NCBI GenBank assembly: GCA_963827235.1
Contig: CAWHAE010000012.1
Location: 1,408,001 to 1,472,000, forward strand
DNA: 64,000 nucleotides
Origin: an uncultured bacterium
GTDB taxonomy: Bacteria > Chloroflexota > UBA5177 > JANWHV01
Direction: 5' to 3'
Shown: positions 1 through 64,000 of the stretch, piece by piece
Layout: every line of letters starts with the position of its first letter
How positions within the stretch are numbered: position 1 is the stretch's first letter
Translations under genes and position numbers: made by a program
Notes under the pieces: generated by a model
Databases searched by the model: none
Told to the model about the DNA's origin: nothing
The model's input: only the letters and a program-made list of their open reading frames with translations

Positions 1-299
1 TCGACACCGATCGTGCTGCCGGGAAGCGCACGCTGGCCGTGCGTATCGGCCGTGCCGCCACCAGGCGGCAGTACACGCTCTTCCTGCTGATCGCCTACAC
101 CCTGCCGCTGACCTTGCAGATGGGCGGCGCGAGCTCGATTTTCCTGTTCTGGCTCCCGTACCTGACCGCGCCGCGTGCCGTGCGCCTGGCCTGGTTCGTC
201 GAGCACAACCAGGGGCGGGTGCTCAACATGGCCCTGCGCGATACCGCTCAGCTTCACCTGCAGTATGGCATCCTCTTTGCCGCCAGCTTACTCCACTGA
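1..299 (+). CDS. menA: 1,4-dihydroxy-2-naphthoate polyprenyltransferase, 3' part (runs off the window start)
   Basis: The frame from nt 3 reads DTDRAAGKRTLAVRIG, the UbiA/MenA D-x-D-x-x-x-GK-x-TLAV motif, followed by hydrophobic helices; directly upstream of menE. Confidence 0.85.
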   Translation, partial: DTDRAAGKRTLAVRIGRAATRRQYTLFLLIAYTLPLTLQMGGASSIFLFWLPYLTAPRAVRLAWFVEHNQGRVLNMALRDTAQLHLQYGILFAASLLH

Positions 300-321
300 C
301 CTGCCGGGCCAGTGCCTCCAG

Positions 322-1965
322 ATGCATGCCGATCACCTCGCCATTCCTGATTGGCTGTCGCGGCGCGCAGCGGATACGCCGGGGCGGCCGGCGCTCATCG
401 CCGGATCACTCCGCTGGACGTGGAGCGACCTGGAACGGCGCGCCGCCGCCCTGGCCGCGGACCTGGCGGCTACAGGCGTAGGGCGCGGCGACCGGGTGTG
501 CGTTCTGATGGCTAACGGCGCGCACTACGTGGAAGCGGTGCACGCACTGATCCGGCTGCGGGCGGTGCTGGTACCGATCAACGTGCGGCTGGCACGCGAG
601 GAGATGGCCTGGCAAGCGCGGCATTGCGGGGCACGCCTGCTGATCTACGATGCCGCGACGGCCGATCGGGCGGAGATGCTGACGCGCCTGCTGCCCGGCC
701 TGCAAGGACACGCGCTCGTGGACCCTGTCGTCCGATCCGCGACCTCCGTGGCCGGCGCAACCCTTGCAGGTGCAGACTCTGACCTCATCGATCCCGGCGC
801 TCGCTCCGTGACCTTGGCGGCCGTCGCGCCGGCGCCGGCCGCAGCGACACGTGAAGAGCTGGAGCGGATCGATCTCGCCACCGTACACGGCGTGATCTAT
901 ACCTCGGGAACGTCCGGCCGGCCGAAGGGTGTGCTGATCACCTACGGCAATCACTGGTGGAATGCCGTGGGCTCCGCGCTCAACCTGGGACTGCGCGACG
1001 ACGACCGCTGGCTGGCCTGCCTGCCCTTCTTCCACGTCGGCGGCCTGTCCGTCATCATGCGCGGCGTCATCTACGGCATACCCGTCGTCCTGCAGGATGC
1101 GCCTGCCGGGGCGAGCACGCCGGCAGGCTCCTTTGATCCCATGGCGGTGAACCGCGCCATCGAGGAGCGCGGCGCCACGATCGTCTCGGTGGTGGGCACG
1201 ATGCTGTCGCGCATGCTGTCGGCAATGAAAGATCGGGACTATCCGCGGTCACTTCGCTGCGTCCTGCTGGGGGGCGGACCGGCGCCGCGTCCTCTGCTCG
1301 AGGAATGCGCGCGCCGCGGCATACCGGTGATGCAGACGTACGGCCTCACCGAGACCGCTTCGCAGCTCGCCACGCTGGCGCCACCGGAGGCACTGCGCAA
1401 GCTGGGCTCCGCCGGGCGGCCATTGCTGCCCAACGAGCTGAGCATACAGCCCCTGGCAGGCGACGGAGAGGCACACGATCAGAGTCCCGCTGCGACGCCA
1501 GTGGGCGAGATCCTCGTGCGCGGGCCAAGCGTCACCGTCGGGTATCTGCCCGACGACGGCGACCTCGAGATGCCCGTGCCGGCGACGGATGCCGAGGGCT
1601 GGCTGCACACCGGCGACGCCGGCTACCTGGACGACGACGGCTACCTGTACGTGCTCGACCGGCGCGTCGACCTGATCGTCAGCGGCGGCGAAAACGTCTA
1701 TCCGGCGGAAGTGGAGGCGGTGCTGCACACGTACCCGGCTATCGCCGAGGCAGCCGTCTACGGCGTCGCGGACGACGAGTGGGGGCAGCGCGTGGCGGCG
1801 GCGATCGTCGCCCGGCCGGGTGCCCGGATCGGCGTAGAGGACGTGGTCGCTTTCTGCCGCGAACGCCTCGCGGCCTACAAAGTGCCGTCGCAGATCCGCC
1901 TGCTGGACGCGCTGCCGCGGAACGCCGCCGGGAAGCTGCTCAGACGCAATCTGCGAGGGGACTAG
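322..1965 (+). CDS. menE: o-succinylbenzoate--CoA ligase
   Basis: AMP-binding motifs YTSGTSGRPKG, QTYGLTETASQ, WLHTGDAG, SGGENVYPAEVE; MenE-like NHWWNAVGSALNLGL; ATG at 322 just after the menA stop. Confidence 0.88.
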   Translation: MHADHLAIPDWLSRRAADTPGRPALIAGSLRWTWSDLERRAAALAADLAATGVGRGDRVCVLMANGAHYVEAVHALIRLRAVLVPINVRLAREEMAWQARHCGARLLIYDAATADRAEMLTRLLPGLQGHALVDPVVRSATSVAGATLAGADSDLIDPGARSVTLAAVAPAPAAATREELERIDLATVHGVIYTSGTSGRPKGVLITYGNHWWNAVGSALNLGLRDDDRWLACLPFFHVGGLSVIMRGVIYGIPVVLQDAPAGASTPAGSFDPMAVNRAIEERGATIVSVVGTMLSRMLSAMKDRDYPRSLRCVLLGGGPAPRPLLEECARRGIPVMQTYGLTETASQLATLAPPEALRKLGSAGRPLLPNELSIQPLAGDGEAHDQSPAATPVGEILVRGPSVTVGYLPDDGDLEMPVPATDAEGWLHTGDAGYLDDDGYLYVLDRRVDLIVSGGENVYPAEVEAVLHTYPAIAEAAVYGVADDEWGQRVAAAIVARPGARIGVEDVVAFCRERLAAYKVPSQIRLLDALPRNAAGKLLRRNLRGD

Positions 1966-2170
1966 CCCTCCGATCACGCTCTCTCATCCTCAATAAGCGG
2001 ACATACCATGGTCGATAAGCGCGTCGGCCGGAAGCCCGAAACGGGCGGAGGAGCTCCGGTTGCGCGTGCGCCAGCAGCTCAACGTAATGAGCCCGCACGA
2101 ATTCCCCATCACCGAGTTCAGCTATGTAGATAGCGAGACGGGAAGCCGCGAAGTGGTACGAATCGAGTGA

Positions 2171-2512
2171 GGTGCATTTCGCACTGAGGTCGACAACGAG
2201 TGGAGCAATGACCTCTGGTTCGCGGATGCCGGCACCGCCAGCCTGGGTCGCGTCGCTCCGGACGGCACCGTGACGGAGTACCATCTCCCGGCGCTGAAGA
2301 GCGGGGGCATCAGCGGGCCGGAAGCGATCGTCACCGGGACGAGCGGCACGATCTGGTATATCGCCGCCGGGACGAGGCCAAGCGATACGAGCAAGATCCA
2401 GGCTCCGGCCAACGATACGCTGGTCGAGGTCGGCCTTCCCACGACGTTCCCCGCCATATCCAGCACCGCTACACCGGCGCCGCAGTCCACGCCGGGCTCT
2501 TCCACGATCTAG
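2171..2512 (+). pseudogene. C-terminal remnant of a virginiamycin B lyase (Vgb)-like beta-propeller protein
   Basis: The frame reads NDLWFADAGTASLGRVAPDGTVTEYHLP...GPEAIVTGTSGTIWY, about two Vgb-like blades; in-frame TGA at 2168 and no N-terminal part. Confidence 0.5.
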
Positions 2513-2534
2513 GGCGTCCACTCAAAGTAAAGGA

Positions 2535-2601
2535 GCGAGGCATCTCCGCCGAGGCAGACTGGAAGCGTTCGAAGCCCGGTGTGCCCGCGGAGATGCCTCG
2601 C
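2535..2601. terminator. 15-bp perfect inverted repeat between convergent genes
   Basis: GCGAGGCATCTCCGC (2535-2549) / GCGGAGATGCCTCGC (2587-2601), 37-nt spacer, just past the narI stop; no U-tract. Confidence 0.5.
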
Positions 2602-2627
2602 ATTGCCAAAGCGAGCTGCCGGGGCAG

Positions 2628-3359
2628 TCAGATCGACGTGCTATCCCGGGCACTGCCCACGCGTGCCCGGCCACGGCTGCCGCCGCGGGCACGATAGAGA
2701 ATGAATGTCCGGCCGACGTAGGTCACGGGTATGCTCCAGGCGTGCACCAGGCGGCTGAACGGCCAGATCGCGACCAGGGCCCAGGCGAGCAGCGCGTGCA
2801 GCTTGTACACCAGGGGAGCGGAAGCCATCAAGCCGGCATGCGGATCGAAGGTGAACAGGCCGCGGAACCACAGCGCCACGGTGGCGCGATAGTCGTAGCC
2901 TCCGCCCACGAGATTGACTCCTACCGTCTCGCCCATGCCCAGGCCGATCATGCCCGCCAGCAGAATGTACGTCGCCACGTCCGTGCGCGTGGTGGTGGCC
3001 GCCACGCGCGCGTTGGTGATACGCCGGTAGATCAAGATGGCCAGACCGGCCACGCATGCCGTCCCGGCCGCGGTGCCGGCACCGGCGGAGACCGCGTGAT
3101 AGAGATCCTCGGAGACGCCGGCTCGCGCGGTGAGGCTTTCCGGCACCAGCAATCCCAGCACGTGACCGCCGATGGCCGCCAGGGCGCCGAAATGGAACAG
3201 GTTGCTGCCCCAGAAGAGCTGGCGGCGCTCCAGCAGCTGGGTCGAGCGCGTCGTCCAGGTAAACTGGTCGCGCCGATAGCGCCAGACGTGACCAACCACG
3301 AAGACGGCGATGCTCGCATAGGGCAGGAACACCCAGAGAAAGAGATCGCCGGCGCTCAT
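2628..3359 (-). CDS. narI: respiratory nitrate reductase gamma subunit (cytochrome b)
   Basis: FLWVFLPY...RYRRDQFTWTTRSTQLLE, GSNLFHFG, WPFSRLVHAWSIP; the start ATG overlaps the narJ stop (ATGA). Confidence 0.95.
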   Translation of the reverse strand: MSAGDLFLWVFLPYASIAVFVVGHVWRYRRDQFTWTTRSTQLLERRQLFWGSNLFHFGALAAIGGHVLGLLVPESLTARAGVSEDLYHAVSAGAGTAAGTACVAGLAILIYRRITNARVAATTTRTDVATYILLAGMIGLGMGETVGVNLVGGGYDYRATVALWFRGLFTFDPHAGLMASAPLVYKLHALLAWALVAIWPFSRLVHAWSIPVTYVGRTFILYRARGGSRGRARVGSARDSTSI

Positions 3360-3994
3360 GCTCGTCGCCCGCCCGTGATCGGCATCACCTCCGGCGGCGC
3401 GAACGGCTCGAGCCCCACGTCCTCGGTGGGCGGGCCATCGGCCAACCTCGCCGCCACCGCCGCGCGATCCTCGCCGGTGAGCGGCGGCGCGATGGCGCAC
3501 AGCGCCTCCAGCAGGCGGCAGTACGGAGAATCCGGCCTCAGTCCAAGGCGCAGCAGCTCGATGGCCGCCCGCTGCTCGCGCAGCAGGCGCTCGCCGTAGC
3601 CCACGGGAGCCAGGGCGCAGAACTCGAGGAGCACCGGCAGGTAATCGGGCATCTCCCCCTCGCGCAGGGGAAGGCCGGCCGCGGCGTAGGCGCGCTTGAG
3701 GCGCAACAACGCCGGCCCGCGCTGCCGCAGATCGCCGTACCGGTAGTAGGTCAGGTGCAGGCTGACGCGCTTCTGGAAGTCGAAGGCGCGCACGTACTCC
3801 TGCTGCAGCGCCACGAGCCCGTGGGACTGCCAGTATTCGGCGAGCGAGGCGACGGCCGCGGCATACGGCGAGGGCGGCAGCTCGCCCAGCAGCGCGGCGA
3901 TGTCCTGCTCGAGCCGCGCCAGGCCGTCATCCGGATACTGCAACAGCACTGACAGCAGCTTGAGCTGCGTGGAGAGCGGCGACGTGGCGCTCAT
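3356..3994 (-). CDS. narJ: nitrate reductase molybdenum cofactor assembly chaperone
   Basis: LLSVLLQYPD, LQQEYVRAFDF, SLHLTYYRYGDLRQRG, EMPDYLPVLLEF; lies between narH and narI with overlapping start/stop codons. Confidence 0.93.
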   Translation of the reverse strand: MSATSPLSTQLKLLSVLLQYPDDGLARLEQDIAALLGELPPSPYAAAVASLAEYWQSHGLVALQQEYVRAFDFQKRVSLHLTYYRYGDLRQRGPALLRLKRAYAAAGLPLREGEMPDYLPVLLEFCALAPVGYGERLLREQRAAIELLRLGLRPDSPYCRLLEALCAIAPPLTGEDRAAVAARLADGPPTEDVGLEPFAPPEVMPITGGRRA

Positions 3995-5601
3995 GGTGTC
4001 GCGTCTTCCTTGAACATGGGCAGCGGCGAGAACGGCACGCGACCGGGTGTTAGCGGGTTGGCCGCCGACCGGGCAGCGTGGCCGTCGTGCGTCGCCGTGG
4101 CACGCGGATGGAATGCCCCGGGGTCCGGCTGCACGGCGCGGTCGCCGGGACCGCCGGCGAAGGTCAGGCCGCACGATCCCTGTAGCCCGGCGAGCTCGCG
4201 CGCCAGCTCGGCATGCGCCAGGGGAATCACGAAGCGCTCGTCGTAGCGCGCGAGGGCCAGCAGCCGGTACATCTCCTGCATGGCCTCCGGACTCATGCCA
4301 ACCTCGGCGGCGATCGATGCATCGGCCGACCCGCCCATCTGCAGCTCACGCATGTAGCGGCGCATCGCCGCCAGGCGCTTGAGCACGCGGCGGATCACGC
4401 TCGCATCGCCGGCCGACAGCAGATTGGCCAGGAACTGGACGGGAATGCGCAGACTGTCGATCGCGGGAAACACGTCGTCGGCACCGGCTGCCGAGCCTAG
4501 CCCTTCGACCAGGCTCATCACCGGCGAGAGCGGCGGCACGTACCAGACCATCGGCAGCGTGCGGTACTCCGGATGCAGGGGCAACGCAATCCCGTGCTTG
4601 CAGGCCAGGGCGTAGACCGGCGATCGCCTCGCCGCGGCAACCCAGTCCTCCGGGATGCCCGCGGCCCGCGCCCCGGCCTGCACGCGCGGATCATCGGGGT
4701 CGAGGAAGACATCGAGCTGGGCCTGCAGCAGTGCGCGCTCGTCATGCGCCGAGGCGGCAGCCTTCACGGCATCGGCATCGTAGAGCACGACGCCTAGATA
4801 GCGGATGCGGCCGACGCAGGTTTCGGAGCAGATGGTAGGTTGCCCGGCCTCGATGCGTGGGTAGCACAGCGTGCACTTTTCGGCCTTGCCGGTCTGCCAG
4901 TTGAAGTAGACCTTCTTGTACGGGCAGCTCGACACGCACATGCGCCAGCCGCGGCACTGCTGTTGATCGACGAGCACGATGCCGTCCTCTTCCCGCTTGT
5001 ACATGGCGCCGGATGGGCAGGCGGCCACGCAGGCCGGATTGAGGCAGTGCTCGCAGATACGCGGCAGGTACATCATAAACACCTGCTCGTACTCCATGCG
5101 CACGGCATCTTCCTGCTCGGTGGAGAAGTTGGGGTCCAGCCGTCCGGTGCGCGGAGCGCCGGCCAGGTCGTCCTCCCAATTCGGTCCCCAGGAGATGTCC
5201 ATCGGCCTCCCGGTCACCTGCGAGATCGGCCGTGCCACGGGCTGGTGCTCGGCCGGACCAGAGATGGTCAGGTGCGCGTAGTCGTAGGTCCAGGGCTCGT
5301 AGTAGTCGTCCATCTCCGGCAGGTCCGGATTGTGGAAAATGGTCAGCAGCTTCTTCAGCCTGCTGCCCGAGCGCAGCTCGAGATCGCTTCTGCGGTTCAG
5401 CTTCCAGCCGCCGTGCCAGCGATCCTGATCTTCCCACCGCTTCGGATAGCCGATGCCCGGCTTGGTCTCCACGTCGTTGAACCACATGTACTCGGCGCCG
5501 CGGCGATTGGTCCACACGTTCTTGCAGGTGACGGAGCAGGTGTGGCAGCCGATGCACTTGTCCAGGTTCATGACCATGCCGATCTGCGCCTTGACCTGCA
5601 T
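3991..5601 (-). CDS. narH: respiratory nitrate reductase beta subunit (Fe-S)
   Basis: MQVKAQIGMVMNLDKCIGCHTCSVTCKNVW, PRICEHCLNPACVAACPSGAMYKREEDG; the start overlaps the narG stop. Confidence 0.97.
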   Translation of the reverse strand: MQVKAQIGMVMNLDKCIGCHTCSVTCKNVWTNRRGAEYMWFNDVETKPGIGYPKRWEDQDRWHGGWKLNRRSDLELRSGSRLKKLLTIFHNPDLPEMDDYYEPWTYDYAHLTISGPAEHQPVARPISQVTGRPMDISWGPNWEDDLAGAPRTGRLDPNFSTEQEDAVRMEYEQVFMMYLPRICEHCLNPACVAACPSGAMYKREEDGIVLVDQQQCRGWRMCVSSCPYKKVYFNWQTGKAEKCTLCYPRIEAGQPTICSETCVGRIRYLGVVLYDADAVKAAASAHDERALLQAQLDVFLDPDDPRVQAGARAAGIPEDWVAAARRSPVYALACKHGIALPLHPEYRTLPMVWYVPPLSPVMSLVEGLGSAAGADDVFPAIDSLRIPVQFLANLLSAGDASVIRRVLKRLAAMRRYMRELQMGGSADASIAAEVGMSPEAMQEMYRLLALARYDERFVIPLAHAELARELAGLQGSCGLTFAGGPGDRAVQPDPGAFHPRATATHDGHAARSAANPLTPGRVPFSPLPMFKEDATP

Positions 5602-8600
5602 CAGTACACCACTTCCTGCTGCCGCTTGCGGATCACCGTGAGCTCGTCGCGCTGCGTGCCGGTCGGCCCGTAGTAGTTGAAGCCGTAGGAAAGCTGCGCG
5701 TAGCCACCTATCATGTGCGTCGGCTTGACGTAGATCTTGGTCAGCGAGTTGTCGGTTCCGCCCCTGGTACCGGAGAGCTCCGTGCGCGGCACGTTCACGT
5801 GCCTGTCCTGCGCGTGATACATGATCGCCGTGCCTGCCGGCACGCGGTGCGAGACCACGGCGCGGCAGGCGACCACGCCGTTCTTGTTGAAGGCTTCGAT
5901 CCAGTCGTTGTCCTCGACGCCGGTCCGCCGCGCGTCCTCCACGCTCATCCAGATCACGGGACCACCCCGGAACAGGGTGAGCATGTGCAGGTTGTCCTGG
6001 TACTCGGAGTGAATCGACCACTTCGAGTGAGGCGTCAGGTAGCGCACCGTGACCTCGGCTCGTCCGGCCTCTCCCGTACCCAGGGGACCAAGGTGGCGTG
6101 GCAGATTGAGCGGCGGCCTGTAGACCGGCAGCCCCTCGCCGTACTCCATGATCCATTGGTGGTCGACGTAGAACTGCTGGCGGCCGGTCAGCGTCCGCCA
6201 GGGTACCGAGCGCTCTACGTTGACCGTGAACGGCGAATAGCGCCGATCGCCGCGCTCGATCCCCGACCATTCGGCAGAGGTAATGGCTTTGCGCGGCTGT
6301 ACCTGCAGGTCGGCGAAGGTCAGCTGCTCGTGTCCCCGGTCGGAGGCCAGATCCACCAGAGCGGTACCCGTGCGCTGCTCCAGTGCGGCGAAGCCGGCCA
6401 CGGCCAGCCGCCCGTTACTGGTGCCCGAGAGGGCCAGGATCGCCTCGCAAACGTGCTCGGCGCGCTCCAGGGCGGGCCGCCCGGTGCCGGCGCCGCTTGG
6501 CACGATACCGTTGCGCAGGCGCAGATAGTCGATTTCCCGGTCAGGCTTCCACGATATCCCTTTCGTGCCCGTTCCCAGTGTCTCCACCAGCGGGCCGAGG
6601 GCGTGCATCTTCTCCGCCACGGCGCCATAGTCGCGCTCGACCTGGATCAGCTTCGGCATGGTCCGGCCGGGGACCGGAGCACACTCGCCTCTCCGCCAAT
6701 CAAGCACCCGGCCGAGCGGCTGCGCCAGCTCATCCGGCGAATCGTGGAGCAGCGGCGCCGCGATCAGGTCTGCGCGGACGCCAAGCTCCTCGCGAGCCAG
6801 GTCCGAGAACGCACGGGCAATAGCGGCGAAGATATCCCAGTCGGTACGCGTCTCCCAGGGCGGCGAGATAGCCGGATTGAAGGAGTGCAGGAAGGGATGC
6901 ATGTCGGTCGACGAGATATCGTATTTCTCGTACCAGGTGGCGGCAGGCAGCACGACGTCGGAGTAGAGGCAGGAGCCCGTCATGCGGAAGTCCAGGGTGG
7001 TGAGCAGATCGAGCTTGCCTTGGGGCGCCTGCTCGTGCCAGACCACGTCGCGCGGGCGGCCCTCCGGCGGCTGCTCGCCGGCCCGTACCGCCGCGTTCTC
7101 TACCCCCAAGAGGTGTTTGAGGAAGTACTCGTGGCCCTTGCTCGACGAGCCGAGCAGGTTGCCGCGCCACAACGTGAGCACTCGCGGGAAGTTCTCGGGA
7201 GCATCTGGATCCTCGGCCGCGAAGCGCAGGCGGCCTGCCTGCAGCTCCTGCACGATGTAGTCGGCGGCGGGAAGCCCGGCCTGTACCGCCTCGTCCGCCA
7301 GATCCAGCGGATTGCGGTTGAAGCTCGGGAACGAGGGCAGCCATCCCAGCCGCGCCGCCTGCGCGTTGCAATCGGCGAAATGCATGCCCTCGAACGTTCC
7401 CCGGCCGAGCGGCGACGCGAGGTCGGCCGGGCCGAGCTGCTCGTAGCGCCACTGATCGGTAGCCAGGTACCAGAACGGCGTGGTGGCCTGGTGGCGCGTC
7501 GGCCGCACCCAGTCCGCGGCGAAGGCTACCTGCGACCATCCCGTCACCGGCCGAACCTTCTCCTGCCCGACGTAGTGAGCCCAGCCGCCTCCGTTCACGC
7601 CCTGGCAACCGCACAGCACGACCAGGGCCAGCATGGCGCGATAGATCTGATCCGAGTGGTACCAGTGGTTGGTGCCGGCGCCCATCACGATCATCGAGCG
7701 GCCGTTCGTGCGCTCCGCGTTGCGCGCGAACTCCCTGGCAATGCGCGTTACCAGAGCGGCGTCAACGCCCGTGATCTCCTGTTGCCAGGTAGGAGTGTAC
7801 GGCGACGGATCGTCGTAACTCGACGGCCAGTCGCCAGGCAGATCCGGCCGTCCGACGCCGTACTGGGCCAGAAGCAGGTCATACACCGTAGTGACCAGCT
7901 GCGAGCCGATCTGCTTGACCGGGACGCCGCGCCGGTGGATGCCACCACCCTCGCTCTCGCCGCGGTCGAAGCGCGGCAGGTCGATCGGCACCAGCGCGTC
8001 GTGCCTGCCATACAGGGTCAGGGCCGGGTCCGCCTCGCCGGGATCCAGGTTCCAGCGCCCGGCCCCTTGCTCGCCCCAACGAAAGCCGATCGAGCCGTTC
8101 GGCACCACCGGCCGCTCGCCGGCCACATCGTAGACGACGGTCTTCCACTCGGCATGCTCGGCAGCATCGCCCAGATCCGAGGTGCGCAGAAAGCGGTCGG
8201 GCACGAAGGCATCGCCTCGCGCGCGCATTGTCACCAGGCAGGGCAGGTCGGTGAATCTCCTCACGTAGTCGTGGAAGTATGGCGTCTGGCGGTCGACGAA
8301 GAACTCCTTGAGGATCACGTGTCCCATGGCCATGGCCAGGGCGCCGTCGGTACCGGGCTGAGCCGGAAGCCAGTGGTCGGCGAACTTCACGTGTGCCGAG
8401 TAGTCCGGCGAGACGACCACCACCTTCTGGCCCTTGTAGCGGGCCTCGGTCATGAAATGGGCGTCGGGCGTGCGAGTGATCGGTACGTTCGAGCCCCACA
8501 GCATCAAGTACGTGCAGTTCCACCAGTCCGCGGACTCCGGCACGTCCGTCTGGTCGCCCCACATCTGCGGCGAGGCCGGCGGCAGATCGGCGTACCAATC

Positions 8601-9263
8601 GTAGAAGCTGAGCACCAGGCCGCCGATCAGAGAGTAGAACCGGGTGCCTGCCGTGTATGAAACCATGGACATGGCGGGTATCGGCGAGAAGCCAGCCACG
8701 CGATCGGGTCCGTAGCGCCGGATCGTGTACACGTGCGCGGCGGCAACGAGCTCGGCAGCCTCGCCCCACGACGCGCGAACGAAGCCGCCCTTGCCGCGCT
8801 GTGACTTGTACCGGCGAGCCTTCACGGGGTCCTCCACGATCGAGGCCCAGGCTGCCACCGGGTTGTCCGTTCGGGCACGTGCCTCCCGGTACAGCTCGAT
8901 CAGCGAGCCGCGCACGTAGGGGTACTTCACGCGCAGGGGCGAGTACGTGTACCAGGAGAAGGACGCACCGCGCGGGCAGCCGCGCGGCTCGTACTCCGGC
9001 ACGTCCGGGCCATTCGAGGGATAGTCGGTCTGCTGCGTCTCCCAGGTGATGATCCCGTCCTTGACGTAGACCTTCCACGAGCAGGAGCCCGTGCAATTCA
9101 CACCGTGGGTAGAGCGCACGATCTTGTCATGCTGCCAGCGCTGGCGATAGAACGACTCCCACTCCCTGCCTTGGGTGGTCAGCTCGCTCCACTCGCTCTC
9201 CGAGCGTTCGCCGCGGTCGAAGAACCGCGGTACGTGCAGCCAGGGCTTCGTCGTCTCCGGCAT
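5601..9263 (-). CDS. narG: respiratory nitrate reductase alpha subunit
   Basis: 1220 aa; RSTHGVNCTGSCSW (FS0 ligands), YEPRGCPRGASFSWY, SFYDWYADLP, C-terminal GGYAQLSYGFNYYG; no Tat signal. Confidence 0.98.
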   Translation of the reverse strand: MPETTKPWLHVPRFFDRGERSESEWSELTTQGREWESFYRQRWQHDKIVRSTHGVNCTGSCSWKVYVKDGIITWETQQTDYPSNGPDVPEYEPRGCPRGASFSWYTYSPLRVKYPYVRGSLIELYREARARTDNPVAAWASIVEDPVKARRYKSQRGKGGFVRASWGEAAELVAAAHVYTIRRYGPDRVAGFSPIPAMSMVSYTAGTRFYSLIGGLVLSFYDWYADLPPASPQMWGDQTDVPESADWWNCTYLMLWGSNVPITRTPDAHFMTEARYKGQKVVVVSPDYSAHVKFADHWLPAQPGTDGALAMAMGHVILKEFFVDRQTPYFHDYVRRFTDLPCLVTMRARGDAFVPDRFLRTSDLGDAAEHAEWKTVVYDVAGERPVVPNGSIGFRWGEQGAGRWNLDPGEADPALTLYGRHDALVPIDLPRFDRGESEGGGIHRRGVPVKQIGSQLVTTVYDLLLAQYGVGRPDLPGDWPSSYDDPSPYTPTWQQEITGVDAALVTRIAREFARNAERTNGRSMIVMGAGTNHWYHSDQIYRAMLALVVLCGCQGVNGGGWAHYVGQEKVRPVTGWSQVAFAADWVRPTRHQATTPFWYLATDQWRYEQLGPADLASPLGRGTFEGMHFADCNAQAARLGWLPSFPSFNRNPLDLADEAVQAGLPAADYIVQELQAGRLRFAAEDPDAPENFPRVLTLWRGNLLGSSSKGHEYFLKHLLGVENAAVRAGEQPPEGRPRDVVWHEQAPQGKLDLLTTLDFRMTGSCLYSDVVLPAATWYEKYDISSTDMHPFLHSFNPAISPPWETRTDWDIFAAIARAFSDLAREELGVRADLIAAPLLHDSPDELAQPLGRVLDWRRGECAPVPGRTMPKLIQVERDYGAVAEKMHALGPLVETLGTGTKGISWKPDREIDYLRLRNGIVPSGAGTGRPALERAEHVCEAILALSGTSNGRLAVAGFAALEQRTGTALVDLASDRGHEQLTFADLQVQPRKAITSAEWSGIERGDRRYSPFTVNVERSVPWRTLTGRQQFYVDHQWIMEYGEGLPVYRPPLNLPRHLGPLGTGEAGRAEVTVRYLTPHSKWSIHSEYQDNLHMLTLFRGGPVIWMSVEDARRTGVEDNDWIEAFNKNGVVACRAVVSHRVPAGTAIMYHAQDRHVNVPRTELSGTRGGTDNSLTKIYVKPTHMIGGYAQLSYGFNYYGPTGTQRDELTVIRKRQQEVVY

Positions 9264-9329
9264 GGCAGGATCCTCTTGCTAGGGCATAGCGCCGGCTGAT
9301 GCGCTCCCGCCGGTGCTTGCGCGGTCGAC

Positions 9330-10496
9330 TCAGTAGGCGGGCGTCAGACTCGCCGGCGTGGCAGGCGTCCGCACAAATACGGCGAGATGGAGTGCAAAGG
9401 CACCCAGGGCGAAAAGCGACAGCATCAGGAAGCCAATTGTATAGCTGCCGGTAGCCTGTTTCAAGATCCCGAGCACGACCGGCGGGAAGAAGCCGCCGAG
9501 CCCGCCGATCGCGCCCACCAGGCCCGTTATGGTGCCGACCTCCGTCGGGAAATGCTCGGGCACCAGCCGGAACACGGCACCGCTTCCCAGTCCGAGCACG
9601 GCAGCCACGCCGAGCGCGCCGGCCGCGAAGACCACGATGTTGGCCGACATGAGCAGCAGGGCAAGAGCAGCTACCAGGGGGAAGACGGCGCTCAGCACGC
9701 GTGTGCCGCCCACGCGGTCGGCCAGCCAGCCGCCGACCGGGCGCATGAGCACCGCCGCGACCACGAACCCGGCCGTTCGCAAGCCGGCATCGTCGGCCGT
9801 GAGGGCGAAGCGGTTCTTGAGCAAGGTGGGAAGGTAGACGCCCATGGCCACGAACGCGCCGAAGGTGATGAAGTAGAAGAAGGCGAGCACCCAGGAGAGG
9901 TGCTCCCGGGCCAGCAGGTGGAGGCTATGACTGAGCGGCACCGCTTGCCCCGGGCGAGCGTCGTGCGCCAGAGTCCAGTAGACGCCCGCCCAGACGAGGC
10001 TGGTCAGACCGAAGATCCAGAACACGGCCTCCCAGGGCATTACCCTGGCCAGGCGCGGCCCAAAGAAGACGGCGATCGATTGGCCGCCCGTGCCGAGGCC
10101 GTAGAGTCCCAGCGCCACTCCTTGCTTCTCCGCCGAAAACCACTTGGTGGTGAAGCTCACGCCCACGACGAAGCTGGAGCCCGACACACCCAGGAACAGG
10201 CCGCCCACCAGGAGCGCGGCGTAGGTGTGAACGAGCGCAATGCAGGCCGCCGGCAGGATGGCAAATGCCATCAGCAGGCTGAAGACGAGACGGCCGCCAT
10301 AGCGATCCGCGAGGATTCCCATCGGCAGGCGCAGCAACGCGCCGAGGATCACGGGAATGGCGACTGCCAGCGCGACCTGAAAGTCGCTCAAGTGGTAGAC
10401 ATCCTTGAAGCGCGGACCGAGGGCACCGACCAGGCCCCAAACCGAAAACGAGATCATGAACGCCAGGGTGGTGAGAAAGAGCTGTCGATCGCGCAT
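9330..10496 (-). CDS. narK: MFS nitrate/nitrite transporter
   Basis: LLRLPMGILADRYGGR, YFITFGAFVA, RPVGGWLADRVG, GAIGGLGGFFPP nitrate signature; first gene of the nar operon. Confidence 0.92.
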   Translation of the reverse strand: MRDRQLFLTTLAFMISFSVWGLVGALGPRFKDVYHLSDFQVALAVAIPVILGALLRLPMGILADRYGGRLVFSLLMAFAILPAACIALVHTYAALLVGGLFLGVSGSSFVVGVSFTTKWFSAEKQGVALGLYGLGTGGQSIAVFFGPRLARVMPWEAVFWIFGLTSLVWAGVYWTLAHDARPGQAVPLSHSLHLLAREHLSWVLAFFYFITFGAFVAMGVYLPTLLKNRFALTADDAGLRTAGFVVAAVLMRPVGGWLADRVGGTRVLSAVFPLVAALALLLMSANIVVFAAGALGVAAVLGLGSGAVFRLVPEHFPTEVGTITGLVGAIGGLGGFFPPVVLGILKQATGSYTIGFLMLSLFALGAFALHLAVFVRTPATPASLTPAY

Positions 10497-10608
10497 TCCC
10501 AGTGTTCCCTCCGGCTTTGCCCGCGACGAGCATGCCGTGCGGACGCCAATATGCTCGCTCAGTGATATGCTTGACCGGCAACGCGTCGTATCGCATCGCG
10601 GTACGAAT

Positions 10609-10651
10609 ACTATAGGCTCTCCCGATCGGGGTGCAAGTGACGTAAGTCACA
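10609..10651 (-). promoter_or_regulatory. Fnr/Crp-family box plus -10 element of the narK-narGHJI promoter
   Basis: Minus strand TGTGA-CTTACG-TCACT (10651-10636) is one base from TGTGA-N6-TCACA; -10 TATAGT at 10614-10609; the box centre falls at -41.5 from the predicted start near 10602. Confidence 0.75.
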
Positions 10652-10656
10652 CTGGG

Positions 10657-11322
10657 GTGTCTCGGGTGATCGAGGATCGGCGGCCGACCGCGGTCATTCT
10701 GGCCGGGGGCAGGTCGCGGCGCATGGGAAGCGACAAAGCCCTGCTCAGGCTGCCGGACGGCCGCACGGCGGTCGAGGCCGTCGCGGCGGCAGCACGTCCC
10801 GCGGCAAGCCGTCTGCTGCTCGCGGTGGATTCGCCGGCCCATGCCGATGCGCTCCGCGCGGCAATGCGTGAGCCGCTCGAGCTGCTTCTGGATCCGCTGC
10901 CCGGCGAAGGGCCGCTGATCACGCTGGCCGCGGCGCTGAGCCGGGCCGCCGGCCCGGCGGTCGTGCTGCTGGCGGTGGACATGCCTCTCGTGTCCTCGGC
11001 GCTGATCCGGGCCCTGCACGAGACCTGGATCGCGGAGGACGGCGCAGGCATGCACGTCGTGGCGCCGTTTGTCGACGGCATCGTGCAGCCCATGCCGGCC
11101 TGCTATGCCTCGGCGCTCAGCGGCACGGCGGACCGGCTGATTCGGGCCGGCGAGCGGTCGTTGCGCGCCCTTCTGCAAGCGCCGGCTGTCCGGCTGTGCA
11201 CGCTGGACGAGGCGGCGCTCAGGCGCGCCGATCCGGACCTGGCAAGCATGGCCAGGGCAGACACGCCCGAGGCATGGGAGCGGATCTGTGCCAGGGCAGG
11301 GCGCCGCAACACATCGCCGTGA
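10657..11322 (+). CDS. mobA: molybdenum cofactor guanylyltransferase
   Basis: AVILAGGRSRRMGSDKALL, DPLPGEGPL, LLAVDMPLV, QPMPACY, DTPEAW; divergent from narK. Start is GTG 10657 or 10666. Confidence 0.85.
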   Translation: MSRVIEDRRPTAVILAGGRSRRMGSDKALLRLPDGRTAVEAVAAAARPAASRLLLAVDSPAHADALRAAMREPLELLLDPLPGEGPLITLAAALSRAAGPAVVLLAVDMPLVSSALIRALHETWIAEDGAGMHVVAPFVDGIVQPMPACYASALSGTADRLIRAGERSLRALLQAPAVRLCTLDEAALRRADPDLASMARADTPEAWERICARAGRRNTSP

Positions 11323-11535
11323 TCGCCGGCATTGCCCACGGATACGCTCCTGCAGGAGAGCGATGTCTGGAGGCGAGTGTCGCCGAGGTCACGCAGGTCG
11401 TCACGCTCGATCGTTCATATCCGGGCGACGTCACCGGCAGGCTTCCCCGCGGGGCGCTCGCCGGGATTCACCTGGTTCTCTGCGACGAGGGTGCCATGGA
11501 TCTTGCAGAGGATCTTCTGCTGGTGCCGATCGCGT

Positions 11536-13665
11536 TCAGCGGGCGGCGCGCTCGTGCAGCCTGTCCGCCAGGTCGATCAGGCGATCGCGGTACTCGAGCT
11601 CGTCGAGCAAACGCCCCGGCAGACCTTCTTCACCGGCCAGCGCGCCGCCGAGCGTGCCGGTCATTGCCGCCAGTGTATCGGCGTTGGACGAAGCGGCGTT
11701 TGCCGCCAGCAAGAGGGCTGCCTCCAGGTCCCCGGCGTTGGCCAGGAAACAGTAGAACGCGCTCGGCACGCTCTCGAGCACGGGCTGGTCGCAGCACAGA
11801 GCGGGCAGCGCTTGAGCGGCGGGCCGGTCCAGCAGCGCCGGCAGATCCCCGATCCGGTCGTACAGCGTGACTGTATCGACGTCGGCGGCGCGGCGCGGCT
11901 CTACGCCGGCGATAGCGGCCTGTACCGCCTGCACGAAGCCCTGCACGGTCCAGTGCCCCGGTTCCTGCGCCACCAGCCAGCCGGTCGCCGCCGCCATGGC
12001 TACCGACCCCGCCACGGCCAGCGGCAGACGATGCGTCGGCAGCGCGGCCAACATCGCCTCCGTGCGAAGCAGGCCGGAGTTGTAGTAGCGGAGCAGTCCG
12101 ATCGGCGCCGCTCGCGCGGCCGCCCCGCTGCCGGCGCTCTCATCGCCTGCCAGGTACCAGGGCACACCCTCTCGCAGCCGCAACATCGCCGATTCGGTAG
12201 CCGTGCGCTTGCCGCGTCCGATCGGCAGCCAGTCGACCAAGCGGCGCGCCAGATCCTCGGGATCCAGTCTGCCGGTGCCGAGCAGGCTCTCGGCAACCAG
12301 CATGGTGAGCTGAGTTTCGTCGGTGACCGTGCCGTTGGGTCCGCTCATGTAGCCGCGCCAGGGAGCGTACTCGGCAATCGGCCAGGGCGGGACGTATTGT
12401 GGTCTCGCGTTGCGCTTCGCAGAGCGCCCAAGCGCGTCGCCGATCGCACCGCCCACCAGCGCGGCGCGAAAGCGGCCGCGACGCAGAGCATGACCCATCA
12501 GACGCGACGGCATGTGATCGATCGGCATGGTCAGATCGGCGACGGCCGCGCCGCCATCCGATGGAACGGTCTCACCGGCGCTGCGCGACTGGTCAGCTGC
12601 CGCCGCTGCCTGCCGCTTTGCGCGGCCGCCTGCCCCCTCCCTGACGAGCTGCTCGCCCAGCGGCATCGTCTGCCCGGGCCAATAGATCTCGGGACGCGGA
12701 TGGCGCACGCCGGGAGCTTCCCGTGCGGGCCGGCAGTTGAGCACCGTCGAGCGCCAGTGCTCGGGAATGGCGGCGTAGCCATGCACGGCGCCCAGCAGTG
12801 CCCCGGCAACGGCCACGTTTGTGTCGGTGTCGCCGCCGCCACGCACCGTATCGACCAGCCCTTCCTCGAAGGAAGGTGCGTGAACGGCCTGGTAAAAGGC
12901 ATTCTGCAGCGCGATCAGCACGTGACCCTCGTTCGTCTCGAACGAGGGAAGCCGCGATGTGGCGGCTTCCAGGGCAGCCGTTACCGAGGGGCTGCCGCCA
13001 TGCTGCCGATTCCAGGCATAGGCCTTCTCGTACGTCGCCCGGCCGCCCAGTCCGCCCCGAACCGCTGCCGCGATGGCGACCACAAAGGCGGCCGAGGCAT
13101 CCTGGCATACCTGGTTCGGGTGCGTGAGCGCGGTATCCATGGCCACGATCGCAGCAAGATCCTCGGTCGCCAGCTGCCATCCCCAAAGGGCCAGTGGACC
13201 CTGCCGCATGAGCGCGCCGTTCGCCTGGCTCGATCTGCTGGCTGCTGCCTTGCCGGCCTCGGCCAGCGATGCGCTGCCGTTCAGCCGTGTGGTGCGCATG
13301 GCCGCCAGCGAGCGCCGGATGGTGGTGCCCACGTCGAACGGATTGCTCATCAGCCAATCGACATATGCCCCGGCCACTGCCTCCTGCTCGTAGCCGCCGC
13401 GGTCCACGAGCGCGTAGGCCAGGGCCAGAGCCAGCTCGTCGGTCGGCTGTCCCGCGATCGTGCCATGGACGACGCTTGGTCCCAGCACGCGGAGACCGCC
13501 GGGATAGAAAGCGCGGATTTCCACGCTGGAGACAAACTTGACCATGCTGCCGAGGGCGTTCCCCACGAACTGGCCGAGCAGGCAGCCCCGGGCGCGTTCG
13601 ACGACTTCGTCCGGCGCCAAGCCGGTGCCGCCGTCGTCTTCGGCCGGCGAGCGGTCAACGTCCAT
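11536..13665 (-). CDS. protein with two tandem ADP-ribosylglycohydrolase (ARH/DraG-family) domains
   Basis: Domain 1: GCLLGQFVGNALG, GQPTDE, QANGALMR, GGDTDTN. Domain 2: GGAIGDALG, TDETQLT, ADTLAAMTG. ATG 13665 is preceded by GAGGTGA. Confidence 0.85.
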   Translation of the reverse strand: MDVDRSPAEDDGGTGLAPDEVVERARGCLLGQFVGNALGSMVKFVSSVEIRAFYPGGLRVLGPSVVHGTIAGQPTDELALALAYALVDRGGYEQEAVAGAYVDWLMSNPFDVGTTIRRSLAAMRTTRLNGSASLAEAGKAAASRSSQANGALMRQGPLALWGWQLATEDLAAIVAMDTALTHPNQVCQDASAAFVVAIAAAVRGGLGGRATYEKAYAWNRQHGGSPSVTAALEAATSRLPSFETNEGHVLIALQNAFYQAVHAPSFEEGLVDTVRGGGDTDTNVAVAGALLGAVHGYAAIPEHWRSTVLNCRPAREAPGVRHPRPEIYWPGQTMPLGEQLVREGAGGRAKRQAAAAADQSRSAGETVPSDGGAAVADLTMPIDHMPSRLMGHALRRGRFRAALVGGAIGDALGRSAKRNARPQYVPPWPIAEYAPWRGYMSGPNGTVTDETQLTMLVAESLLGTGRLDPEDLARRLVDWLPIGRGKRTATESAMLRLREGVPWYLAGDESAGSGAAARAAPIGLLRYYNSGLLRTEAMLAALPTHRLPLAVAGSVAMAAATGWLVAQEPGHWTVQGFVQAVQAAIAGVEPRRAADVDTVTLYDRIGDLPALLDRPAAQALPALCCDQPVLESVPSAFYCFLANAGDLEAALLLAANAASSNADTLAAMTGTLGGALAGEEGLPGRLLDELEYRDRLIDLADRLHERAAR

Positions 13666-13966
13666 AGTGGTATCACCTCTCATCCCGGAGGACTCGCGTC
13701 GAGGAGGGCCGGCACGCCTCACTACGGGCCGGGCCCAGCACGTTCACTCTCCAGGATAACGCGTCTACGGCCCGAACTCCGCGCCTGTGGGCAGAGTGGC
13801 AGCGTAGTTTGCTTCCTTCAAGATAGGGGGTGGCGGCTCGGAAAGGCAGTTAGTAGCCGGTACCTGGGGCGGTCGGGCGCTGCACTGGCGTAGAATCTCG
13901 CGGCCGCCGAGGTGCTGGACATCATGTCGCGGCGGTGAAGCGGGAGGCCTGCCGGAGCGATGCGGC

Positions 13967-15016
13967 TCAGGATCCCGGTGACTTCGTGGGCGGAGCGCAC
14001 GAATCTCGCACGATGAGGTCGGTCTCCAGCGAGTAGTGACGCGGCTGGATCTCATCCTCCTCGGCCGTCAGGCGTGAGATGAGCCGTTCGGCAGCCTGCT
14101 TGCCCAGCGTGTAGACGGGCTGCTCCACCACGGTGATGCGGGGCCGCACCATGGACATCCAGTCCACGTCGTCGAAGCCGACCAGCGAGATCTCCGCCGG
14201 CATCTCCAGATCGCGCGCCTGGATGGCGAACAACGTGCCGGCCGTGATGATGCTGTCGGTGGCGAACACTGCCGTCGGGCGGATAGCGGCCGGCAAGTCG
14301 AGCAGCTGAGCCGTCCTGGACTGGGCGTTGGATCGGCTTCCGTCGCTGATCCGGATCCAGCGGTCCACGTCCGTGACGCCGACGTCGGCGAGAGCCTGGC
14401 GATAGCCCGCCAGGCGCTCCGCGCCGGTGGTCGTGGTCACCCCTCCCGTCAGCAGGCCGATTCGTCGATGCCCCAGCGTGGTGAGGTAGTTCACGGCGCG
14501 CCAGGAGGCGGCGAAATTGTTGACAAGCACCGTGTCGGCCGCCACGCCCGCGATCGGCCGGTCGAGCAGGACTATGGGGATGTGCCGTTCCAGCAGGGGC
14601 ACGAGGTGCCCGCTCTCCGTGCTCGAGCACGGCACCACGATTATCCCGTCCACTCGCTTCTCGAACAGCACGCGCACCGCTTCTATCTCGCGCTCCACGT
14701 TCTCGTCGGTGTTGAGAAGGAGCACGTCGTAGCCCTGGGCGCGGGCGACGTCGGTCACGGCACGGGCGATGCGGGCGAAGAAGAAATTCTCGATGTCCGA
14801 CACCACGAGGCCCAGGGTGCGGGTGCTGCGCGTGACCATGCTGCGTGCCAGGGCATTGGTGCGATAGCCGAGCTCATCGGCGGCGGCCAGCACGCGATCT
14901 CGCGTGGCGGGGTTAATCCTGCCATACGAGCCCAGGGCCCTTGCAGCGGTTGCCTGGCCCACGTTGGCGTGGCGGGCGACGTCTTTCAGTGTGACCGATA
15001 CGTGCCTTCTCACCAA
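13967..15016 (-). CDS. LacI-family transcriptional regulator
   Basis: VTLKDVARHANVGQATAARAL HTH, YRTNALARSM hinge, sugar-binding domain with SLVGFDD; AGGAG upstream of the TTG start. Confidence 0.95.
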   Translation of the reverse strand: MVRRHVSVTLKDVARHANVGQATAARALGSYGRINPATRDRVLAAADELGYRTNALARSMVTRSTRTLGLVVSDIENFFFARIARAVTDVARAQGYDVLLLNTDENVEREIEAVRVLFEKRVDGIIVVPCSSTESGHLVPLLERHIPIVLLDRPIAGVAADTVLVNNFAASWRAVNYLTTLGHRRIGLLTGGVTTTTGAERLAGYRQALADVGVTDVDRWIRISDGSRSNAQSRTAQLLDLPAAIRPTAVFATDSIITAGTLFAIQARDLEMPAEISLVGFDDVDWMSMVRPRITVVEQPVYTLGKQAAERLISRLTAEEDEIQPRHYSLETDLIVRDSCAPPTKSPGS

Positions 15017-15148
15017 GCCTCAGTCTCCTTCGTGTGCCGGCAGGTCCCGAGCGCATGCTACCAACAGCGTAACCGCTACTGCCGATCGGGGAACACCGCC
15101 TGCCCGGCGTCGTGCTCGATCCGGTGGCGCGGCCCACCGCCATTGACC

Positions 15149-15248
15149 TTGACAAGGGCCATCTCCCCCACTATGATAGCGCTATCGCAACTTGCTTGAT
15201 CGCTATCGTAGAGGCAATACGTCTTCCAGGCCGTGATAGCGCTATCAC
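15149..15248 (+). promoter_or_regulatory. sigma70-type promoter with LacI-type operators (copy 1)
   Basis: TTGACA (15149)-N17-TATGAT (15172); palindrome GATAGCGCTATC 15175-15186 overlaps the -10; partial site GATCGCTATC at 15198; perfect 16-bp palindrome GTGATAGCGCTATCAC 15233-15248. Confidence 0.85.
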
Positions 15249-15319
15249 GCTGCTCGCAGGGGTTGCCGCCGGGTATGGCATGGGAGCGAGCAATTCCACC
15301 AGCTCGAGGTATTCATCTC

Positions 15320-15706
15320 GTGCCCGATACACCGGCCCCGTCGCCGCCGATCCAGGCAGACTACCTGGACGCACTGGGATTCGCGCTCTCGCGACGACCC
15401 CAGTTCGGGAACCGGACGGCCGGCTCGCGCAGGGCCAGCATCACCAACGCCTCACTCGCCGACCGCGGAGGCTCGCCGGGCGGCTTGCATCACGGTGAGC
15501 TCTTATACGGCCAGCGCGCTACGATGCTCACCATCCGCACCACGACCGGCGCCGCGATACCTGCTGGAATGCCGGGAGCGCTCGGCGGCGGGACGCTCGT
15601 TCAGGTCGCCTCGCGCGCGAGCACGGCCCCGGAGGCCTCCGGGGTAAGGAGAATCGCACGTTCCGCGTGCGCGTGCGTGCTCGTGCCCAGCCGCTTGCCG
15701 TGCTGA
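15320..15706 (+). pseudogene. degenerate duplicate of the frlB 5' region (~128 codons)
   Basis: VPDTPAPSPPIQADYLDALGFALSRRPQ...LVQVASRASTAPE...SRLPC aligns colinearly with FrlB MPETLATLPPIQADYLDTLKFTVSQRPQ...LVLVASHTGTTPE...TRLPE; the RBS GGGAGG has become GGTATT. Confidence 0.8.
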
Positions 15707-16941
15707 CCGCCGGATACGCTGCCAGACTGGGCAGGGGTGGTGCGGTTCCTCTTCTCCTGCTCTCGCAGATCTTCCTGAACATCGGCATCGGGACCTATGG
15801 CGTCCTGTACAACCTTTGCCTCACCGCGTTCGGTCAGCCGCTGGCCTTCATAGGCGTCTTCAATGCGGTCAGCCTTCTGTCGTTAGGGGCGAGTGCCATT
15901 CCCATCGGCGCCCTCACGCACCGTATCGGCCACCGGCGCATGCTGAGCACCGGAGCCGTGCTGCTGGTCGTGGTCCAGGTGGTGTTGGCCGTTACCACGG
16001 AGCCCGCCACGCTGATCGCAGCCAGCATGCTCTGGGGGATCGCCCAGGCACTGACCGTCGTGCCGGTGGCGCCGTTGCTCAGCGAGAGCGTCCCGGTGAT
16101 GCAACAGGCCAGCGTATTCGGCAGATTGTTTGCCGCCTGGTCCCTCGCCGCCGTGGTGGGCAGCATCCTGGGCGGCGCCCTGCCCGGCATGCTGGCCGCG
16201 TTGTTCCCGCTCGGGCAGGCAAGTGGAGCAGCAGCATATCGCAGCGCCTTGCTGGCCACCACACTCATCACCTTGTTGGGATGGCCCCTCTTGCTGGTGC
16301 CCACGCCCACGCGGAAGGAACAGAGCAGCCGGACCGAGGCGGACGAGCCGATGGGCTCCGGCTGGGCGCTACGCTCGGTCAGGCGTACCGCCGGTGCCGT
16401 GGCCGTGACGATGGCCCTCTACAGCTTCGCCTGCGGCCTGGTCGCTTCCTTCATGAACGTGTACTTCGCGGAGCACCTGCACCAATCCACGCTGGTCGTC
16501 GGCGTGCTCTTCGCGGTGGCCGCGCTGCTCGGCATGGTCGGCAGCCTGCTGGGACCCCGAGTGCGCCGGCGGTTGGGCAGCGTTCGAGCGGTGGCGGTCC
16601 TGAGGCTTGCCGTCGTGCCCTGCCTCCTGATCCTTACACTGGGGATGGTGTCCCCCTACGTGGCTATGCTCGGCTTCGCCTTGCGCTCGGCGCTGGTGTA
16701 CGCTGCCGGAGCGCTCGACTATCATTTCGCGCTGGCCGCCGTTCCGGCCCGGAGCCGGTCGTTGCTGTCCGGCCTGCGCACCGGTACGCTCAACGTCTTC
16801 TTTGCCCTGGGTACGTGGAGTGCCGGCTATCTCATCCCGCAAATGGGGTACCCGGCCCTGTTTCTGTGGAGCGCCGCCGTCACTGCGGTGAGCGGCCTGC
16901 TGTTTCTCGGCCTGTTTGGTGCGCCCCGAGCGGCTCGCTAA
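15700..16941 (+). CDS. MFS transporter
   Basis: About 12 hydrophobic segments; motif-A-like GALTHRIGHRRML and GPRVRRRLGSVR. Start is uncertain (GTG 15667 or 15700). Confidence 0.8.
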   Translation: MLTAGYAARLGRGGAVPLLLLSQIFLNIGIGTYGVLYNLCLTAFGQPLAFIGVFNAVSLLSLGASAIPIGALTHRIGHRRMLSTGAVLLVVVQVVLAVTTEPATLIAASMLWGIAQALTVVPVAPLLSESVPVMQQASVFGRLFAAWSLAAVVGSILGGALPGMLAALFPLGQASGAAAYRSALLATTLITLLGWPLLLVPTPTRKEQSSRTEADEPMGSGWALRSVRRTAGAVAVTMALYSFACGLVASFMNVYFAEHLHQSTLVVGVLFAVAALLGMVGSLLGPRVRRRLGSVRAVAVLRLAVVPCLLILTLGMVSPYVAMLGFALRSALVYAAGALDYHFALAAVPARSRSLLSGLRTGTLNVFFALGTWSAGYLIPQMGYPALFLWSAAVTAVSGLLFLGLFGAPRAAR

Positions 16942-17016
16942 TCGCGGCGGCTGACTACCGGGCTCGCTCCGGCGGCCGGAGCCGGCGTGCGATACGGGCG
17001 CACGCCGTCGAAGGCC

Positions 17017-17116
17017 TTGACATGGGATGTCTCACTCGCTATGATAGCGCTATCGCAGCTTGTGAGATCGCTATCATCGGGCCCAAGACTGCGTTTCACG
17101 CTGTGATAGCGCTACC
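17017..17116 (+). promoter_or_regulatory. sigma70-type promoter with LacI-type operators (copy 2, frl operon)
   Basis: TTGACA (17017)-N17-TATGAT (17040); GATAGCGCTATC 17043-17054; GATCGCTATC near 17066; GTGATAGCGCTACC 17103-17116. Confidence 0.88.
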
Positions 17117-17200
17117 AATACTACTTCGCCGGGTTGCGTCTGGTTCCGCTACTGCAGTGCCGGAAACAGACGGCTCGCGCTAGCTCGAGGGAGGCATCTC

Positions 17201-18232
17201 GTGCCAGAAACACTCGCCACTCTGCCGCCAATCCAGGCGGACTACCTGGACACGCTCAAGTTCACAGTCTCGCAACGACCCCAGATCGAGGAGCTGACGG
17301 CCGCCGCGCTCAAGACCGGCATCACCAACGTTTACCTGGTCGGCGCCGGCGGCTCGCTGGCCGTCATGTATCCCATCCAGTTCCTCTTCGAGCAGCACGC
17401 CACGAAGTTCGCTGTCTCGATGATGACCAGTGCCGAGCTGCTGGCGCGCAAACCGGCGGCTCTGGGTGCCAAGTCGCTCGTTCTGGTCGCCTCGCATACG
17501 GGCACCACGCCGGAGACCGTCGAAGCCGCGCACTTCGCCCGCTCGAGGGGCGCGCGCGTCGTCGCGTTCACCCGCCTGCCGGAGAGCGCGCTGGCAAAAG
17601 CCGGGGATCTGGCCCTCACCTACGGCAGCGACAACACCGTCACCGAGGCAAAGGGTGTACTGCTCTATCAGCTCGGCCTTTCCCTGCTCGACCGCTTCGG
17701 CGAGTGGAGCGACTATGCCGGCGCCATGGCCGCGGTCGACCACCTGCCCAACGCGCTGCTCGAGGCAAAGCGCCAGAGCGAGACGAAGAACGCGGCCACC
17801 GCTGCCTGGCTCAAGGACGAGCCGATCATCTATACGCTCAGCTCCGGCCCGAACTACGGTGCCGGCTACGGCTTTGCCATGTGCTATTTGCAGGAAATGC
17901 AGTGGATGCACGCCTCGGCGGTCCACGCGGCCGAGCTCTTCCACGGCGCTTTCGAGGTGGTGGTGGAGGGCACGCCGCTGATCCTGCTCATGGGCGAAGA
18001 TCCTTCCCGGTTTGAATGCGAACGAGCGCAGCGCTTCATCGAGAAGTATTCAAAGAAGGTGGTGATTATCGACACAAAGCAGTTGGATCTTCCCGGTATA
18101 CCTTCGGAATACCGTGGCCTGGCCAGCCCGCTCGTGCTCTCGGCCATTACCTCCCGCCTGGCGGCCCATTTCGCTGCCGTCCGCAACCATCCGCTGGAGA
18201 CCCGGCGCTACATGTTCAAGGTGGAGTACTAG
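17201..18232 (+). CDS. frlB: fructosamine-6-phosphate deglycase (SIS domain)
   Basis: VGAGGS, ASHTGTTPET, CYLQEMQWMHA, ELFHGAFEV, and the FrlB-type C-terminus HPLETRRYMFKVEY; RBS GGGAGG. Confidence 0.9.
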   Translation: MPETLATLPPIQADYLDTLKFTVSQRPQIEELTAAALKTGITNVYLVGAGGSLAVMYPIQFLFEQHATKFAVSMMTSAELLARKPAALGAKSLVLVASHTGTTPETVEAAHFARSRGARVVAFTRLPESALAKAGDLALTYGSDNTVTEAKGVLLYQLGLSLLDRFGEWSDYAGAMAAVDHLPNALLEAKRQSETKNAATAAWLKDEPIIYTLSSGPNYGAGYGFAMCYLQEMQWMHASAVHAAELFHGAFEVVVEGTPLILLMGEDPSRFECERAQRFIEKYSKKVVIIDTKQLDLPGIPSEYRGLASPLVLSAITSRLAAHFAAVRNHPLETRRYMFKVEY

Positions 18233-18237
18233 AAGCC

Positions 18238-19068
18238 ATGCGTATCGTGGGCATCGGCGACAACGTCGTCGATCGCTACCTGGCCATGGGGCAAATGTTC
18301 CCGGGCGGGAATGCGCTCAACGTCGCCGTCTTCGCACGGCGAGCGGGCGCTGACGCCGCCTACATCGGCGCCCTTGGCACCGATCGGGCCGGCCGGCAGG
18401 TGTTGCGCGCTCTCCAGGACGAGGGCGTCGACGTGTCGAGGGTGCGCACGGTGACCGGGTCCAATGCTTACGCCGACGTCGACCTGGTCGACGGCGACCG
18501 CAAGTTCGTCGGGTCCTCCCTTGGCGTCTCCATGTTCACTCCGGATGACGGAGATGTGGCCATGGCCCGGGCGGCCGACCTGGTCCACTCCAGTACCTAC
18601 AGCGGACTGGACACCTGGGTGCAGGCCCAACGGGGCGATCTGGCTATCAGCTTCGACTTCTCGGACCGGACGGAAAGGTCCTACGTCGAGGTCATGGCGC
18701 CCGGCCTGGCAAGCGCGCAGTTCTCCGGCTCGGCCTTCAGCGACCAGGAAGCGGAGGATCTGGCTCGCTGGGTCGCCTCAATCGGCACGCGCCTGGTGCT
18801 GGTCACGCGAGGTGCCAGAAGCGCCATCGCGTGCATGGGCGATCGCTGCTGGTCGCAGCAGCCGCGTCCGATAGTGCCCGTGGATACGCTGGGAGCGGGC
18901 GACGCGTTTATCGGGGCATTACTGGTCGCACATCTGAACGGCGCCGAGGTTCCCGAAGCGATGGCACGGGCTGCCGACGCCGCCGCCGTGACGTGCGGCT
19001 ACTTCGGCGGCTTCGGCCACGGAGGACCGATCGAGGAGAGGACAGAGACCGCTCAGGCGGCCGTGTAG
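18238..19068 (+). CDS. frlD: fructosamine kinase, PfkB family
   Basis: MRIVGIGDNVVDRY, FPGGNALNVAV, ISFDFSD, VDTLGAGDAFIG; directly after frlB. Confidence 0.88.
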   Translation: MRIVGIGDNVVDRYLAMGQMFPGGNALNVAVFARRAGADAAYIGALGTDRAGRQVLRALQDEGVDVSRVRTVTGSNAYADVDLVDGDRKFVGSSLGVSMFTPDDGDVAMARAADLVHSSTYSGLDTWVQAQRGDLAISFDFSDRTERSYVEVMAPGLASAQFSGSAFSDQEAEDLARWVASIGTRLVLVTRGARSAIACMGDRCWSQQPRPIVPVDTLGAGDAFIGALLVAHLNGAEVPEAMARAADAAAVTCGYFGGFGHGGPIEERTETAQAAV

Positions 19069-19141
19069 CAACGACACTGACGCGGCCTGCCTCCTTTCCG
19101 GCGGCAGGCCGCTCGAGAAACCTCCCGTGATGAAGGGGCGA

Positions 19142-20470
19142 ATGATGGAACACACAAGTCGGGCACGAACGTCTCGATGGCCTCGCTGGATCAGTCTGGT
19201 GGCGATCCTGGCCATGACTACCGGAGTCGCGGCGCAGCCCCAAGCGGTCAGCCATGCCGGTACCAGCAAGAGCTCGATCACCATCAACTTCCTGGAGAAG
19301 TGGCCTGAGCCGCAATACGCACCGTATTTCAAGCAGGTCGTGGCCGCCTATGAAAAGGCGAATCCCAACGTCACCATCAACATGCAGGCCGTGGGCGATC
19401 AGCCGTACAAGGACAAGATCCGTGTGCTCACCGCAGCCAACTCGCTGCCGGACATCTATTTCTCCTGGGCAGGCGACTTCACCAACAAGTTCGTCCGCGC
19501 CGGGCTGGCCGCCGATCTGACCAGCGCTTTCTACAAGAGCAACTGGCACACCATCGTCAGTCCTGCCCAGGCGAGCGTGTTTACCTATGACGGCAAGCTC
19601 TACGGCATCCCGATCGATCTCGATGCCAAGTTCTTCGTCTACAATACGACGATATTCGCCAAGTACCATCTGACGCCGCCGACGACGCTCTCTCAGCTGC
19701 TCAACATCTGCGGCGTGCTCAAGAAGGCCGGCGTCACACCCATTGCCTTCGGCAACCAGTACGGCTGGCCGGCGATTCACTACCTGACCACCCTGAACGC
19801 CGACTACGTGCCGCAGAGCACGCTGGCCCAGGACTACAATCCCAACACGGGCCAGTTCACCGATCCGGGGTATATCCAGGCCCTGGACACCTTCCAGCAG
19901 ATCAACGACCAGTGCCTCACGCAACACGCCAACGGCATCGCGCACGAGGCCGCACAGGCGCAGCTTCTGGCGGGCCGCGCCGCCATGCAGTATGTCGAGC
20001 TGGTCGAGTTCTCGGCATTCACGACCTCACAGGGCGCCCCGGCGTCCTTCGCCAACAACTGGAGCTTCTTCAAGTTCCCCGACATCCAGGACGCCAGGGG
20101 GGTCAAGGGCTACATCACGGGAGCGCCGGACGGCTTCCTGGTGTCGTCACACACCCAACACATGGCTCAGGTGATCGACTTCCTGAAATTCTTCACCAGC
20201 CCGGCCAACGGCCAGCTGATGGTCAAGATGCTGGGATGGGGCAGCCCGGTGATCGGGTCTGCCACGGCGCAGAATAGCTTCCCGCAGCTACGCCAGGGCA
20301 TCGATCAGCTCAATGCCGCCAAGGGCATGAACATCTGGCTCGACACCATCACGCAGGCGACCGTTGCCCAGGCCTATCTGGCAGGCGCGGAAGGCATGCT
20401 CGACGGCTCGATGACGCCCCAGGCGGTGATGAAATCCGTTCAGACCGCCGCGAAAGCCTTGCATAAGTAA
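19142..20470 (+). CDS. carbohydrate ABC transporter substrate-binding protein (probably fructosamines)
   Basis: Signal peptide; YEKANPNVTIN, LPDIYFSW, DGKLYGIP, FVYNTTIF, typical of CUT1 binding proteins; frl context. Confidence 0.9.
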   Translation: MMEHTSRARTSRWPRWISLVAILAMTTGVAAQPQAVSHAGTSKSSITINFLEKWPEPQYAPYFKQVVAAYEKANPNVTINMQAVGDQPYKDKIRVLTAANSLPDIYFSWAGDFTNKFVRAGLAADLTSAFYKSNWHTIVSPAQASVFTYDGKLYGIPIDLDAKFFVYNTTIFAKYHLTPPTTLSQLLNICGVLKKAGVTPIAFGNQYGWPAIHYLTTLNADYVPQSTLAQDYNPNTGQFTDPGYIQALDTFQQINDQCLTQHANGIAHEAAQAQLLAGRAAMQYVELVEFSAFTTSQGAPASFANNWSFFKFPDIQDARGVKGYITGAPDGFLVSSHTQHMAQVIDFLKFFTSPANGQLMVKMLGWGSPVIGSATAQNSFPQLRQGIDQLNAAKGMNIWLDTITQATVAQAYLAGAEGMLDGSMTPQAVMKSVQTAAKALHK

Positions 20471-20487
20471 GAGTACGAAGCAACCGG

Positions 20488-20512
20488 GGGTGGGCCGCAC
20501 GGCGGCCCACCC
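20488..20512 (+). terminator. intra-operon stem-loop after the binding-protein gene
   Basis: GGGTGGGCCGC-ACG-GCGGCCCACCC, a perfect 11-bp stem; typical position for an mRNA-stabilising or attenuating hairpin. Confidence 0.6.
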
Positions 20513-20538
20513 TCTGATCGCGGATCCGGGAGGGTTTC

Positions 20539-21432
20539 ATGCGCGGGCGGAACTCACTCGTGCCCTGGCTCTATTTGTCGCCGGCTCTGATTCTGGTCGT
20601 GGTATTTGTCTACTATCCGGTGATCGACAACTTCTGGCTCAGTCTGTTCAGCTGGAACGCCTTCTCGCCGCATGATACTTGGGTCGGGCTGGATAACTAC
20701 CGAAGTCTGGCCAGCGATTCCATCTTCTGGTCTGCTTTGCGCAACAACACGTACTTCGCTATCTGCTCGGTGGTCTTCCAGGTCGGCATTGGCCTCATCA
20801 TAGCGGCCGTGCTCGAGGAGACGCTCATTCACCGCTTTCGAGTCTTTTTCCGCACGGTCTACTTCATCCCTGCCGTCATCTCCATCACGGTGGTAGGCCT
20901 GCTCTTCCAGGAGCTTTACGACCCGCAGATCGGTCTGATCGACGGTATCTTCCAGGGTCTCGGCCACCCCGGCTGGTCCCATGCCTGGCTGGGCGAGGGC
21001 ATGACGGCCATGTGGGCCATCATCGCCATGTCGCAATGGCAGAACATCGGCTATATTTCGCTGCTCTTCATCGTGGCTATTCAGAAGATTCCCTCGGATC
21101 TCTATGAGGCCGCGGCCATCGACGGAGCCAGCCGAGTCGGCCGCTTCGTGCACGTTACGGTGCCGATGCTGCAGGAAATGACGGTGCTCGCCCTGATCAT
21201 TACCATTTCCGGCGCCTACATGGTCTTCAACGAGGTGACGGTCACCACCGCCGGCGGCCCGGACAACGCCTCCCAGGTCCTGGGAACGTGGATGTACCAG
21301 TCGGCATTTATGTACGACAAGATGGGTTACGCCGCCGCGATCGCCAGCGTCATCTTCCTCATCACCTTCACCATCGCGGCCGCGCAGTTGTGGCTGACAC
21401 GAAAGGGACGCGAGGCCGCGTCGCTCGCCTAG
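20539..21432 (+). CDS. carbohydrate ABC transporter permease
   Basis: WVGLDNY, FRTVYFIP, EAA loop LYEAAAIDGAS, MGYAAAIA. Confidence 0.93.
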   Translation: MRGRNSLVPWLYLSPALILVVVFVYYPVIDNFWLSLFSWNAFSPHDTWVGLDNYRSLASDSIFWSALRNNTYFAICSVVFQVGIGLIIAAVLEETLIHRFRVFFRTVYFIPAVISITVVGLLFQELYDPQIGLIDGIFQGLGHPGWSHAWLGEGMTAMWAIIAMSQWQNIGYISLLFIVAIQKIPSDLYEAAAIDGASRVGRFVHVTVPMLQEMTVLALIITISGAYMVFNEVTVTTAGGPDNASQVLGTWMYQSAFMYDKMGYAAAIASVIFLITFTIAAAQLWLTRKGREAASLA

Positions 21433-21455
21433 TCACCCGAATGAGGAGACACAGC

Positions 21456-22370
21456 ATGATGGACCCTGCCGCATACGGCCGTAGGAGGGTGTACAAGGCG
21501 AGCGCGAAGGGGACACGAACCGGCCGCGGCAGGGCTGGGATTCGGCAGTCCATCCTGAATAACGCGCCCAGAGTATGTGTGTACATTCTCCTCTGGGCGT
21601 TCGCCCTCGCGATCATCTATCCGCTTATCTGGATGATCTACGCCAGTCTGAAGACCAACGCCGAGCTGTTCGGCAACACCTGGGGCCTGCCCACCGATCC
21701 TCAGTGGTCGAACTGGTCCCTGGCCTGGAGCCAGGGCGTGGGCCAGTTCGTGCTGAACAGTGCCATCGTCACCGCCGGCTCAATCGTGGGCGTCGTGGTG
21801 GTCAGCGCGTGGGCAGCCTACGCCCTCTCCCGCTTCCGCTTCCCGCTGCGCGACGTAGTGTTCCTCCTGCTGATCGGCGGCATGATGCTCGCTCCGCAGG
21901 TAGCGCTCATCCCGTTGTTCCGTCTGCTCAACAATCTGCACCTCTACAACACCTATTGGGGACTGATCATCCTCTACGTCGCCTTCCGCATCCCCTTTAC
22001 CGTGTTCCTCATGCGGGCATATATGCTCGGTTTGCCGCATGAGATGGAGGAGTCCGCGGTGATCGACGGCGCGTCGCACTGGCAGATCTTCTGGTACGTC
22101 ATTCTGCCCTTGAGCAAGCCGATCATCATCTCGGCCGCCCTGCTGCAGGCCCTGTTCAGCTGGAACGAGTTCCTGTTTGCCCTGACCTTCTTGCAGGACC
22201 AGAGTCTCAAGACACTGCCAGTCGGCCTGCAGGACTTGCAGAGCCGGGTGCTGACCAATTGGCCCGTCCTCCTCTCCGGCATGAGCATTGCCGCGCTGCC
22301 CATGATCGTCCTCTTCATCAGCGCGCAAGGCCGCTTCGTGCGCGGCCTGGCCGAGGGCTGGGGAAAATGA
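21456..22370 (+). CDS. carbohydrate ABC transporter permease
   Basis: YPLIWMIYASLK, AAYALSRFRF, MEESAVIDGAS, WNEFL, TLPVGL; GAGGAG before ATG 21456. Confidence 0.93.
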   Translation: MMDPAAYGRRRVYKASAKGTRTGRGRAGIRQSILNNAPRVCVYILLWAFALAIIYPLIWMIYASLKTNAELFGNTWGLPTDPQWSNWSLAWSQGVGQFVLNSAIVTAGSIVGVVVVSAWAAYALSRFRFPLRDVVFLLLIGGMMLAPQVALIPLFRLLNNLHLYNTYWGLIILYVAFRIPFTVFLMRAYMLGLPHEMEESAVIDGASHWQIFWYVILPLSKPIIISAALLQALFSWNEFLFALTFLQDQSLKTLPVGLQDLQSRVLTNWPVLLSGMSIAALPMIVLFISAQGRFVRGLAEGWGK

Positions 22371-22876
22371 CGCGCACTCGCACGCTCCCACCGTGGTCTC
22401 TACTGTCTCACGCTGCCGAGGCTGCCGTCGATTCGCACGTCGTGTCCGGCGGACTCGCGCCCGGACGTCGCATGCGGCGCGCGGACACGGCGGGGGAACG
22501 CGGGGAATACCCAGGGGGCGGCGCGAGACGCGCCAGGCGCGCGCGACACCGCCGGTCCGCTCCGTGCAGTGCCGGGATCGGGCCGGAGATGATCAAGCCG
22601 GCCCGGTCCCGCCGCCACTGGCCGTAGGGTAGCCGTCACATAACGACCGCTGAGTAGCCGGGACCCGTGCGTCGCCTCATGAGGGCGACCAGGGTTCCGG
22701 CCGCGAGCGCGTGCCGCTATGGTCGTGCCCCCGTCGATCCCGAGCCCTGCACGCCCATGCCCTCCGAGGCGCGCCCGCGCATACCCGCGGCCGGCGAGTA
22801 CCGTCCCGCGACCGCAGTGGTCGGGGAGGATGGCGGGCCGCCGCGACCGAGCAGAAGGCAGGAGTAATCGACCATC

Positions 22877-23890
22877 ATGGGTTTCTTCTCTATTCCAAGG
22901 CGCCGGCATCTCGCGGCCACACTGCTGTTGCGCGGCCGGCCGGCTCTTCACTGGACGCCCGGCCGGGCGATGCTCGTGCTCGTTCTGGGCAATTTCATAT
23001 TTGCCGGCACGAACGTGGCGAGCAAAGACGCGATGCGCGTGCTCACACCCATCGAGCTGAACACCCTTCGTACCGCCATCGCGGCCATCGTGCTGTCTCC
23101 CGTACTGTGGACGGCAAGGCGAAGCATTCACGTCGGCATGCGGGATCTCTGGCAGCTTGCCCCGCTCTGCCTATCCAGCTTCGTGCTGAGCAAGATACTG
23201 GCCATCGCGGGACTCAATCTCACGACAGCGTCGGACGCCTCGCTCTTGATGGGCGCGGAGGTGCTGTTCACCTCGATCATGGCCTGGGTGTTCTTGAGGG
23301 AGGCGGTGCGGCGCCACGCGGTCGTGGGCCTGATTCTGGGAGCGATCGGCATCTACGTCGTCGTCACCGGCGGACTTGGCTGTTCCTCGGGAGGCAGCGG
23401 CACCCGGCTGGCCGGGGATCTGCTCGTCCTCGCCGGCATCCTGTGCGAAGCCGCCTTCAATATCCTCGGCAAGACGGCGGTGAAGCGGTGGCCGCCGCTG
23501 TTTCTCGTCGCGGCCTGCGTCGTGGGCAGCCTGATCTTCTGGATCCCCGCCGGCGCAGCCGACGTGGCAGTCTCCGGGCTGCCGCGGATGACCCCTGGTG
23601 CCTGGGCCGGCGTGCTCTACCTGGGAGTCGCAGCCACTGCCTTAGGTTATGTCATGTGGCTGATGCCGCTGCAGCATGTAGACGTAGGGAGCGCCGCGAT
23701 GACGCTTGCGCTGCAGCCGCTGCTCGGCACGGTGCTGGCCGACGTGCTGCTGGGCGAACACCCGGTGCTCTCCACGGTGGTCGGCGGCGCCTGCATCGTC
23801 ACGGCCATGCTGGTCGCCGGACGCGATACCGGCGTGCAGGCCGGTCATCGCACCCGACCTAGCGGAGCAATCGACGGTACCTTACCATGA
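22877..23890 (+). CDS. EamA/DMT-family transporter
   Basis: About 10 TM segments; GLNLTTASDASLL, AWVFLRE, GDLLVL, LQPLLG...LLGE; RBS AGGAG. Confidence 0.88.
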   Translation: MGFFSIPRRRHLAATLLLRGRPALHWTPGRAMLVLVLGNFIFAGTNVASKDAMRVLTPIELNTLRTAIAAIVLSPVLWTARRSIHVGMRDLWQLAPLCLSSFVLSKILAIAGLNLTTASDASLLMGAEVLFTSIMAWVFLREAVRRHAVVGLILGAIGIYVVVTGGLGCSSGGSGTRLAGDLLVLAGILCEAAFNILGKTAVKRWPPLFLVAACVVGSLIFWIPAGAADVAVSGLPRMTPGAWAGVLYLGVAATALGYVMWLMPLQHVDVGSAAMTLALQPLLGTVLADVLLGEHPVLSTVVGGACIVTAMLVAGRDTGVQAGHRTRPSGAIDGTLP

Positions 23891-24010
23891 GACGTGGGAA
23901 GCACCGGGGGCCTCCGGCCGCGGCAGGAGGGAAAGGCCGGGTCCGGCCGGGTGGATGGCAAGGGGCATCAACATATGCCGCTTGGTCTCGCGGGGAAAGG
24001 AAGTACAGCC

Positions 24011-24481
24011 ATGGATGCAGCGACGCGCCGGGATTTGATCGCGCAGTACAAGAACGGCTATCAGGAAGTGGTGGATGCCCTGCACGGACTCGGCGATGCC
24101 GAGCTCGACCGGAGACCGTCTCCCGCCGAATGGACGGCGCGCGAGATCGTCCACCACCTGGCCGACAGCGAGATGACCTCGGCGATTCGCCTGCGTCGTT
24201 TACTGGCCGAGGATCACCCCGTGATTCAGGCCTACGACGAGCAGGAGTTCGCGCGCAGGCTGCATTACGACCGGCCCACCGCCGCCTCGCTGGAAGCGCT
24301 CCGCGCCGCCCGCCTGAGCAGCGCCTCTCTGCTCGAATGCCTGACCGACGACGAGTGGCAGCGTGAAGGCACGCACAGCGACAGCGGGCGCTACACGGTG
24401 GAGGACTGGCTGACCATCTACGCGCGCCACGGTCACGACCACGCCGAGCAGATCCGGCGCGCCCTCGCCCCAAAGGGCTAG
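24011..24481 (+). CDS. DinB/YfiT-family metal-dependent protein (putative thiol S-transferase)
   Basis: WTAREIVHHLADSE, RLRRLLAEDHPVIQAYDE, HGHDHAEQI (His triad). Confidence 0.85.
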   Translation: MDAATRRDLIAQYKNGYQEVVDALHGLGDAELDRRPSPAEWTAREIVHHLADSEMTSAIRLRRLLAEDHPVIQAYDEQEFARRLHYDRPTAASLEALRAARLSSASLLECLTDDEWQREGTHSDSGRYTVEDWLTIYARHGHDHAEQIRRALAPKG

Positions 24482-24756
24482 CGCCGCTTCAAGCCGCCTG
24501 AAGGCAGACCACCCCGGCACCCACATTGACGGTGAGGTGGGGCGAAGGCGCACGGAATGCCCAAGGATTCACGAGAGTGTGGGCGAATCGTGGAGCCGGC
24601 AACGGCGCTACAGGTCCCGGTGTATTCGCCGGCAGGATCATTTGTCCCGGGCAGGCTCATCGCCCGGCCCAGCGCGGAGAGAGCTCCGCGCTGGGCCGGG
24701 ACCTCACCCTGGCCCGAGTATTGCTTGGCGGCGCAGAGCCTCCGCCAGCGCCGAGA

Positions 24757-26031
24757 CTACGCGAGCTCCAGGCACCACACCTTGCCGGATCCGGCCTCGG
24801 CGACAACGCCGCGCTCCGCGTGCATCTCGAAGCGGCCGAAATCGACGATGTAGAGCTTGTCGCCGTCGCCGCTGAAGCGCACGTCGATCGGCCGCGAGAG
24901 CGGGCCGGTCGCCACGTCGTGCAGGCTCCAGTCTCGCGGATCGACGCGCGCGATGCCACGGCCGACGCGCGGGCCAGCGGGCGCGGTCATCGGCGCCTCG
25001 TCGCCGAACAGGGCGACGAAGAGCTGGCCTGCCAATTCTCCTCTGCTCGCGGGCGCCACGTCGAACTTTACCGCGGCGACGTGCGGCGGGAAGCTCAGAA
25101 GGGCCGGCTCGGGAGGCGGCAGCTCGTCGTGGTTGCTCAGCACGAAGGCCGGCGCCGGCCCGCGCGTGGGCAGGAACCGCGGATCGGTGATCGGCACGTC
25201 GCCGATGAAGTCCGGCCAGCCGTACCAGGCACCCTGCCGGACCTCGAACAGCAGATCCGGGATATTGCCCACCGGGCGGCTGCCGCGGTCGTCCGCGCCT
25301 TGATCGACGGCCAGCAAGCGCCCGTCCGGCAGGAAACCGAATGCCCAGGCGTTGCGCAGACCCCAGGCCACCAGCTCGAGATCGCTCCCGTCAGGGTTGC
25401 AGCGCAGCATCGCCGACGTGCACGGCACCCGGCCCTCGATGCGCGTCCCTGCCTCCGAGCGAGTGCCAAAGGGAGCGAAGGCGCCCGTCCAGGTGCGCGC
25501 CCCTGGCGTAGCGGCGACCGGATCGGCGGTCTCGACGTTCACGCCGGCCAGCGTGATGCTATAGCCGGGAACGTCGTGCGCGTGCGGCAAACGCCGCAGC
25601 CAGCCCAGCTCGTAGGAGTCGAGCCCCACGATAGCCGTGTTGGTCATCGCACCCTGCGTGAAATACATCTTGCCGTCCGGACCGAAGGCCGTCATGTTCG
25701 TGTGATAATTGCCGGGACCGGGCAGGTCGTCCAGGATCGTGGTCAGACGGCCATCCATGTCGAGACGGCTGATTCGCCCGGGATGACCGCCCTCGGAGAC
25801 CCAGAGCGAGCCGGCGTGATACGTGAGTCCATTGATCGGCGGCCGCAGACCGTCGGCCAGCAGCGAGCGGGTCCCGCCGGGCGCCAGCCGCCAGATGCGC
25901 CCGCCGGGGGCGGCCCCGCCAAAAGGCAGCCCCGACTCGGCGACGTAGAGTATGCCGTCCGCATCGAGCGCCAGACTGGTTGGAAACGATAACTTATCGA
26001 CGACGAGATCGAGCGCACCGCTCGGCTGCAT
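24757..26031 (-). CDS. glucose/sorbosone dehydrogenase-like (PQQ-dependent sugar dehydrogenase family) beta-propeller
   Basis: LSFPTSLALD, AFGPDGKMYF, AWGLRNAWAFGF, GAWYGWPD, RPIDVRF; RBS AGGAGG. Confidence 0.8.
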   Translation of the reverse strand: MQPSGALDLVVDKLSFPTSLALDADGILYVAESGLPFGGAAPGGRIWRLAPGGTRSLLADGLRPPINGLTYHAGSLWVSEGGHPGRISRLDMDGRLTTILDDLPGPGNYHTNMTAFGPDGKMYFTQGAMTNTAIVGLDSYELGWLRRLPHAHDVPGYSITLAGVNVETADPVAATPGARTWTGAFAPFGTRSEAGTRIEGRVPCTSAMLRCNPDGSDLELVAWGLRNAWAFGFLPDGRLLAVDQGADDRGSRPVGNIPDLLFEVRQGAWYGWPDFIGDVPITDPRFLPTRGPAPAFVLSNHDELPPPEPALLSFPPHVAAVKFDVAPASRGELAGQLFVALFGDEAPMTAPAGPRVGRGIARVDPRDWSLHDVATGPLSRPIDVRFSGDGDKLYIVDFGRFEMHAERGVVAEAGSGKVWCLELA

Positions 26032-26120
26032 AGTCTTGTGTTCTCCTCCTACACAGCGCGGGGGCCCCGCGCAACGGCTCGAGAGTGACGGCGTCCCGTT
26101 TGATCGCGGACGAGCCAGGC

Positions 26121-26768
26121 TCAGCTCAACTGATGCTGAACGCTGGCCACGTCGTAGTAGAGTGACTCTCGCGTGATCTTGCCGTTCAGGCGCGTCACGA
26201 TGGTCATGCCCCGGACCTCTATCCGCCGCCCGGTCGCGGCGAAGCCGAGAAAGTCTCCCTGGTGCGTGCCGTGCAGAACCCATTCCGCTATCACCTGATC
26301 GCCATGCGCGAAGCGGTGCGTGACGTCGATCGTTGCGTTGCCGATACTGGTTATCTCGGCCAGCTTCCGCTGCGCGATCGCTGCCTTGCCGGTAATCGGC
26401 GCCTCGAACATCGGATCGTCCACGACCGCGTCGTCCGCGTAGTCGTCGAGGATCTGCTGCAAGAACTGCGCGCGCTGCGGGTCCAGCGATGAAGCCGTGA
26501 CCGGTCCGCCCAGGGTTGCACTGCCCTGCCGTTGCACGTGCACGTGGTGGAGCTTCTTGTTCTTATGCTGCTTGCCGGCATGCTTCTTCGTATCCGTCGT
26601 CGCGGGCAGGCGCGCTGCCTGGGCATCGGCCGTGGAGGACACCATCTCGATGCCCGTGCTGGACACGCCGACGCCTGCCAGCAGGGCAACAAAGCGACTG
26701 CGCGAGATCTCGTGCTGCTGGTAACGATGTACGAGCTGTTCGATCGGCTGATCGGTGGAAGTGTCCAT
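26121..26768 (-). CDS. SnoaL/NTF2-like (ester cyclase family) protein with an N-terminal Tat-like segment
   Basis: C-terminal YADDAVVDDP...GKAAI...GDQVIAEWVLHGTHQGDFLGFAATGRRIEVRG...NGKITRE..YYD; N-terminal ISRSRFVALLAGVG. Confidence 0.78.
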   Translation of the reverse strand: MDTSTDQPIEQLVHRYQQHEISRSRFVALLAGVGVSSTGIEMVSSTADAQAARLPATTDTKKHAGKQHKNKKLHHVHVQRQGSATLGGPVTASSLDPQRAQFLQQILDDYADDAVVDDPMFEAPITGKAAIAQRKLAEITSIGNATIDVTHRFAHGDQVIAEWVLHGTHQGDFLGFAATGRRIEVRGMTIVTRLNGKITRESLYYDVASVQHQLS

Positions 26769-26913
26769 AGTACAATCTCCCTGCCTGCTTTGCATAGCCA
26801 TTACTATGATGCCATGCTCTGCCGCAACATGCGACGCGCAGCCGCCTCCGGAAACGCAGGTTAGGCGGAGGCGCGGATCTTGCACAACAGTGCAATCGGG
26901 ACGTGGCTTGCGC

Positions 26914-27906
<993 letters not shown>

Positions 27907-28017
27907 GTCACTCCACCCAATCTAGCCCCTGAGGCCACCCTGCGCTGCTGCATACCGAAGGCGGGGCCTACATGCCTTCAGTATGCAGCAGCGCCGGCTT
28001 GAGATGGACGACTTCCT

Positions 28018-29106
28018 TCAGTCCGCGGAGTCCCAGCGGAACGTGCGGGTCGCTACTGCAAACCCTACCACCGCGGTAATTGCCAGCACGCCGAAGTCCG
28101 TGCCGATGGAGTCGAGGCTGTTGCCCTTCTCCATCACGTCGCGCAGTCCATTCACCAGGTAGGTGAGCGGAAGCACGTTGACGATCGGCTTCAGCCAGCC
28201 GGGCGCTCCAGACAGCGGGAAGTAGACACCGCTGAGGAACATCATAGGCATAGTCAAGAGGTTACCGATCGCGCTGGCCGCCTCTTCCGTGGCCGCGAGG
28301 CCGGAGACCGCGAAGCCGATGGTCAGAAAAGCCAGTCCGCCGACCAGGCTGAGCAGGACGACGGAGGTCAGGCCGCCCTGGATGTGCACGCCAAAGAGCA
28401 CGGTTGCGGACAGGAGCAGCACGGCGATCTGCGCCAGCACGACGATGAGCTGGCTGACCACGTTGGACAGCACAAACTCCCAGGCGCGCATGGGAGTGGC
28501 GCGCAGGCGCTTCAGGATACGCTTCTCACGATAGCCGACCATGCGCGAGGCAATGCCGATGATCCCTGCGGTCATGATCGAGAAGCCCAGCACTCCCGGC
28601 GCCAGGAAGTCGATGTAGCGCGTGCTGACCGAGGCAATGCCTTCCTGATGCAGGACGATCTGCGGTAACAGGTGCGATTGGCGCTCAATGAGCTGCTCGT
28701 TGACACCCTGTACCACCTGGCTGACCAGCGAGACGGTGGCGTCGGACTGGCTGAGATTGGTCTGGTCATAGTACAGCGTGACCTGGACCGGCTGCCCGGG
28801 AGCGGTCGGGGTATCCGGTACTGCCACGACCGCGTCGCGATCGCCCTTCTTGAGCGCGGCGCGCTCAGCGGACTCGGTCCCGGTCTTGAGCGTGATGCCG
28901 TGAATTGCCTGCAGTTGTTCGGTGATCAGCGCGGCGACCGGACCCTTGCCCGTGACGCCGATCGTGGCGCCAAAGCTATTGTTATTCAGGACAAGCCCAA
29001 TCAAGGTCATGAGGATGAGGGGGAACGCGAGATTCCAAAACAACGCCTGGCGGGCCCGGAACGTCATTTTGACGTTGGCCACGGTCATGCTAGCTAAGCG
29101 GCTCAT
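28018..29106 (-). CDS. ABC-2 type exporter permease
   Basis: LFWNLAFP, YIDFLAPG, REKRILKRLRATP, MMFLSGVYFP, LPLTY. Confidence 0.92.
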   Translation of the reverse strand: MSRLASMTVANVKMTFRARQALFWNLAFPLILMTLIGLVLNNNSFGATIGVTGKGPVAALITEQLQAIHGITLKTGTESAERAALKKGDRDAVVAVPDTPTAPGQPVQVTLYYDQTNLSQSDATVSLVSQVVQGVNEQLIERQSHLLPQIVLHQEGIASVSTRYIDFLAPGVLGFSIMTAGIIGIASRMVGYREKRILKRLRATPMRAWEFVLSNVVSQLIVVLAQIAVLLLSATVLFGVHIQGGLTSVVLLSLVGGLAFLTIGFAVSGLAATEEAASAIGNLLTMPMMFLSGVYFPLSGAPGWLKPIVNVLPLTYLVNGLRDVMEKGNSLDSIGTDFGVLAITAVVGFAVATRTFRWDSAD

Positions 29107-30068
29107 GCGCGGAGCTTCCTCCCTGTCAGGTGAATGAACACGTCCTCGAGATTGCCGCCGCGCACCTGCAAATTACTCAGCTCCAGGCCGAGCTCGGTAG
29201 CCATATGCAGCAGCCCACCCAGGGTCTCCTGCGGCTCGTCGGTGTGGATCTCGAAGCCATCGTCGTCCAAGCGGGCGTCTACCACGCCGGGCAGGGCCTC
29301 CATGCGCGTGAGCGGAAGCGGTCTGGCGGTCGAGCCGCTGATCACGGGCCGCAGGTCGAGGCCGGCGATCAGGCCGCGTGGGGTATCCAGGGCCAGGATC
29401 TCGCCATGGTCCATGATTGCCACCCGGTCGCAGAGGGTCTCTGCTTCTTCCATGTAGTGAGTGGTCAGAACCACGGTCTGGCCGTGGGCATTGATCTGCT
29501 GCACGAGCTCCCAGAGGTTCCGCCGCGCCTGGGGATCGAGGCCGGTGGTCGGCTCGTCGAGGAAGATGACCTGCGGCCTGTTCACGAGCGTGAGCGCGAT
29601 CGAGAGGCGCTGCTGCTGGCCGCCCGACAGCTCGCGCACGTAGCTGTTCCGCTTTTCGCTCAGGTTCACCGTGGCGAGCAAGTCCTCGAGCTCGGCATCG
29701 GTCATGCCGTGTGCATAGAACGAGGCGAAGAGGCGCAGGATCTCGAAGTTCTTGAGGTGAATGAACAGCGCGGTGCTCTGAAGCTGGACGCCGATGATCT
29801 CTTTGAGCAGCGCGGGCTGGCGGACGGCGTCGATGCCGGAAACGTCGATCGAGCCGGCATCCGGCCGCCGCAGTCCTTCGATCATCTCCAGGGTGGTAGT
29901 CTTCCCGGCCCCGTTCGGGCCCAGGATGCCGAAGACCTCGCCGCGCCGGATCTCGAGGTCCACGTGTTTGACGGCAACGACCTTGCCGTATGCCTTGTGG
30001 AGTCCGTTGATGGCGATGACCGCCTGACCGGTCTCCACGCTAGTCGCTGAGGTAGCCAACGAAAGCAC
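29103..30068 (-). CDS. ABC-2 type exporter ATP-binding protein
   Basis: Walker A GPNGAGKTT, signature LSGGQQQR, Walker B IFLDEPT, H-loop TTHYMEEA. Confidence 0.95.
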   Translation of the reverse strand: MLSLATSATSVETGQAVIAINGLHKAYGKVVAVKHVDLEIRRGEVFGILGPNGAGKTTTLEMIEGLRRPDAGSIDVSGIDAVRQPALLKEIIGVQLQSTALFIHLKNFEILRLFASFYAHGMTDAELEDLLATVNLSEKRNSYVRELSGGQQQRLSIALTLVNRPQVIFLDEPTTGLDPQARRNLWELVQQINAHGQTVVLTTHYMEEAETLCDRVAIMDHGEILALDTPRGLIAGLDLRPVISGSTARPLPLTRMEALPGVVDARLDDDGFEIHTDEPQETLGGLLHMATELGLELSNLQVRGGNLEDVFIHLTGRKLRA

Positions 30069-30302
30069 TCCTTTGCTGACCGCACGCCGTGCCGTGTCGA
30101 TTTATGCCTGTTGCCCGGCACCGCGTCTCGATTCCAGAGTACGTGAGTGCGCGTCATGGCAAGGAGTGCGGAAAGTCATGGTCCGGCACGTCACGTTCGG
30201 CCGGCTGAGAGCGCAGGGGCGATGGTCGTCTCGACGCCGGCGGCCAGAGCGATGTCGTCGCCAACACCACGACGCTTGGTTCTCCAACGTAACCGTTGCG
30301 AA

Positions 30303-30368
30303 TTAGGGGCTGATGTGGGTGCGTGTTGTGTGTTTTGGGTGGTGCCGGAACCCGGTGCGGCGCAGACT
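30303..30368 (+). promoter_or_regulatory. putative activator-dependent promoter (phased G/T-rich boxes; TTTTGGGTGG-N19-GCAGACT)
   Basis: The same motif with the same spacing occurs at 41483-41518, upstream of the paralogous gene. Confidence 0.5.
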
Positions 30369-30444
30369 TAAGAGCAGGAGGACAGGCTCACACACGGGCG
30401 TATCGGACAACCTCCTCGAATGACAACTGGAGAAGTAGAAAACG

Positions 30445-31902
30445 ATGAGCAAGCTCATGGGTCCAGCCAAACTGCTCGCCTCGGCCACGGCATCCATGCT
30501 CATGCTGGCCATGGTCCATCCCGCGTTTGCCGACAGGTCGATAGCTCCGTCAGGTGCCCCGGTAGGGCGCGGCCCGCTGGTCACGCCTACCCCTCCCGTC
30601 GCGGCGCTGCAGGCAAACCGTGGGCCGGGCCCCGGCATGCTCGCCCGAAGCGTTCTGCCCCATCCCGCCAGGCCGCGGCCCGCGGCCTTCGTCAAACCAA
30701 TCGGCACGCCACCACCGGCAGCGGTTCCGCATGGCGGGTATGTCGACGCTCCTGGTGAGTACGACCTGCAGCCATCCGCGTCGGCGGTAACCGTGAAATG
30801 GTATGACCGCTCCGACAACGAGCTGGGATTCAAGGTGTTCCGCCGCGACACGTCCGGCAACTGGCAGTTGGTCTACCAGGTCGCGACCCGCAATACGCCC
30901 GGCAGCGGGACCGGCAGCGAGCAAGGAGGGACCGACTACACCTGGGTGGATACCAGCACCAGCATAAGCGGCCAGTGCTACAGGATCGCCGCGTACAACG
31001 CCACGGCTATCAGCTACACCGGCGAGGAGTGCACGGTACGCCCGGACCCCAGCCGGTTTCCGCAGTATGTCGGCGGCGCCGCGCCGCAGTGGAGCGGATT
31101 GAGCGACACGAACGGCGGCACCGGTAATCTCGTGAACACGAACCTCGAGCAGCACCTGAAGTACGGCAACCAGACCTGGGGTGTCAACCTGATCTGGGCC
31201 GACAGCTCGTTGTGGAGGGTCGAGGCGCAGGGCGGGCCGCATCTGATGAAAGGGCAGGCCGTGGCGATCAAAGTCTGGGGCGGCGGCTGGCTGAAGTACG
31301 GCACTCAGACCTTTGGTGTGGACCTGCAACTGTCGTCCACGCCGGTGTACGAGTGGTACGCCATCGGCATGCGGGGTGACGCCAGCGAAGAATCATGGGC
31401 CGGCCACGACCTTACGGACGCCGGGACGTTCGCGCTGTGGAACAGCAGCGCGCAGGCGTACCTCGTTCATGGCTACGAGACCTGGGGCATCAGCCTCAAG
31501 TGGTACAGGGTGGGCGGCGGGTCAACGGCGTCGCCGACCCCAACCTCTACGCAGCACGGCGTGAAGACCGAGCGGGTGTTGAACTGTTCGGTCGACCAGC
31601 AACCGGTTGAGGTGTGGATCGCCGATCAGACGGCCGGTGGCGGGTTCATCGACAAGGGCCGAGTCGACCAGCAGTACGGGTCGGACGGCTGCCCTACCGC
31701 CGGCAGCGTGCCGCTCACCTTCAGCCCGCTCTCCGGTCATCACTATCTGCTGGTCGCCACCGACAGTGCGTTGCCCGGCTGTGACGGCAGTAACGACCCG
31801 CAGCAGGGCGAGTGCCAGAAGATGACCGTGCAGTTCGACGGTGACGCGAACGGCTACACGCGGACCGACACCGTCGACATCGGCACCGTGATCACACCGT
31901 GA
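30445..31902 (+). CDS. secreted multidomain protein (FN3-like domain, threefold-repeat beta domain, Cys-containing C-terminal domain), paralog A
   Basis: Signal peptide (MVHPAFA), Pro-rich linker, VTVKWYDRSDNELGFKVFR...YRIAAYN (FN3-like), repeats LKYGNQTWGVNL / LKYGTQTFGVDL / LVHGYETWGISL. Confidence 0.8.
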   Translation: MSKLMGPAKLLASATASMLMLAMVHPAFADRSIAPSGAPVGRGPLVTPTPPVAALQANRGPGPGMLARSVLPHPARPRPAAFVKPIGTPPPAAVPHGGYVDAPGEYDLQPSASAVTVKWYDRSDNELGFKVFRRDTSGNWQLVYQVATRNTPGSGTGSEQGGTDYTWVDTSTSISGQCYRIAAYNATAISYTGEECTVRPDPSRFPQYVGGAAPQWSGLSDTNGGTGNLVNTNLEQHLKYGNQTWGVNLIWADSSLWRVEAQGGPHLMKGQAVAIKVWGGGWLKYGTQTFGVDLQLSSTPVYEWYAIGMRGDASEESWAGHDLTDAGTFALWNSSAQAYLVHGYETWGISLKWYRVGGGSTASPTPTSTQHGVKTERVLNCSVDQQPVEVWIADQTAGGGFIDKGRVDQQYGSDGCPTAGSVPLTFSPLSGHHYLLVATDSALPGCDGSNDPQQGECQKMTVQFDGDANGYTRTDTVDIGTVITP

Positions 31903-31956
31903 GCCAGCACGGCTCTGTCAGTCCGTTCGTGGGCGAACAGTCCTGATCATCGCCCT

Positions 31957-31991
31957 GCCAGGCCATGCCGGCCATGGCGGCATGGCCTGGC
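31957..31991. terminator. 14-bp perfect hairpin, probable terminator
   Basis: GCCAGGCCATGCCG / CGGCATGGCCTGGC with a 7-nt loop, between convergent genes and followed by a T-rich stretch. Confidence 0.6.
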
Positions 31992-32176
31992 GACGTGTTG
32001 TTTCGCGTGTCCTGCACGCGAAACCCGCCATATGTCGCCGTGCGTCCGCGATCCACAGCAGGGTAGGCAGCGTCTAGCATGCGACCGCCGGATTCTGTTC
32101 AGCTCGACCAACGCGTAGGCCATCGCCTCCATAGTTGCTTAGCAGGGTACCGCCCATTTCACCGGCTGTTGTGTCG

Positions 32177-32587
32177 CTATTCTCCCAACCACAGGGACGC
32201 GGGAATCGGAGATCTCTGCAGTGCCTGAATAGCAGTTGCCATGACGCGCTTCCCCTCCGGATTCCGTGGATCAACCAGCACCGTCGTCTCCCTGGTGAGA
32301 ATGCCAACGCTGGTGATCAAAGCGGCACGATCGGCGCGCGTGACGAGGTCCCACACCAGGCTCGTACCCACATCGAGAGCTATCTCATGGGGTATGCGCA
32401 GGACGAAGGAGTACGAATATTCCGCTTTCCCCAGCCTGCCGCCCCGTGGTTCCCGTCCCATGTAGGAGAGCTGCGCACCGTGTGCCAACTCAATCTCCCT
32501 GCCGCGCGGCACCCGCTCCTGCCCCATAACGAGCCCGATAACGGACACTTCCTGCGTCGTGATCTGGAACTCAATATCCACTCTCAC
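32177..32587 (-). CDS. hypothetical protein (~135 aa)
   Basis: Normal protein-like composition; GAGGTGA precedes the alternative start GTG 32581; downstream of and co-oriented with STAND regulator 1. Confidence 0.6.
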   Translation of the reverse strand: MRVDIEFQITTQEVSVIGLVMGQERVPRGREIELAHGAQLSYMGREPRGGRLGKAEYSYSFVLRIPHEIALDVGTSLVWDLVTRADRAALITSVGILTRETTVLVDPRNPEGKRVMATAIQALQRSPIPASLWLGE

Positions 32588-32836
32588 CTCTCTCTGTCCG
32601 AGTCAGCCCGCAAGCAAGGTGAACCGCCGACAAGGTTTGCGTCCTGGACACGCTTGTCGGAATGCGCGAAGACCGCGTTGCTTGACCGGGGTTGGTGCGA
32701 GTACTCGCCTATCGTTTGGGCGGGCGTGGTGTGCTCGATGTCGCGACGCTTTCTTGCTTGGTTGCGGAGCGTGGCCGGCATTTGCCGCAACCTCGCGGGG
32801 TGTGCCGGCGGTCAGGGAGTTACCGGGCACCCGGAT

Positions 32837-35776
32837 TCACGGCATGTCGGTCATACCAGGCGGCTCAGGTGCGCCCAAGCGCAGGAAGATCGCCCGCGCC
32901 GTCGCTCTCGCCTCGATCGCCTCGGCTTGGGAAGATGTGGTCCCGCAGCGGAGCACGTGCTCAGCCAGGCGCCACCGCGCGAGCGCTTCCTGATAGGGCC
33001 ACCCCATTTCGTGCCAGTGCTCAGCCGCTTCCTTGCTGTGCGCGGCCGCCAGATTATACCGGCGCTCATGGGCTGCCATCAGCCCGCGCGCATCGGCGAG
33101 ATAGGCGGACATCGCGGGTGTTGACACGCGGCCGGCGATCGACGCGAGATCCTCCAGGAGCTCGTGCGCGCGGTCGTCTCGACCCACGTGCAGGTAGACC
33201 TCGATCCCGGACCACATCGCCTGGTCATAGAAGAGCACCACCCCTCTACTTTGCCAGCGTTGGAGACAACGGTCCATCGCTGCGACAGCCCCGCCCAGGT
33301 CTCCGCTGGCCAGGCGCACGAGCGCCAGACTCCGCAGGCAGGTGCCCAGACTTTCACAGTCGTCCCACTTCTCGCACGCGGGTAAAAGCCCCTCCAGCAT
33401 CTGGGCAGCAGCGTCAAGCCGACCCTGCCGCCGCAAGAGCTCGCCCGTACGCAGCAAGCACCACACGTGCTGGACGTTGTCGGCCGCTTCGGACCGCTGC
33501 AAAGCCTGCTCGAGCAGATCTCGTGCTTCGTCCCAGTGTCCAAGTTCCAACTCTACCCCACCAAGATTGGCCAGCAGGTAGTCGGTGCGGGTTTCCCACT
33601 TCGTTCGCTCGGCGACGGACAGGCCGGCCCGCAAGGTGTCGCGCGCTCGGCGGCAATCACCTATGCCCAAGAATGCGAATCCCAGCGTCTGATGGGCGTG
33701 AACCAACTCGGCCACCTGGCCGGCGCCTTCAGCGAGCGTGAGGCTGCGCTCAAGGTGTTCCAGGCCACGTTCCGTTTCACCCATATCGACCAGCACGGCA
33801 CCAATGTTAATCAGTGCGCTAGCAGTGATACCCGCGTCGCCCAGTTCCGTGGCCAGGTCGAGCGCCTTCTGGCCCCAGGCAATGCTCTCCGGACACCGCA
33901 GAGTGACACTGTAAACCTGCGAGAGTGTGCTGTACGTCAGGGCCAGTTCACGGCTTGGCGGTCCACTCTCAAGGATGGTGAGCGCACTTTGCAGATGATC
34001 GAGGGCAGCCGCGAACTCACCGCGGCGCCGACAAGCTACCGCCAGGCGCCAGGAGAGGTTGCCGCCCTTCCGCCGGTCACCCGTCAGTTCGTAGACTCGC
34101 TGCGCCTCCTGCCAGTATCGCAACTGCAGGTTGGTATCACCCAGCGGGTCTACCGCTTCGCCGAGCTTGCCGAGCAGGTCCGAGCGTGCATTGAGGTCGT
34201 CGACGTCCAGCAGTGCGAGCGCCGCCTCATAGTGCGCCACAGCGTCCCGATAAGCCGACATGCGAGCCGCGCGATCGCCCGCCAATTGCGTGTAGCGCAG
34301 TGCCTTCGGCACATCGCCCGCCTGCCGGCTATGATATGCCAGCAGATCGACATTGGTCTCGGGATTGCGAGCGTCCGACTCCAAAGCTCGTACCACTCGA
34401 CGGTGTAGGGCCATTCGCCGGGCGGACCCAGCGTCGGCTTCGACAACTTCACGAATCACGTCGTGGACGAAGTAGTAGAGTTGCCCAGCCTCGACCAAGA
34501 TCCGCGCCCTGCAGGCGCCGTCGAGAACCGCAAGCACCTCTTGTTCCGATTGCTCGGCCACTGCGATGAGAAGAGATGGCGAGACCGCGCGGCCGATCAC
34601 CGCGGCCGCGCCCAGCACTTCCCCCGTGCCCTCGGCCAGGCTCGCGATACGCTGCCGAAGCGACTGCGCCAGGTCCCAGGGCACTACAACACCTCTGTCG
34701 GACACCATGGGGCTTTCACGTAGTCCCTGGGCACAACTGATCACGAAGAACGGCACCCCTCCGGCGCGGCGCAGCGCGCGTTCGCGCAACTCCGCCTCCG
34801 ATTCGGGTCCCTCGGTGAGAAATTGATCTGCCAGTAGCACCACTTCTGAAGGCGTTAGCGGTACGAGCGTGTGCTGAGTTGCTAACCGCGCATGTGCCAG
34901 ATCGGCGAGTGTGATCGACAGCGAATCCTGCGCTGCCACTTCGGTGTCACGGTAGGCGCCGACCACACGCAGCGGTGCCTCAGCCGTGCGCATCAGTGCA
35001 GCAAGCAAATCGAGGGCATCAGCCCCAGCCCATTGCAAATCATCCAGAATCAACAGCGTGCCCGCCGGCCCCGCCACGTTCTGCAGGAAGTGGCCCACAG
35101 CCTTGAAGAGCAGGCGGCGCTCTTGGTCCGGCGAGAGCGTCCAATCCGGTAACGACTCAATCGGTCCGACGGCCAGTTCCGGCAACAGGCGGACCAACCA
35201 CGCGCAGCCCTGCAAAACCGTGCGCAGCCGCGCCGGCGGCACGGCGCGCAGAGAAGCCTCCAGCGCCTCGAGCACGGGAGCGTAGGGCTCCTGGCCACCG
35301 CGGCGCCGGCAACCACCCTGCAGGACCCCCCAACCCAGCCGTGCGGCCTGCTGCTGAGCTTCTTGCAAGACGCGCGACTTGCCGATGCCAGGCTCACCCG
35401 CGAACAGCAGAACTGGCGGTCCCTCGCCGCGCAGGTGCCGTGCAAGCAGGGCCAACTCTTTAGCCCGTCCCACCATCCGCGGCTGCGCGATACCTGCCGG
35501 TGGAGTTACTACGGCAGACGGTTCGCCCGCGGGCCCGAGCAGGCCGCGCGCGGCGCCCTCGAATGCGCCTCGCTCAGCGGCTTGGAGACCCAGCGCATCC
35601 GCCAGCAGGACGACCGTCCCGCGCTGCGGCAGCCGGCGCACGCCCCGCTCCAAATTGCTGATGCCGCGCACGCTCAGGTGCGCCCGCTCCGCCAGCTCCT
35701 CTTGCGTCAGGCCCGCCGCCCGGCGATAGCGCTGCAGCAGGTCCGCGAAGCCGGCAGGCTGCGCCCGTATGCCCAT
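32837..35776 (-). CDS. XRE-HTH + STAND (AAA_16-type) ATPase + TPR transcriptional regulator, paralog 1
   Basis: FADLLQRYRRAAGLTQEELAERAHLSVRGISNLERG; Walker A GEPGIGKS; Walker B LILDDLQW; GGVPFF; long helical-repeat C-terminus. Confidence 0.9.
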   Translation of the reverse strand: MGIRAQPAGFADLLQRYRRAAGLTQEELAERAHLSVRGISNLERGVRRLPQRGTVVLLADALGLQAAERGAFEGAARGLLGPAGEPSAVVTPPAGIAQPRMVGRAKELALLARHLRGEGPPVLLFAGEPGIGKSRVLQEAQQQAARLGWGVLQGGCRRRGGQEPYAPVLEALEASLRAVPPARLRTVLQGCAWLVRLLPELAVGPIESLPDWTLSPDQERRLLFKAVGHFLQNVAGPAGTLLILDDLQWAGADALDLLAALMRTAEAPLRVVGAYRDTEVAAQDSLSITLADLAHARLATQHTLVPLTPSEVVLLADQFLTEGPESEAELRERALRRAGGVPFFVISCAQGLRESPMVSDRGVVVPWDLAQSLRQRIASLAEGTGEVLGAAAVIGRAVSPSLLIAVAEQSEQEVLAVLDGACRARILVEAGQLYYFVHDVIREVVEADAGSARRMALHRRVVRALESDARNPETNVDLLAYHSRQAGDVPKALRYTQLAGDRAARMSAYRDAVAHYEAALALLDVDDLNARSDLLGKLGEAVDPLGDTNLQLRYWQEAQRVYELTGDRRKGGNLSWRLAVACRRRGEFAAALDHLQSALTILESGPPSRELALTYSTLSQVYSVTLRCPESIAWGQKALDLATELGDAGITASALINIGAVLVDMGETERGLEHLERSLTLAEGAGQVAELVHAHQTLGFAFLGIGDCRRARDTLRAGLSVAERTKWETRTDYLLANLGGVELELGHWDEARDLLEQALQRSEAADNVQHVWCLLRTGELLRRQGRLDAAAQMLEGLLPACEKWDDCESLGTCLRSLALVRLASGDLGGAVAAMDRCLQRWQSRGVVLFYDQAMWSGIEVYLHVGRDDRAHELLEDLASIAGRVSTPAMSAYLADARGLMAAHERRYNLAAAHSKEAAEHWHEMGWPYQEALARWRLAEHVLRCGTTSSQAEAIEARATARAIFLRLGAPEPPGMTDMP

Positions 35777-35978
35777 ACCTCGTCTCCCGCCCAGACTCTT
35801 CGCGGGCGCTCCGGCACTCGTACCGATCCTCTGGTCTCCTGCTGCCCAGTCTAGCAGTTGGACCGCTACTGAGCCGAGCAGCCCGGTTGGGTGGGTACGT
35901 GGGTTGGTGGTTGGGTGGGTTGTGCATGGTTTGCCACCCGCTCAACGCGCATAGTGTCTTCATGACGAGGCCGGATGC
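35586..35978. repeat. ~393-bp near-identical direct repeat, copy 1 (HTH coding region plus divergent promoter)
   Basis: Matches 41051-41444 with only scattered substitutions and one C-run length difference. Confidence 0.95.
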
Positions 35979-36015
35979 ACGGAGCCTTGCGGCAAGCGGA
36001 CAGGAGAACAGGACG

Positions 36016-36459
36016 ATGATGCGGAATGACGGCGGCTACCACGCAGGGTTCGAAACGGTACGTGCGATGCAGCGGCAGCTGCGAGATGAGCGAGCGCAGG
36101 AGCGGGGCGCGAGAAAAGCCAGGGCAGGCACCACATTCCCTGGCTGGATCGCGCTGATGCTGCGGAAGTCGATATGTGCCCTTCCCCTCCTCATCTCGAA
36201 AGTGCTTTCGCGTGGCCGCCTTTCGGGTCGGTGGCTCGCCGTGCCGGATACCACGCGCAGCGGGCCTGGGCGGCTGCGGCACCGCGTGAGATCGCCTGGA
36301 CAGATGAGGCCACGGCTGAAGCCCGCGGGCTCGGTACCTGTCGACCATGTCAGATCCCGCCGTGGCTGCACTTTAGCGCGGAGCGTCACGGGGATGGGTC
36401 GGGCTGAGCAGTCCACAGTTGCCGCCACACAGCGCGGAAAGTCGATTGGAGGACGAGCA
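36016..36459 (+). other. possible small protein gene starting MMRNDGGY; 3' end unresolved
   Basis: AGGAG RBS before ATG 36016; helical N-terminus RAMQRQLRDERAQERGARKA; the frame stays open into the next gene. Confidence 0.3.
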
Positions 36460-36731
36460 ATGCCACGGTACATGGTCGAACGACATTTTCCTCAGGGTCT
36501 GCAGATCGCGGTGAACGAGGCGGAGCGGCTGCCTGTCTTGCAGTGGTGCAGAACAACGCGGACCTCGGCGTAACCTGGATCCAGTCGTACGTGAGCGAGG
36601 ATAGGGCGAAGACGTTCTGCATCTACGACGGTCCTACGCCGGAAGCCATCCAGCGGGCAGCGGAGCGCAGCGGCCTGCCGGTCGAGTGCATCACGAGGGT
36701 GAACGTGCTGGACCCTTACTTCTACAAATGA
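36460..36731 (+). pseudogene. DUF4242 (SCO4226-like putative nickel-binding) protein with a one-base frameshift near 36523
   Basis: MPRYMVERHFPQGL in one frame joins AAACLAVVQNNADLGVTWIQSYVSEDRAKTFCIYDGPTPEAIQRAAERSGLP in another; RBS GGAGG. Confidence 0.8.
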
Positions 36732-36899
36732 GGCTGACCACACGAGTCGAGCACGCCTCGCTAGAGCCGGCAGGCTGCTCCCACCTGACCGCTGCAACAT
36801 AGTGAGGGCACACCGGATAGAGGCTGCCAGCGCAATCCCATATCCGTCACGACAATAAGCAGCCGCCATCTGTGCGGCATGAAGGAAAGAGGAAGCACA

Positions 36900-38067
36900 A
36901 TGGACTTGCAGACAACCTCGCCGGATCCTGCCAGCAAGATCTCTGCCCCGCGCCGCCGGCTATTGGCTGGCGGTGACCGCGCTCATACTGGCGCCTGCCG
37001 CCCGCCCTGCCGAGGCGACGTCGCTTCAACAGGCCGGCACGACGCTGTCCACGAACGCCACCGTCTTCGCCACCGGCCTGAACAATCCCCGCGGCCTCAC
37101 CTTTGGCCCGGACGGGGATCTGTATGTGGCCGAGGCCGGCACGGGCGGCTCGCGCTCCACCGTCGGCATGTGCCAGCAGGCGCCCGACCCTGCCGGCCCA
37201 TACTCGGGTGGCATGACCGCCCGTATCTCCAAGATCAGTCCGACGGGCGTCCGCACCACTTTCGCGGACCACCTCCCCTCCGACCAGATGAGTCCCGCGA
37301 ACGGCAAGCTGGTGAGCGGGGTGGCCGCGGTCACCTTCATGGGCAGCACCCTGTATGCACTGCTCTCCGGCGCCGGTTGCTCACACGGTCTGGCCGGCAC
37401 GGCCAACGGCGTCATCCGCGTGAAGGCCGACGGTTCCTGGACGAACCTCGCCGACCTGAGCCAGTTCCTGGCGATCCATCCAGTCGCCAACCCGGACGAC
37501 GACGCCGAGCCCGACGGCACCTGGTATGGCCTGGTCGGCATGGGCGGCGCCCTGTATGCCACCGAGCCCAACCACCAGCAAATCTTGCGTATCACCCCGG
37601 CCGGCACTGCGAGCCGGGTGGTCGACTTCTCGGCCATCTACCCCGGCCTGCTGAACTGGCACGGGCCGACCGCACTCGCCGCGCAGGGTGGCAAGCTCTA
37701 CGTGGGCTTCCTCACCTCCTTCCCGACCGTAGTCGGCGCATCGAACATCTCCCAGGTCAGCCTGGATGGCAAGGTCCGGGTGGTGGCGGCGGGCTTGACC
37801 GCCGTGCTGGGCGTGGCCTTCCACGCGGGCCTGCTCTACGCGCTGGAGATGACCACGGTCCCCGGTCTTCCCGGCCCGACGTGGACGGGACGGGGCCAGG
37901 TGGTGCGGGTAACGGCCTCAGGCTCGCTAGTAACGGTGGCCAGCGGCCTGACGCTGCCGACGGCCATGGCCTTTGGGCCGGACGGCGCGCTCTACGTCTC
38001 CAACCTCGGCTTCGGGACACCGCCGGGAGCGGGAGAGATCGTGCGGGTCACTCTTCCGGCCATGTAG
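36900..38067 (+). CDS. secreted ScyD/ScyE-family beta-propeller protein; apparent frameshift near 36962 in the signal peptide
   Basis: FATGLNNPRGLTFGPDGDLYVAEAGTGG, VAAGLTAVLGVAF, LYALE, GLTLPTAMAFGPDGALYVSNLG; the ATG at 36900 has an RBS but is out of frame with the main ORF (36973-38067). Confidence 0.78.
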
Positions 38068-38307
38068 AGAACACGGCAGTCAAGACGAATCGGAGCCTGG
38101 CGGCTGAGTGCAATGCCTCAAGCTGCCAGGCCCGGCCCGTTGCCGATCACCGCGATCATCGACAGCGCCTCTCGACGGCGCTCTCCAACCCGGGGCTGGG
38201 ATACGCAACCGGTCCTGCCTGCGCGGCATCGCTCGCACACATGGGGCGAAACGGCACAGTACCTCTTCCGGCTTATGACAGTCTCCCCCTGGCGCGCATG
38301 CTACCAA

Positions 38308-41241
38308 TTACACCGCATCGATCAGGCGTGAGGTTTCGGATAGGCCAAGGCGCCGGAAGATCGTCCGCGCTGTATCCCGCTCCTTGTTTGCCTCCTCGTG
38401 CGAGGCCGCGTCGCTCGCATGAAGGAGGCTCTCAGCCCGGCGTTTGCGCGCCCACGCCTCCTGGTGGGGACATGACATGGTCAGCCAGAGATCGGCCGCG
38501 CGCTGGAAATGCGCGGCTGCCTCTTCATAGCAGCGCTCATGCCCGGCGAGCAGCCCCCGCACAGTCGCGAATCGGGCCCGGGCTAGCACGTTATCGGCGC
38601 GCTGAGCGAGCACCGATAGGCCCTCCAGCAGCTCGCAAGCACTTTGAACCTTTCCCGCGTGGAGGTACACGACAACGCCGTATTCCAGTGCCAACTCCCA
38701 TCCGACCAGGGGCCCACTTGTGCGATAGAGCTCGACGCAACGATCCGTGACCTGCACCGCACGATCGGTATCCTCCAGCTCAAGATAAACGAGTGCCAGG
38801 GTGCTCAAAGTATCGCGCAGGGTGACGACGTCGTCTTCCCGTTCGGCGATGGCTTGCACCTCTTCCAGCATCGATCGGGCTTCTCCGAGCGAGCCGCCGG
38901 TCCGCAACAGTAGCTCACCATGCACCGGACCAGCCAGGAGACGCGCTCTTGGGAAGGCCGTCTCCTCGGCGCGCAGCTCCCGAATAAGAGAGAGTGCCTC
39001 AGTCCAGCGACCAAGCTCCATCTCCGCGTCGGCGAGGTTTGCCAGCAGTTTGGCACGGTGAGACTCCCATCCTGCCCGCTCAACCCATGCCAGCCCTTCT
39101 CGCAATACCTCCGTGGCGCGTACGTTCATACCCAGGCTGCCGAGCGGCCCGGCAAGATTGTTGCACGCGCGCATGATGTCGTGCACCAGACCGCCCTGCA
39201 GCGCAAGTGCCAGACTCTGTTCCAGATACGCGATGCCGCGCTGCAGTTCTCCAAGGTAGAACCATGAAGAACCAACATTATTCAACGCATGCGCTCTGAC
39301 GGCATCATCGCCCAGTACATCGGCCAGCGCGAGCGCCTTCTCACCCCATTCAATGCTCTCCCGTGGCTGATTGGTCAGCATCAGGAGTTGGGACAGCGCA
39401 CTGTACGCCATGGCCAGCTCATGGCTTGGCGGGCCGTCTATCAGTCCGGTAACGGCGGCTCGCGTGTGGGCCAGGGCAGTGCTGATCTCCCCGCGTTCCC
39501 AGGCCACACGGCCCAAACGCCGGGAGAGGTCCGCCGCCCTGTGCTGCTCGCCGATCTGCTCGTAGAGCCGGTGCGCTTCCTGCCAGTGACGCAGGTAGAC
39601 AGCGGTATCACCCAGCGGATATGCCGCCTCGCCCAACTTCGCACGTAGCGCTGCCCGCGTTCGCACGTCGTCGCCGGCGAGCAGCTCGAGCGCCGCCTCA
39701 TAGTGGGTTATGGCTTCGCGATAGGCGGCCATGCGCATTGCGCGATCGCCGGCCTGCTGAGAGTAATGGGCAGCTTTGCCGGTCTGACCGGCCTGTCTGC
39801 TGTGATAGGCCAGGAGATCCACGTGTGGCTCCAGACCGTTCTCCGCTTGCACTTCCAGCGCGGCAAGCACACGCCGGTGCAGGGCGGTACGGCGTGATAC
39901 GCCAAGGCCGGCTTCGACGAACTCTCGGATCACGTCGTGTACGAACGCGTAGCCCTGTTCCTGCTCCACGAGCAACCGCGCCTGGCAGGCAGTATCGAGC
40001 GCCGCGAGCACCTCGTCTTCAGGCTGCGTGGCCACAGCAAACAGGACGGTGCGCGGCATGCTGCGGCCAATCACCGCGGCGATGGCGAGCAACTCGCGGG
40101 CGCTTTCAGGCAAGACGGCAATGCGCTGCCCCAACCCTTGAGCGAGCGTCCACGGAATGGCGTGCACCGGGTCACCAGAAGCACGCAGGCCCTGGGCGCA
40201 ACTGACGACGAAGAACGGCACGCCCCCGGCACGCTGTATCAGTTGGTCCCGTAGCGCAGGATCGGCCGCCTTGCTCTCTTCGCGCAGCCCCTCGAGCAAT
40301 GCACCGACCTCGCTCGCGGTGAGCGGCGCCACGGCGTGCTGCATAGCGAGCCCCGCCTGCGCCAGGTCGGCAAGAAACACGGCGAGCGGATCGCGTGCCG
40401 ACACCTCGGTGTCGCGGTACGCACCCACCACCCGCAGCGGCTCCTCCGCTCGTACCAGCGTTGCCAGCAGGTCGAGCGCATCCCCTCCCGCCCATTGCAG
40501 GTCATCCAGGATCAGCAGCGTGCCTGCCGGGCCTGCCATGTTCTGCAGACAGCGGGCCACCGCCTTGAAGAGGAGGCGGCGCTCCTGATCGGGCGAGACA
40601 TTCCAGGCGGGCAGCGGCTCAATGGGACCGGCAGCCAATTCTGGGAGCAGGCGCACCAACCAGGCGCAGTCTTGCAGTGCCGCACGCAACCGGGGTTGCG
40701 AGAGGGCGTGCAAGGACCGCTCCAGCGCCTCCAGCACGGGCGCGTAGGGCTCCTGGCCGCCGCGGCGCCGGCACCCGCCGTGCAAGACCCGCCAGCCGTG
40801 CGCGACCGCCAGCGCCGCGGCTTCCTGCAACAGCCGCGACTTGCCGATGCCGGGCTCCCCCGTGAACAGCAGCACAGGAGGTCCTTCGGCATCCGCGTGC
40901 CGTTCCAGCAGTGCGAGCTCCGCAGCTCTGCCCACCAATGGGGGGATCGTGGTGCGTGACGACGGCGCCGTGCTTTCCCCCGGATCGCGGACGGGCGCTG
41001 TCATCGAGCTGCGCGAAGCGGCCTCAAATGCTTCGCGCTCAGCTCCCTGCAGACCCAGAGCATCCGCCAGCAGAACGACCGTCCCGCGCTGCGGAAAGCG
41101 GCGCACGCCCCGCTCCAAATTGCTGATGCCGCGCACGCTCAGGTGCGCCCGCTCCGCCAGCTCCTCTTGCGTCAGGCCCGCCGCCCGGCGATAGCGCTGC
41201 AGCAGGTCCGCGAAGCCGGCAGGCTGCGCCCGTATGCCCAT
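38308..41241 (-). CDS. XRE-HTH + STAND ATPase + TPR transcriptional regulator, paralog 2
   Basis: Same N-terminus MGIRAQPAGFADLLQRYRR as paralog 1; GEPGIGKS, LILDDLQW, GGVPFF; TPR-like C-terminus diverged. Confidence 0.9.
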   Translation of the reverse strand: MGIRAQPAGFADLLQRYRRAAGLTQEELAERAHLSVRGISNLERGVRRFPQRGTVVLLADALGLQGAEREAFEAASRSSMTAPVRDPGESTAPSSRTTIPPLVGRAAELALLERHADAEGPPVLLFTGEPGIGKSRLLQEAAALAVAHGWRVLHGGCRRRGGQEPYAPVLEALERSLHALSQPRLRAALQDCAWLVRLLPELAAGPIEPLPAWNVSPDQERRLLFKAVARCLQNMAGPAGTLLILDDLQWAGGDALDLLATLVRAEEPLRVVGAYRDTEVSARDPLAVFLADLAQAGLAMQHAVAPLTASEVGALLEGLREESKAADPALRDQLIQRAGGVPFFVVSCAQGLRASGDPVHAIPWTLAQGLGQRIAVLPESARELLAIAAVIGRSMPRTVLFAVATQPEDEVLAALDTACQARLLVEQEQGYAFVHDVIREFVEAGLGVSRRTALHRRVLAALEVQAENGLEPHVDLLAYHSRQAGQTGKAAHYSQQAGDRAMRMAAYREAITHYEAALELLAGDDVRTRAALRAKLGEAAYPLGDTAVYLRHWQEAHRLYEQIGEQHRAADLSRRLGRVAWERGEISTALAHTRAAVTGLIDGPPSHELAMAYSALSQLLMLTNQPRESIEWGEKALALADVLGDDAVRAHALNNVGSSWFYLGELQRGIAYLEQSLALALQGGLVHDIMRACNNLAGPLGSLGMNVRATEVLREGLAWVERAGWESHRAKLLANLADAEMELGRWTEALSLIRELRAEETAFPRARLLAGPVHGELLLRTGGSLGEARSMLEEVQAIAEREDDVVTLRDTLSTLALVYLELEDTDRAVQVTDRCVELYRTSGPLVGWELALEYGVVVYLHAGKVQSACELLEGLSVLAQRADNVLARARFATVRGLLAGHERCYEEAAAHFQRAADLWLTMSCPHQEAWARKRRAESLLHASDAASHEEANKERDTARTIFRRLGLSETSRLIDAV

Positions 41242-41444
41242 CCCTCGTCTCCCGCCCCAGACTCTTCGCGGGCGCTCCGGCACTCGTACCGATCCTCTGG
41301 TCTCCTGCTGCCCAGTCTAGCAGTTGGACCGCTACTGGGCCGAGCAGCACGGTTGGGTGGGTACGTGGGTTGGTGGTTGGGTGGGTTGTGCATGGTTTGC
41401 CACCCGCTCACCGCGCACAGTGTCTGCGTGACGAGGCCGGATGC
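41051..41444. repeat. ~394-bp near-identical direct repeat, copy 2
   Basis: Matches 35586-35978. Confidence 0.95.
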
Positions 41445-41452
41445 GCAGGGCC

Positions 41453-41518
41453 TTGGCGTGCTATTGGGGATCACTTTGTGGCTTTTGGGTGGCGGCCTGA
41501 ACCAGCCCGATGCAGACT
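41453..41518 (+). promoter_or_regulatory. putative activator-dependent promoter (TTTTGGGTGG-N19-GCAGACT)
   Basis: Same motif and spacing as 30333-30368. Confidence 0.5.
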
Positions 41519-41745
41519 GAAAGAAGCGGTAGACGCCGGCCGGCGGCAGACAGCGATCATTCGGCCGAGGCCGCGTTGCACTGAAGCCCATGTGTGTCCG
41601 TCATCGGAGGAGAATCATTCAATGTTGGCTTTTGACGCTGCGTTCGGCCGGCAGTGTCTGCACAGATGACGATCATAGCCTGCCGTGGCGCAGAACCAAC
41701 CCCACGGCTCCCCAGTCGGCGACGAGGTTCGCGGGAGACGGAAAC

Positions 41746-43185
41746 ATGAGACAACGCGTACGCCCATCCACGTTGCTTGCCCCGGTTGTGCTCGCCCTGC
41801 TCACGGTGGCGATGGTTCATCCGGTGTACGCCGAACGGCAGTCAGCACACTCGGGTGTGGTGTCAACTATCGCCGGCACCGGGCCCCTGGCCCCGCCGGC
41901 CGCGGCACAGGCATTTGAGATGCCGAGAACCAACGGCCGCTCGCCCGGGTTGCTGCCCAACCCTGCCGCACCGCCTTCAGAGGCACTGATCAAGCCAATC
42001 ATCGCGCCGTCCCCGATACCCGTGCGACCAGTCGGACCTGTCAACGCTCCCGGTACGTACGTGCTGCAGGCGACCACGTCGTCGGTAAGCGTGAAATGGT
42101 ATGACCGCTCCGACAACGAGCTGGGATTCAGAGTGTTCCGCCGCGACACGTCGGGCAACTGGCAGATGGTCTACCAGGTCGCGAGCCGCGACATGCATGG
42201 CTTTGGAACCGGTACCAACTTCGACTACACCTGGGTGGATACCAGCACCAACATCAGCGGCCAATGCTACAAGATCGCCGCCTACAACATCACAAACGCC
42301 GGCGATACCGCCGAGGAGTGCACCGTGCGCCCGGACCCCAGCCGATTTCCGCAAACGGTCTCCGTCACCGTGCCATCGTGGAGCGGGTTGAGCGACACCA
42401 ATGACGGCACCGGCAGTCTGGTGAACACGGACATCGAGCAGAATCTGAAGTACGGCGAACGAACCTGGGGTGTCAATCTGACCTGGGGGAACAGCTCGCT
42501 CTGGCGGGTCGAGGCGCAGGGCGGGCCGCATCTGATGAAAGGGCAGGCCGTGGCGCTCAAGGTTTGGGGCGGCGGCTGGCTGAAGTACGGCAACCAGACC
42601 TTCGGTGTGGACTTGCAGCTGTCGGCCACACCGGTCTACGAATGGTACGCCATCGGACTGAAGAATGATCCCAGCAAGCGGACATGGGCCGGATCGAGCC
42701 TGACGGACGGTGGGTCGTTCGCACTCTGGAACAGCTCAGCACACCTGTACCTCGTCCCCGGTTACCAGACCTGGGGCATCGGCCTCCAATGGTACGACGG
42801 GGCCTTGACGTCTCCTGCCCCGACACCAGTCCCGACCCACGGCGTGAAGACCGAGCGGGTGTTGAACTGTTCGGTCGACCAGCAACCGGTCGAGGTGTGG
42901 ATCGCCGATCAGACGGCCGGAGGCGGGTTCGTCGACAAGGGCCGAGTCGACGAGCAGTACGGGTCGGACGGCTGCCCTACCGCCGGCAGCGTGCCGCTCA
43001 CTTTCAGCCCGCTGTCCGGTCATCACTATCTGCTGGTCGCCACCGACAGTGCGTTGCCCGGCTGTGACGGCAGTAACGACCCGCAGCAGGGCGAGTGCCA
43101 GAAGATGACCGTGCAGTTCGACGGTGACGCGAACGGCTTCACGCGCACCGACATCGTCGACGACGGCACCGTGATCACACCGTGA
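41746..43185 (+). CDS. secreted multidomain protein, paralog B of 30445-31902
   Basis: Signal peptide (MVHPVYA); same FN3-like, threefold-repeat and C-terminal domains; GGGAG before ATG 41746. Confidence 0.82.
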   Translation: MRQRVRPSTLLAPVVLALLTVAMVHPVYAERQSAHSGVVSTIAGTGPLAPPAAAQAFEMPRTNGRSPGLLPNPAAPPSEALIKPIIAPSPIPVRPVGPVNAPGTYVLQATTSSVSVKWYDRSDNELGFRVFRRDTSGNWQMVYQVASRDMHGFGTGTNFDYTWVDTSTNISGQCYKIAAYNITNAGDTAEECTVRPDPSRFPQTVSVTVPSWSGLSDTNDGTGSLVNTDIEQNLKYGERTWGVNLTWGNSSLWRVEAQGGPHLMKGQAVALKVWGGGWLKYGNQTFGVDLQLSATPVYEWYAIGLKNDPSKRTWAGSSLTDGGSFALWNSSAHLYLVPGYQTWGIGLQWYDGALTSPAPTPVPTHGVKTERVLNCSVDQQPVEVWIADQTAGGGFVDKGRVDEQYGSDGCPTAGSVPLTFSPLSGHHYLLVATDSALPGCDGSNDPQQGECQKMTVQFDGDANGFTRTDIVDDGTVITP

Positions 43186-43387
43186 GCCACGGTGAAGCCA
43201 GGGTGGAACCTGCAGACGCAGTGCGAGAGGTAATAGGCCAGGATGGATTGGTGCGCGCGCCGGTGAGTGCTGTGATCGCGGTGATGCCGGCGTGAAGCGT
43301 ATCTACTGCGCAGTGGAAAGATCTAGCGAACGGCAAGGCTCATTTATCGTGGCCGGCGGCGACCGGCGGCTGGGGAGGCTATGCACC

Positions 43388-44524
43388 ATGATTCTGCTAC
43401 GACCGGTTTATTCGATGGGCGTCCGAGCAATGCTGGTCGTGTTAACGCTGACGGTGACTGGTCTTGAGCAGTCTCATGCCGTCATGCGGGCACTGAGCGC
43501 GCCGCTCGGCACGTCGTCGGCGATCAGTGCTACTGCGCCCCTCTCATCGCGGACCGTCTATGTGGGCTCAGAGGACGGCAATCTCTATGCCCTCGATGCC
43601 CAAACTGGACGCCCTCGGTGGCACTTCGCGACTGGAGGTGCCGTTGACTCCTCCCCGACCGTAGCAGCTGGAGTGGTGTACGTCGGTTCGAACGACCACA
43701 ATGCCTACGCCATCGATGCCCGCACCGGCCGCGAGCTCTGGCACTTCAAGACGGGATTCACTATCAAGGCGTCCCCGATTGTGGCGGCTGGGATCGTGTA
43801 TGTGGGCTCGTATGATCAATATCTCTACGCGCTGGATGCCCGGACCGGTCATCTGCGTTGGCGCTTCTCAACCCATAGCATGACCAACACACCCGCCGTA
43901 GCCACCGGAGTGGTTTATGTCGGCTCCCTTAGCATCCTTAACCCAGGTGGCAGCTTTTATGCCCTGGATGCCCAGACCGGTCACCCCCGCTGGCATGTCG
44001 ACACGGACGATATCCTGGACTCTTCTCCCAAGTTGGCGGCCGGCGTAGTCTACGTTGGCTCGTCGTCCGGCCATTTCCTCTACGCTCTAGATAGCCGGAC
44101 CGGGCGTGTGCTCTGGCGCTTCCAGGCGGGGGAAGCGATGGAGTCTTCACCCACAGTGGCGGCCGGGGTGGTTTATGTCGGGTCGGACGACGGCAACGTC
44201 TACGCTGTCGACGCACTGACGGGCCATCAGCGCTGGCGCTTCCGGACAGGGGACTTGGTCGAGTCAGCACCCGCGGTGACGGCCGGGGTGGTCTACGTCG
44301 GCTCGGAGAATGGTTATCTCTACGCCCTCGACGGCCGCACCGGCCGCCAGCGCTGGCGCCTTGAGACGGGCGGCGACATAGTCTCTTCGCCCGCGGTGGC
44401 GGCCGGGATGGTCTACCTTGGCTCGGACGACTCGCGGGTCTACGCCGTAGACGCACAGACCGGTCGTCAGCGCTGGCACTTCCTTACAGGAGACCACGTG
44501 GTGTCATCACCAGCCATCGGCTGA
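43388..44524 (+). CDS. secreted PQQ-like/BamB-type eight-bladed beta-propeller protein
   Basis: Eight ~40-aa repeats VYVGSxDxxLYALDAxTGxxRWxFxTGxxVxSSPxVAAG; N-terminal hydrophobic signal; GGGAGG before ATG 43388. Confidence 0.9.
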   Translation: MILLRPVYSMGVRAMLVVLTLTVTGLEQSHAVMRALSAPLGTSSAISATAPLSSRTVYVGSEDGNLYALDAQTGRPRWHFATGGAVDSSPTVAAGVVYVGSNDHNAYAIDARTGRELWHFKTGFTIKASPIVAAGIVYVGSYDQYLYALDARTGHLRWRFSTHSMTNTPAVATGVVYVGSLSILNPGGSFYALDAQTGHPRWHVDTDDILDSSPKLAAGVVYVGSSSGHFLYALDSRTGRVLWRFQAGEAMESSPTVAAGVVYVGSDDGNVYAVDALTGHQRWRFRTGDLVESAPAVTAGVVYVGSENGYLYALDGRTGRQRWRLETGGDIVSSPAVAAGMVYLGSDDSRVYAVDAQTGRQRWHFLTGDHVVSSPAIG

Positions 44525-44593
44525 CACACGAGACAGAACGTGACACCACGCACATGGGTGAACAGCCCATACATGTATTCAAGGGATACTTCG

Positions 44594-45040
44594 ATGCATC
44601 TACCACGAATCGGCGCCCTCACACTCGCTCTTGCCTTGGCAAGCGGTAGTGCCGGACTACATGTCCTGGCTGCCCCGACCGAGGCTATCACTACCGACGT
44701 CGACATGTCGTCGTGTGCGACGCAGCCTGCCACCTTCAGCGTGCAGACCGTGCATGGGATCTCAGTCGTCAGTCCGGTGCGGCTGGTGGTGTTCGGGAAC
44801 TGTTTCGAACAGGGAGCCTCGATCACGATCTGGGACTCCCGCAGTGATGTCTCCCTGACCAACGGCTGGCATTTCCTGCCGGCCAATTCCGCCGAGCAAG
44901 TCCGCTACACGGTGCCCAATGCCGTATGTCACCACCTGCTGGAGGTCAGAGTTCTGGATGTCGCACGAAACAGCCTCGCGCTCGGCAACGGGAAGGTCTA
45001 CGGCCCATGCCAGTCGCCACCGCCCGTGCTCAACTTGTGA
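44594..45040 (+). CDS. secreted hypothetical protein
   Basis: Signal-like MHLPRIGALTLALALASG, then a beta-rich domain with 4 Cys. Confidence 0.6.
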   Translation: MHLPRIGALTLALALASGSAGLHVLAAPTEAITTDVDMSSCATQPATFSVQTVHGISVVSPVRLVVFGNCFEQGASITIWDSRSDVSLTNGWHFLPANSAEQVRYTVPNAVCHHLLEVRVLDVARNSLALGNGKVYGPCQSPPPVLNL

Positions 45041-45243
45041 GACACGGCGTTCGGGCATCCCACCACGCTGTTAGTCCCCGTGGCGAACGTGGGCGCCTAT
45101 CCAGAATGCCGTGACGCTGATCGGTCCAGCTCGGGCGCTGAATCGCCAGCCGAAGTTCGACGAGCACCGCAGGGACGTTGCACGAACTGCTGCCGGTTTC
45201 CCCCATGAGGTAACCGGCAGCAGCCAGTAGTAGGAGAAATGAC

Positions 45244-45651
45244 ATGATCGACGTCCAGTTACGCCCCAGCGTGCCGGGCTGTGTGACGATGCCCCTGGGC
45301 TGCCTATCGCTCGGTCTGGTCCCGCTCCTGACGCTCTGGGGGGAGCGCCACTTCGCTCGGCGCATGGACCAGGCCGGCGTGGTGACGCGCGGGGGCAAGC
45401 GAATCGCCTGGAGCGAGTTCACGAGCATCAAGCGGGCCCAGGGCGTCGTTGGACCCGGACGGCGCGTTCTGCAGGTGAATGTTTCCGACGACCTCTACTC
45501 GCCCACGACCCACGCCACATCCGATGAGTACGTGCTGCGGTCGCCCAAGGGCCGGGTTTCCGTGCCATTTTGGCGGGCGGCGAACGGGGACGAGGTGCGC
45601 GCGTTCACGCTAGAGCACGTGCCGGCGAACCTGCTGCCGCCGAAGCCGTAG
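45244..45651 (+). CDS. hypothetical membrane-anchored protein (PH-like beta region)
   Basis: AGGAG RBS; one hydrophobic segment, then MDQAGVVTRGGKRIAWSEFTSI. Confidence 0.65.
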   Translation: MIDVQLRPSVPGCVTMPLGCLSLGLVPLLTLWGERHFARRMDQAGVVTRGGKRIAWSEFTSIKRAQGVVGPGRRVLQVNVSDDLYSPTTHATSDEYVLRSPKGRVSVPFWRAANGDEVRAFTLEHVPANLLPPKP

Positions 45652-45717
45652 GGCAGGGCAGCTACGTCGCAGAGGCGGCATCCCAGCCGCCGAACTGCTG
45701 GCCGAGGGAGGGCAAGA

Positions 45718-46901
45718 ATGCACATCACCTGGGTTCACGCCAGCCTGGTAGTTGCCGTGCTGCTGCTCAACGGGCTCGCCCCGGCGACCGGCCGTGCCCA
45801 GACGCCGCAGCCGGCCGCTGACCTGCGACAGGCGCTGACCATGGCCCCGATCACCGCCAGCACGGTCTCCTTCACGGACTGGGCACTGCTCAAGCAGTAC
45901 GAGGGGGCCAGCGGGCTGACCAGCAAGAGCGGCGCGCAGGACCGCCTGCGCTTCATCTTGTCGCTCACCAAGGACCAGGCCGAGGCCTCGGCCTATGGCT
46001 TGAGCTATTTCGTGGGGCACGCCACAGCCTGGGGCTGGGACTCCACCGACCTGCTCTGGGAGATCAACGTCCAGACCGCCAGTGGGAGCCCGGCCTATGT
46101 GCTCCGGTTCCGCGACGATTTCGACTTCGCCCCGGTGGTCGCGCACTTCATCAAGCGCGGCTTCAGCAGGAACGAGTATCATGGCGTGCCGATCTACTCC
46201 CACAACCTGGATTTCACTGCCAGTTGGGCCACCTCCAGCGACCTGGCCATATTCAATACCGCCGTGCTGGCGACGAAACGGACGCTCGTGCTCTCCGGCT
46301 CGGCGGAGTCCGTGCGCGGTGTCCTCGACGTCATCCGTGGTGCAGCCCCCGCGCTCACCGGGGATCGCTGGACACCGGCCACCATCAGCCGGCTGGACAC
46401 GATGGCCGCGGCCATGATCCTGCCGGGCGCCGGAGCCTGCCCCCGGATCTCGGCGCGGCGCTGCTCGCCAAGGGGTACGAGCATTCGGTGATGGGCGCGC
46501 TGCTGAAGGAGCTCCACCCATACGTGGAGCTTGGCATCGGCTACCGTGACGAGGGTGGCCGCCCGGTGGGGCTGCTGGTTATGCACTACCTGAACGCCAG
46601 GGAGGCGAAGGCGGATCTGGTGCCGCGCCGCTCGCTGGCGCAGAACGGCTTTAGCAGCGTGGACCAAAGGCCATACCGTGATGTGCTCTTCACGGTCGCG
46701 AGCGCCGCGGTGGCGGGCAGCGACCTGGTGCTGCAACTGCACCCGGTTGGCAACAAGCCACAGCATCTCTTTGAGATGGCCGATAACCGAGATATGCTCT
46801 TTGCGGCGTGCCCCCCTACCACGGTACAGGACCGACGACGACCCGCGTGGAGTGAGGGAGGTAGAGCAAACGACGGCTCTACCCCCGGCGGCCCGTGTTA
46901 G
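45718..46901 (+). pseudogene. secreted hypothetical protein with a frameshift in a C5 run at 46440-46444
   Basis: The signal-peptide ORF 45718-46491 turns to nonsense after AGACP; a protein-like continuation PDLGAALLAKGY...DMLFAACP lies in another frame; one extra C restores it. Confidence 0.7.
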
Positions 46902-47061
46902 GGTACTGAAACGTAGTGCAGCCAGGTGCGCCCATCATCACTGCTTCGATAGACTCCCTGCGCGGCCCCCGCGTAGGCGGTGCGACCGTCGGGGGCCGCG
47001 AGCAGCGCCCAGATCTGCGGGTCGTCGTTCCCCGTGCTGCCGGGCACCGGTGCCCAGCTCC
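46895..47061. repeat. ~167-bp direct repeat, left copy (3' end of a BNR-repeat gene)
   Basis: Near-identical to 61922-62087. Confidence 0.95.
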
Positions 47062-47857
47062 CTTCCTGCCTCACCCGGCGGAACGGTTCGTCGCCACCAT
47101 TTTCGGGCGCGCCCGAGATGTGGCGCCATCCCATCGCTCCCACCGCAAGTGCGGCGACATACTCAGACGCGACTGGTAGGTCCAGGATCAATATCGGGTG
47201 GGCCTCGCCGTCATCGCCTGCCAACCGGTGCAACCGGTCACTTTGGCCCTGGATCGGGGCTACCGTTATCTCACGAGGGGAGCGGCTGAGTCCCTCGCCG
47301 AGGGCTTTCATGGCGGCTTCCTTGCGCGTCCATGCCACGAGGAAGGCCGTGAGCCTGTCGCACGACGGAAGGGAGCAATACACACTGTACTCCCGATCTC
47401 CCATCACGGATTGGGCGAGAGGGTCAAGGTCGGGTATTTGGCGTCTGTATTCGACATCTACGCCGAGCGGACACGACCTGGCGACTGCGAGCAGCCCAAG
47501 CTCCCGGGAGTGGGATACGTTGAAGCAGAGCCTGTGCAGATGACGGCCCGCCAGCTCTGGTTTTCCGTGGGGCGAATACCGGAACACTATCTGGCTTGGG
47601 TCGTCGTCGAGATAGGCGCCGAGGATCGCGCGCAGGAGCCCTCTGGCTACGACAAACCGTCTTCTATCCGCCTCGAAGTGAAAGCCGCCGGCGCGTCGGA
47701 GCTCCTCCGGCGACAGCATTGTCTCAAGCCGGCTGATACACGCTGAGGGCTGATCGAGGCGAGCGTGCCAGAGGTGAACCTCGTTCAAGCGCAGGGGCCG
47801 GCGCTGCACGGGGTTATCAGTAAGCCACAATCCGTTCGTCGGAACATGGGGCATCAT
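46898..47857 (-). CDS. Sfp-type 4'-phosphopantetheinyl transferase with a captured BNR-repeat tail
   Basis: EVHLW, LSPEELRRA, RGLLRAILGAYL, HGKPEL, FNVSHS, LGVDVE, WTRKEAAMKALGEGL; the last ~52 aa come from the direct repeat. Confidence 0.9.
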   Translation of the reverse strand: MMPHVPTNGLWLTDNPVQRRPLRLNEVHLWHARLDQPSACISRLETMLSPEELRRAGGFHFEADRRRFVVARGLLRAILGAYLDDDPSQIVFRYSPHGKPELAGRHLHRLCFNVSHSRELGLLAVARSCPLGVDVEYRRQIPDLDPLAQSVMGDREYSVYCSLPSCDRLTAFLVAWTRKEAAMKALGEGLSRSPREITVAPIQGQSDRLHRLAGDDGEAHPILILDLPVASEYVAALAVGAMGWRHISGAPENGGDEPFRRVRQEGSWAPVPGSTGNDDPQIWALLAAPDGRTAYAGAAQGVYRSSDDGRTWLHYVSVP

Positions 47858-47940
47858 GGCCGGCCACACGCTTGAGCCTTGTCCAGGCAAGCCGCCACTT
47901 GTCGCGACGGCACCCTGGAAGTGGGCTCGCTCTTTCGCTC

Positions 47941-49287
47941 TCACAATGGGACGTGTCGGCGGTGCAGGGTCATGCGCATCCCGAACCTGGGTCGCAGGGT
48001 GAGTCGCGGCTGCAATGCTACGGGATGGCCCTTCGCCAGGCTCAACTGCCAGCGCTGTGCCACGATGGCCACGGTCAGCATCGCCATCGTGCGGGCGTAT
48101 TGCTCGCCAATGCAGCGCCTGTGTCCGGCCCCGAAGGGGTAGTACGCGTATGATGGGTGCAAGGTCTCGTTCCCTCGCAGCCAACGCTCAGGCACGAATA
48201 CATCGGGATCGGGGTGGTAGCGAGAGTCGCGGTGCACAGCGTAGGGGCACAACGACACGCTGTCCCCAGTCTGCACAACATGGCCTCCCACGGTGCAGTC
48301 GGCGACGGCCCGGCGCGGGATGGCCCAGGCTGGTGGATAGAGGCGCAGCGTCTCGGCGAATACAGCTTCGGTATAGGGCAGGCGCGGCAGATCATCCAGA
48401 CTCGGCATCCGTCCTTCTAGGACGGCAGAAAGTTCGTCGTGAAGGGTCGCCTCGCATCGCGGATATCGCGAGAGCAGGTACCAGGTCCAGGTAAGCGCCA
48501 TGGCCGTAGTCTCGTAACCGGCCACGATGATCGTGATCAACTCGTCGCGCACCTGAGCATCAGGCATCCCTGTCCCGTCACCCTCTCTGTCTTGGGCCTG
48601 GAGCAGGATGGAAAGCACATCTCCTTGATCCGTGCCGGAGGCGCGACGCGCACGAATCTTCTCGTCGATCAGATAGCGCAGGCGACGCACCGCCTCTCGA
48701 CGACGGCGCCCGGCCGGCAGCGGCGATCGCTCGCGTAGCCGGGCGAAGGGCAACGCGAACGACGAGAAATCCTTCTGCAGAGTCGTGAACAGCGACCCGA
48801 TCTCCCGCGCATCCTCCTCAATGTCCATATTGAGCAGCGTCCTGCCCACAACGGTTAGGTTCAGGTGTGACATCTCCTCAGCCACGTCGATGGTTGCGCC
48901 GTCGCGCCAGCGCTCGCTCGTGCGCGTGATGGCGCCAGTCATCATCTCACTATAGATACCGAAGCGCCTGCGATGGAAAGCCGGCTGGATCAGCCGCCGC
49001 TGGCGCTCATGAAAGGCACCCTCACTGGTGAGCAATCCCTCGCCAAAGAAGACCTTGGTGGCCTGAAGACTGCGACCCTTGGCAAAGGCGTTCTGCTGCG
49101 TCACCAGCACCTCTTTCACCAGATCAGGGTGGTTGAGCATGAAGACGCGTACCGGGCCGATGTGGGCACAGGCGTGGCCGCCGTACGTGCGATACACATC
49201 GACAATGAAGCCAAACGGATCTGTATAAGCGGGAAGAAGGCTGCCGATGAACGGCAGTCCCTTTGGCCCGGGAATGGCGGAAGCCAT
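47941..49287 (-). CDS. cytochrome P450
   Basis: PGPKGLPFIG, GLLTSEG, I-helix VAGYETT, ETLRLYPP, PERW, heme motif PFGAGHRRCIG; GGGGAG before ATG 49287. Confidence 0.95.
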   Translation of the reverse strand: MASAIPGPKGLPFIGSLLPAYTDPFGFIVDVYRTYGGHACAHIGPVRVFMLNHPDLVKEVLVTQQNAFAKGRSLQATKVFFGEGLLTSEGAFHERQRRLIQPAFHRRRFGIYSEMMTGAITRTSERWRDGATIDVAEEMSHLNLTVVGRTLLNMDIEEDAREIGSLFTTLQKDFSSFALPFARLRERSPLPAGRRRREAVRRLRYLIDEKIRARRASGTDQGDVLSILLQAQDREGDGTGMPDAQVRDELITIIVAGYETTAMALTWTWYLLSRYPRCEATLHDELSAVLEGRMPSLDDLPRLPYTEAVFAETLRLYPPAWAIPRRAVADCTVGGHVVQTGDSVSLCPYAVHRDSRYHPDPDVFVPERWLRGNETLHPSYAYYPFGAGHRRCIGEQYARTMAMLTVAIVAQRWQLSLAKGHPVALQPRLTLRPRFGMRMTLHRRHVPL

Positions 49288-49476
49288 CGGAGCGAATCTC
49301 CCCAGTATTGCAGAGCACCGCGCGACGCGGGAAGATAGACGCGTGCACGCGCAGCGTATCCCGTCCAGGTGCAGCCTCCACAGCAGCAATATCAGTGCCG
49401 AGATCAACGCACGGGTCTTCACAGCCCCACTCCTTACGCTGACCAAGCCGTCAAACGTGCTTTTCGCCTTCGCTCC

Positions 49477-52400
49477 TCAGGTGGCCGGGTTGCGCGGCTC
49501 ACGCTGCGCGCGGAAGATGCCGGCGAGGCGCTCAATAGTCGGCCCTTCATACAGTTGTGAGAGCGATACGGCGGCACCCAGGCGCTTCTCCATCCGGGCG
49601 AGCATGCGCACGGCCAGAAGAGAATGTCCTCCCAGATCGAAGAAGTCGCTCATCGTGCCAATCGGGCGCACGTCCAATAGCGATTCCCAGATGCCAGCGA
49701 GTTCCGTCTCGACGGCATCGCGCGGGGCGACATAGCCGTCATACACACCCGTCTGTTCTCGGTCCGGTGGTGGTAGCATGCTCTGGTCGATTTTGCCATT
49801 GGATAGGCGAGGCAGCATCTCAAGGTGCACGAAGGCTGCAGGAATCATCGGGCTGGGCAACCTCTCTCTCAGGAAGCGCCGCAGTTGGACGTCGTCAGGC
49901 GCGTGTGACCCGTCGACCACCAAATACGCGACAAGCTGCTGCTCAGAGTCTGCACGCTGCCGTACAGCCACGACCTCTGCGTCTCGGACAGCAGGGTGAT
50001 CCAGGAGGGCGGTTGCGATCTCAGCCGGTTCGATGCGCATGCCGCGGTTCTTGATCTGGTGGTCGAGGCGACCACGAAACTCGATTGTACCGTCGGGAAG
50101 GAATCGCGCCATGTCTCCGGTTCGGTATAGCCGCTCACCCGGCGCATCCGCGAACGGCATGGGAATGAACCGCTCGGCAGTGAGCTCTGGGCGGTTGAGG
50201 TAGCCAACGGCAAGCCCGGCGCCACCAATCAGTAGCTCGCCGGGTACCCCGATAGGAACCGGCTGCAAATTGGCGTCGACCATGTAGACCTGCGTGTTGA
50301 CGATCGGCCGGCCGATCGGCACCGTGCGCCGACCATCTCCGCGCCGGCATGTCCAGCTTGTCGTATCGATCGTCGCCTCGCTGGGCCCGTAGAGGTTCGT
50401 CAGGGTTGCCGCGGACAGGGCATGGAACCGGTCCTGTAGGTTGGGCCTCAGAACTTCCCCGCCGCAGAACACGCGACGGAGCGAGTGGCATGCCGCGAAC
50501 CCCGGAGTTTCCAGAAGCATCTCCAGGACGGATGGGACTACCTGCATGGCGGTTACCGCGCTCGCCGCAATCAGCGCCGTGAGGTAGGCGGGGTCGCGAT
50601 GACCACCGGGTCTTGGCAGCACGATCCGCGCTCCGACCGACAGGGGACCTAATAGCTCCCAGACCGATGGGTCAAACGTGATCGGCGTGCGCTGCAGGAC
50701 GGCGTCCGTCGCCGACAACGGGAAGGCCATCTGGCGCCAGCGAACCTGGTTGCAGATAGCGCGATGTGGAACCATCACGCCCTTGGGGCGTCCGGTCGAT
50801 CCCGAAGTGTAGATCACATAGGCCAGGTGATCAGGCGTCGCGTCGACGAGCGGTCTGTCGGTGGACTCTTTACGGATCATCCCTTGCTCCTCGGCGAGCG
50901 CCAGCACCTCCATCCCCGGAACTGAGAGCGGCGCAGCCAAACGGGCCTGCGTCAGGAGCACTCGCGGCTGCGCATCCTGCAGAATGAGCGCTCTGTAGTG
51001 TTCGGGATCGCCGGGATCCAGCGGGAGATACGCGCCGCCGACCTTGTGGCATCCGATGATGGATGCAAGCAATTCCGGGGAGGGGTCCAGGCAGATGGCC
51101 ACGAGATCGCCCAGTCCCACGTTAAGCCGGCGCAAACGGTTCGCGAGTTGATTGGCCCAGCGGTCCAGCGCGCCGTAGGTAAGGCAGCCGCCGTCGTGCA
51201 CCAGCGCGACCGCATCGGGTGTCGCCTCAACCTGCGCCTCGAACAGCTTGTGCATGCATTTGGCCTCCCCGAGGTCTGCCTCGGTAGCATTCCAGTCGCG
51301 CAGCATTCGGCGCCGCTCGGGTGTTGTCAAGAGTGGCAGGTCCGAGATATGCCGCTCGGGCTGCTCGACGATGCCCTCGAGGAGGGTACTGAGATGCCCG
51401 GCCATCCGCTCGATGGTTTCCGTGTCGAAGAGGTCGGTGCTATAGACCAATCGGGCGCTCAGGCCTGCATCGAGCTCGAAGAACAGCGTCAGGTCAAACA
51501 GCGACGTGCCGGTCTCGATGTTCAGCGCGCTCAGCTCCAAGTCCGCCATCTTCATCTCTTGCAGGCGAAGGTTGTGCAGGATCATCATCGACTGGATCAG
51601 CGGCATCTGTTCCAGGCCGCGCCGCGGCTGGAGCGCTGCGACTACCCGCTCGAAGGGGACATCCTGGTACGCCAGGGCGCCGAGCGTTACCACGCGTACC
51701 CGTGCGAGCAACTCGCGGAAGGTAGGGTTTCCTGCCAGGTCCGTGCGTAGTACCAGCGTATTCATGAAGCAGCCGATGGCCGTCTCAGTTCCTGGTGCGC
51801 CGCGCGTCAGGATCGGTGTGCCCACGCTGATATCGCCGTCGCCCGAGTAGCGGTGGAGCAGTGTCTGATACGCCGCAAGCAGCGTCATGAACAGCGTCAC
51901 GCCCTCGCGCCGGCTGAGATCCTGCAGCGCTTTGTGCAGATGCGATGAAAGCTCCATGTAGTGGGTGCCGCCGTCTGGTGTTCGTACCACCGAGCGCGGT
52001 CGGTCGATCGGCAGGCGCAGCGTGGTTGGTGCGCCGGCGAGCCGCTCCTTCCAATAGGTGAGCTGGGACTCCATGGCTGGGTCCTGGAGGCGCTGTTGCT
52101 GCCAACGCACGTAGTCCTGGTACTGGTACGAAGGCTCGGACAGCGGAGAAAGATTGCCGCCGACGAACGCCTCGTAGTGGCTTGCGATGTCGCGAAGCAG
52201 CAGGACGCCGATGGTGCTGTCGCAGATCAGGTGATGGATGGTCATCAGGACGACGTGCTTGGTTTCAGCCAAGCGAAGCACCTTCGCGCGCAGCAGCGGA
52301 GGCCGTCCCAGGTCAAACGGCGCCTCAAAGGCGCATCTGGCCAGCTGATAGATCTCAGCCTCATGCTTATCCGGAGCAAGCATGCTCAGATCCACCGTTT

Positions 52401-55400
52401 GCAATTTGAAGGGCATCGCAGGCACGACAAACTGAGCCGGCTCTCCATCCACCGACACGAAGCCGGTGCGCAAGATCTCATGGCGTCGCACCGCTTCACT
52501 CAGACTTCGTTCCAGTGCTGCCAGATCCAGTGCTCCGCGGATACGCGTGTCAAGCGGAATGTTGTATGCAACGCTTCCTGGATCAAGTTGCTGCAGGAAC
52601 CACAGGCGTCGCTGCTCGCAAGAGAGTGGGAAGCCGGCAGGTTTGTCGGCATTGGGTTGCATCTTCTCGGTAGGTGCCGGATCGACGACCAGCTGGGCAA
52701 GGACCGTGTCGGTGAGATCTTCAATGGAGATGCCCTGCAGAAGCTGGACGACGGATATCTGGATCCCCAGCTCCGCGCTCAGCACCGAAATGAGCTCGAC
52801 GGCCATCAACGAGTCGAAGCCCATCTCGGTGAGCGGTCGATCTCGGCTTACCTTCCTGGCTGTCGATCCGAGAATCCTGGCCGCCCGACTGGTGATGTGG
52901 TCCTCCAACAGCGAGCGCCGCTGGTCACTAGCGGCATGCAGCAGGCGGGCGTGCACTGAAGATCCTGACTCGCCTGCCAGGCCGATATCGGACCGATCCG
53001 TCGCGGCAAGAACGCGCTCATATCGCCGAAGCGCGGCTGCGCCCTGGTGTCGCTGCACCCACTCCCGCCAGTTGATACGTGCGACGATGGCTTGCGTGAG
53101 GCCGCTTGTCAGAAGGCCGGGGAGCTTGGCGAGCGCCCATTCCACGGTGACGCTCTCCAGCCCGGCACGCCGCAGGTGCTCCAAGAGATCGGGGTGCCGG
53201 AACAGGTAGCCTGCGCCTGTCAGCGCCCCCCAGTTGACCGTCAGCGAGGGCAGGCCAAGCGCGCGCCGATAGGCGGCGAACGCATCGAGAAACGCATTAG
53301 CCGCCGCATAGTTGCCCTGTAGCGGGTGCCCGGCGACAGAGCTGATGGAAGAATAGAGAATGAAGAAGTCGAGGTGGTCGCACAGGGTGTGGCAATGCAG
53401 GTTCCATGTGCCCGCGATCTTCGAATACATTGCCGTTGCCAGGCGTTCGTGATCAAGGCGCAACAGCAGATCGTCATCGAGGACCATGGCAGCGTGGATG
53501 ACACCACGAAGCGGCGGCATCGTCGAGCGGATCCTCGCGAGCACTCGGTCCATGTCCTCCTCGGACCCGACGTCGCCTCTGGCCAGGACGATTTCGGTCG
53601 GGGTGCTCTGAAGGCTCTGCAACGCCGTGGCGTCGTCCTTGGGCGCACCGCTCCGGCTCATCAACACGATGTGCCGAGCCCCCTGTCCGACCAACCAGTG
53701 TGCCGTGGCCAGGCCAAATCCACCGAGGCCGCCGGCAATCAGGTAGGTGGCATCGGGGAGGCACATCGATTGAGGCTCGTGCCGCGACTGTACGCGATAC
53801 CGGGGTTGGCGGAGGGTAAGCACCAGCTTGCCGATGTGCCTGGCCTCGAGCATCAACCGATAGGCCGCTTCGACCTCCGAGAGGTCGAGAGTGCGGTAGG
53901 GCAGCGGCTGCAGCATCCCCTGTGCGGTCAGCGCCAGAACCTCCAGGAGCAGTGAACGTGCTAGGAGCGGACGTTCGCGCGCCAGCAGATCGAGATCCAC
54001 CGCGAAGAAGGCCAACCCGCGAGAGAATGGGAGCAGCCCTATGGTAGAGTCGGCCAGGACATCCCGCTTTCCTATCTCGACGAACCGGCCCCCTATGCGA
54101 AGAACATGCAGGCCTTTCTCGATCGCTTCGCCGGCCAGGGAGTTCAGGACCACATCTACTCCCTCGCCGTTTGTCAGCTCAAGCACCTCGTCCGCGAAGG
54201 CGAGGGACCGCGAGTCCAGCACATGCTCGATGCCGAGCGACCTCAGGTAGGTACGCTTCTCCGGGGTACCGGCCGTGGCAAAGATCTCGGCTCCTACACG
54301 GCGGCAGATCTGGATGGCCGCGTGCCCGACGCCACCCGCGGCTGCGTGAATCAGCACCCGCTCGCCCGATGCGACGCGGGCCAGGTGGTTCAGTGCGTAG
54401 TGTGCTGTCATGAAGGCGACGGGAATGGTAGCTGCTTCCTCGAAGCTCAGATGTGAGGGCTTGGGCGCAACGAGATCTGCCGGAGCGATGACACGCGATG
54501 CGAAGCCGTCATATCCCAGAGCCACCACCTCGTCGCCTGGGTGAAGGTCCTCGACGCCATTCCCGCACTCGAGGACAATGCCCGCGCATTCGACCCCAAT
54601 GCCACCCTTCGCAGTGCCCGCCGTTGCCGACGGAGACAACTCTCCCAGCGCCAGTAACACGTCCTTGAAATTGAGACCGCCGGTGACCATCCGAATGGCC
54701 ACCTCGCCAGGCCCGGGTGGCTGATAGGGCACTTCGGCAAGACAGACGGTTTCCAGAACACCGCGAGTGGCAAGGCTTACCCGGAACGACGCCGTCTCGG
54801 TAGGTACCTCCTTACTCGTGGTTGTCCCACTGGGCTGCCGAATGGAGGCGTGCTCGACGCGCTGCGCCAAGCGTTGCTCTCCACGCAGGGTAAGCTCCTC
54901 TTCGAAGTCGTCTCCCTGCAATTCGCCTACCAACGCTGCGGTCTCGTCGGCAGTACAGGAGGGGCTGAGATCCACCAGCCGGCAGTGCAGCCCCGGCTCC
55001 TCACTCATGATCACGTGCCCCAGACCCCAGAGCGGCGCCTGGGCCACATTCACGGGATCGCGCTGGCCGGACACATCCTGCGAGCCGGCTGTGATCAGCC
55101 ACAGCTCGGGCGGAGGCTCGGTGGACCGCTCCAGGGCATGGACGATCTCGAGCACACTGCCACATCCCGTGCGCTGCGCCTCCATCAAGGTGGCAGCCGT
55201 CCACTCTGCCGGTGGCGGCGCATCCAGGCTCCAAAGATGGAGCAACCCGTGGCGGACACCACCCGGCAGTCTCCAGCGACGCAGGAGGTGCGCGACATCC
55301 TCCTCCCGCGGTCGGATCTCGAAGGTGCCGTCGACGCGCTGGCTGAAGTGCTCTCCCGTATACACGCAGCTACACTCGTCGCCCCGCGCGGCGAGCGCCT

Positions 55401-58400
55401 CTGCTAAGCGGGTCCCGACGCCACCGCGATCCGCGAAAACGAGCCAGCGTTGCGACGCGGCGCGCGTGCGAGCCAGGAAGACCGTCTGGGCGGTTCCGCC
55501 ATCCTGAGCGGGCTCCGACAGACGAACGACATCGTCGAAACCGGTTGACTCAAGCAGGTTCTGCCACGCATCCGCGCTCAAGAGCGAATGGGAAGAGCGT
55601 ATGCCGGCATCGGTGAAACTCCACCAACCGTCCAGCCCACCGAAGACAACGTCGAGCCATGGGGAACGACGGGTCAGCTCCTCCAGTACCAGGATGCCGC
55701 CAGGCGCAAGGAGGCGCTGAATGTTGCGCAGCGCCGTCGAGAGGTCGGCCGTGGCGTGGAGGACGTTGGCGGCCAGCACGACGTCAAAGGAGTGCGCCTC
55801 GAAGTGCTGTGCTACCGGATCGTGTTCGATATCGAGCAGACCGAACCGCATACCAGTCTTGTCGCCGAACTTCTTCTGGGCGCGAGCCAGAAAGAAGGGC
55901 GACACATCGCTGAACACGTATTCCAATGAGCCGTGGTGAAGTTGTGGGAGCGTGGCGGCCGTGGCCCCGCCCAACCCAGCCCCGATTTCCAGCACGCGCA
56001 GCCGCGCGTCGGATGAGGCATCGTTCGTGGCAGCAGCGATGGCCTCCGCCGCGAGCATGTTATAGAGGAGAATTGGTGGCGACTGCTCGTACAACGCGGC
56101 AAGACTCTCAATTGCCTCTGGACCGAACAGAAACTCGTGGGCGTCTGCGTCCCCCCTCAGGACAACCGCCAGCGGTTCCCCCGACCGGCGGATCGATGCA
56201 ATGATGGCACTATAGTGCGGATACGCGGCGAGAAGCGCGTCCGCCAGTTCTTGCACTCTTCCCGACTTCGCACCAGGTGCCACGATGTTGTCGACCAGGT
56301 TTCGATCGTCGCGGACGATCTCCACCAACCTGGCGAACATTTGGCGATGCGGGCGGACGACTCCGAGCGACTCGGCCAGGGCATCAAGAGACAGCTCTGC
56401 TGCGCTGTGGTCGTCCCATCCAAGCTCCGTCAGCGCTGCCAGAGCGAACCGCGCGGCGAGGTGGTTGAGCCTGGGCTCGACCTCGGCGTAGTATGCGTCA
56501 GACCCGCGGTCGCGAGCCATTCGATCGAATGGTAATTGTACGCAGGCACGGATCTCCGACGGACCATGCAGGGCCATCGCATGGCGTGCCGCGGGCGGGC
56601 GGAGAGGCGTATGCTCCCAGACGAGCCGATAGAGTCCTTCGTCGTCGATCGGGCGTGCTGCCGGACCAGAGCGTTCCAGCACAGTGAACCGCAGACCGTC
56701 ACACGTGAGGACGACGTTCCCATCGTCATCGGCCAACAGCACCGTACCCGTTCGCGCCGCGTCGCCGGAGCCGCTCAGCCGAGCATGGGCCCAGAACGGG
56801 CCCTCGCCCGGTGGCAGGTAGAACTGCAGGCGGTGGACCGCGGCGATGACGCAGGTGCTATTCTCCCCCACGACGCCGGCGGCTGACAGGGCCGGACCAA
56901 GGAGGGCCTGGAAGGCGGCATCAAGCAGGCAGGGATGGATGCGGTACGACTGTGCCTGTGCGGCTACCGCGGCAGGCAGGACAATCCTGGCGAGGGCTTC
57001 GGCGCTACCCAGGCGGGCTTCCGCAATGCAACGGAAGGTCTCACCGTATCGGAGGCCCCGCGCCTCTGAGGCCGTATACAGGGCATCCGGCGACAGGTAG
57101 TCTGGGCAGCGCGCCGCGATGGCGCTCAGATCGAGGCGAGCAGGCGCCGGCGCCGCCATCCTCCGCAGCCGGCCCGCGGCGTGGAGTGTCCAGGCCGGCG
57201 CATTTCTCGTCCTCATCGCGGAGTGGATCTCTATTGACGACCGTGCCGGCTCAATCACTGCTTGCAGAAGGACGTCGTCGCGCCGCGGGAGAACAAGCAT
57301 CTTGCTGAGCTCGACATCCTCGATAGAAGCGCTATCCCCCAGCCCAATCTCACGCGCCGCGGCGAGCATCATTTCGACGTACGCGGCACCGGGGAAGACG
57401 ACGCTGTGCTCGATGCTGTGGTCGTCTAGATACGAAAGTTGTGACGCACTCATGTCCACTTCCCACACCGGTCGGACAGAGCGCAGCCGGTGGCCCAACA
57501 GGGGATGGCCACTATCGACACCGGCGGGTCGATACTCGGACGCCGCGTCCGGAGCGCCTGTGTCAAGCCAGTAGCGCTCGCGCTGCCAGGGATAGGTCGG
57601 CAGTGGCACGCACGTGCCTTCGAGGTAGAGGGTGGACCAGCTCACCTGGCAGCCGCGGACGTGCAGCGACCCTAGGGTACGCAGCATCACGGTGCGCTCG
57701 CTCTCCCGTTGTCGGAGCGACGGCAGCACGACGCCGCTTTGACCGCGATTCGCCAGGCACTCCAGGATACTGGCGGCGAGTACCGGATGCGGCCCGACTT
57801 CCACGAACGTGCCAAAGCCGTCATCGATCAACTGATCGACGGCCTTTGCGAAGAGTACCGGATTCCGCACGTTTTGCCACCAATAGCCGGAGTCGAAGTC
57901 CGGTCCGTCCGATCGGCGTCCCGTCACTTCCGAGATAATCGGAATCACCGGTGCGTTCGGCCGGAGCCCCTGGATAGACTCCAGAAACTCCTCGCGGATA
58001 GCATCCATCTGCGGACCATGGTAAGGAACCGTCACCGGGAGGCGCCGGCAGAAGAGATGCTGCCGCTCGAGCTGGTCGGCAATGCGTGCCAGTAGATCGG
58101 CCGTTCCCGAGAGCGTGACCGAATTCGGACTGTTGACCGCGGCAACAGAGACGCGATCCTCGCATCCCGAAATCAAGGCAAGCGCCGCATCGTGCGAGAC
58201 GCCTGCGGCGAGCATGACTCCTGTGCCGCTCGTGCGCTGCTGCAGCCGGCCACGATGGAACGCCAGGCGCACGGCGTCGGGCAGGTCCAGCGCGCCCGCG
58301 ACACAGGACGCGGCCATTTCGCCCGAGCTATGGCCAATCACGGCATCGGGGATGATCCCCCAGGAACGCCACAACTCGGCAAGGGCAATCTGGATGGCGA

Positions 58401-60216
58401 AGTTGGCGACGTGTGCAAGGTAGGGATCCCCAACGTGCGAGGCCGCCTCGTCCGCCGTAAGCTCATCCAGCAACGACCAGTGCGCCAGGGGACGAAGCAG
58501 CCGGTCGCACTCCTCGAGCACGTGCCGGAAGACCGGCTCATCCTGCAGAAGCTCTCTCCCCATGCCCCACCATTGGGGACCCATCCCGGGGAAGATGAAC
58601 GCAACCTTTGACTTCTTGCTTCGCGTGCGTCGCCCCACGGCAATATCGGCCCTTTGTTCACCCGACAGGTAGCCATTCAGGCGGTCGAGGAATCCCTCGC
58701 GAGAGCTTGCCACGACGGCGAGGCGGTAGTCTAGATGGCTCCGGCGAGCCGCCGCTGTGTAGCACAGGTCACGTAACGAGAAGGCGTTGTCGCCGAGCAG
58801 AAGATCCCGGTACTGGTCCGCCAGGCACCGAAGCGCCTCCGGGCTCTGCGCCGAGATCGTGAGGATGCACGGATCGGAATCAGCTGTGCCGCAGGGTGCC
58901 GTTGCAGACGCCGGAGGCTCCTGCAGGATCACGTGCGCGTTGGTGCCGCCGAAACCGAATGAATTGACCCCGGCGATCGCCGGGCCAGGCGTCGAGGGCC
59001 AGGACTCCAGGATCGTCGGAACACGCAGACGCAGCTCGGCGAAGGCGATCGACGGGTTTGGCTCTCGAAAGTGGAGGCTCGGCGGGATTCGCCGGTGTTT
59101 CAGGGCGAGAGCGGTCTTGATCAGCCCTGCTATGCCCGAAGCGGCCTCGAGGTGACCAATATTGGTCTTCACCGATCCGACGAGGCACGGGGCATCTTCG
59201 GCGCGACCAGCGGCGAAGACATTGCCCAAAGCTGTCGCCTCGATCGGGTCTCCCACGCGCGTGCCTGTGCCGTGGGCTTCCACATACTGGACGGCGGACG
59301 GTACAATCCCGGCAGTGCGGAGCGCGCTCTGGATCATCTCCGCCTGTGCAGCCATGCTTGGCACGCTCATGCCCGGTGTACGCCCGTCCTGATTGACGGC
59401 AGCGCCGCGAATGACCGCGTAGATCGGATCGTGGTCGTCGATTGCCCTGGCCAGCGGCTTAAGGATGACCGCACCTGCGCCTTCACTCCGGACATAGCCG
59501 TCCGCACGAGCATCGAACGTCTTGCAGCGCCCATCTGGCGCGAGCATTGACGCCTTGCAGAACCCGATCGTGGGCTCAGGGGAGAGCAGCGCGTTCACAC
59601 CACCGACGATGGCCAAGTCGCAGTCGCCGCTTGCCAGGCTCTGGCAGGCCAGGTGCACGGCAGTGAGCGACGAGGAGCAGGCGGTATCGACGGCGAGACT
59701 CGGTCCCCGGAAGTCGAACTGGTAGGAGATGCGGTTCGCGGCCATACTGGCGGTGCCTCCGGAATTGGAGTGCGCGTCGATCAGGTGACGGTTGCCCGGC
59801 TGCGCCTGAATATCGCTGTAATCGTGTGACGAGATGCCGACAAAGACGCCCGTCCTCGTGCCAGCAAGGCGATCTGGAACCAGTCCCCCGTCTTCCAGGG
59901 CTTCCCAGACCACCTCGAGCAGAAGGCGCTGTTGCGGATCGATGTGCTGCGCTTCGCGTGGGGCAATACCGAAGAACAAAGGATCGAACTGATCGATCGC
60001 ATCGAGGAAGCCGCCCCATCGTGTGTAGAGCTTACCGGGCTTCCCCAATTCGGAATCAAAGACTGCTTCGGCGTCGAAGCGGCCCGGCGGCATCTCCGTG
60101 ATGGCGTCTACTCCGTTGCGCAGGAGCGTCCAGAACTGCTCCGGGGTATTGGCGCCCCCGGGAAACCGACAGCCGATGCCGACGATCGCGACGGCGCCAG
60201 GCAGGGACTTGGGCAT
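49477..60216 (-). CDS. hybrid type I PKS-NRPS, KS-AT-DH-cMT-ER-KR-ACP-C-A-T (3579 aa)
   Basis: KS DTACSSS/HGTGT/NIGH; AT GHSSG; DH HSIEHSVVFP; MT LEIGAGLG; ER IHAAAGGVG; KR GGLGGFG/LDD/NYAAAN; ACP GFDSL; C HHLICDS; A YTSGSTGRPKG/YRTGD; T FFDLGGHSL. Confidence 0.96.
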   Translation of the reverse strand: MPKSLPGAVAIVGIGCRFPGGANTPEQFWTLLRNGVDAITEMPPGRFDAEAVFDSELGKPGKLYTRWGGFLDAIDQFDPLFFGIAPREAQHIDPQQRLLLEVVWEALEDGGLVPDRLAGTRTGVFVGISSHDYSDIQAQPGNRHLIDAHSNSGGTASMAANRISYQFDFRGPSLAVDTACSSSLTAVHLACQSLASGDCDLAIVGGVNALLSPEPTIGFCKASMLAPDGRCKTFDARADGYVRSEGAGAVILKPLARAIDDHDPIYAVIRGAAVNQDGRTPGMSVPSMAAQAEMIQSALRTAGIVPSAVQYVEAHGTGTRVGDPIEATALGNVFAAGRAEDAPCLVGSVKTNIGHLEAASGIAGLIKTALALKHRRIPPSLHFREPNPSIAFAELRLRVPTILESWPSTPGPAIAGVNSFGFGGTNAHVILQEPPASATAPCGTADSDPCILTISAQSPEALRCLADQYRDLLLGDNAFSLRDLCYTAAARRSHLDYRLAVVASSREGFLDRLNGYLSGEQRADIAVGRRTRSKKSKVAFIFPGMGPQWWGMGRELLQDEPVFRHVLEECDRLLRPLAHWSLLDELTADEAASHVGDPYLAHVANFAIQIALAELWRSWGIIPDAVIGHSSGEMAASCVAGALDLPDAVRLAFHRGRLQQRTSGTGVMLAAGVSHDAALALISGCEDRVSVAAVNSPNSVTLSGTADLLARIADQLERQHLFCRRLPVTVPYHGPQMDAIREEFLESIQGLRPNAPVIPIISEVTGRRSDGPDFDSGYWWQNVRNPVLFAKAVDQLIDDGFGTFVEVGPHPVLAASILECLANRGQSGVVLPSLRQRESERTVMLRTLGSLHVRGCQVSWSTLYLEGTCVPLPTYPWQRERYWLDTGAPDAASEYRPAGVDSGHPLLGHRLRSVRPVWEVDMSASQLSYLDDHSIEHSVVFPGAAYVEMMLAAAREIGLGDSASIEDVELSKMLVLPRRDDVLLQAVIEPARSSIEIHSAMRTRNAPAWTLHAAGRLRRMAAPAPARLDLSAIAARCPDYLSPDALYTASEARGLRYGETFRCIAEARLGSAEALARIVLPAAVAAQAQSYRIHPCLLDAAFQALLGPALSAAGVVGENSTCVIAAVHRLQFYLPPGEGPFWAHARLSGSGDAARTGTVLLADDDGNVVLTCDGLRFTVLERSGPAARPIDDEGLYRLVWEHTPLRPPAARHAMALHGPSEIRACVQLPFDRMARDRGSDAYYAEVEPRLNHLAARFALAALTELGWDDHSAAELSLDALAESLGVVRPHRQMFARLVEIVRDDRNLVDNIVAPGAKSGRVQELADALLAAYPHYSAIIASIRRSGEPLAVVLRGDADAHEFLFGPEAIESLAALYEQSPPILLYNMLAAEAIAAATNDASSDARLRVLEIGAGLGGATAATLPQLHHGSLEYVFSDVSPFFLARAQKKFGDKTGMRFGLLDIEHDPVAQHFEAHSFDVVLAANVLHATADLSTALRNIQRLLAPGGILVLEELTRRSPWLDVVFGGLDGWWSFTDAGIRSSHSLLSADAWQNLLESTGFDDVVRLSEPAQDGGTAQTVFLARTRAASQRWLVFADRGGVGTRLAEALAARGDECSCVYTGEHFSQRVDGTFEIRPREEDVAHLLRRWRLPGGVRHGLLHLWSLDAPPPAEWTAATLMEAQRTGCGSVLEIVHALERSTEPPPELWLITAGSQDVSGQRDPVNVAQAPLWGLGHVIMSEEPGLHCRLVDLSPSCTADETAALVGELQGDDFEEELTLRGEQRLAQRVEHASIRQPSGTTTSKEVPTETASFRVSLATRGVLETVCLAEVPYQPPGPGEVAIRMVTGGLNFKDVLLALGELSPSATAGTAKGGIGVECAGIVLECGNGVEDLHPGDEVVALGYDGFASRVIAPADLVAPKPSHLSFEEAATIPVAFMTAHYALNHLARVASGERVLIHAAAGGVGHAAIQICRRVGAEIFATAGTPEKRTYLRSLGIEHVLDSRSLAFADEVLELTNGEGVDVVLNSLAGEAIEKGLHVLRIGGRFVEIGKRDVLADSTIGLLPFSRGLAFFAVDLDLLARERPLLARSLLLEVLALTAQGMLQPLPYRTLDLSEVEAAYRLMLEARHIGKLVLTLRQPRYRVQSRHEPQSMCLPDATYLIAGGLGGFGLATAHWLVGQGARHIVLMSRSGAPKDDATALQSLQSTPTEIVLARGDVGSEEDMDRVLARIRSTMPPLRGVIHAAMVLDDDLLLRLDHERLATAMYSKIAGTWNLHCHTLCDHLDFFILYSSISSVAGHPLQGNYAAANAFLDAFAAYRRALGLPSLTVNWGALTGAGYLFRHPDLLEHLRRAGLESVTVEWALAKLPGLLTSGLTQAIVARINWREWVQRHQGAAALRRYERVLAATDRSDIGLAGESGSSVHARLLHAASDQRRSLLEDHITSRAARILGSTARKVSRDRPLTEMGFDSLMAVELISVLSAELGIQISVVQLLQGISIEDLTDTVLAQLVVDPAPTEKMQPNADKPAGFPLSCEQRRLWFLQQLDPGSVAYNIPLDTRIRGALDLAALERSLSEAVRRHEILRTGFVSVDGEPAQFVVPAMPFKLQTVDLSMLAPDKHEAEIYQLARCAFEAPFDLGRPPLLRAKVLRLAETKHVVLMTIHHLICDSTIGVLLLRDIASHYEAFVGGNLSPLSEPSYQYQDYVRWQQQRLQDPAMESQLTYWKERLAGAPTTLRLPIDRPRSVVRTPDGGTHYMELSSHLHKALQDLSRREGVTLFMTLLAAYQTLLHRYSGDGDISVGTPILTRGAPGTETAIGCFMNTLVLRTDLAGNPTFRELLARVRVVTLGALAYQDVPFERVVAALQPRRGLEQMPLIQSMMILHNLRLQEMKMADLELSALNIETGTSLFDLTLFFELDAGLSARLVYSTDLFDTETIERMAGHLSTLLEGIVEQPERHISDLPLLTTPERRRMLRDWNATEADLGEAKCMHKLFEAQVEATPDAVALVHDGGCLTYGALDRWANQLANRLRRLNVGLGDLVAICLDPSPELLASIIGCHKVGGAYLPLDPGDPEHYRALILQDAQPRVLLTQARLAAPLSVPGMEVLALAEEQGMIRKESTDRPLVDATPDHLAYVIYTSGSTGRPKGVMVPHRAICNQVRWRQMAFPLSATDAVLQRTPITFDPSVWELLGPLSVGARIVLPRPGGHRDPAYLTALIAASAVTAMQVVPSVLEMLLETPGFAACHSLRRVFCGGEVLRPNLQDRFHALSAATLTNLYGPSEATIDTTSWTCRRGDGRRTVPIGRPIVNTQVYMVDANLQPVPIGVPGELLIGGAGLAVGYLNRPELTAERFIPMPFADAPGERLYRTGDMARFLPDGTIEFRGRLDHQIKNRGMRIEPAEIATALLDHPAVRDAEVVAVRQRADSEQQLVAYLVVDGSHAPDDVQLRRFLRERLPSPMIPAAFVHLEMLPRLSNGKIDQSMLPPPDREQTGVYDGYVAPRDAVETELAGIWESLLDVRPIGTMSDFFDLGGHSLLAVRMLARMEKRLGAAVSLSQLYEGPTIERLAGIFRAQREPRNPAT

Positions 60217-60310
60217 GCTCAGGTTCCTCCCGCGGGCTAGGTTTCGTATCCGTCAGCCAGGAGACGGTCCCCACCGGGGGTACGAAGAATGCACGATCTG
60301 GTCAGTCACC

Positions 60311-60343
60311 TGTGTGCCTGCCGCGCTCCACGACAGGCACACA
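60311..60343 (-). terminator. 10-bp hairpin between the secreted-protein gene and the PKS-NRPS
   Basis: TGTGTGCCTG / CAGGCACACA with a 13-nt loop, just after the 60356 stop. Confidence 0.45.
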
Positions 60344-60355
60344 TTGACAGACACA

Positions 60356-61042
60356 TCAGCTACCGGCGTTCCCCGCCACGACGAAGGCACCTGCTACGTT
60401 GAAGGTTGCGCGAGGCGCCGTCTTATCCAGGCGTACGCCCTGACCGGTGACGACCATCGCTTCCTGCAGCCCGACGCGGCCGAGGCTGTAGGTGCCCCCG
60501 AGCAAGGTGAAAGACTGCGCAGACGTCTGCGAGGTGTCGCCCATGAGCGTCAAGATCCCCTGGTTCGGGGCCTGGACGTTGACAATGCTCTGCTGGCGCG
60601 TCGTGAGCTTGGCAATCGGCGTGCCCCGCTGAAACGATGTGGGCGTCTTGAAGCTGGCTCCCCCCGACGCATTCGCGTAGAACGTGAGTGCTCCCACCGA
60701 CGATAACTCAAAGAGGGTGCCGAGGACAGAGCGGGCTATCAGCTTGCCCGGCGCATAGTAGGTGAAGCGAGCCGTGGCCTCCGAGTGAACTACAGGGTCT
60801 GAGAACAGCACTGAATCCGGAAGGCCCCGGATATACGTGATGTAGCCGTAGGACGAGAAGTCACCGCCGTTCTGGTCGATCATGCCGACAGATTCGATGG
60901 CGTGCTGCCCCACGGCGCCCATTCCGATCGACACGGTTTCCCGGCCGGGCGAGGCGTGGGCCGGAACCAGGCTGGCTGAGCCGAATAGGAGCGCGGCGGC
61001 GGCAAGCGATGCAATGGGCCTGACCGTCAACAAATTCTTCAT
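60356..61042 (-). CDS. secreted hypothetical beta-rich protein
   Basis: MKNLLTVRPIASLAAAALLFGSASLVPAHA signal peptide; AAGGAG RBS; first gene ahead of the PKS-NRPS. Confidence 0.8.
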   Translation of the reverse strand: MKNLLTVRPIASLAAAALLFGSASLVPAHASPGRETVSIGMGAVGQHAIESVGMIDQNGGDFSSYGYITYIRGLPDSVLFSDPVVHSEATARFTYYAPGKLIARSVLGTLFELSSVGALTFYANASGGASFKTPTSFQRGTPIAKLTTRQQSIVNVQAPNQGILTLMGDTSQTSAQSFTLLGGTYSLGRVGLQEAMVVTGQGVRLDKTAPRATFNVAGAFVVAGNAGS

Positions 61043-61373
61043 GCTAGGGCTCCTTGTGTGCTGAAATAGTGGGTGAACGCGGCACGGAACAACAGACCGA
61101 TACTCTTGAGATCCTGAAACGGCGGGAGAGCGTGAGTTGCACGATCACGCCAGTTCGTCTGTCGAGTCGAGGTGCGGTAACGCGGCATAAAGTCCATTAT
61201 GGAGCGCTACGCTTAATAATCAACAATGGCGGTGAGCGGAGTAGGACCGGTCTGGCGGCGGCGAGTAGGCAACGACGGAGGGCCTGTGCTGTGGCTCGCG
61301 TCTGCAGGATGCAACCGCGTTGGCGTAGCTGGCCCGAAAATCCGGATGGAATAGGACAGCCGGGCAGATCTCC

Positions 61374-61901
61374 TCATGAGCGCACGGGGACGGCGAGGTT
61401 GCGCACCATCCGCACCCGGCCATTGTCATAGTCCGCGATGTACTGGTTGCCTGCTCCATCGATAGCCACGGCGACAGGGTGATTCAAGGACGCCTTCGTC
61501 GCGGGACCACCGTCACCGCTAAAGCCTTGCCGGCTGGTCCCCGCCACCGTCGTGATGACGCCGCTGCCGGCATGTATCTCGCGCACGCGACCGCTGTCTC
61601 CATCGGCAAGAAACAGGTTGCCTGCTCCGTCCAGTGCCATGCCCAGTGGGTCCGGCAATGCCGCTCGGGTCGCCGGGCCGCCGTCCCCGCCAAAGTGATT
61701 GTCACCGGTGCCGACCACCTTGGTGATGGTGCGGCTACCCGCGTGTACCTCCCGTATCACGTCGTTCCCGGTGTCCGCCAAGTACAGATTGCCGCTATTA
61801 TCGATGGCCACTGTCGCAAATGTCACCTCGCCGCCGAACAGCTCCGCCTTTGTGGCCGGACCTCCATCGCCACTCGTGCCTGGGTCGCCGTCGCCGGCCA
61901 C
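61374..61901 (-). pseudogene. 5'-truncated NHL-repeat protein (GDGGPAT-type repeats)
   Basis: Three repeats VAGxG..GxxGDGGPATxA.L..P..A.D.AGNLY.AD; begins mid-repeat at the repeat junction with no RBS or N-terminus. Confidence 0.75.
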
Positions 61902-61921
61902 GTACCGGACCGCGACGACCA

Positions 61922-62087
61922 GTGTTAGGGTGCTGAGACGAAGCGCAGCCAGGTGCGCCCATCATCACTGCTTCGATAGACTCCCTGCGCGGCCCCCGCG
62001 TAGGCGGTGCGACCGTCGGGGGCCGCGAGCAGCGCCCAGACCTGCGGGTCGTCGTTCCTCGCGTGCCGGGCACCGGTGCCCAGCTCC
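61922..62087. repeat. ~166-bp direct repeat, right copy
   Basis: Near-identical to 46895-47061 but one base shorter near 62060. Confidence 0.95.
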
Positions 62088-62633
62088 GTCCACCGTCCGT
62101 CGACCGATACAGCAGTGAAACCGAACTGAGCAGCAGCGTATTGGTAGCGGACAGTCCGACGATGGCCACCGGGACACCTCGCACAGGCACTTGACGTCCC
62201 CAGTGTGCGCCGCCATCGACTGACTGGAAAACCGAACCCTCCAGGAGGAGCATGCCCCAGGTTGCAAGAAGCTGGTTGCCGGCCCACGGGACGGCAAAGA
62301 GTGTCGCCAGGTCAGTGGGCACGTGGTGCAGGATGCTGCCCGCCACGTGCCAGGTCTGCCCATCGTCGGACGACTTGAGCAGGACGAGCGGGCTCTTCTG
62401 ACCGGCGCCAGGCACCACCGCGGCGACGAACGTGCCGTCGGCCAGGGCGACCACGCCAGGGGCGTAGGCCAATCTGGGACCGACCGGTTGCCAGGATCGA
62501 CCTGCATTTGTGCTTCGCGCGAGGCCCTGCGCGCAGAGAGGCTTGGCCAGGAGCTGATCCTGCGGGCAGTAGAAGGCGAGCACGAGGGTGCCGCGTGGAG
62601 AGGATGCGCCACGCGCGAAAGACCATCACTCAT
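61925..62633 (-). pseudogene. decayed BNR/Asp-box repeat (sialidase-like propeller) protein
   Basis: Asp-boxes RSTNAGRSW, KSSDDGQTW, QSVDGGAHW, RSTDGGRSW, RSSDDGRTW; frameshift near 62060 and a broken 5' end. Confidence 0.78.
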
Positions 62634-62870
62634 TCCCCCAATCAGCCGCGATCTAGCCGTGAACGGTTCGCTACAAGCAGTCCCGTAACCCAGGGGATCT
62701 CAGATCGAGACAGCGACCACCGCCCAAACAGTGCATCCCGGTTTGAGCGTCGACGGTGTCGGGCACGAGCCATGGGCCCACGAGCGCCAAGCAGGCTGAG
62801 GGCGTCGTTGGACCCAGAGGGCGCGGCCCTCAGGTGGATGCTTCGGAGATGTGGGACCGCGAGCGGCCGG

Positions 62871-64000
62871 TCACGAGAGCGAATACCACGTGCCGCCTAC
62901 CTCGAACTTGTGATACAGGCCGTGGTCCGTGCCGATCACGAACAGATCGACTCTATAGCCGCCAGCGCCACCATGTCTGCCGCCGAAGTAGTCGCTCACG
63001 GCGCTCAGGTCACCGACTGTTTGACCACCAAGGTTTTCGAATGAGGTCGTTCCCGGGTGCCAGCTGGTGCCGTCCCAATACTTATCATAGACCGCGTGAT
63101 CGGTTCCCTCGGCCAGGACGTAGAGGTTGTTCGCGAAGACGACCTGTGGATTGCCGCTCAGGTGCCCGCCCAAGTTCTCAAAGCCGTGGGGAGATGGTGC
63201 CCACGCTCCGGCGTACGGGTTGTAGTACTTGTGATAGAGTGCCTCGTCGGTGCCCACAATGAACACGTCCAGGCGCTGGTACACAGACCAATTGGTCGCC
63301 ACCGTGGGCTGTCCCACAATGATCCCGCCGAGGTTCTCATAGCCCGTTTCCGATGGGAGCCACGTCTCTCCGCCATTCGAGTATTTGTGGTACAGCGCAT
63401 TATCGGTGCCGACGATGAAGAGGTCGATCCGCCCAGGGGCCGAGGAAACCACGGTAGGATCGCTGATCGTGATGCCGCTCAGGTCCTCATACGATTGCTT
63501 CGAAGGGAACCACGCCGTGCCGTCGAACGACTTGCGGTAGACGGCATCATCGGTGCCCACCACAAAGACGTCAAACCTGCCGGCACCCGTGGTCACGGCG
63601 GCCGGATTGCCGACCACGATGCCGCCGAGGTCCTCGTAGCCGGTCTGCGACGGTTGCCATGCGGCACCGTCGTAATACTTGTGGTACAGCGCATGATCCC
63701 CGCCCACGACAAACACGTCGAGCCGATTCGGACCATCGTGGATGACCGCCGGCTTGCCCAACACATAGCCGCCCAGGTCTTCGAAGCCGCTGGCCGGCTG
63801 CCAGCCGGCAGGCGTCAAGATCTTGTGGTACAGGTGATGATTTGTCCCGACGATGAAGGTGTCGACGCGGTTCGTCTCCCCAATGCTCACGGGAGCGCCG
63901 ATAAAGTTGCCACCCAGTGCCTCGTAGGCAAGTGTCGCCGCGTGCCCTGGAGTGGCCGCGCCTGCCGATAATACGCTCCCCAGTAGTACGCCGAGGGCAA
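62871..64000 (-). CDS. secreted seven-repeat beta-propeller, PLL-like lectin family (start lies beyond the window)
   Basis: Seven repeats RxDxFxVGTDxALYHKYxxGxxWxPSxxGYExLGG; the frame is open to the window edge with a signal-peptide end ALGVLLGSVLSAGAATPGHA. Confidence 0.82.
   Translation of the reverse strand, partial: ALGVLLGSVLSAGAATPGHAATLAYEALGGNFIGAPVSIGETNRVDTFIVGTNHHLYHKILTPAGWQPASGFEDLGGYVLGKPAVIHDGPNRLDVFVVGGDHALYHKYYDGAAWQPSQTGYEDLGGIVVGNPAAVTTGAGRFDVFVVGTDDAVYRKSFDGTAWFPSKQSYEDLSGITISDPTVVSSAPGRIDLFIVGTDNALYHKYSNGGETWLPSETGYENLGGIIVGQPTVATNWSVYQRLDVFIVGTDEALYHKYYNPYAGAWAPSPHGFENLGGHLSGNPQVVFANNLYVLAEGTDHAVYDKYWDGTSWHPGTTSFENLGGQTVGDLSAVSDYFGGRHGGAGGYRVDLFVIGTDHGLYHKFEVGGTWYSLS

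Follow-up and report, generated by a model that had tools for sequence, protein, structure and literature searches.

MalT of Escherichia coli carries a C-terminal, LuxR-type DNA-binding domain, and GutR of Bacillus subtilis is an HTH-NTPase-TPR activator, a single-copy sugar-alcohol regulator, whose gene is divergent from its target gutB. MalT forms inducer-dependent multimers that occupy several boxes in a cooperative manner and bring in RNA polymerase, as described in the accessible text of PMC4381067. AfsR of Streptomyces coelicolor joins an N-terminal DNA-binding effector to NOD and TPR regions; its sites are 11-bp direct repeats in tandem, in a promoter whose -35 element is poor and whose -10 element starts with C (CACTGT). 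In the accessible text of PMC10936776 the effector is of the SARP type (OmpR-type plus BTAD), and the two repeats, at -40 to -19, overlap the -35 element. PH0952 of Pyrococcus horikoshii (PDB 6MFV) is predicted to be a transcription factor, with an N-terminal HTH, NOD, arm and TPR sensor, for which the portion of PMC6468293 consulted gives no operator. MmyB and MltR, the latter from Chloroflexus, are activators with an XRE head and a C-terminal ligand sensor; in the available part of PMC3406030 the sensor is PAS-like, an ATPase is lacking, and the proteins bind as dimers to (pseudo-)palindromes.

The locus described here lies in a 64,000-nt stretch of DNA, the window, and contains two regulator genes (the twins; Table 1). 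They share the STAND module and TPR-type sensor with MalT as presented in its source, and differ from it in having an N-terminal XRE HTH, 12-bp repeat boxes and dozens of paralogues that have separate boxes. This is also in contrast to AfsR, since the twins have an XRE head and, upstream of the -35 element, three 12-bp repeats; the SARP genes of the same genome are devoid of such a promoter (0 of 15). PH0952 differs in its ArsR-like head and archaeal origin, with 14% identity. Proteins of the XRE-STAND-TPR type are very common and automatically named (1594 matches at E<=1e-40 among 8000 candidates). A search of the open-access literature found no paper reporting what operators and targets they have or how they act, and the accessible text of PMC7159879 does not describe such a system. 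We consider it probable that the twins are MalT/AfsR-like activators, which would bind predicted shared repeats and switch on weak partner promoters, and whose heads were matched by gene conversion.

Table 1. Features of the locus, in window coordinates
Feature	Position	Strand	Remarks
A/B-family promoter (P2 type), predicted, not twin operator	30303..30368	+	TTG(G/T)G repeats; TGG 30340; -10-like CAGACT 30363-30368
Paralog A	30445..31902	+	485 aa; signal peptide, Pro-rich linker, FN3 97-202, beta-trefoil 220-357, C-terminal beta domain
A tract near-identical to B 42838-43189	31555..31906	+	second conversion tract; 341/352 (96.9%)
Terminator-like hairpin after A	31956..31992	+	z -4.5
136-aa ORF	32177..32587	-	downstream of regulator 1
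Regulator 1 (gene 1)	32837..35776	-	979 aa; XRE HTH 10-71, STAND NBD-HD-WHD, arm, TPR sensor; likely head donor
Shared head-plus-promoter tract, copy 1	35586..35978		0 differences in coding nt 1-143
Predicted own promoter of regulator 1	35848..35856	-	extended -10-like element TGcTAGACT, from sequence
P1, predicted operator and promoter	35887..35955	+	three 12-bp direct repeats 35887-35922, core TGGGTGG; TGG 35927; -10-like CATAGT 35950-35955
Spacer with ribosome-binding site and reading frame	36016..36460	+	~170 nt at this place in G002
SCO4226-like/DUF4242 gene	36461..36731	+	61.9 bits, cut-off 28.5; frameshifted near codon 20
ScyD/ScyE-family propeller	36900..38067	+	196.5, cut-off 80; frameshift in signal-peptide region; body ORF 36973-38067
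Regulator 2 (gene 2)	38308..41241	-	977 aa; architecture as regulator 1, other sensor lineage; head most likely replaced by that of regulator 1
Shared tract, copy 2	41051..41444		aligned with copy 1
Own -10-like element of regulator 2	41322-41314	-	in tract copy 2
P1 copy facing B	41353..41421	+	identical repeats 41353-41388; TGG 41393; -10-like CACAGT 41416-41421
P2, B's family promoter	41464..41518	+	just outside shared tract; TGG 41490; CAGACT 41513-41518
Paralog B	41746..43185	+	479 aa; corrected start; signal peptide; domains as A
PQQ-like beta-propeller	43388..44524	+	predicted signal peptide; start 43292, 43388 or 43430
Small signal-peptide protein	44594..45040	+	no family in profile search

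Domain organization of the regulators

The initial annotation placed the two XRE-HTH/STAND/TPR genes correctly, and HTH_31/HTH_3, AAA_16 and TPR domains are found in each, the HTH matches (residues 10-72) being above cut-off in both. The STAND motifs, namely Walker A, hhhDD Walker B, sensor-1 Arg, GxP and the WHD His, are intact (in regulators 1/2: GEPGIGKS 127/128, LLILDDLQWA 241/242, VVGAYR 271, GGVPFF 339, FVHDVIR 436/433). TPR_MalT scores 51.5 bits in regulator 1 and 41.7 in regulator 2, against a cut-off of 45. Neither protein has a GerE match for a C-terminal LuxR-type HTH, a BTAD by profile search (neither is among the 17 BTAD sites of the genome), or an NCBIfam AfsR match above cut-off (38.8 against 1430). 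RRNPP regulators, defined by an HTH-TPR protein lacking an ATPase and an adjacent propeptide, are a different case: the STAND module is intact here, and no propeptide gene was recognised beside either regulator.

The structure model of regulator 1 (pLDDT 91.7) contains the NBD-HD-WHD-arm-repeat sensor fold of STAND NTPases and matches PH0952 best (6MFV, E 8e-13), followed by Avs3, with Apaf-1 also among the matches; these identify the fold and leave the domain arrangement unmatched, because the global TM-scores are low (0.29). The Avs3 match and the large, diverse paralogue family would suit anti-phage NLR-like sensors of the Avs/bNACHT type with the XRE head as defence effector. This we regard as very improbable, given that only HTH, AAA_16 and TPR regions are present and no nuclease or other toxic effector, that PADLOC matches are weak and confined to TPR and HTH, and that the heads have a dedicated promoter grammar and face secreted or metabolic proteins.

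The shared head and promoter tract

Near-identical HTH-coding DNA and upstream regions had been proposed for the twins, and the best shared tract, with the same ends as first given, is identical in 381 of 394 alignment columns (96.7%), leaving 13 differences. Identity along the genes is not uniform: it reaches 0.98-1.0 between about -157 and +111, falls to 0.57-0.83 over the linker and NBD (to +918) and lies at 0.34-0.69 beyond, as expected from the earlier view that the ATPases have drifted and the TPR regions differ strongly. Four-fold synonymous sites differ at 4 of 43 positions in the head, compared with 50/95, 33/58, 35/67 and 39/70 in successive body segments. A tract so similar between bodies of 52-57% synonymous divergence points to recent gene conversion. 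The two arrays of repeats carry no difference, which is not significant at the 3% divergence of the tract.

The direction of conversion is judged by orthologues. Those of gene 2 (P0125 and P0126) are 90-92% identical to it in the NBD and 85% in the TPR region, compared with 83% in the head, where they have L21, Q27 and E36 in place of gene 1's A, E and V, which are found in gene 2; F49 is retained in gene 2. The matching heads thus probably arose when gene 1's opening 48 codons, together with 200 bases upstream, were copied onto gene 2. An assembly or polishing artefact would also yield matching heads, and the assembly does contain indels, since a scan of part of the genome shows about 24 apparently split genes among 1321 that have paralogues. 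Nevertheless, the 13 differences, the sharp tract ends, the retained F49 and the position inside a 1.63-Mb contig make this origin extremely improbable.

The sensors form two separately conserved lineages, with 77-85% identity within and ~40% between them; residues 601-840 are 82-95% identical within lineage 1, 88-93% within lineage 2 and 32-53% between the twins. The orthologue comparison accordingly upholds the proposal of one head with different sensors, and tract extent together with the orthologue heads supports copying of the head along with its promoter unit. Such copying was also thought to be how the system grows; as the main route this does not hold, because a genome-wide search finds only two copies of the tract, and expansion of the XRE-STAND family is mostly by whole-gene duplication, with exchange of head and upstream region in a few further pairs.

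Predicted operator and mode of action

In P1, three 12-bp direct repeats adjoin a weak promoter, TGG-N20-CATAGT, so that tandem boxes at a weak promoter, the feature of AfsR and MalT action, are present at the level of sequence. The element that is conserved takes the form of direct repeats. The copied unit includes a predicted multi-box operator as anticipated, with three boxes that appear to travel with the head type. A model of the twin array gives 44 bits for the arrays and finds two sites in the 8-Mb genome, which speaks against a broad regulon. The reversed genome served as background: its top values of 32-40 were set aside because the array is near mirror-symmetric and these values are the arrays themselves, and the next values reach 22.9 bits. 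A standard sigma-70 scan, which misses P1-type promoters, gave one site against 1.5 expected. The array is not notable as an RNA fold (z -1.35), and Rfam has no match within the window.

By analogy with other STAND proteins, a ligand would bind the TPR sensor, the NOD would open and exchange ADP for ATP, and a head-to-tail oligomer would form. Footprinting and covariation suggest that the aligned XRE heads would occupy the TGGGTGG boxes in tandem between about -75 and -40, from where RNA polymerase could be recruited to a promoter in which TGG replaces TTG at -35 and C stands at -12. The usual description of XRE domains is of dimers that bind palindromes, which counts against this reading; if it is true, XRE heads would act as activators on direct repeats instead. 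Since the proteins have the same head and the promoters the same array, either of the two could, provided that the heads bind the boxes, fire both P1 promoters, that of DUF4242-ScyD/E and that of B, the PQQ-like propeller and the small protein. An OR gate is thus plausible; it would be limited to two operons and reflect a local rewiring of the lineage; it seems recent because gene 2 orthologues keep their own head. The twin pair may then be a dated natural case of a sensor rewired to a new operator through gene conversion.

Counted from the start predicted for the regulator itself, the array also falls at about -46 to -81, and many XRE proteins are autoregulatory, as would be expected of repressors or mere autoregulators whose heads keep the regulator's promoter or the partner silent until ligand releases them. 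The array, however, ends at a fixed distance short of the partner -35, and the promoter of the partner, a poor one (TGG, C at -12), keeps a strict 20-nt spacing class-wide, like the activator-dependent afsS promoter; repression is an improbable reading, and activation is preferred.

Promoter grammar across the head family

The genome encodes about 44 XRE-STAND heads. The promoter grammar precedes 16 of them, compared with 20 of 1816 control regions and none of the SARP or 5 LAL genes, a figure that is circular, as this genome also supplied the motif. Out of sample, it precedes 31 of 135 heads in other genomes of the class against 0.5% of shuffles, and 0-3 of the same heads at other spacings, with a periodicity peak at lag 12 (0.38 vs 0.26); the strict motif is absent from the remaining 104. 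Similarity of the recognition helix tracks that of the array (rho 0.23, p 0.002, n=62; Mantel test, relatedness ignored), which is not seen for helices 1-2 (-0.01). The D/N rule is blurred in a looser count, with G at the box position in 13 of 56 words of D-type heads. At locus L070, found by its protein, the recognition helix is the same and 32 of 40 array bases are kept, compared with 8/20 in the spacer and 10/40 in the flank.

A pattern search of 21 genomes revealed that in G002 an array and correctly spaced promoter precede an intact DUF4242-ScyD/E cassette. The arrays of G002 and G001 have no XRE head within their 1.5-kb flanks, and no array lies upstream of G001's twin-like head; action in trans would therefore be needed in both.

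A wider proposal, possible although we hold it with some doubt, is a class-wide plug-and-play NLR-like system, in which cassettes of XRE head, 12-bp-repeat operator and weak promoter would be recombined among STAND-sensor bodies (AAA_16-TPR, other NTPase-TPR, TIR-nSTAND1-WD40), rewiring signals to secreted proteins; the boxes would be a readable code and the window one rewiring just after an OR gate was made. The grammar may allow binding sites and target genes to be predicted from sequence for the whole family, and P1-type reporters could serve ligand hunts for bacterial NLR-like sensors.

Partner genes and the second promoter

Divergent cassettes of mostly secreted proteins had been described beside both regulators. 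The gene content stands, with the qualifications that the DUF4242 protein has no signal peptide and that DUF4242 and the ScyD/E signal region carry one frameshift each relative to G002. Association of the heads with secreted genes is likewise borne out in part: partners of XRE-STAND heads have a signal peptide in 19 of 37 cases, compared with 8 of 54 for TetR/LysR/MarR, but SARP-type STANDs of the genome also face signal-peptide genes (6/11). In 78 metagenome loci, many of GC >=70%, 11 of 42 divergent neighbours have a signal peptide and few have the promoter; heads were uncalled in 10 of these loci.

The two frameshifts in consecutive genes suggest that the first cassette may be dead. Together with the different head kept by gene 2 orthologues, and with an A/B tract that is equally young and has no regulatory meaning, they favour a neutral conversion accident between nearby paralogues, with gene 2 or the frameshifted cassette dead and no functioning gate. 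We judge this somewhat unlikely: both regulators keep their full length and their motifs, both arrays and promoters are intact, and the assembly indels noted above could account for frameshifts; an accidental origin is, moreover, compatible with a functioning gate. No homologue was found for the reading frame at 36016, and the 136-aa ORF has neither a family match nor a recognisable paralogue. No terminator-like site separates B from the PQQ-like propeller.

Paralog A was said to share a promoter motif with the twin cassettes. A motif is indeed common to A and B; it is a different operator, P2, outside the twin tract. On the twin model A's array scores 16 bits and the second promoter of B 0.4, within a background that extends to ~23, so A does not emerge as a twin target. 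The initial annotation in full, with one head specificity governing A, B and the DUF4242 cassette as an adhesion or lectin regulon, draws on the TTG(G/T)G shared by P1 and P2 boxes, the Asn in the recognition helix of all heads facing them, and the rank of A's array as the highest-scoring outside the twins; gene 2's ancestral SERG head may also have been the regulator of P2. It is distinctly unlikely, as P2 is found at six places in the genome and is faced by all three heads of another subfamily, SxNTIxNLEAG. For A, control through P2 by a different XRE-STAND head is likely. Pairing of A/B with such a regulator is not general, because among 30 GTDB loci with A/B homologues an XRE head occurs in one; AAA_16-type genes occur in three more.

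The name of adhesion or lectin arsenal for the secreted set would be a label taken from predicted folds. A and B have no Pfam lectin match, and for A the ESM Atlas gives only FN3 leads, all below 0.9. The best structural matches of their trefoil are MIR-type domains (9e61, Z 10.1, rmsd 2.8, 133 residues aligned; 1t9f, Z 10.1).

Regulator architecture

Re-examination bore out the two regulator genes of the initial annotation together with their coordinates and neighbours; the observation is real, and the interpretation placed on it holds in part. Both proteins (the twins) combine an N-terminal XRE helix-turn-helix (the head), an AAA_16 STAND ATPase module (NBD or NOD) and a long TPR sensor region, and Walker A, Walker B, the sensor arginine, GxP and the WHD histidine are intact in both. 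The best structural match of the confident regulator model (pLDDT 91.7) is the STAND-TPR protein PH0952 (E 8e-13), and the closest named homologues are from Chloroflexota. The XRE-STAND-TPR architecture is already catalogued and, by analogy, would work like known STAND activators.

Positions of the twin regulators, their shared DNA and the paralogs in the window
Feature	Position	Second copy	Basis
Regulator gene 1	32837-35776 (-)		
Regulator gene 2	38308-41241 (-)		
Shared head and upstream tract	35586-35978	41051-41444	
P1, predicted operator and promoter	35887-35955	41353-41421	sequence pattern
Paralog A	30445-31902 (+)		
Paralog B	41746-43185 (+)		

Shared tract and probable gene conversion

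As first noticed, the twins are near-identical in head and upstream DNA (381 of 394 columns), with zero differences over coding bases 1-143; the whole 8.0-Mb genome holds only two copies of this tract. Of 43 four-fold synonymous sites in the head, 4 differ, against 52-57% of such sites in each of the four body segments; the head match is therefore not explicable by protein selection. Among 13 AAA_16-type bodies, those of the twins group as sisters (tree support 99/98); with the near-identical heads, this points to an old duplication and a later, recent conversion. The gene 2 orthologues P0125 and P0126 match gene 2 at 90-92% in the NBD, 85% in the TPR region and only 83% in the head. They carry L21, Q27 and E36, where gene 2 now shows the residues of gene 1, while F49 of gene 2, beyond the core tract, is retained as in its orthologues. 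Judged by these orthologues, conversion most likely ran from gene 1 to gene 2.

A and B also share a tract, equal in age to the first (341/352 identical), with synonymous differences of 4/49 inside it versus 24-28% elsewhere. Head and upstream DNA are also common to unrelated bodies in two further pairs (C10:54151/74551 and C10:18499/C12:983203), and in genome G001 a twin-like head is joined to another body. The gene at C10:74536 and locus L014 of G001 have orthologous bodies (NBD 0.80, TPR 0.75) and heads only 0.59 identical, by sequence another head exchange.

Sensor divergence

The TPR region of P0122, a gene 1 orthologue, is 77% identical to gene 1 versus 43% to gene 2. Over residues 601-840, identity is 82-95% within lineage 1 and 88-93% within lineage 2, versus 32-53% between the twins. 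Two cross-genome orthologue pairs give 0.79-0.80 for the NBD and 0.73-0.75 for the TPR region, the twins' TPR value being 0.42. Such conservation within the lineages and divergence between them is what would be expected of two specificities that are both maintained. P0123, nearer gene 1 through residue 300 and nearer gene 2 beyond, looks like a natural chimera of both lineages. A 605,823-base contig is listed for both P0122 and P0125, so the twin pair probably co-occurs in another genome.

Predicted operator P1 and promoter grammar

The twin-array model scores 44 bits at both P1 copies and at most 22.7 elsewhere in this genome. Searching 21 genomes for the array pattern gave 8 matches, 2 of them here (backwards control, 6). 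The sole exact match outside this genome, in G002, has a correctly spaced promoter and is followed at once by DUF4242 and ScyD/E genes that are intact, which argues from sequence that P1 is native to the cassette of gene 1. The G001 match has two mismatches and also a promoter; the remaining four look like chance. Locus L070, retrieved by means of the head protein, keeps the array and not the flanks. In three more genomes XRE heads face DUF4242, with helices and boxes of the Asp type. DUF4242/SCO4226-like genes are repeatedly first behind this promoter type (L232, L189, L216, L309, L328); one idea, by analogy with MalY and MalT, is that the protein may act on the STAND as a small feedback partner.

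CAGACT on the partner-facing strand is enriched upstream of heads (20/44 versus 7.8%). The full element comprises about three direct repeats and then TGG-N20-CA[GTC]A[CG]T, in which TGG occupies the position of the -35 TTG. The grammar was derived in this genome, and was hence tested out of sample on 135 heads (136 loci, 20 other class genomes) picked by similarity to the twin head. The element occurs at spacing 20 in 31 of the 135, against 0-3 at the other spacings within 15-25, 0-2 on the opposite strand and 0.5% in shuffles; autocorrelation of these upstream regions peaks at lags 12 and 24. The grammar was not found at 15 SARP and 5 LAL genes (2 of 17 SARP sites lack a gene call).

Over 62 loci, and with no correction for relatedness, box sequence varies with the recognition helix (Mantel rho 0.23, p 0.002, against -0.01 for a control segment). 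Asp-type helices go with TG(C/T)GTG in 84/90 units, a looser count being less clean, and the twins and L070 with TGGGTG.

Four promoters of the same grammar in this genome (C12:642533, C16:62447, C9:285646, C20:112342), with TTGTC(C/A)GGG-like repeats and TGG-N20-CATACT, have no adjoining XRE head, and each precedes a signal-peptide gene of 430-765 aa; a second regulon, controlled in trans, is likely. At C17:212836 and C16:1031323, promoter regions are identical and gene pairs near-identical, reflecting either duplication or bin contamination (estimated at 9%).

The wider family of XRE heads

In this genome, 46 heads exceeded 65 bits in a profile search; leaving out two small stand-alone XRE genes makes 44. 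The 36 bodies scanned are AAA_16-TPR, other NTPase-TPR, nSTAND1-WD40 or TPR-only; TIR was seen in two nSTAND1-WD40 bodies, both truncated. A divergent neighbour lies within 1 kb of 37/44 heads versus 54/99 TetR/LysR/MarR genes. The proposed pairing of such regulators with secreted-type genes extends to the family: by a home-made, crude rule, and with non-independent paralogues in the counts, 19/37 divergent neighbours carry a signal peptide versus 8/54 controls (p 3e-4; genome background 209/1553). In other class genomes 103/128 heads are divergent, with signal peptides in 40/103 neighbours, and the SARP STANDs of this genome have the same bias (6/11). The XRE-TIR-nSTAND1 genes at C10:6577 and C12:1209089 are recent whole-gene duplicates (96.6%), both ended early by stops or frameshifts, and at locus L238 (G010:C16) a pair of XRE heads stands back to back with about 1 kb between them.

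Paralogs A and B and the P2 motif

A had been counted among the twins' targets through a promoter motif. This motif, P2, begins just outside the shared tract, and the twin model scores 16 at A and 0.4 at B; A is probably not a target. Six sites in this genome carry P2, five at A/B-family genes and one at a DUF346-repeat gene, as do three in G003/G004 and none in the control; it is faced by all three class heads of another subfamily. The ancestral head of gene 2 is a second candidate regulator of P2. With a P1 copy and P2 both upstream, B is predicted to have two tandem promoters. A and B are secreted-type proteins with FN3, beta-trefoil and a beta-domain, from a family of at least 127 members that no Pfam entry matches; a role as lectin or adhesin is conjectured from the fold. 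Just beyond the window end, an XRE-STAND gene of the P2-facing subfamily (L064, C12:1472460-1475802), split into ORFs of 603 and 523 aa, is divergent from the DUF346-repeat gene at 62871-64025.

Proposed mechanism

Once multimerised, MalT can bind its boxes cooperatively and recruit polymerase (PMC4381067); AfsR sites are described with direct repeats, a poor -35 and a -10 starting with C (PMC10936776), and the XRE family is known for palindromes (PMC12565409, PMC3406030). By analogy with MalT and AfsR, ligand binding would release the NOD of a twin, and head-to-tail oligomers would align XRE heads along tandem boxes, which could explain direct repeats in a palindrome-binding family. Either twin would then fire both P1 promoters. 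Given the DUF4242 and ScyD/E frameshifts and possible mixed oligomers, the proposed OR gate over both has about an even chance of being a working one. Literature searches turned up no account of the operator grammar, of how it covaries with the head, or of the rewiring caught here.

Other genes of the window

Beside the cluster, at 46898-60216, lie a phosphopantetheinyl transferase (Pfam) and two genes recognised from sequence only, one P450-like and the other a 3579-aa ORF resembling polyketide synthases. A signal-peptide ORF at 45718-46901 is seemingly split into pieces of 257 and 136 aa. At 2628-10496, likewise recognised from sequence only, lies a nitrate reductase-like operon with a nitrate/nitrite transporter-like gene.
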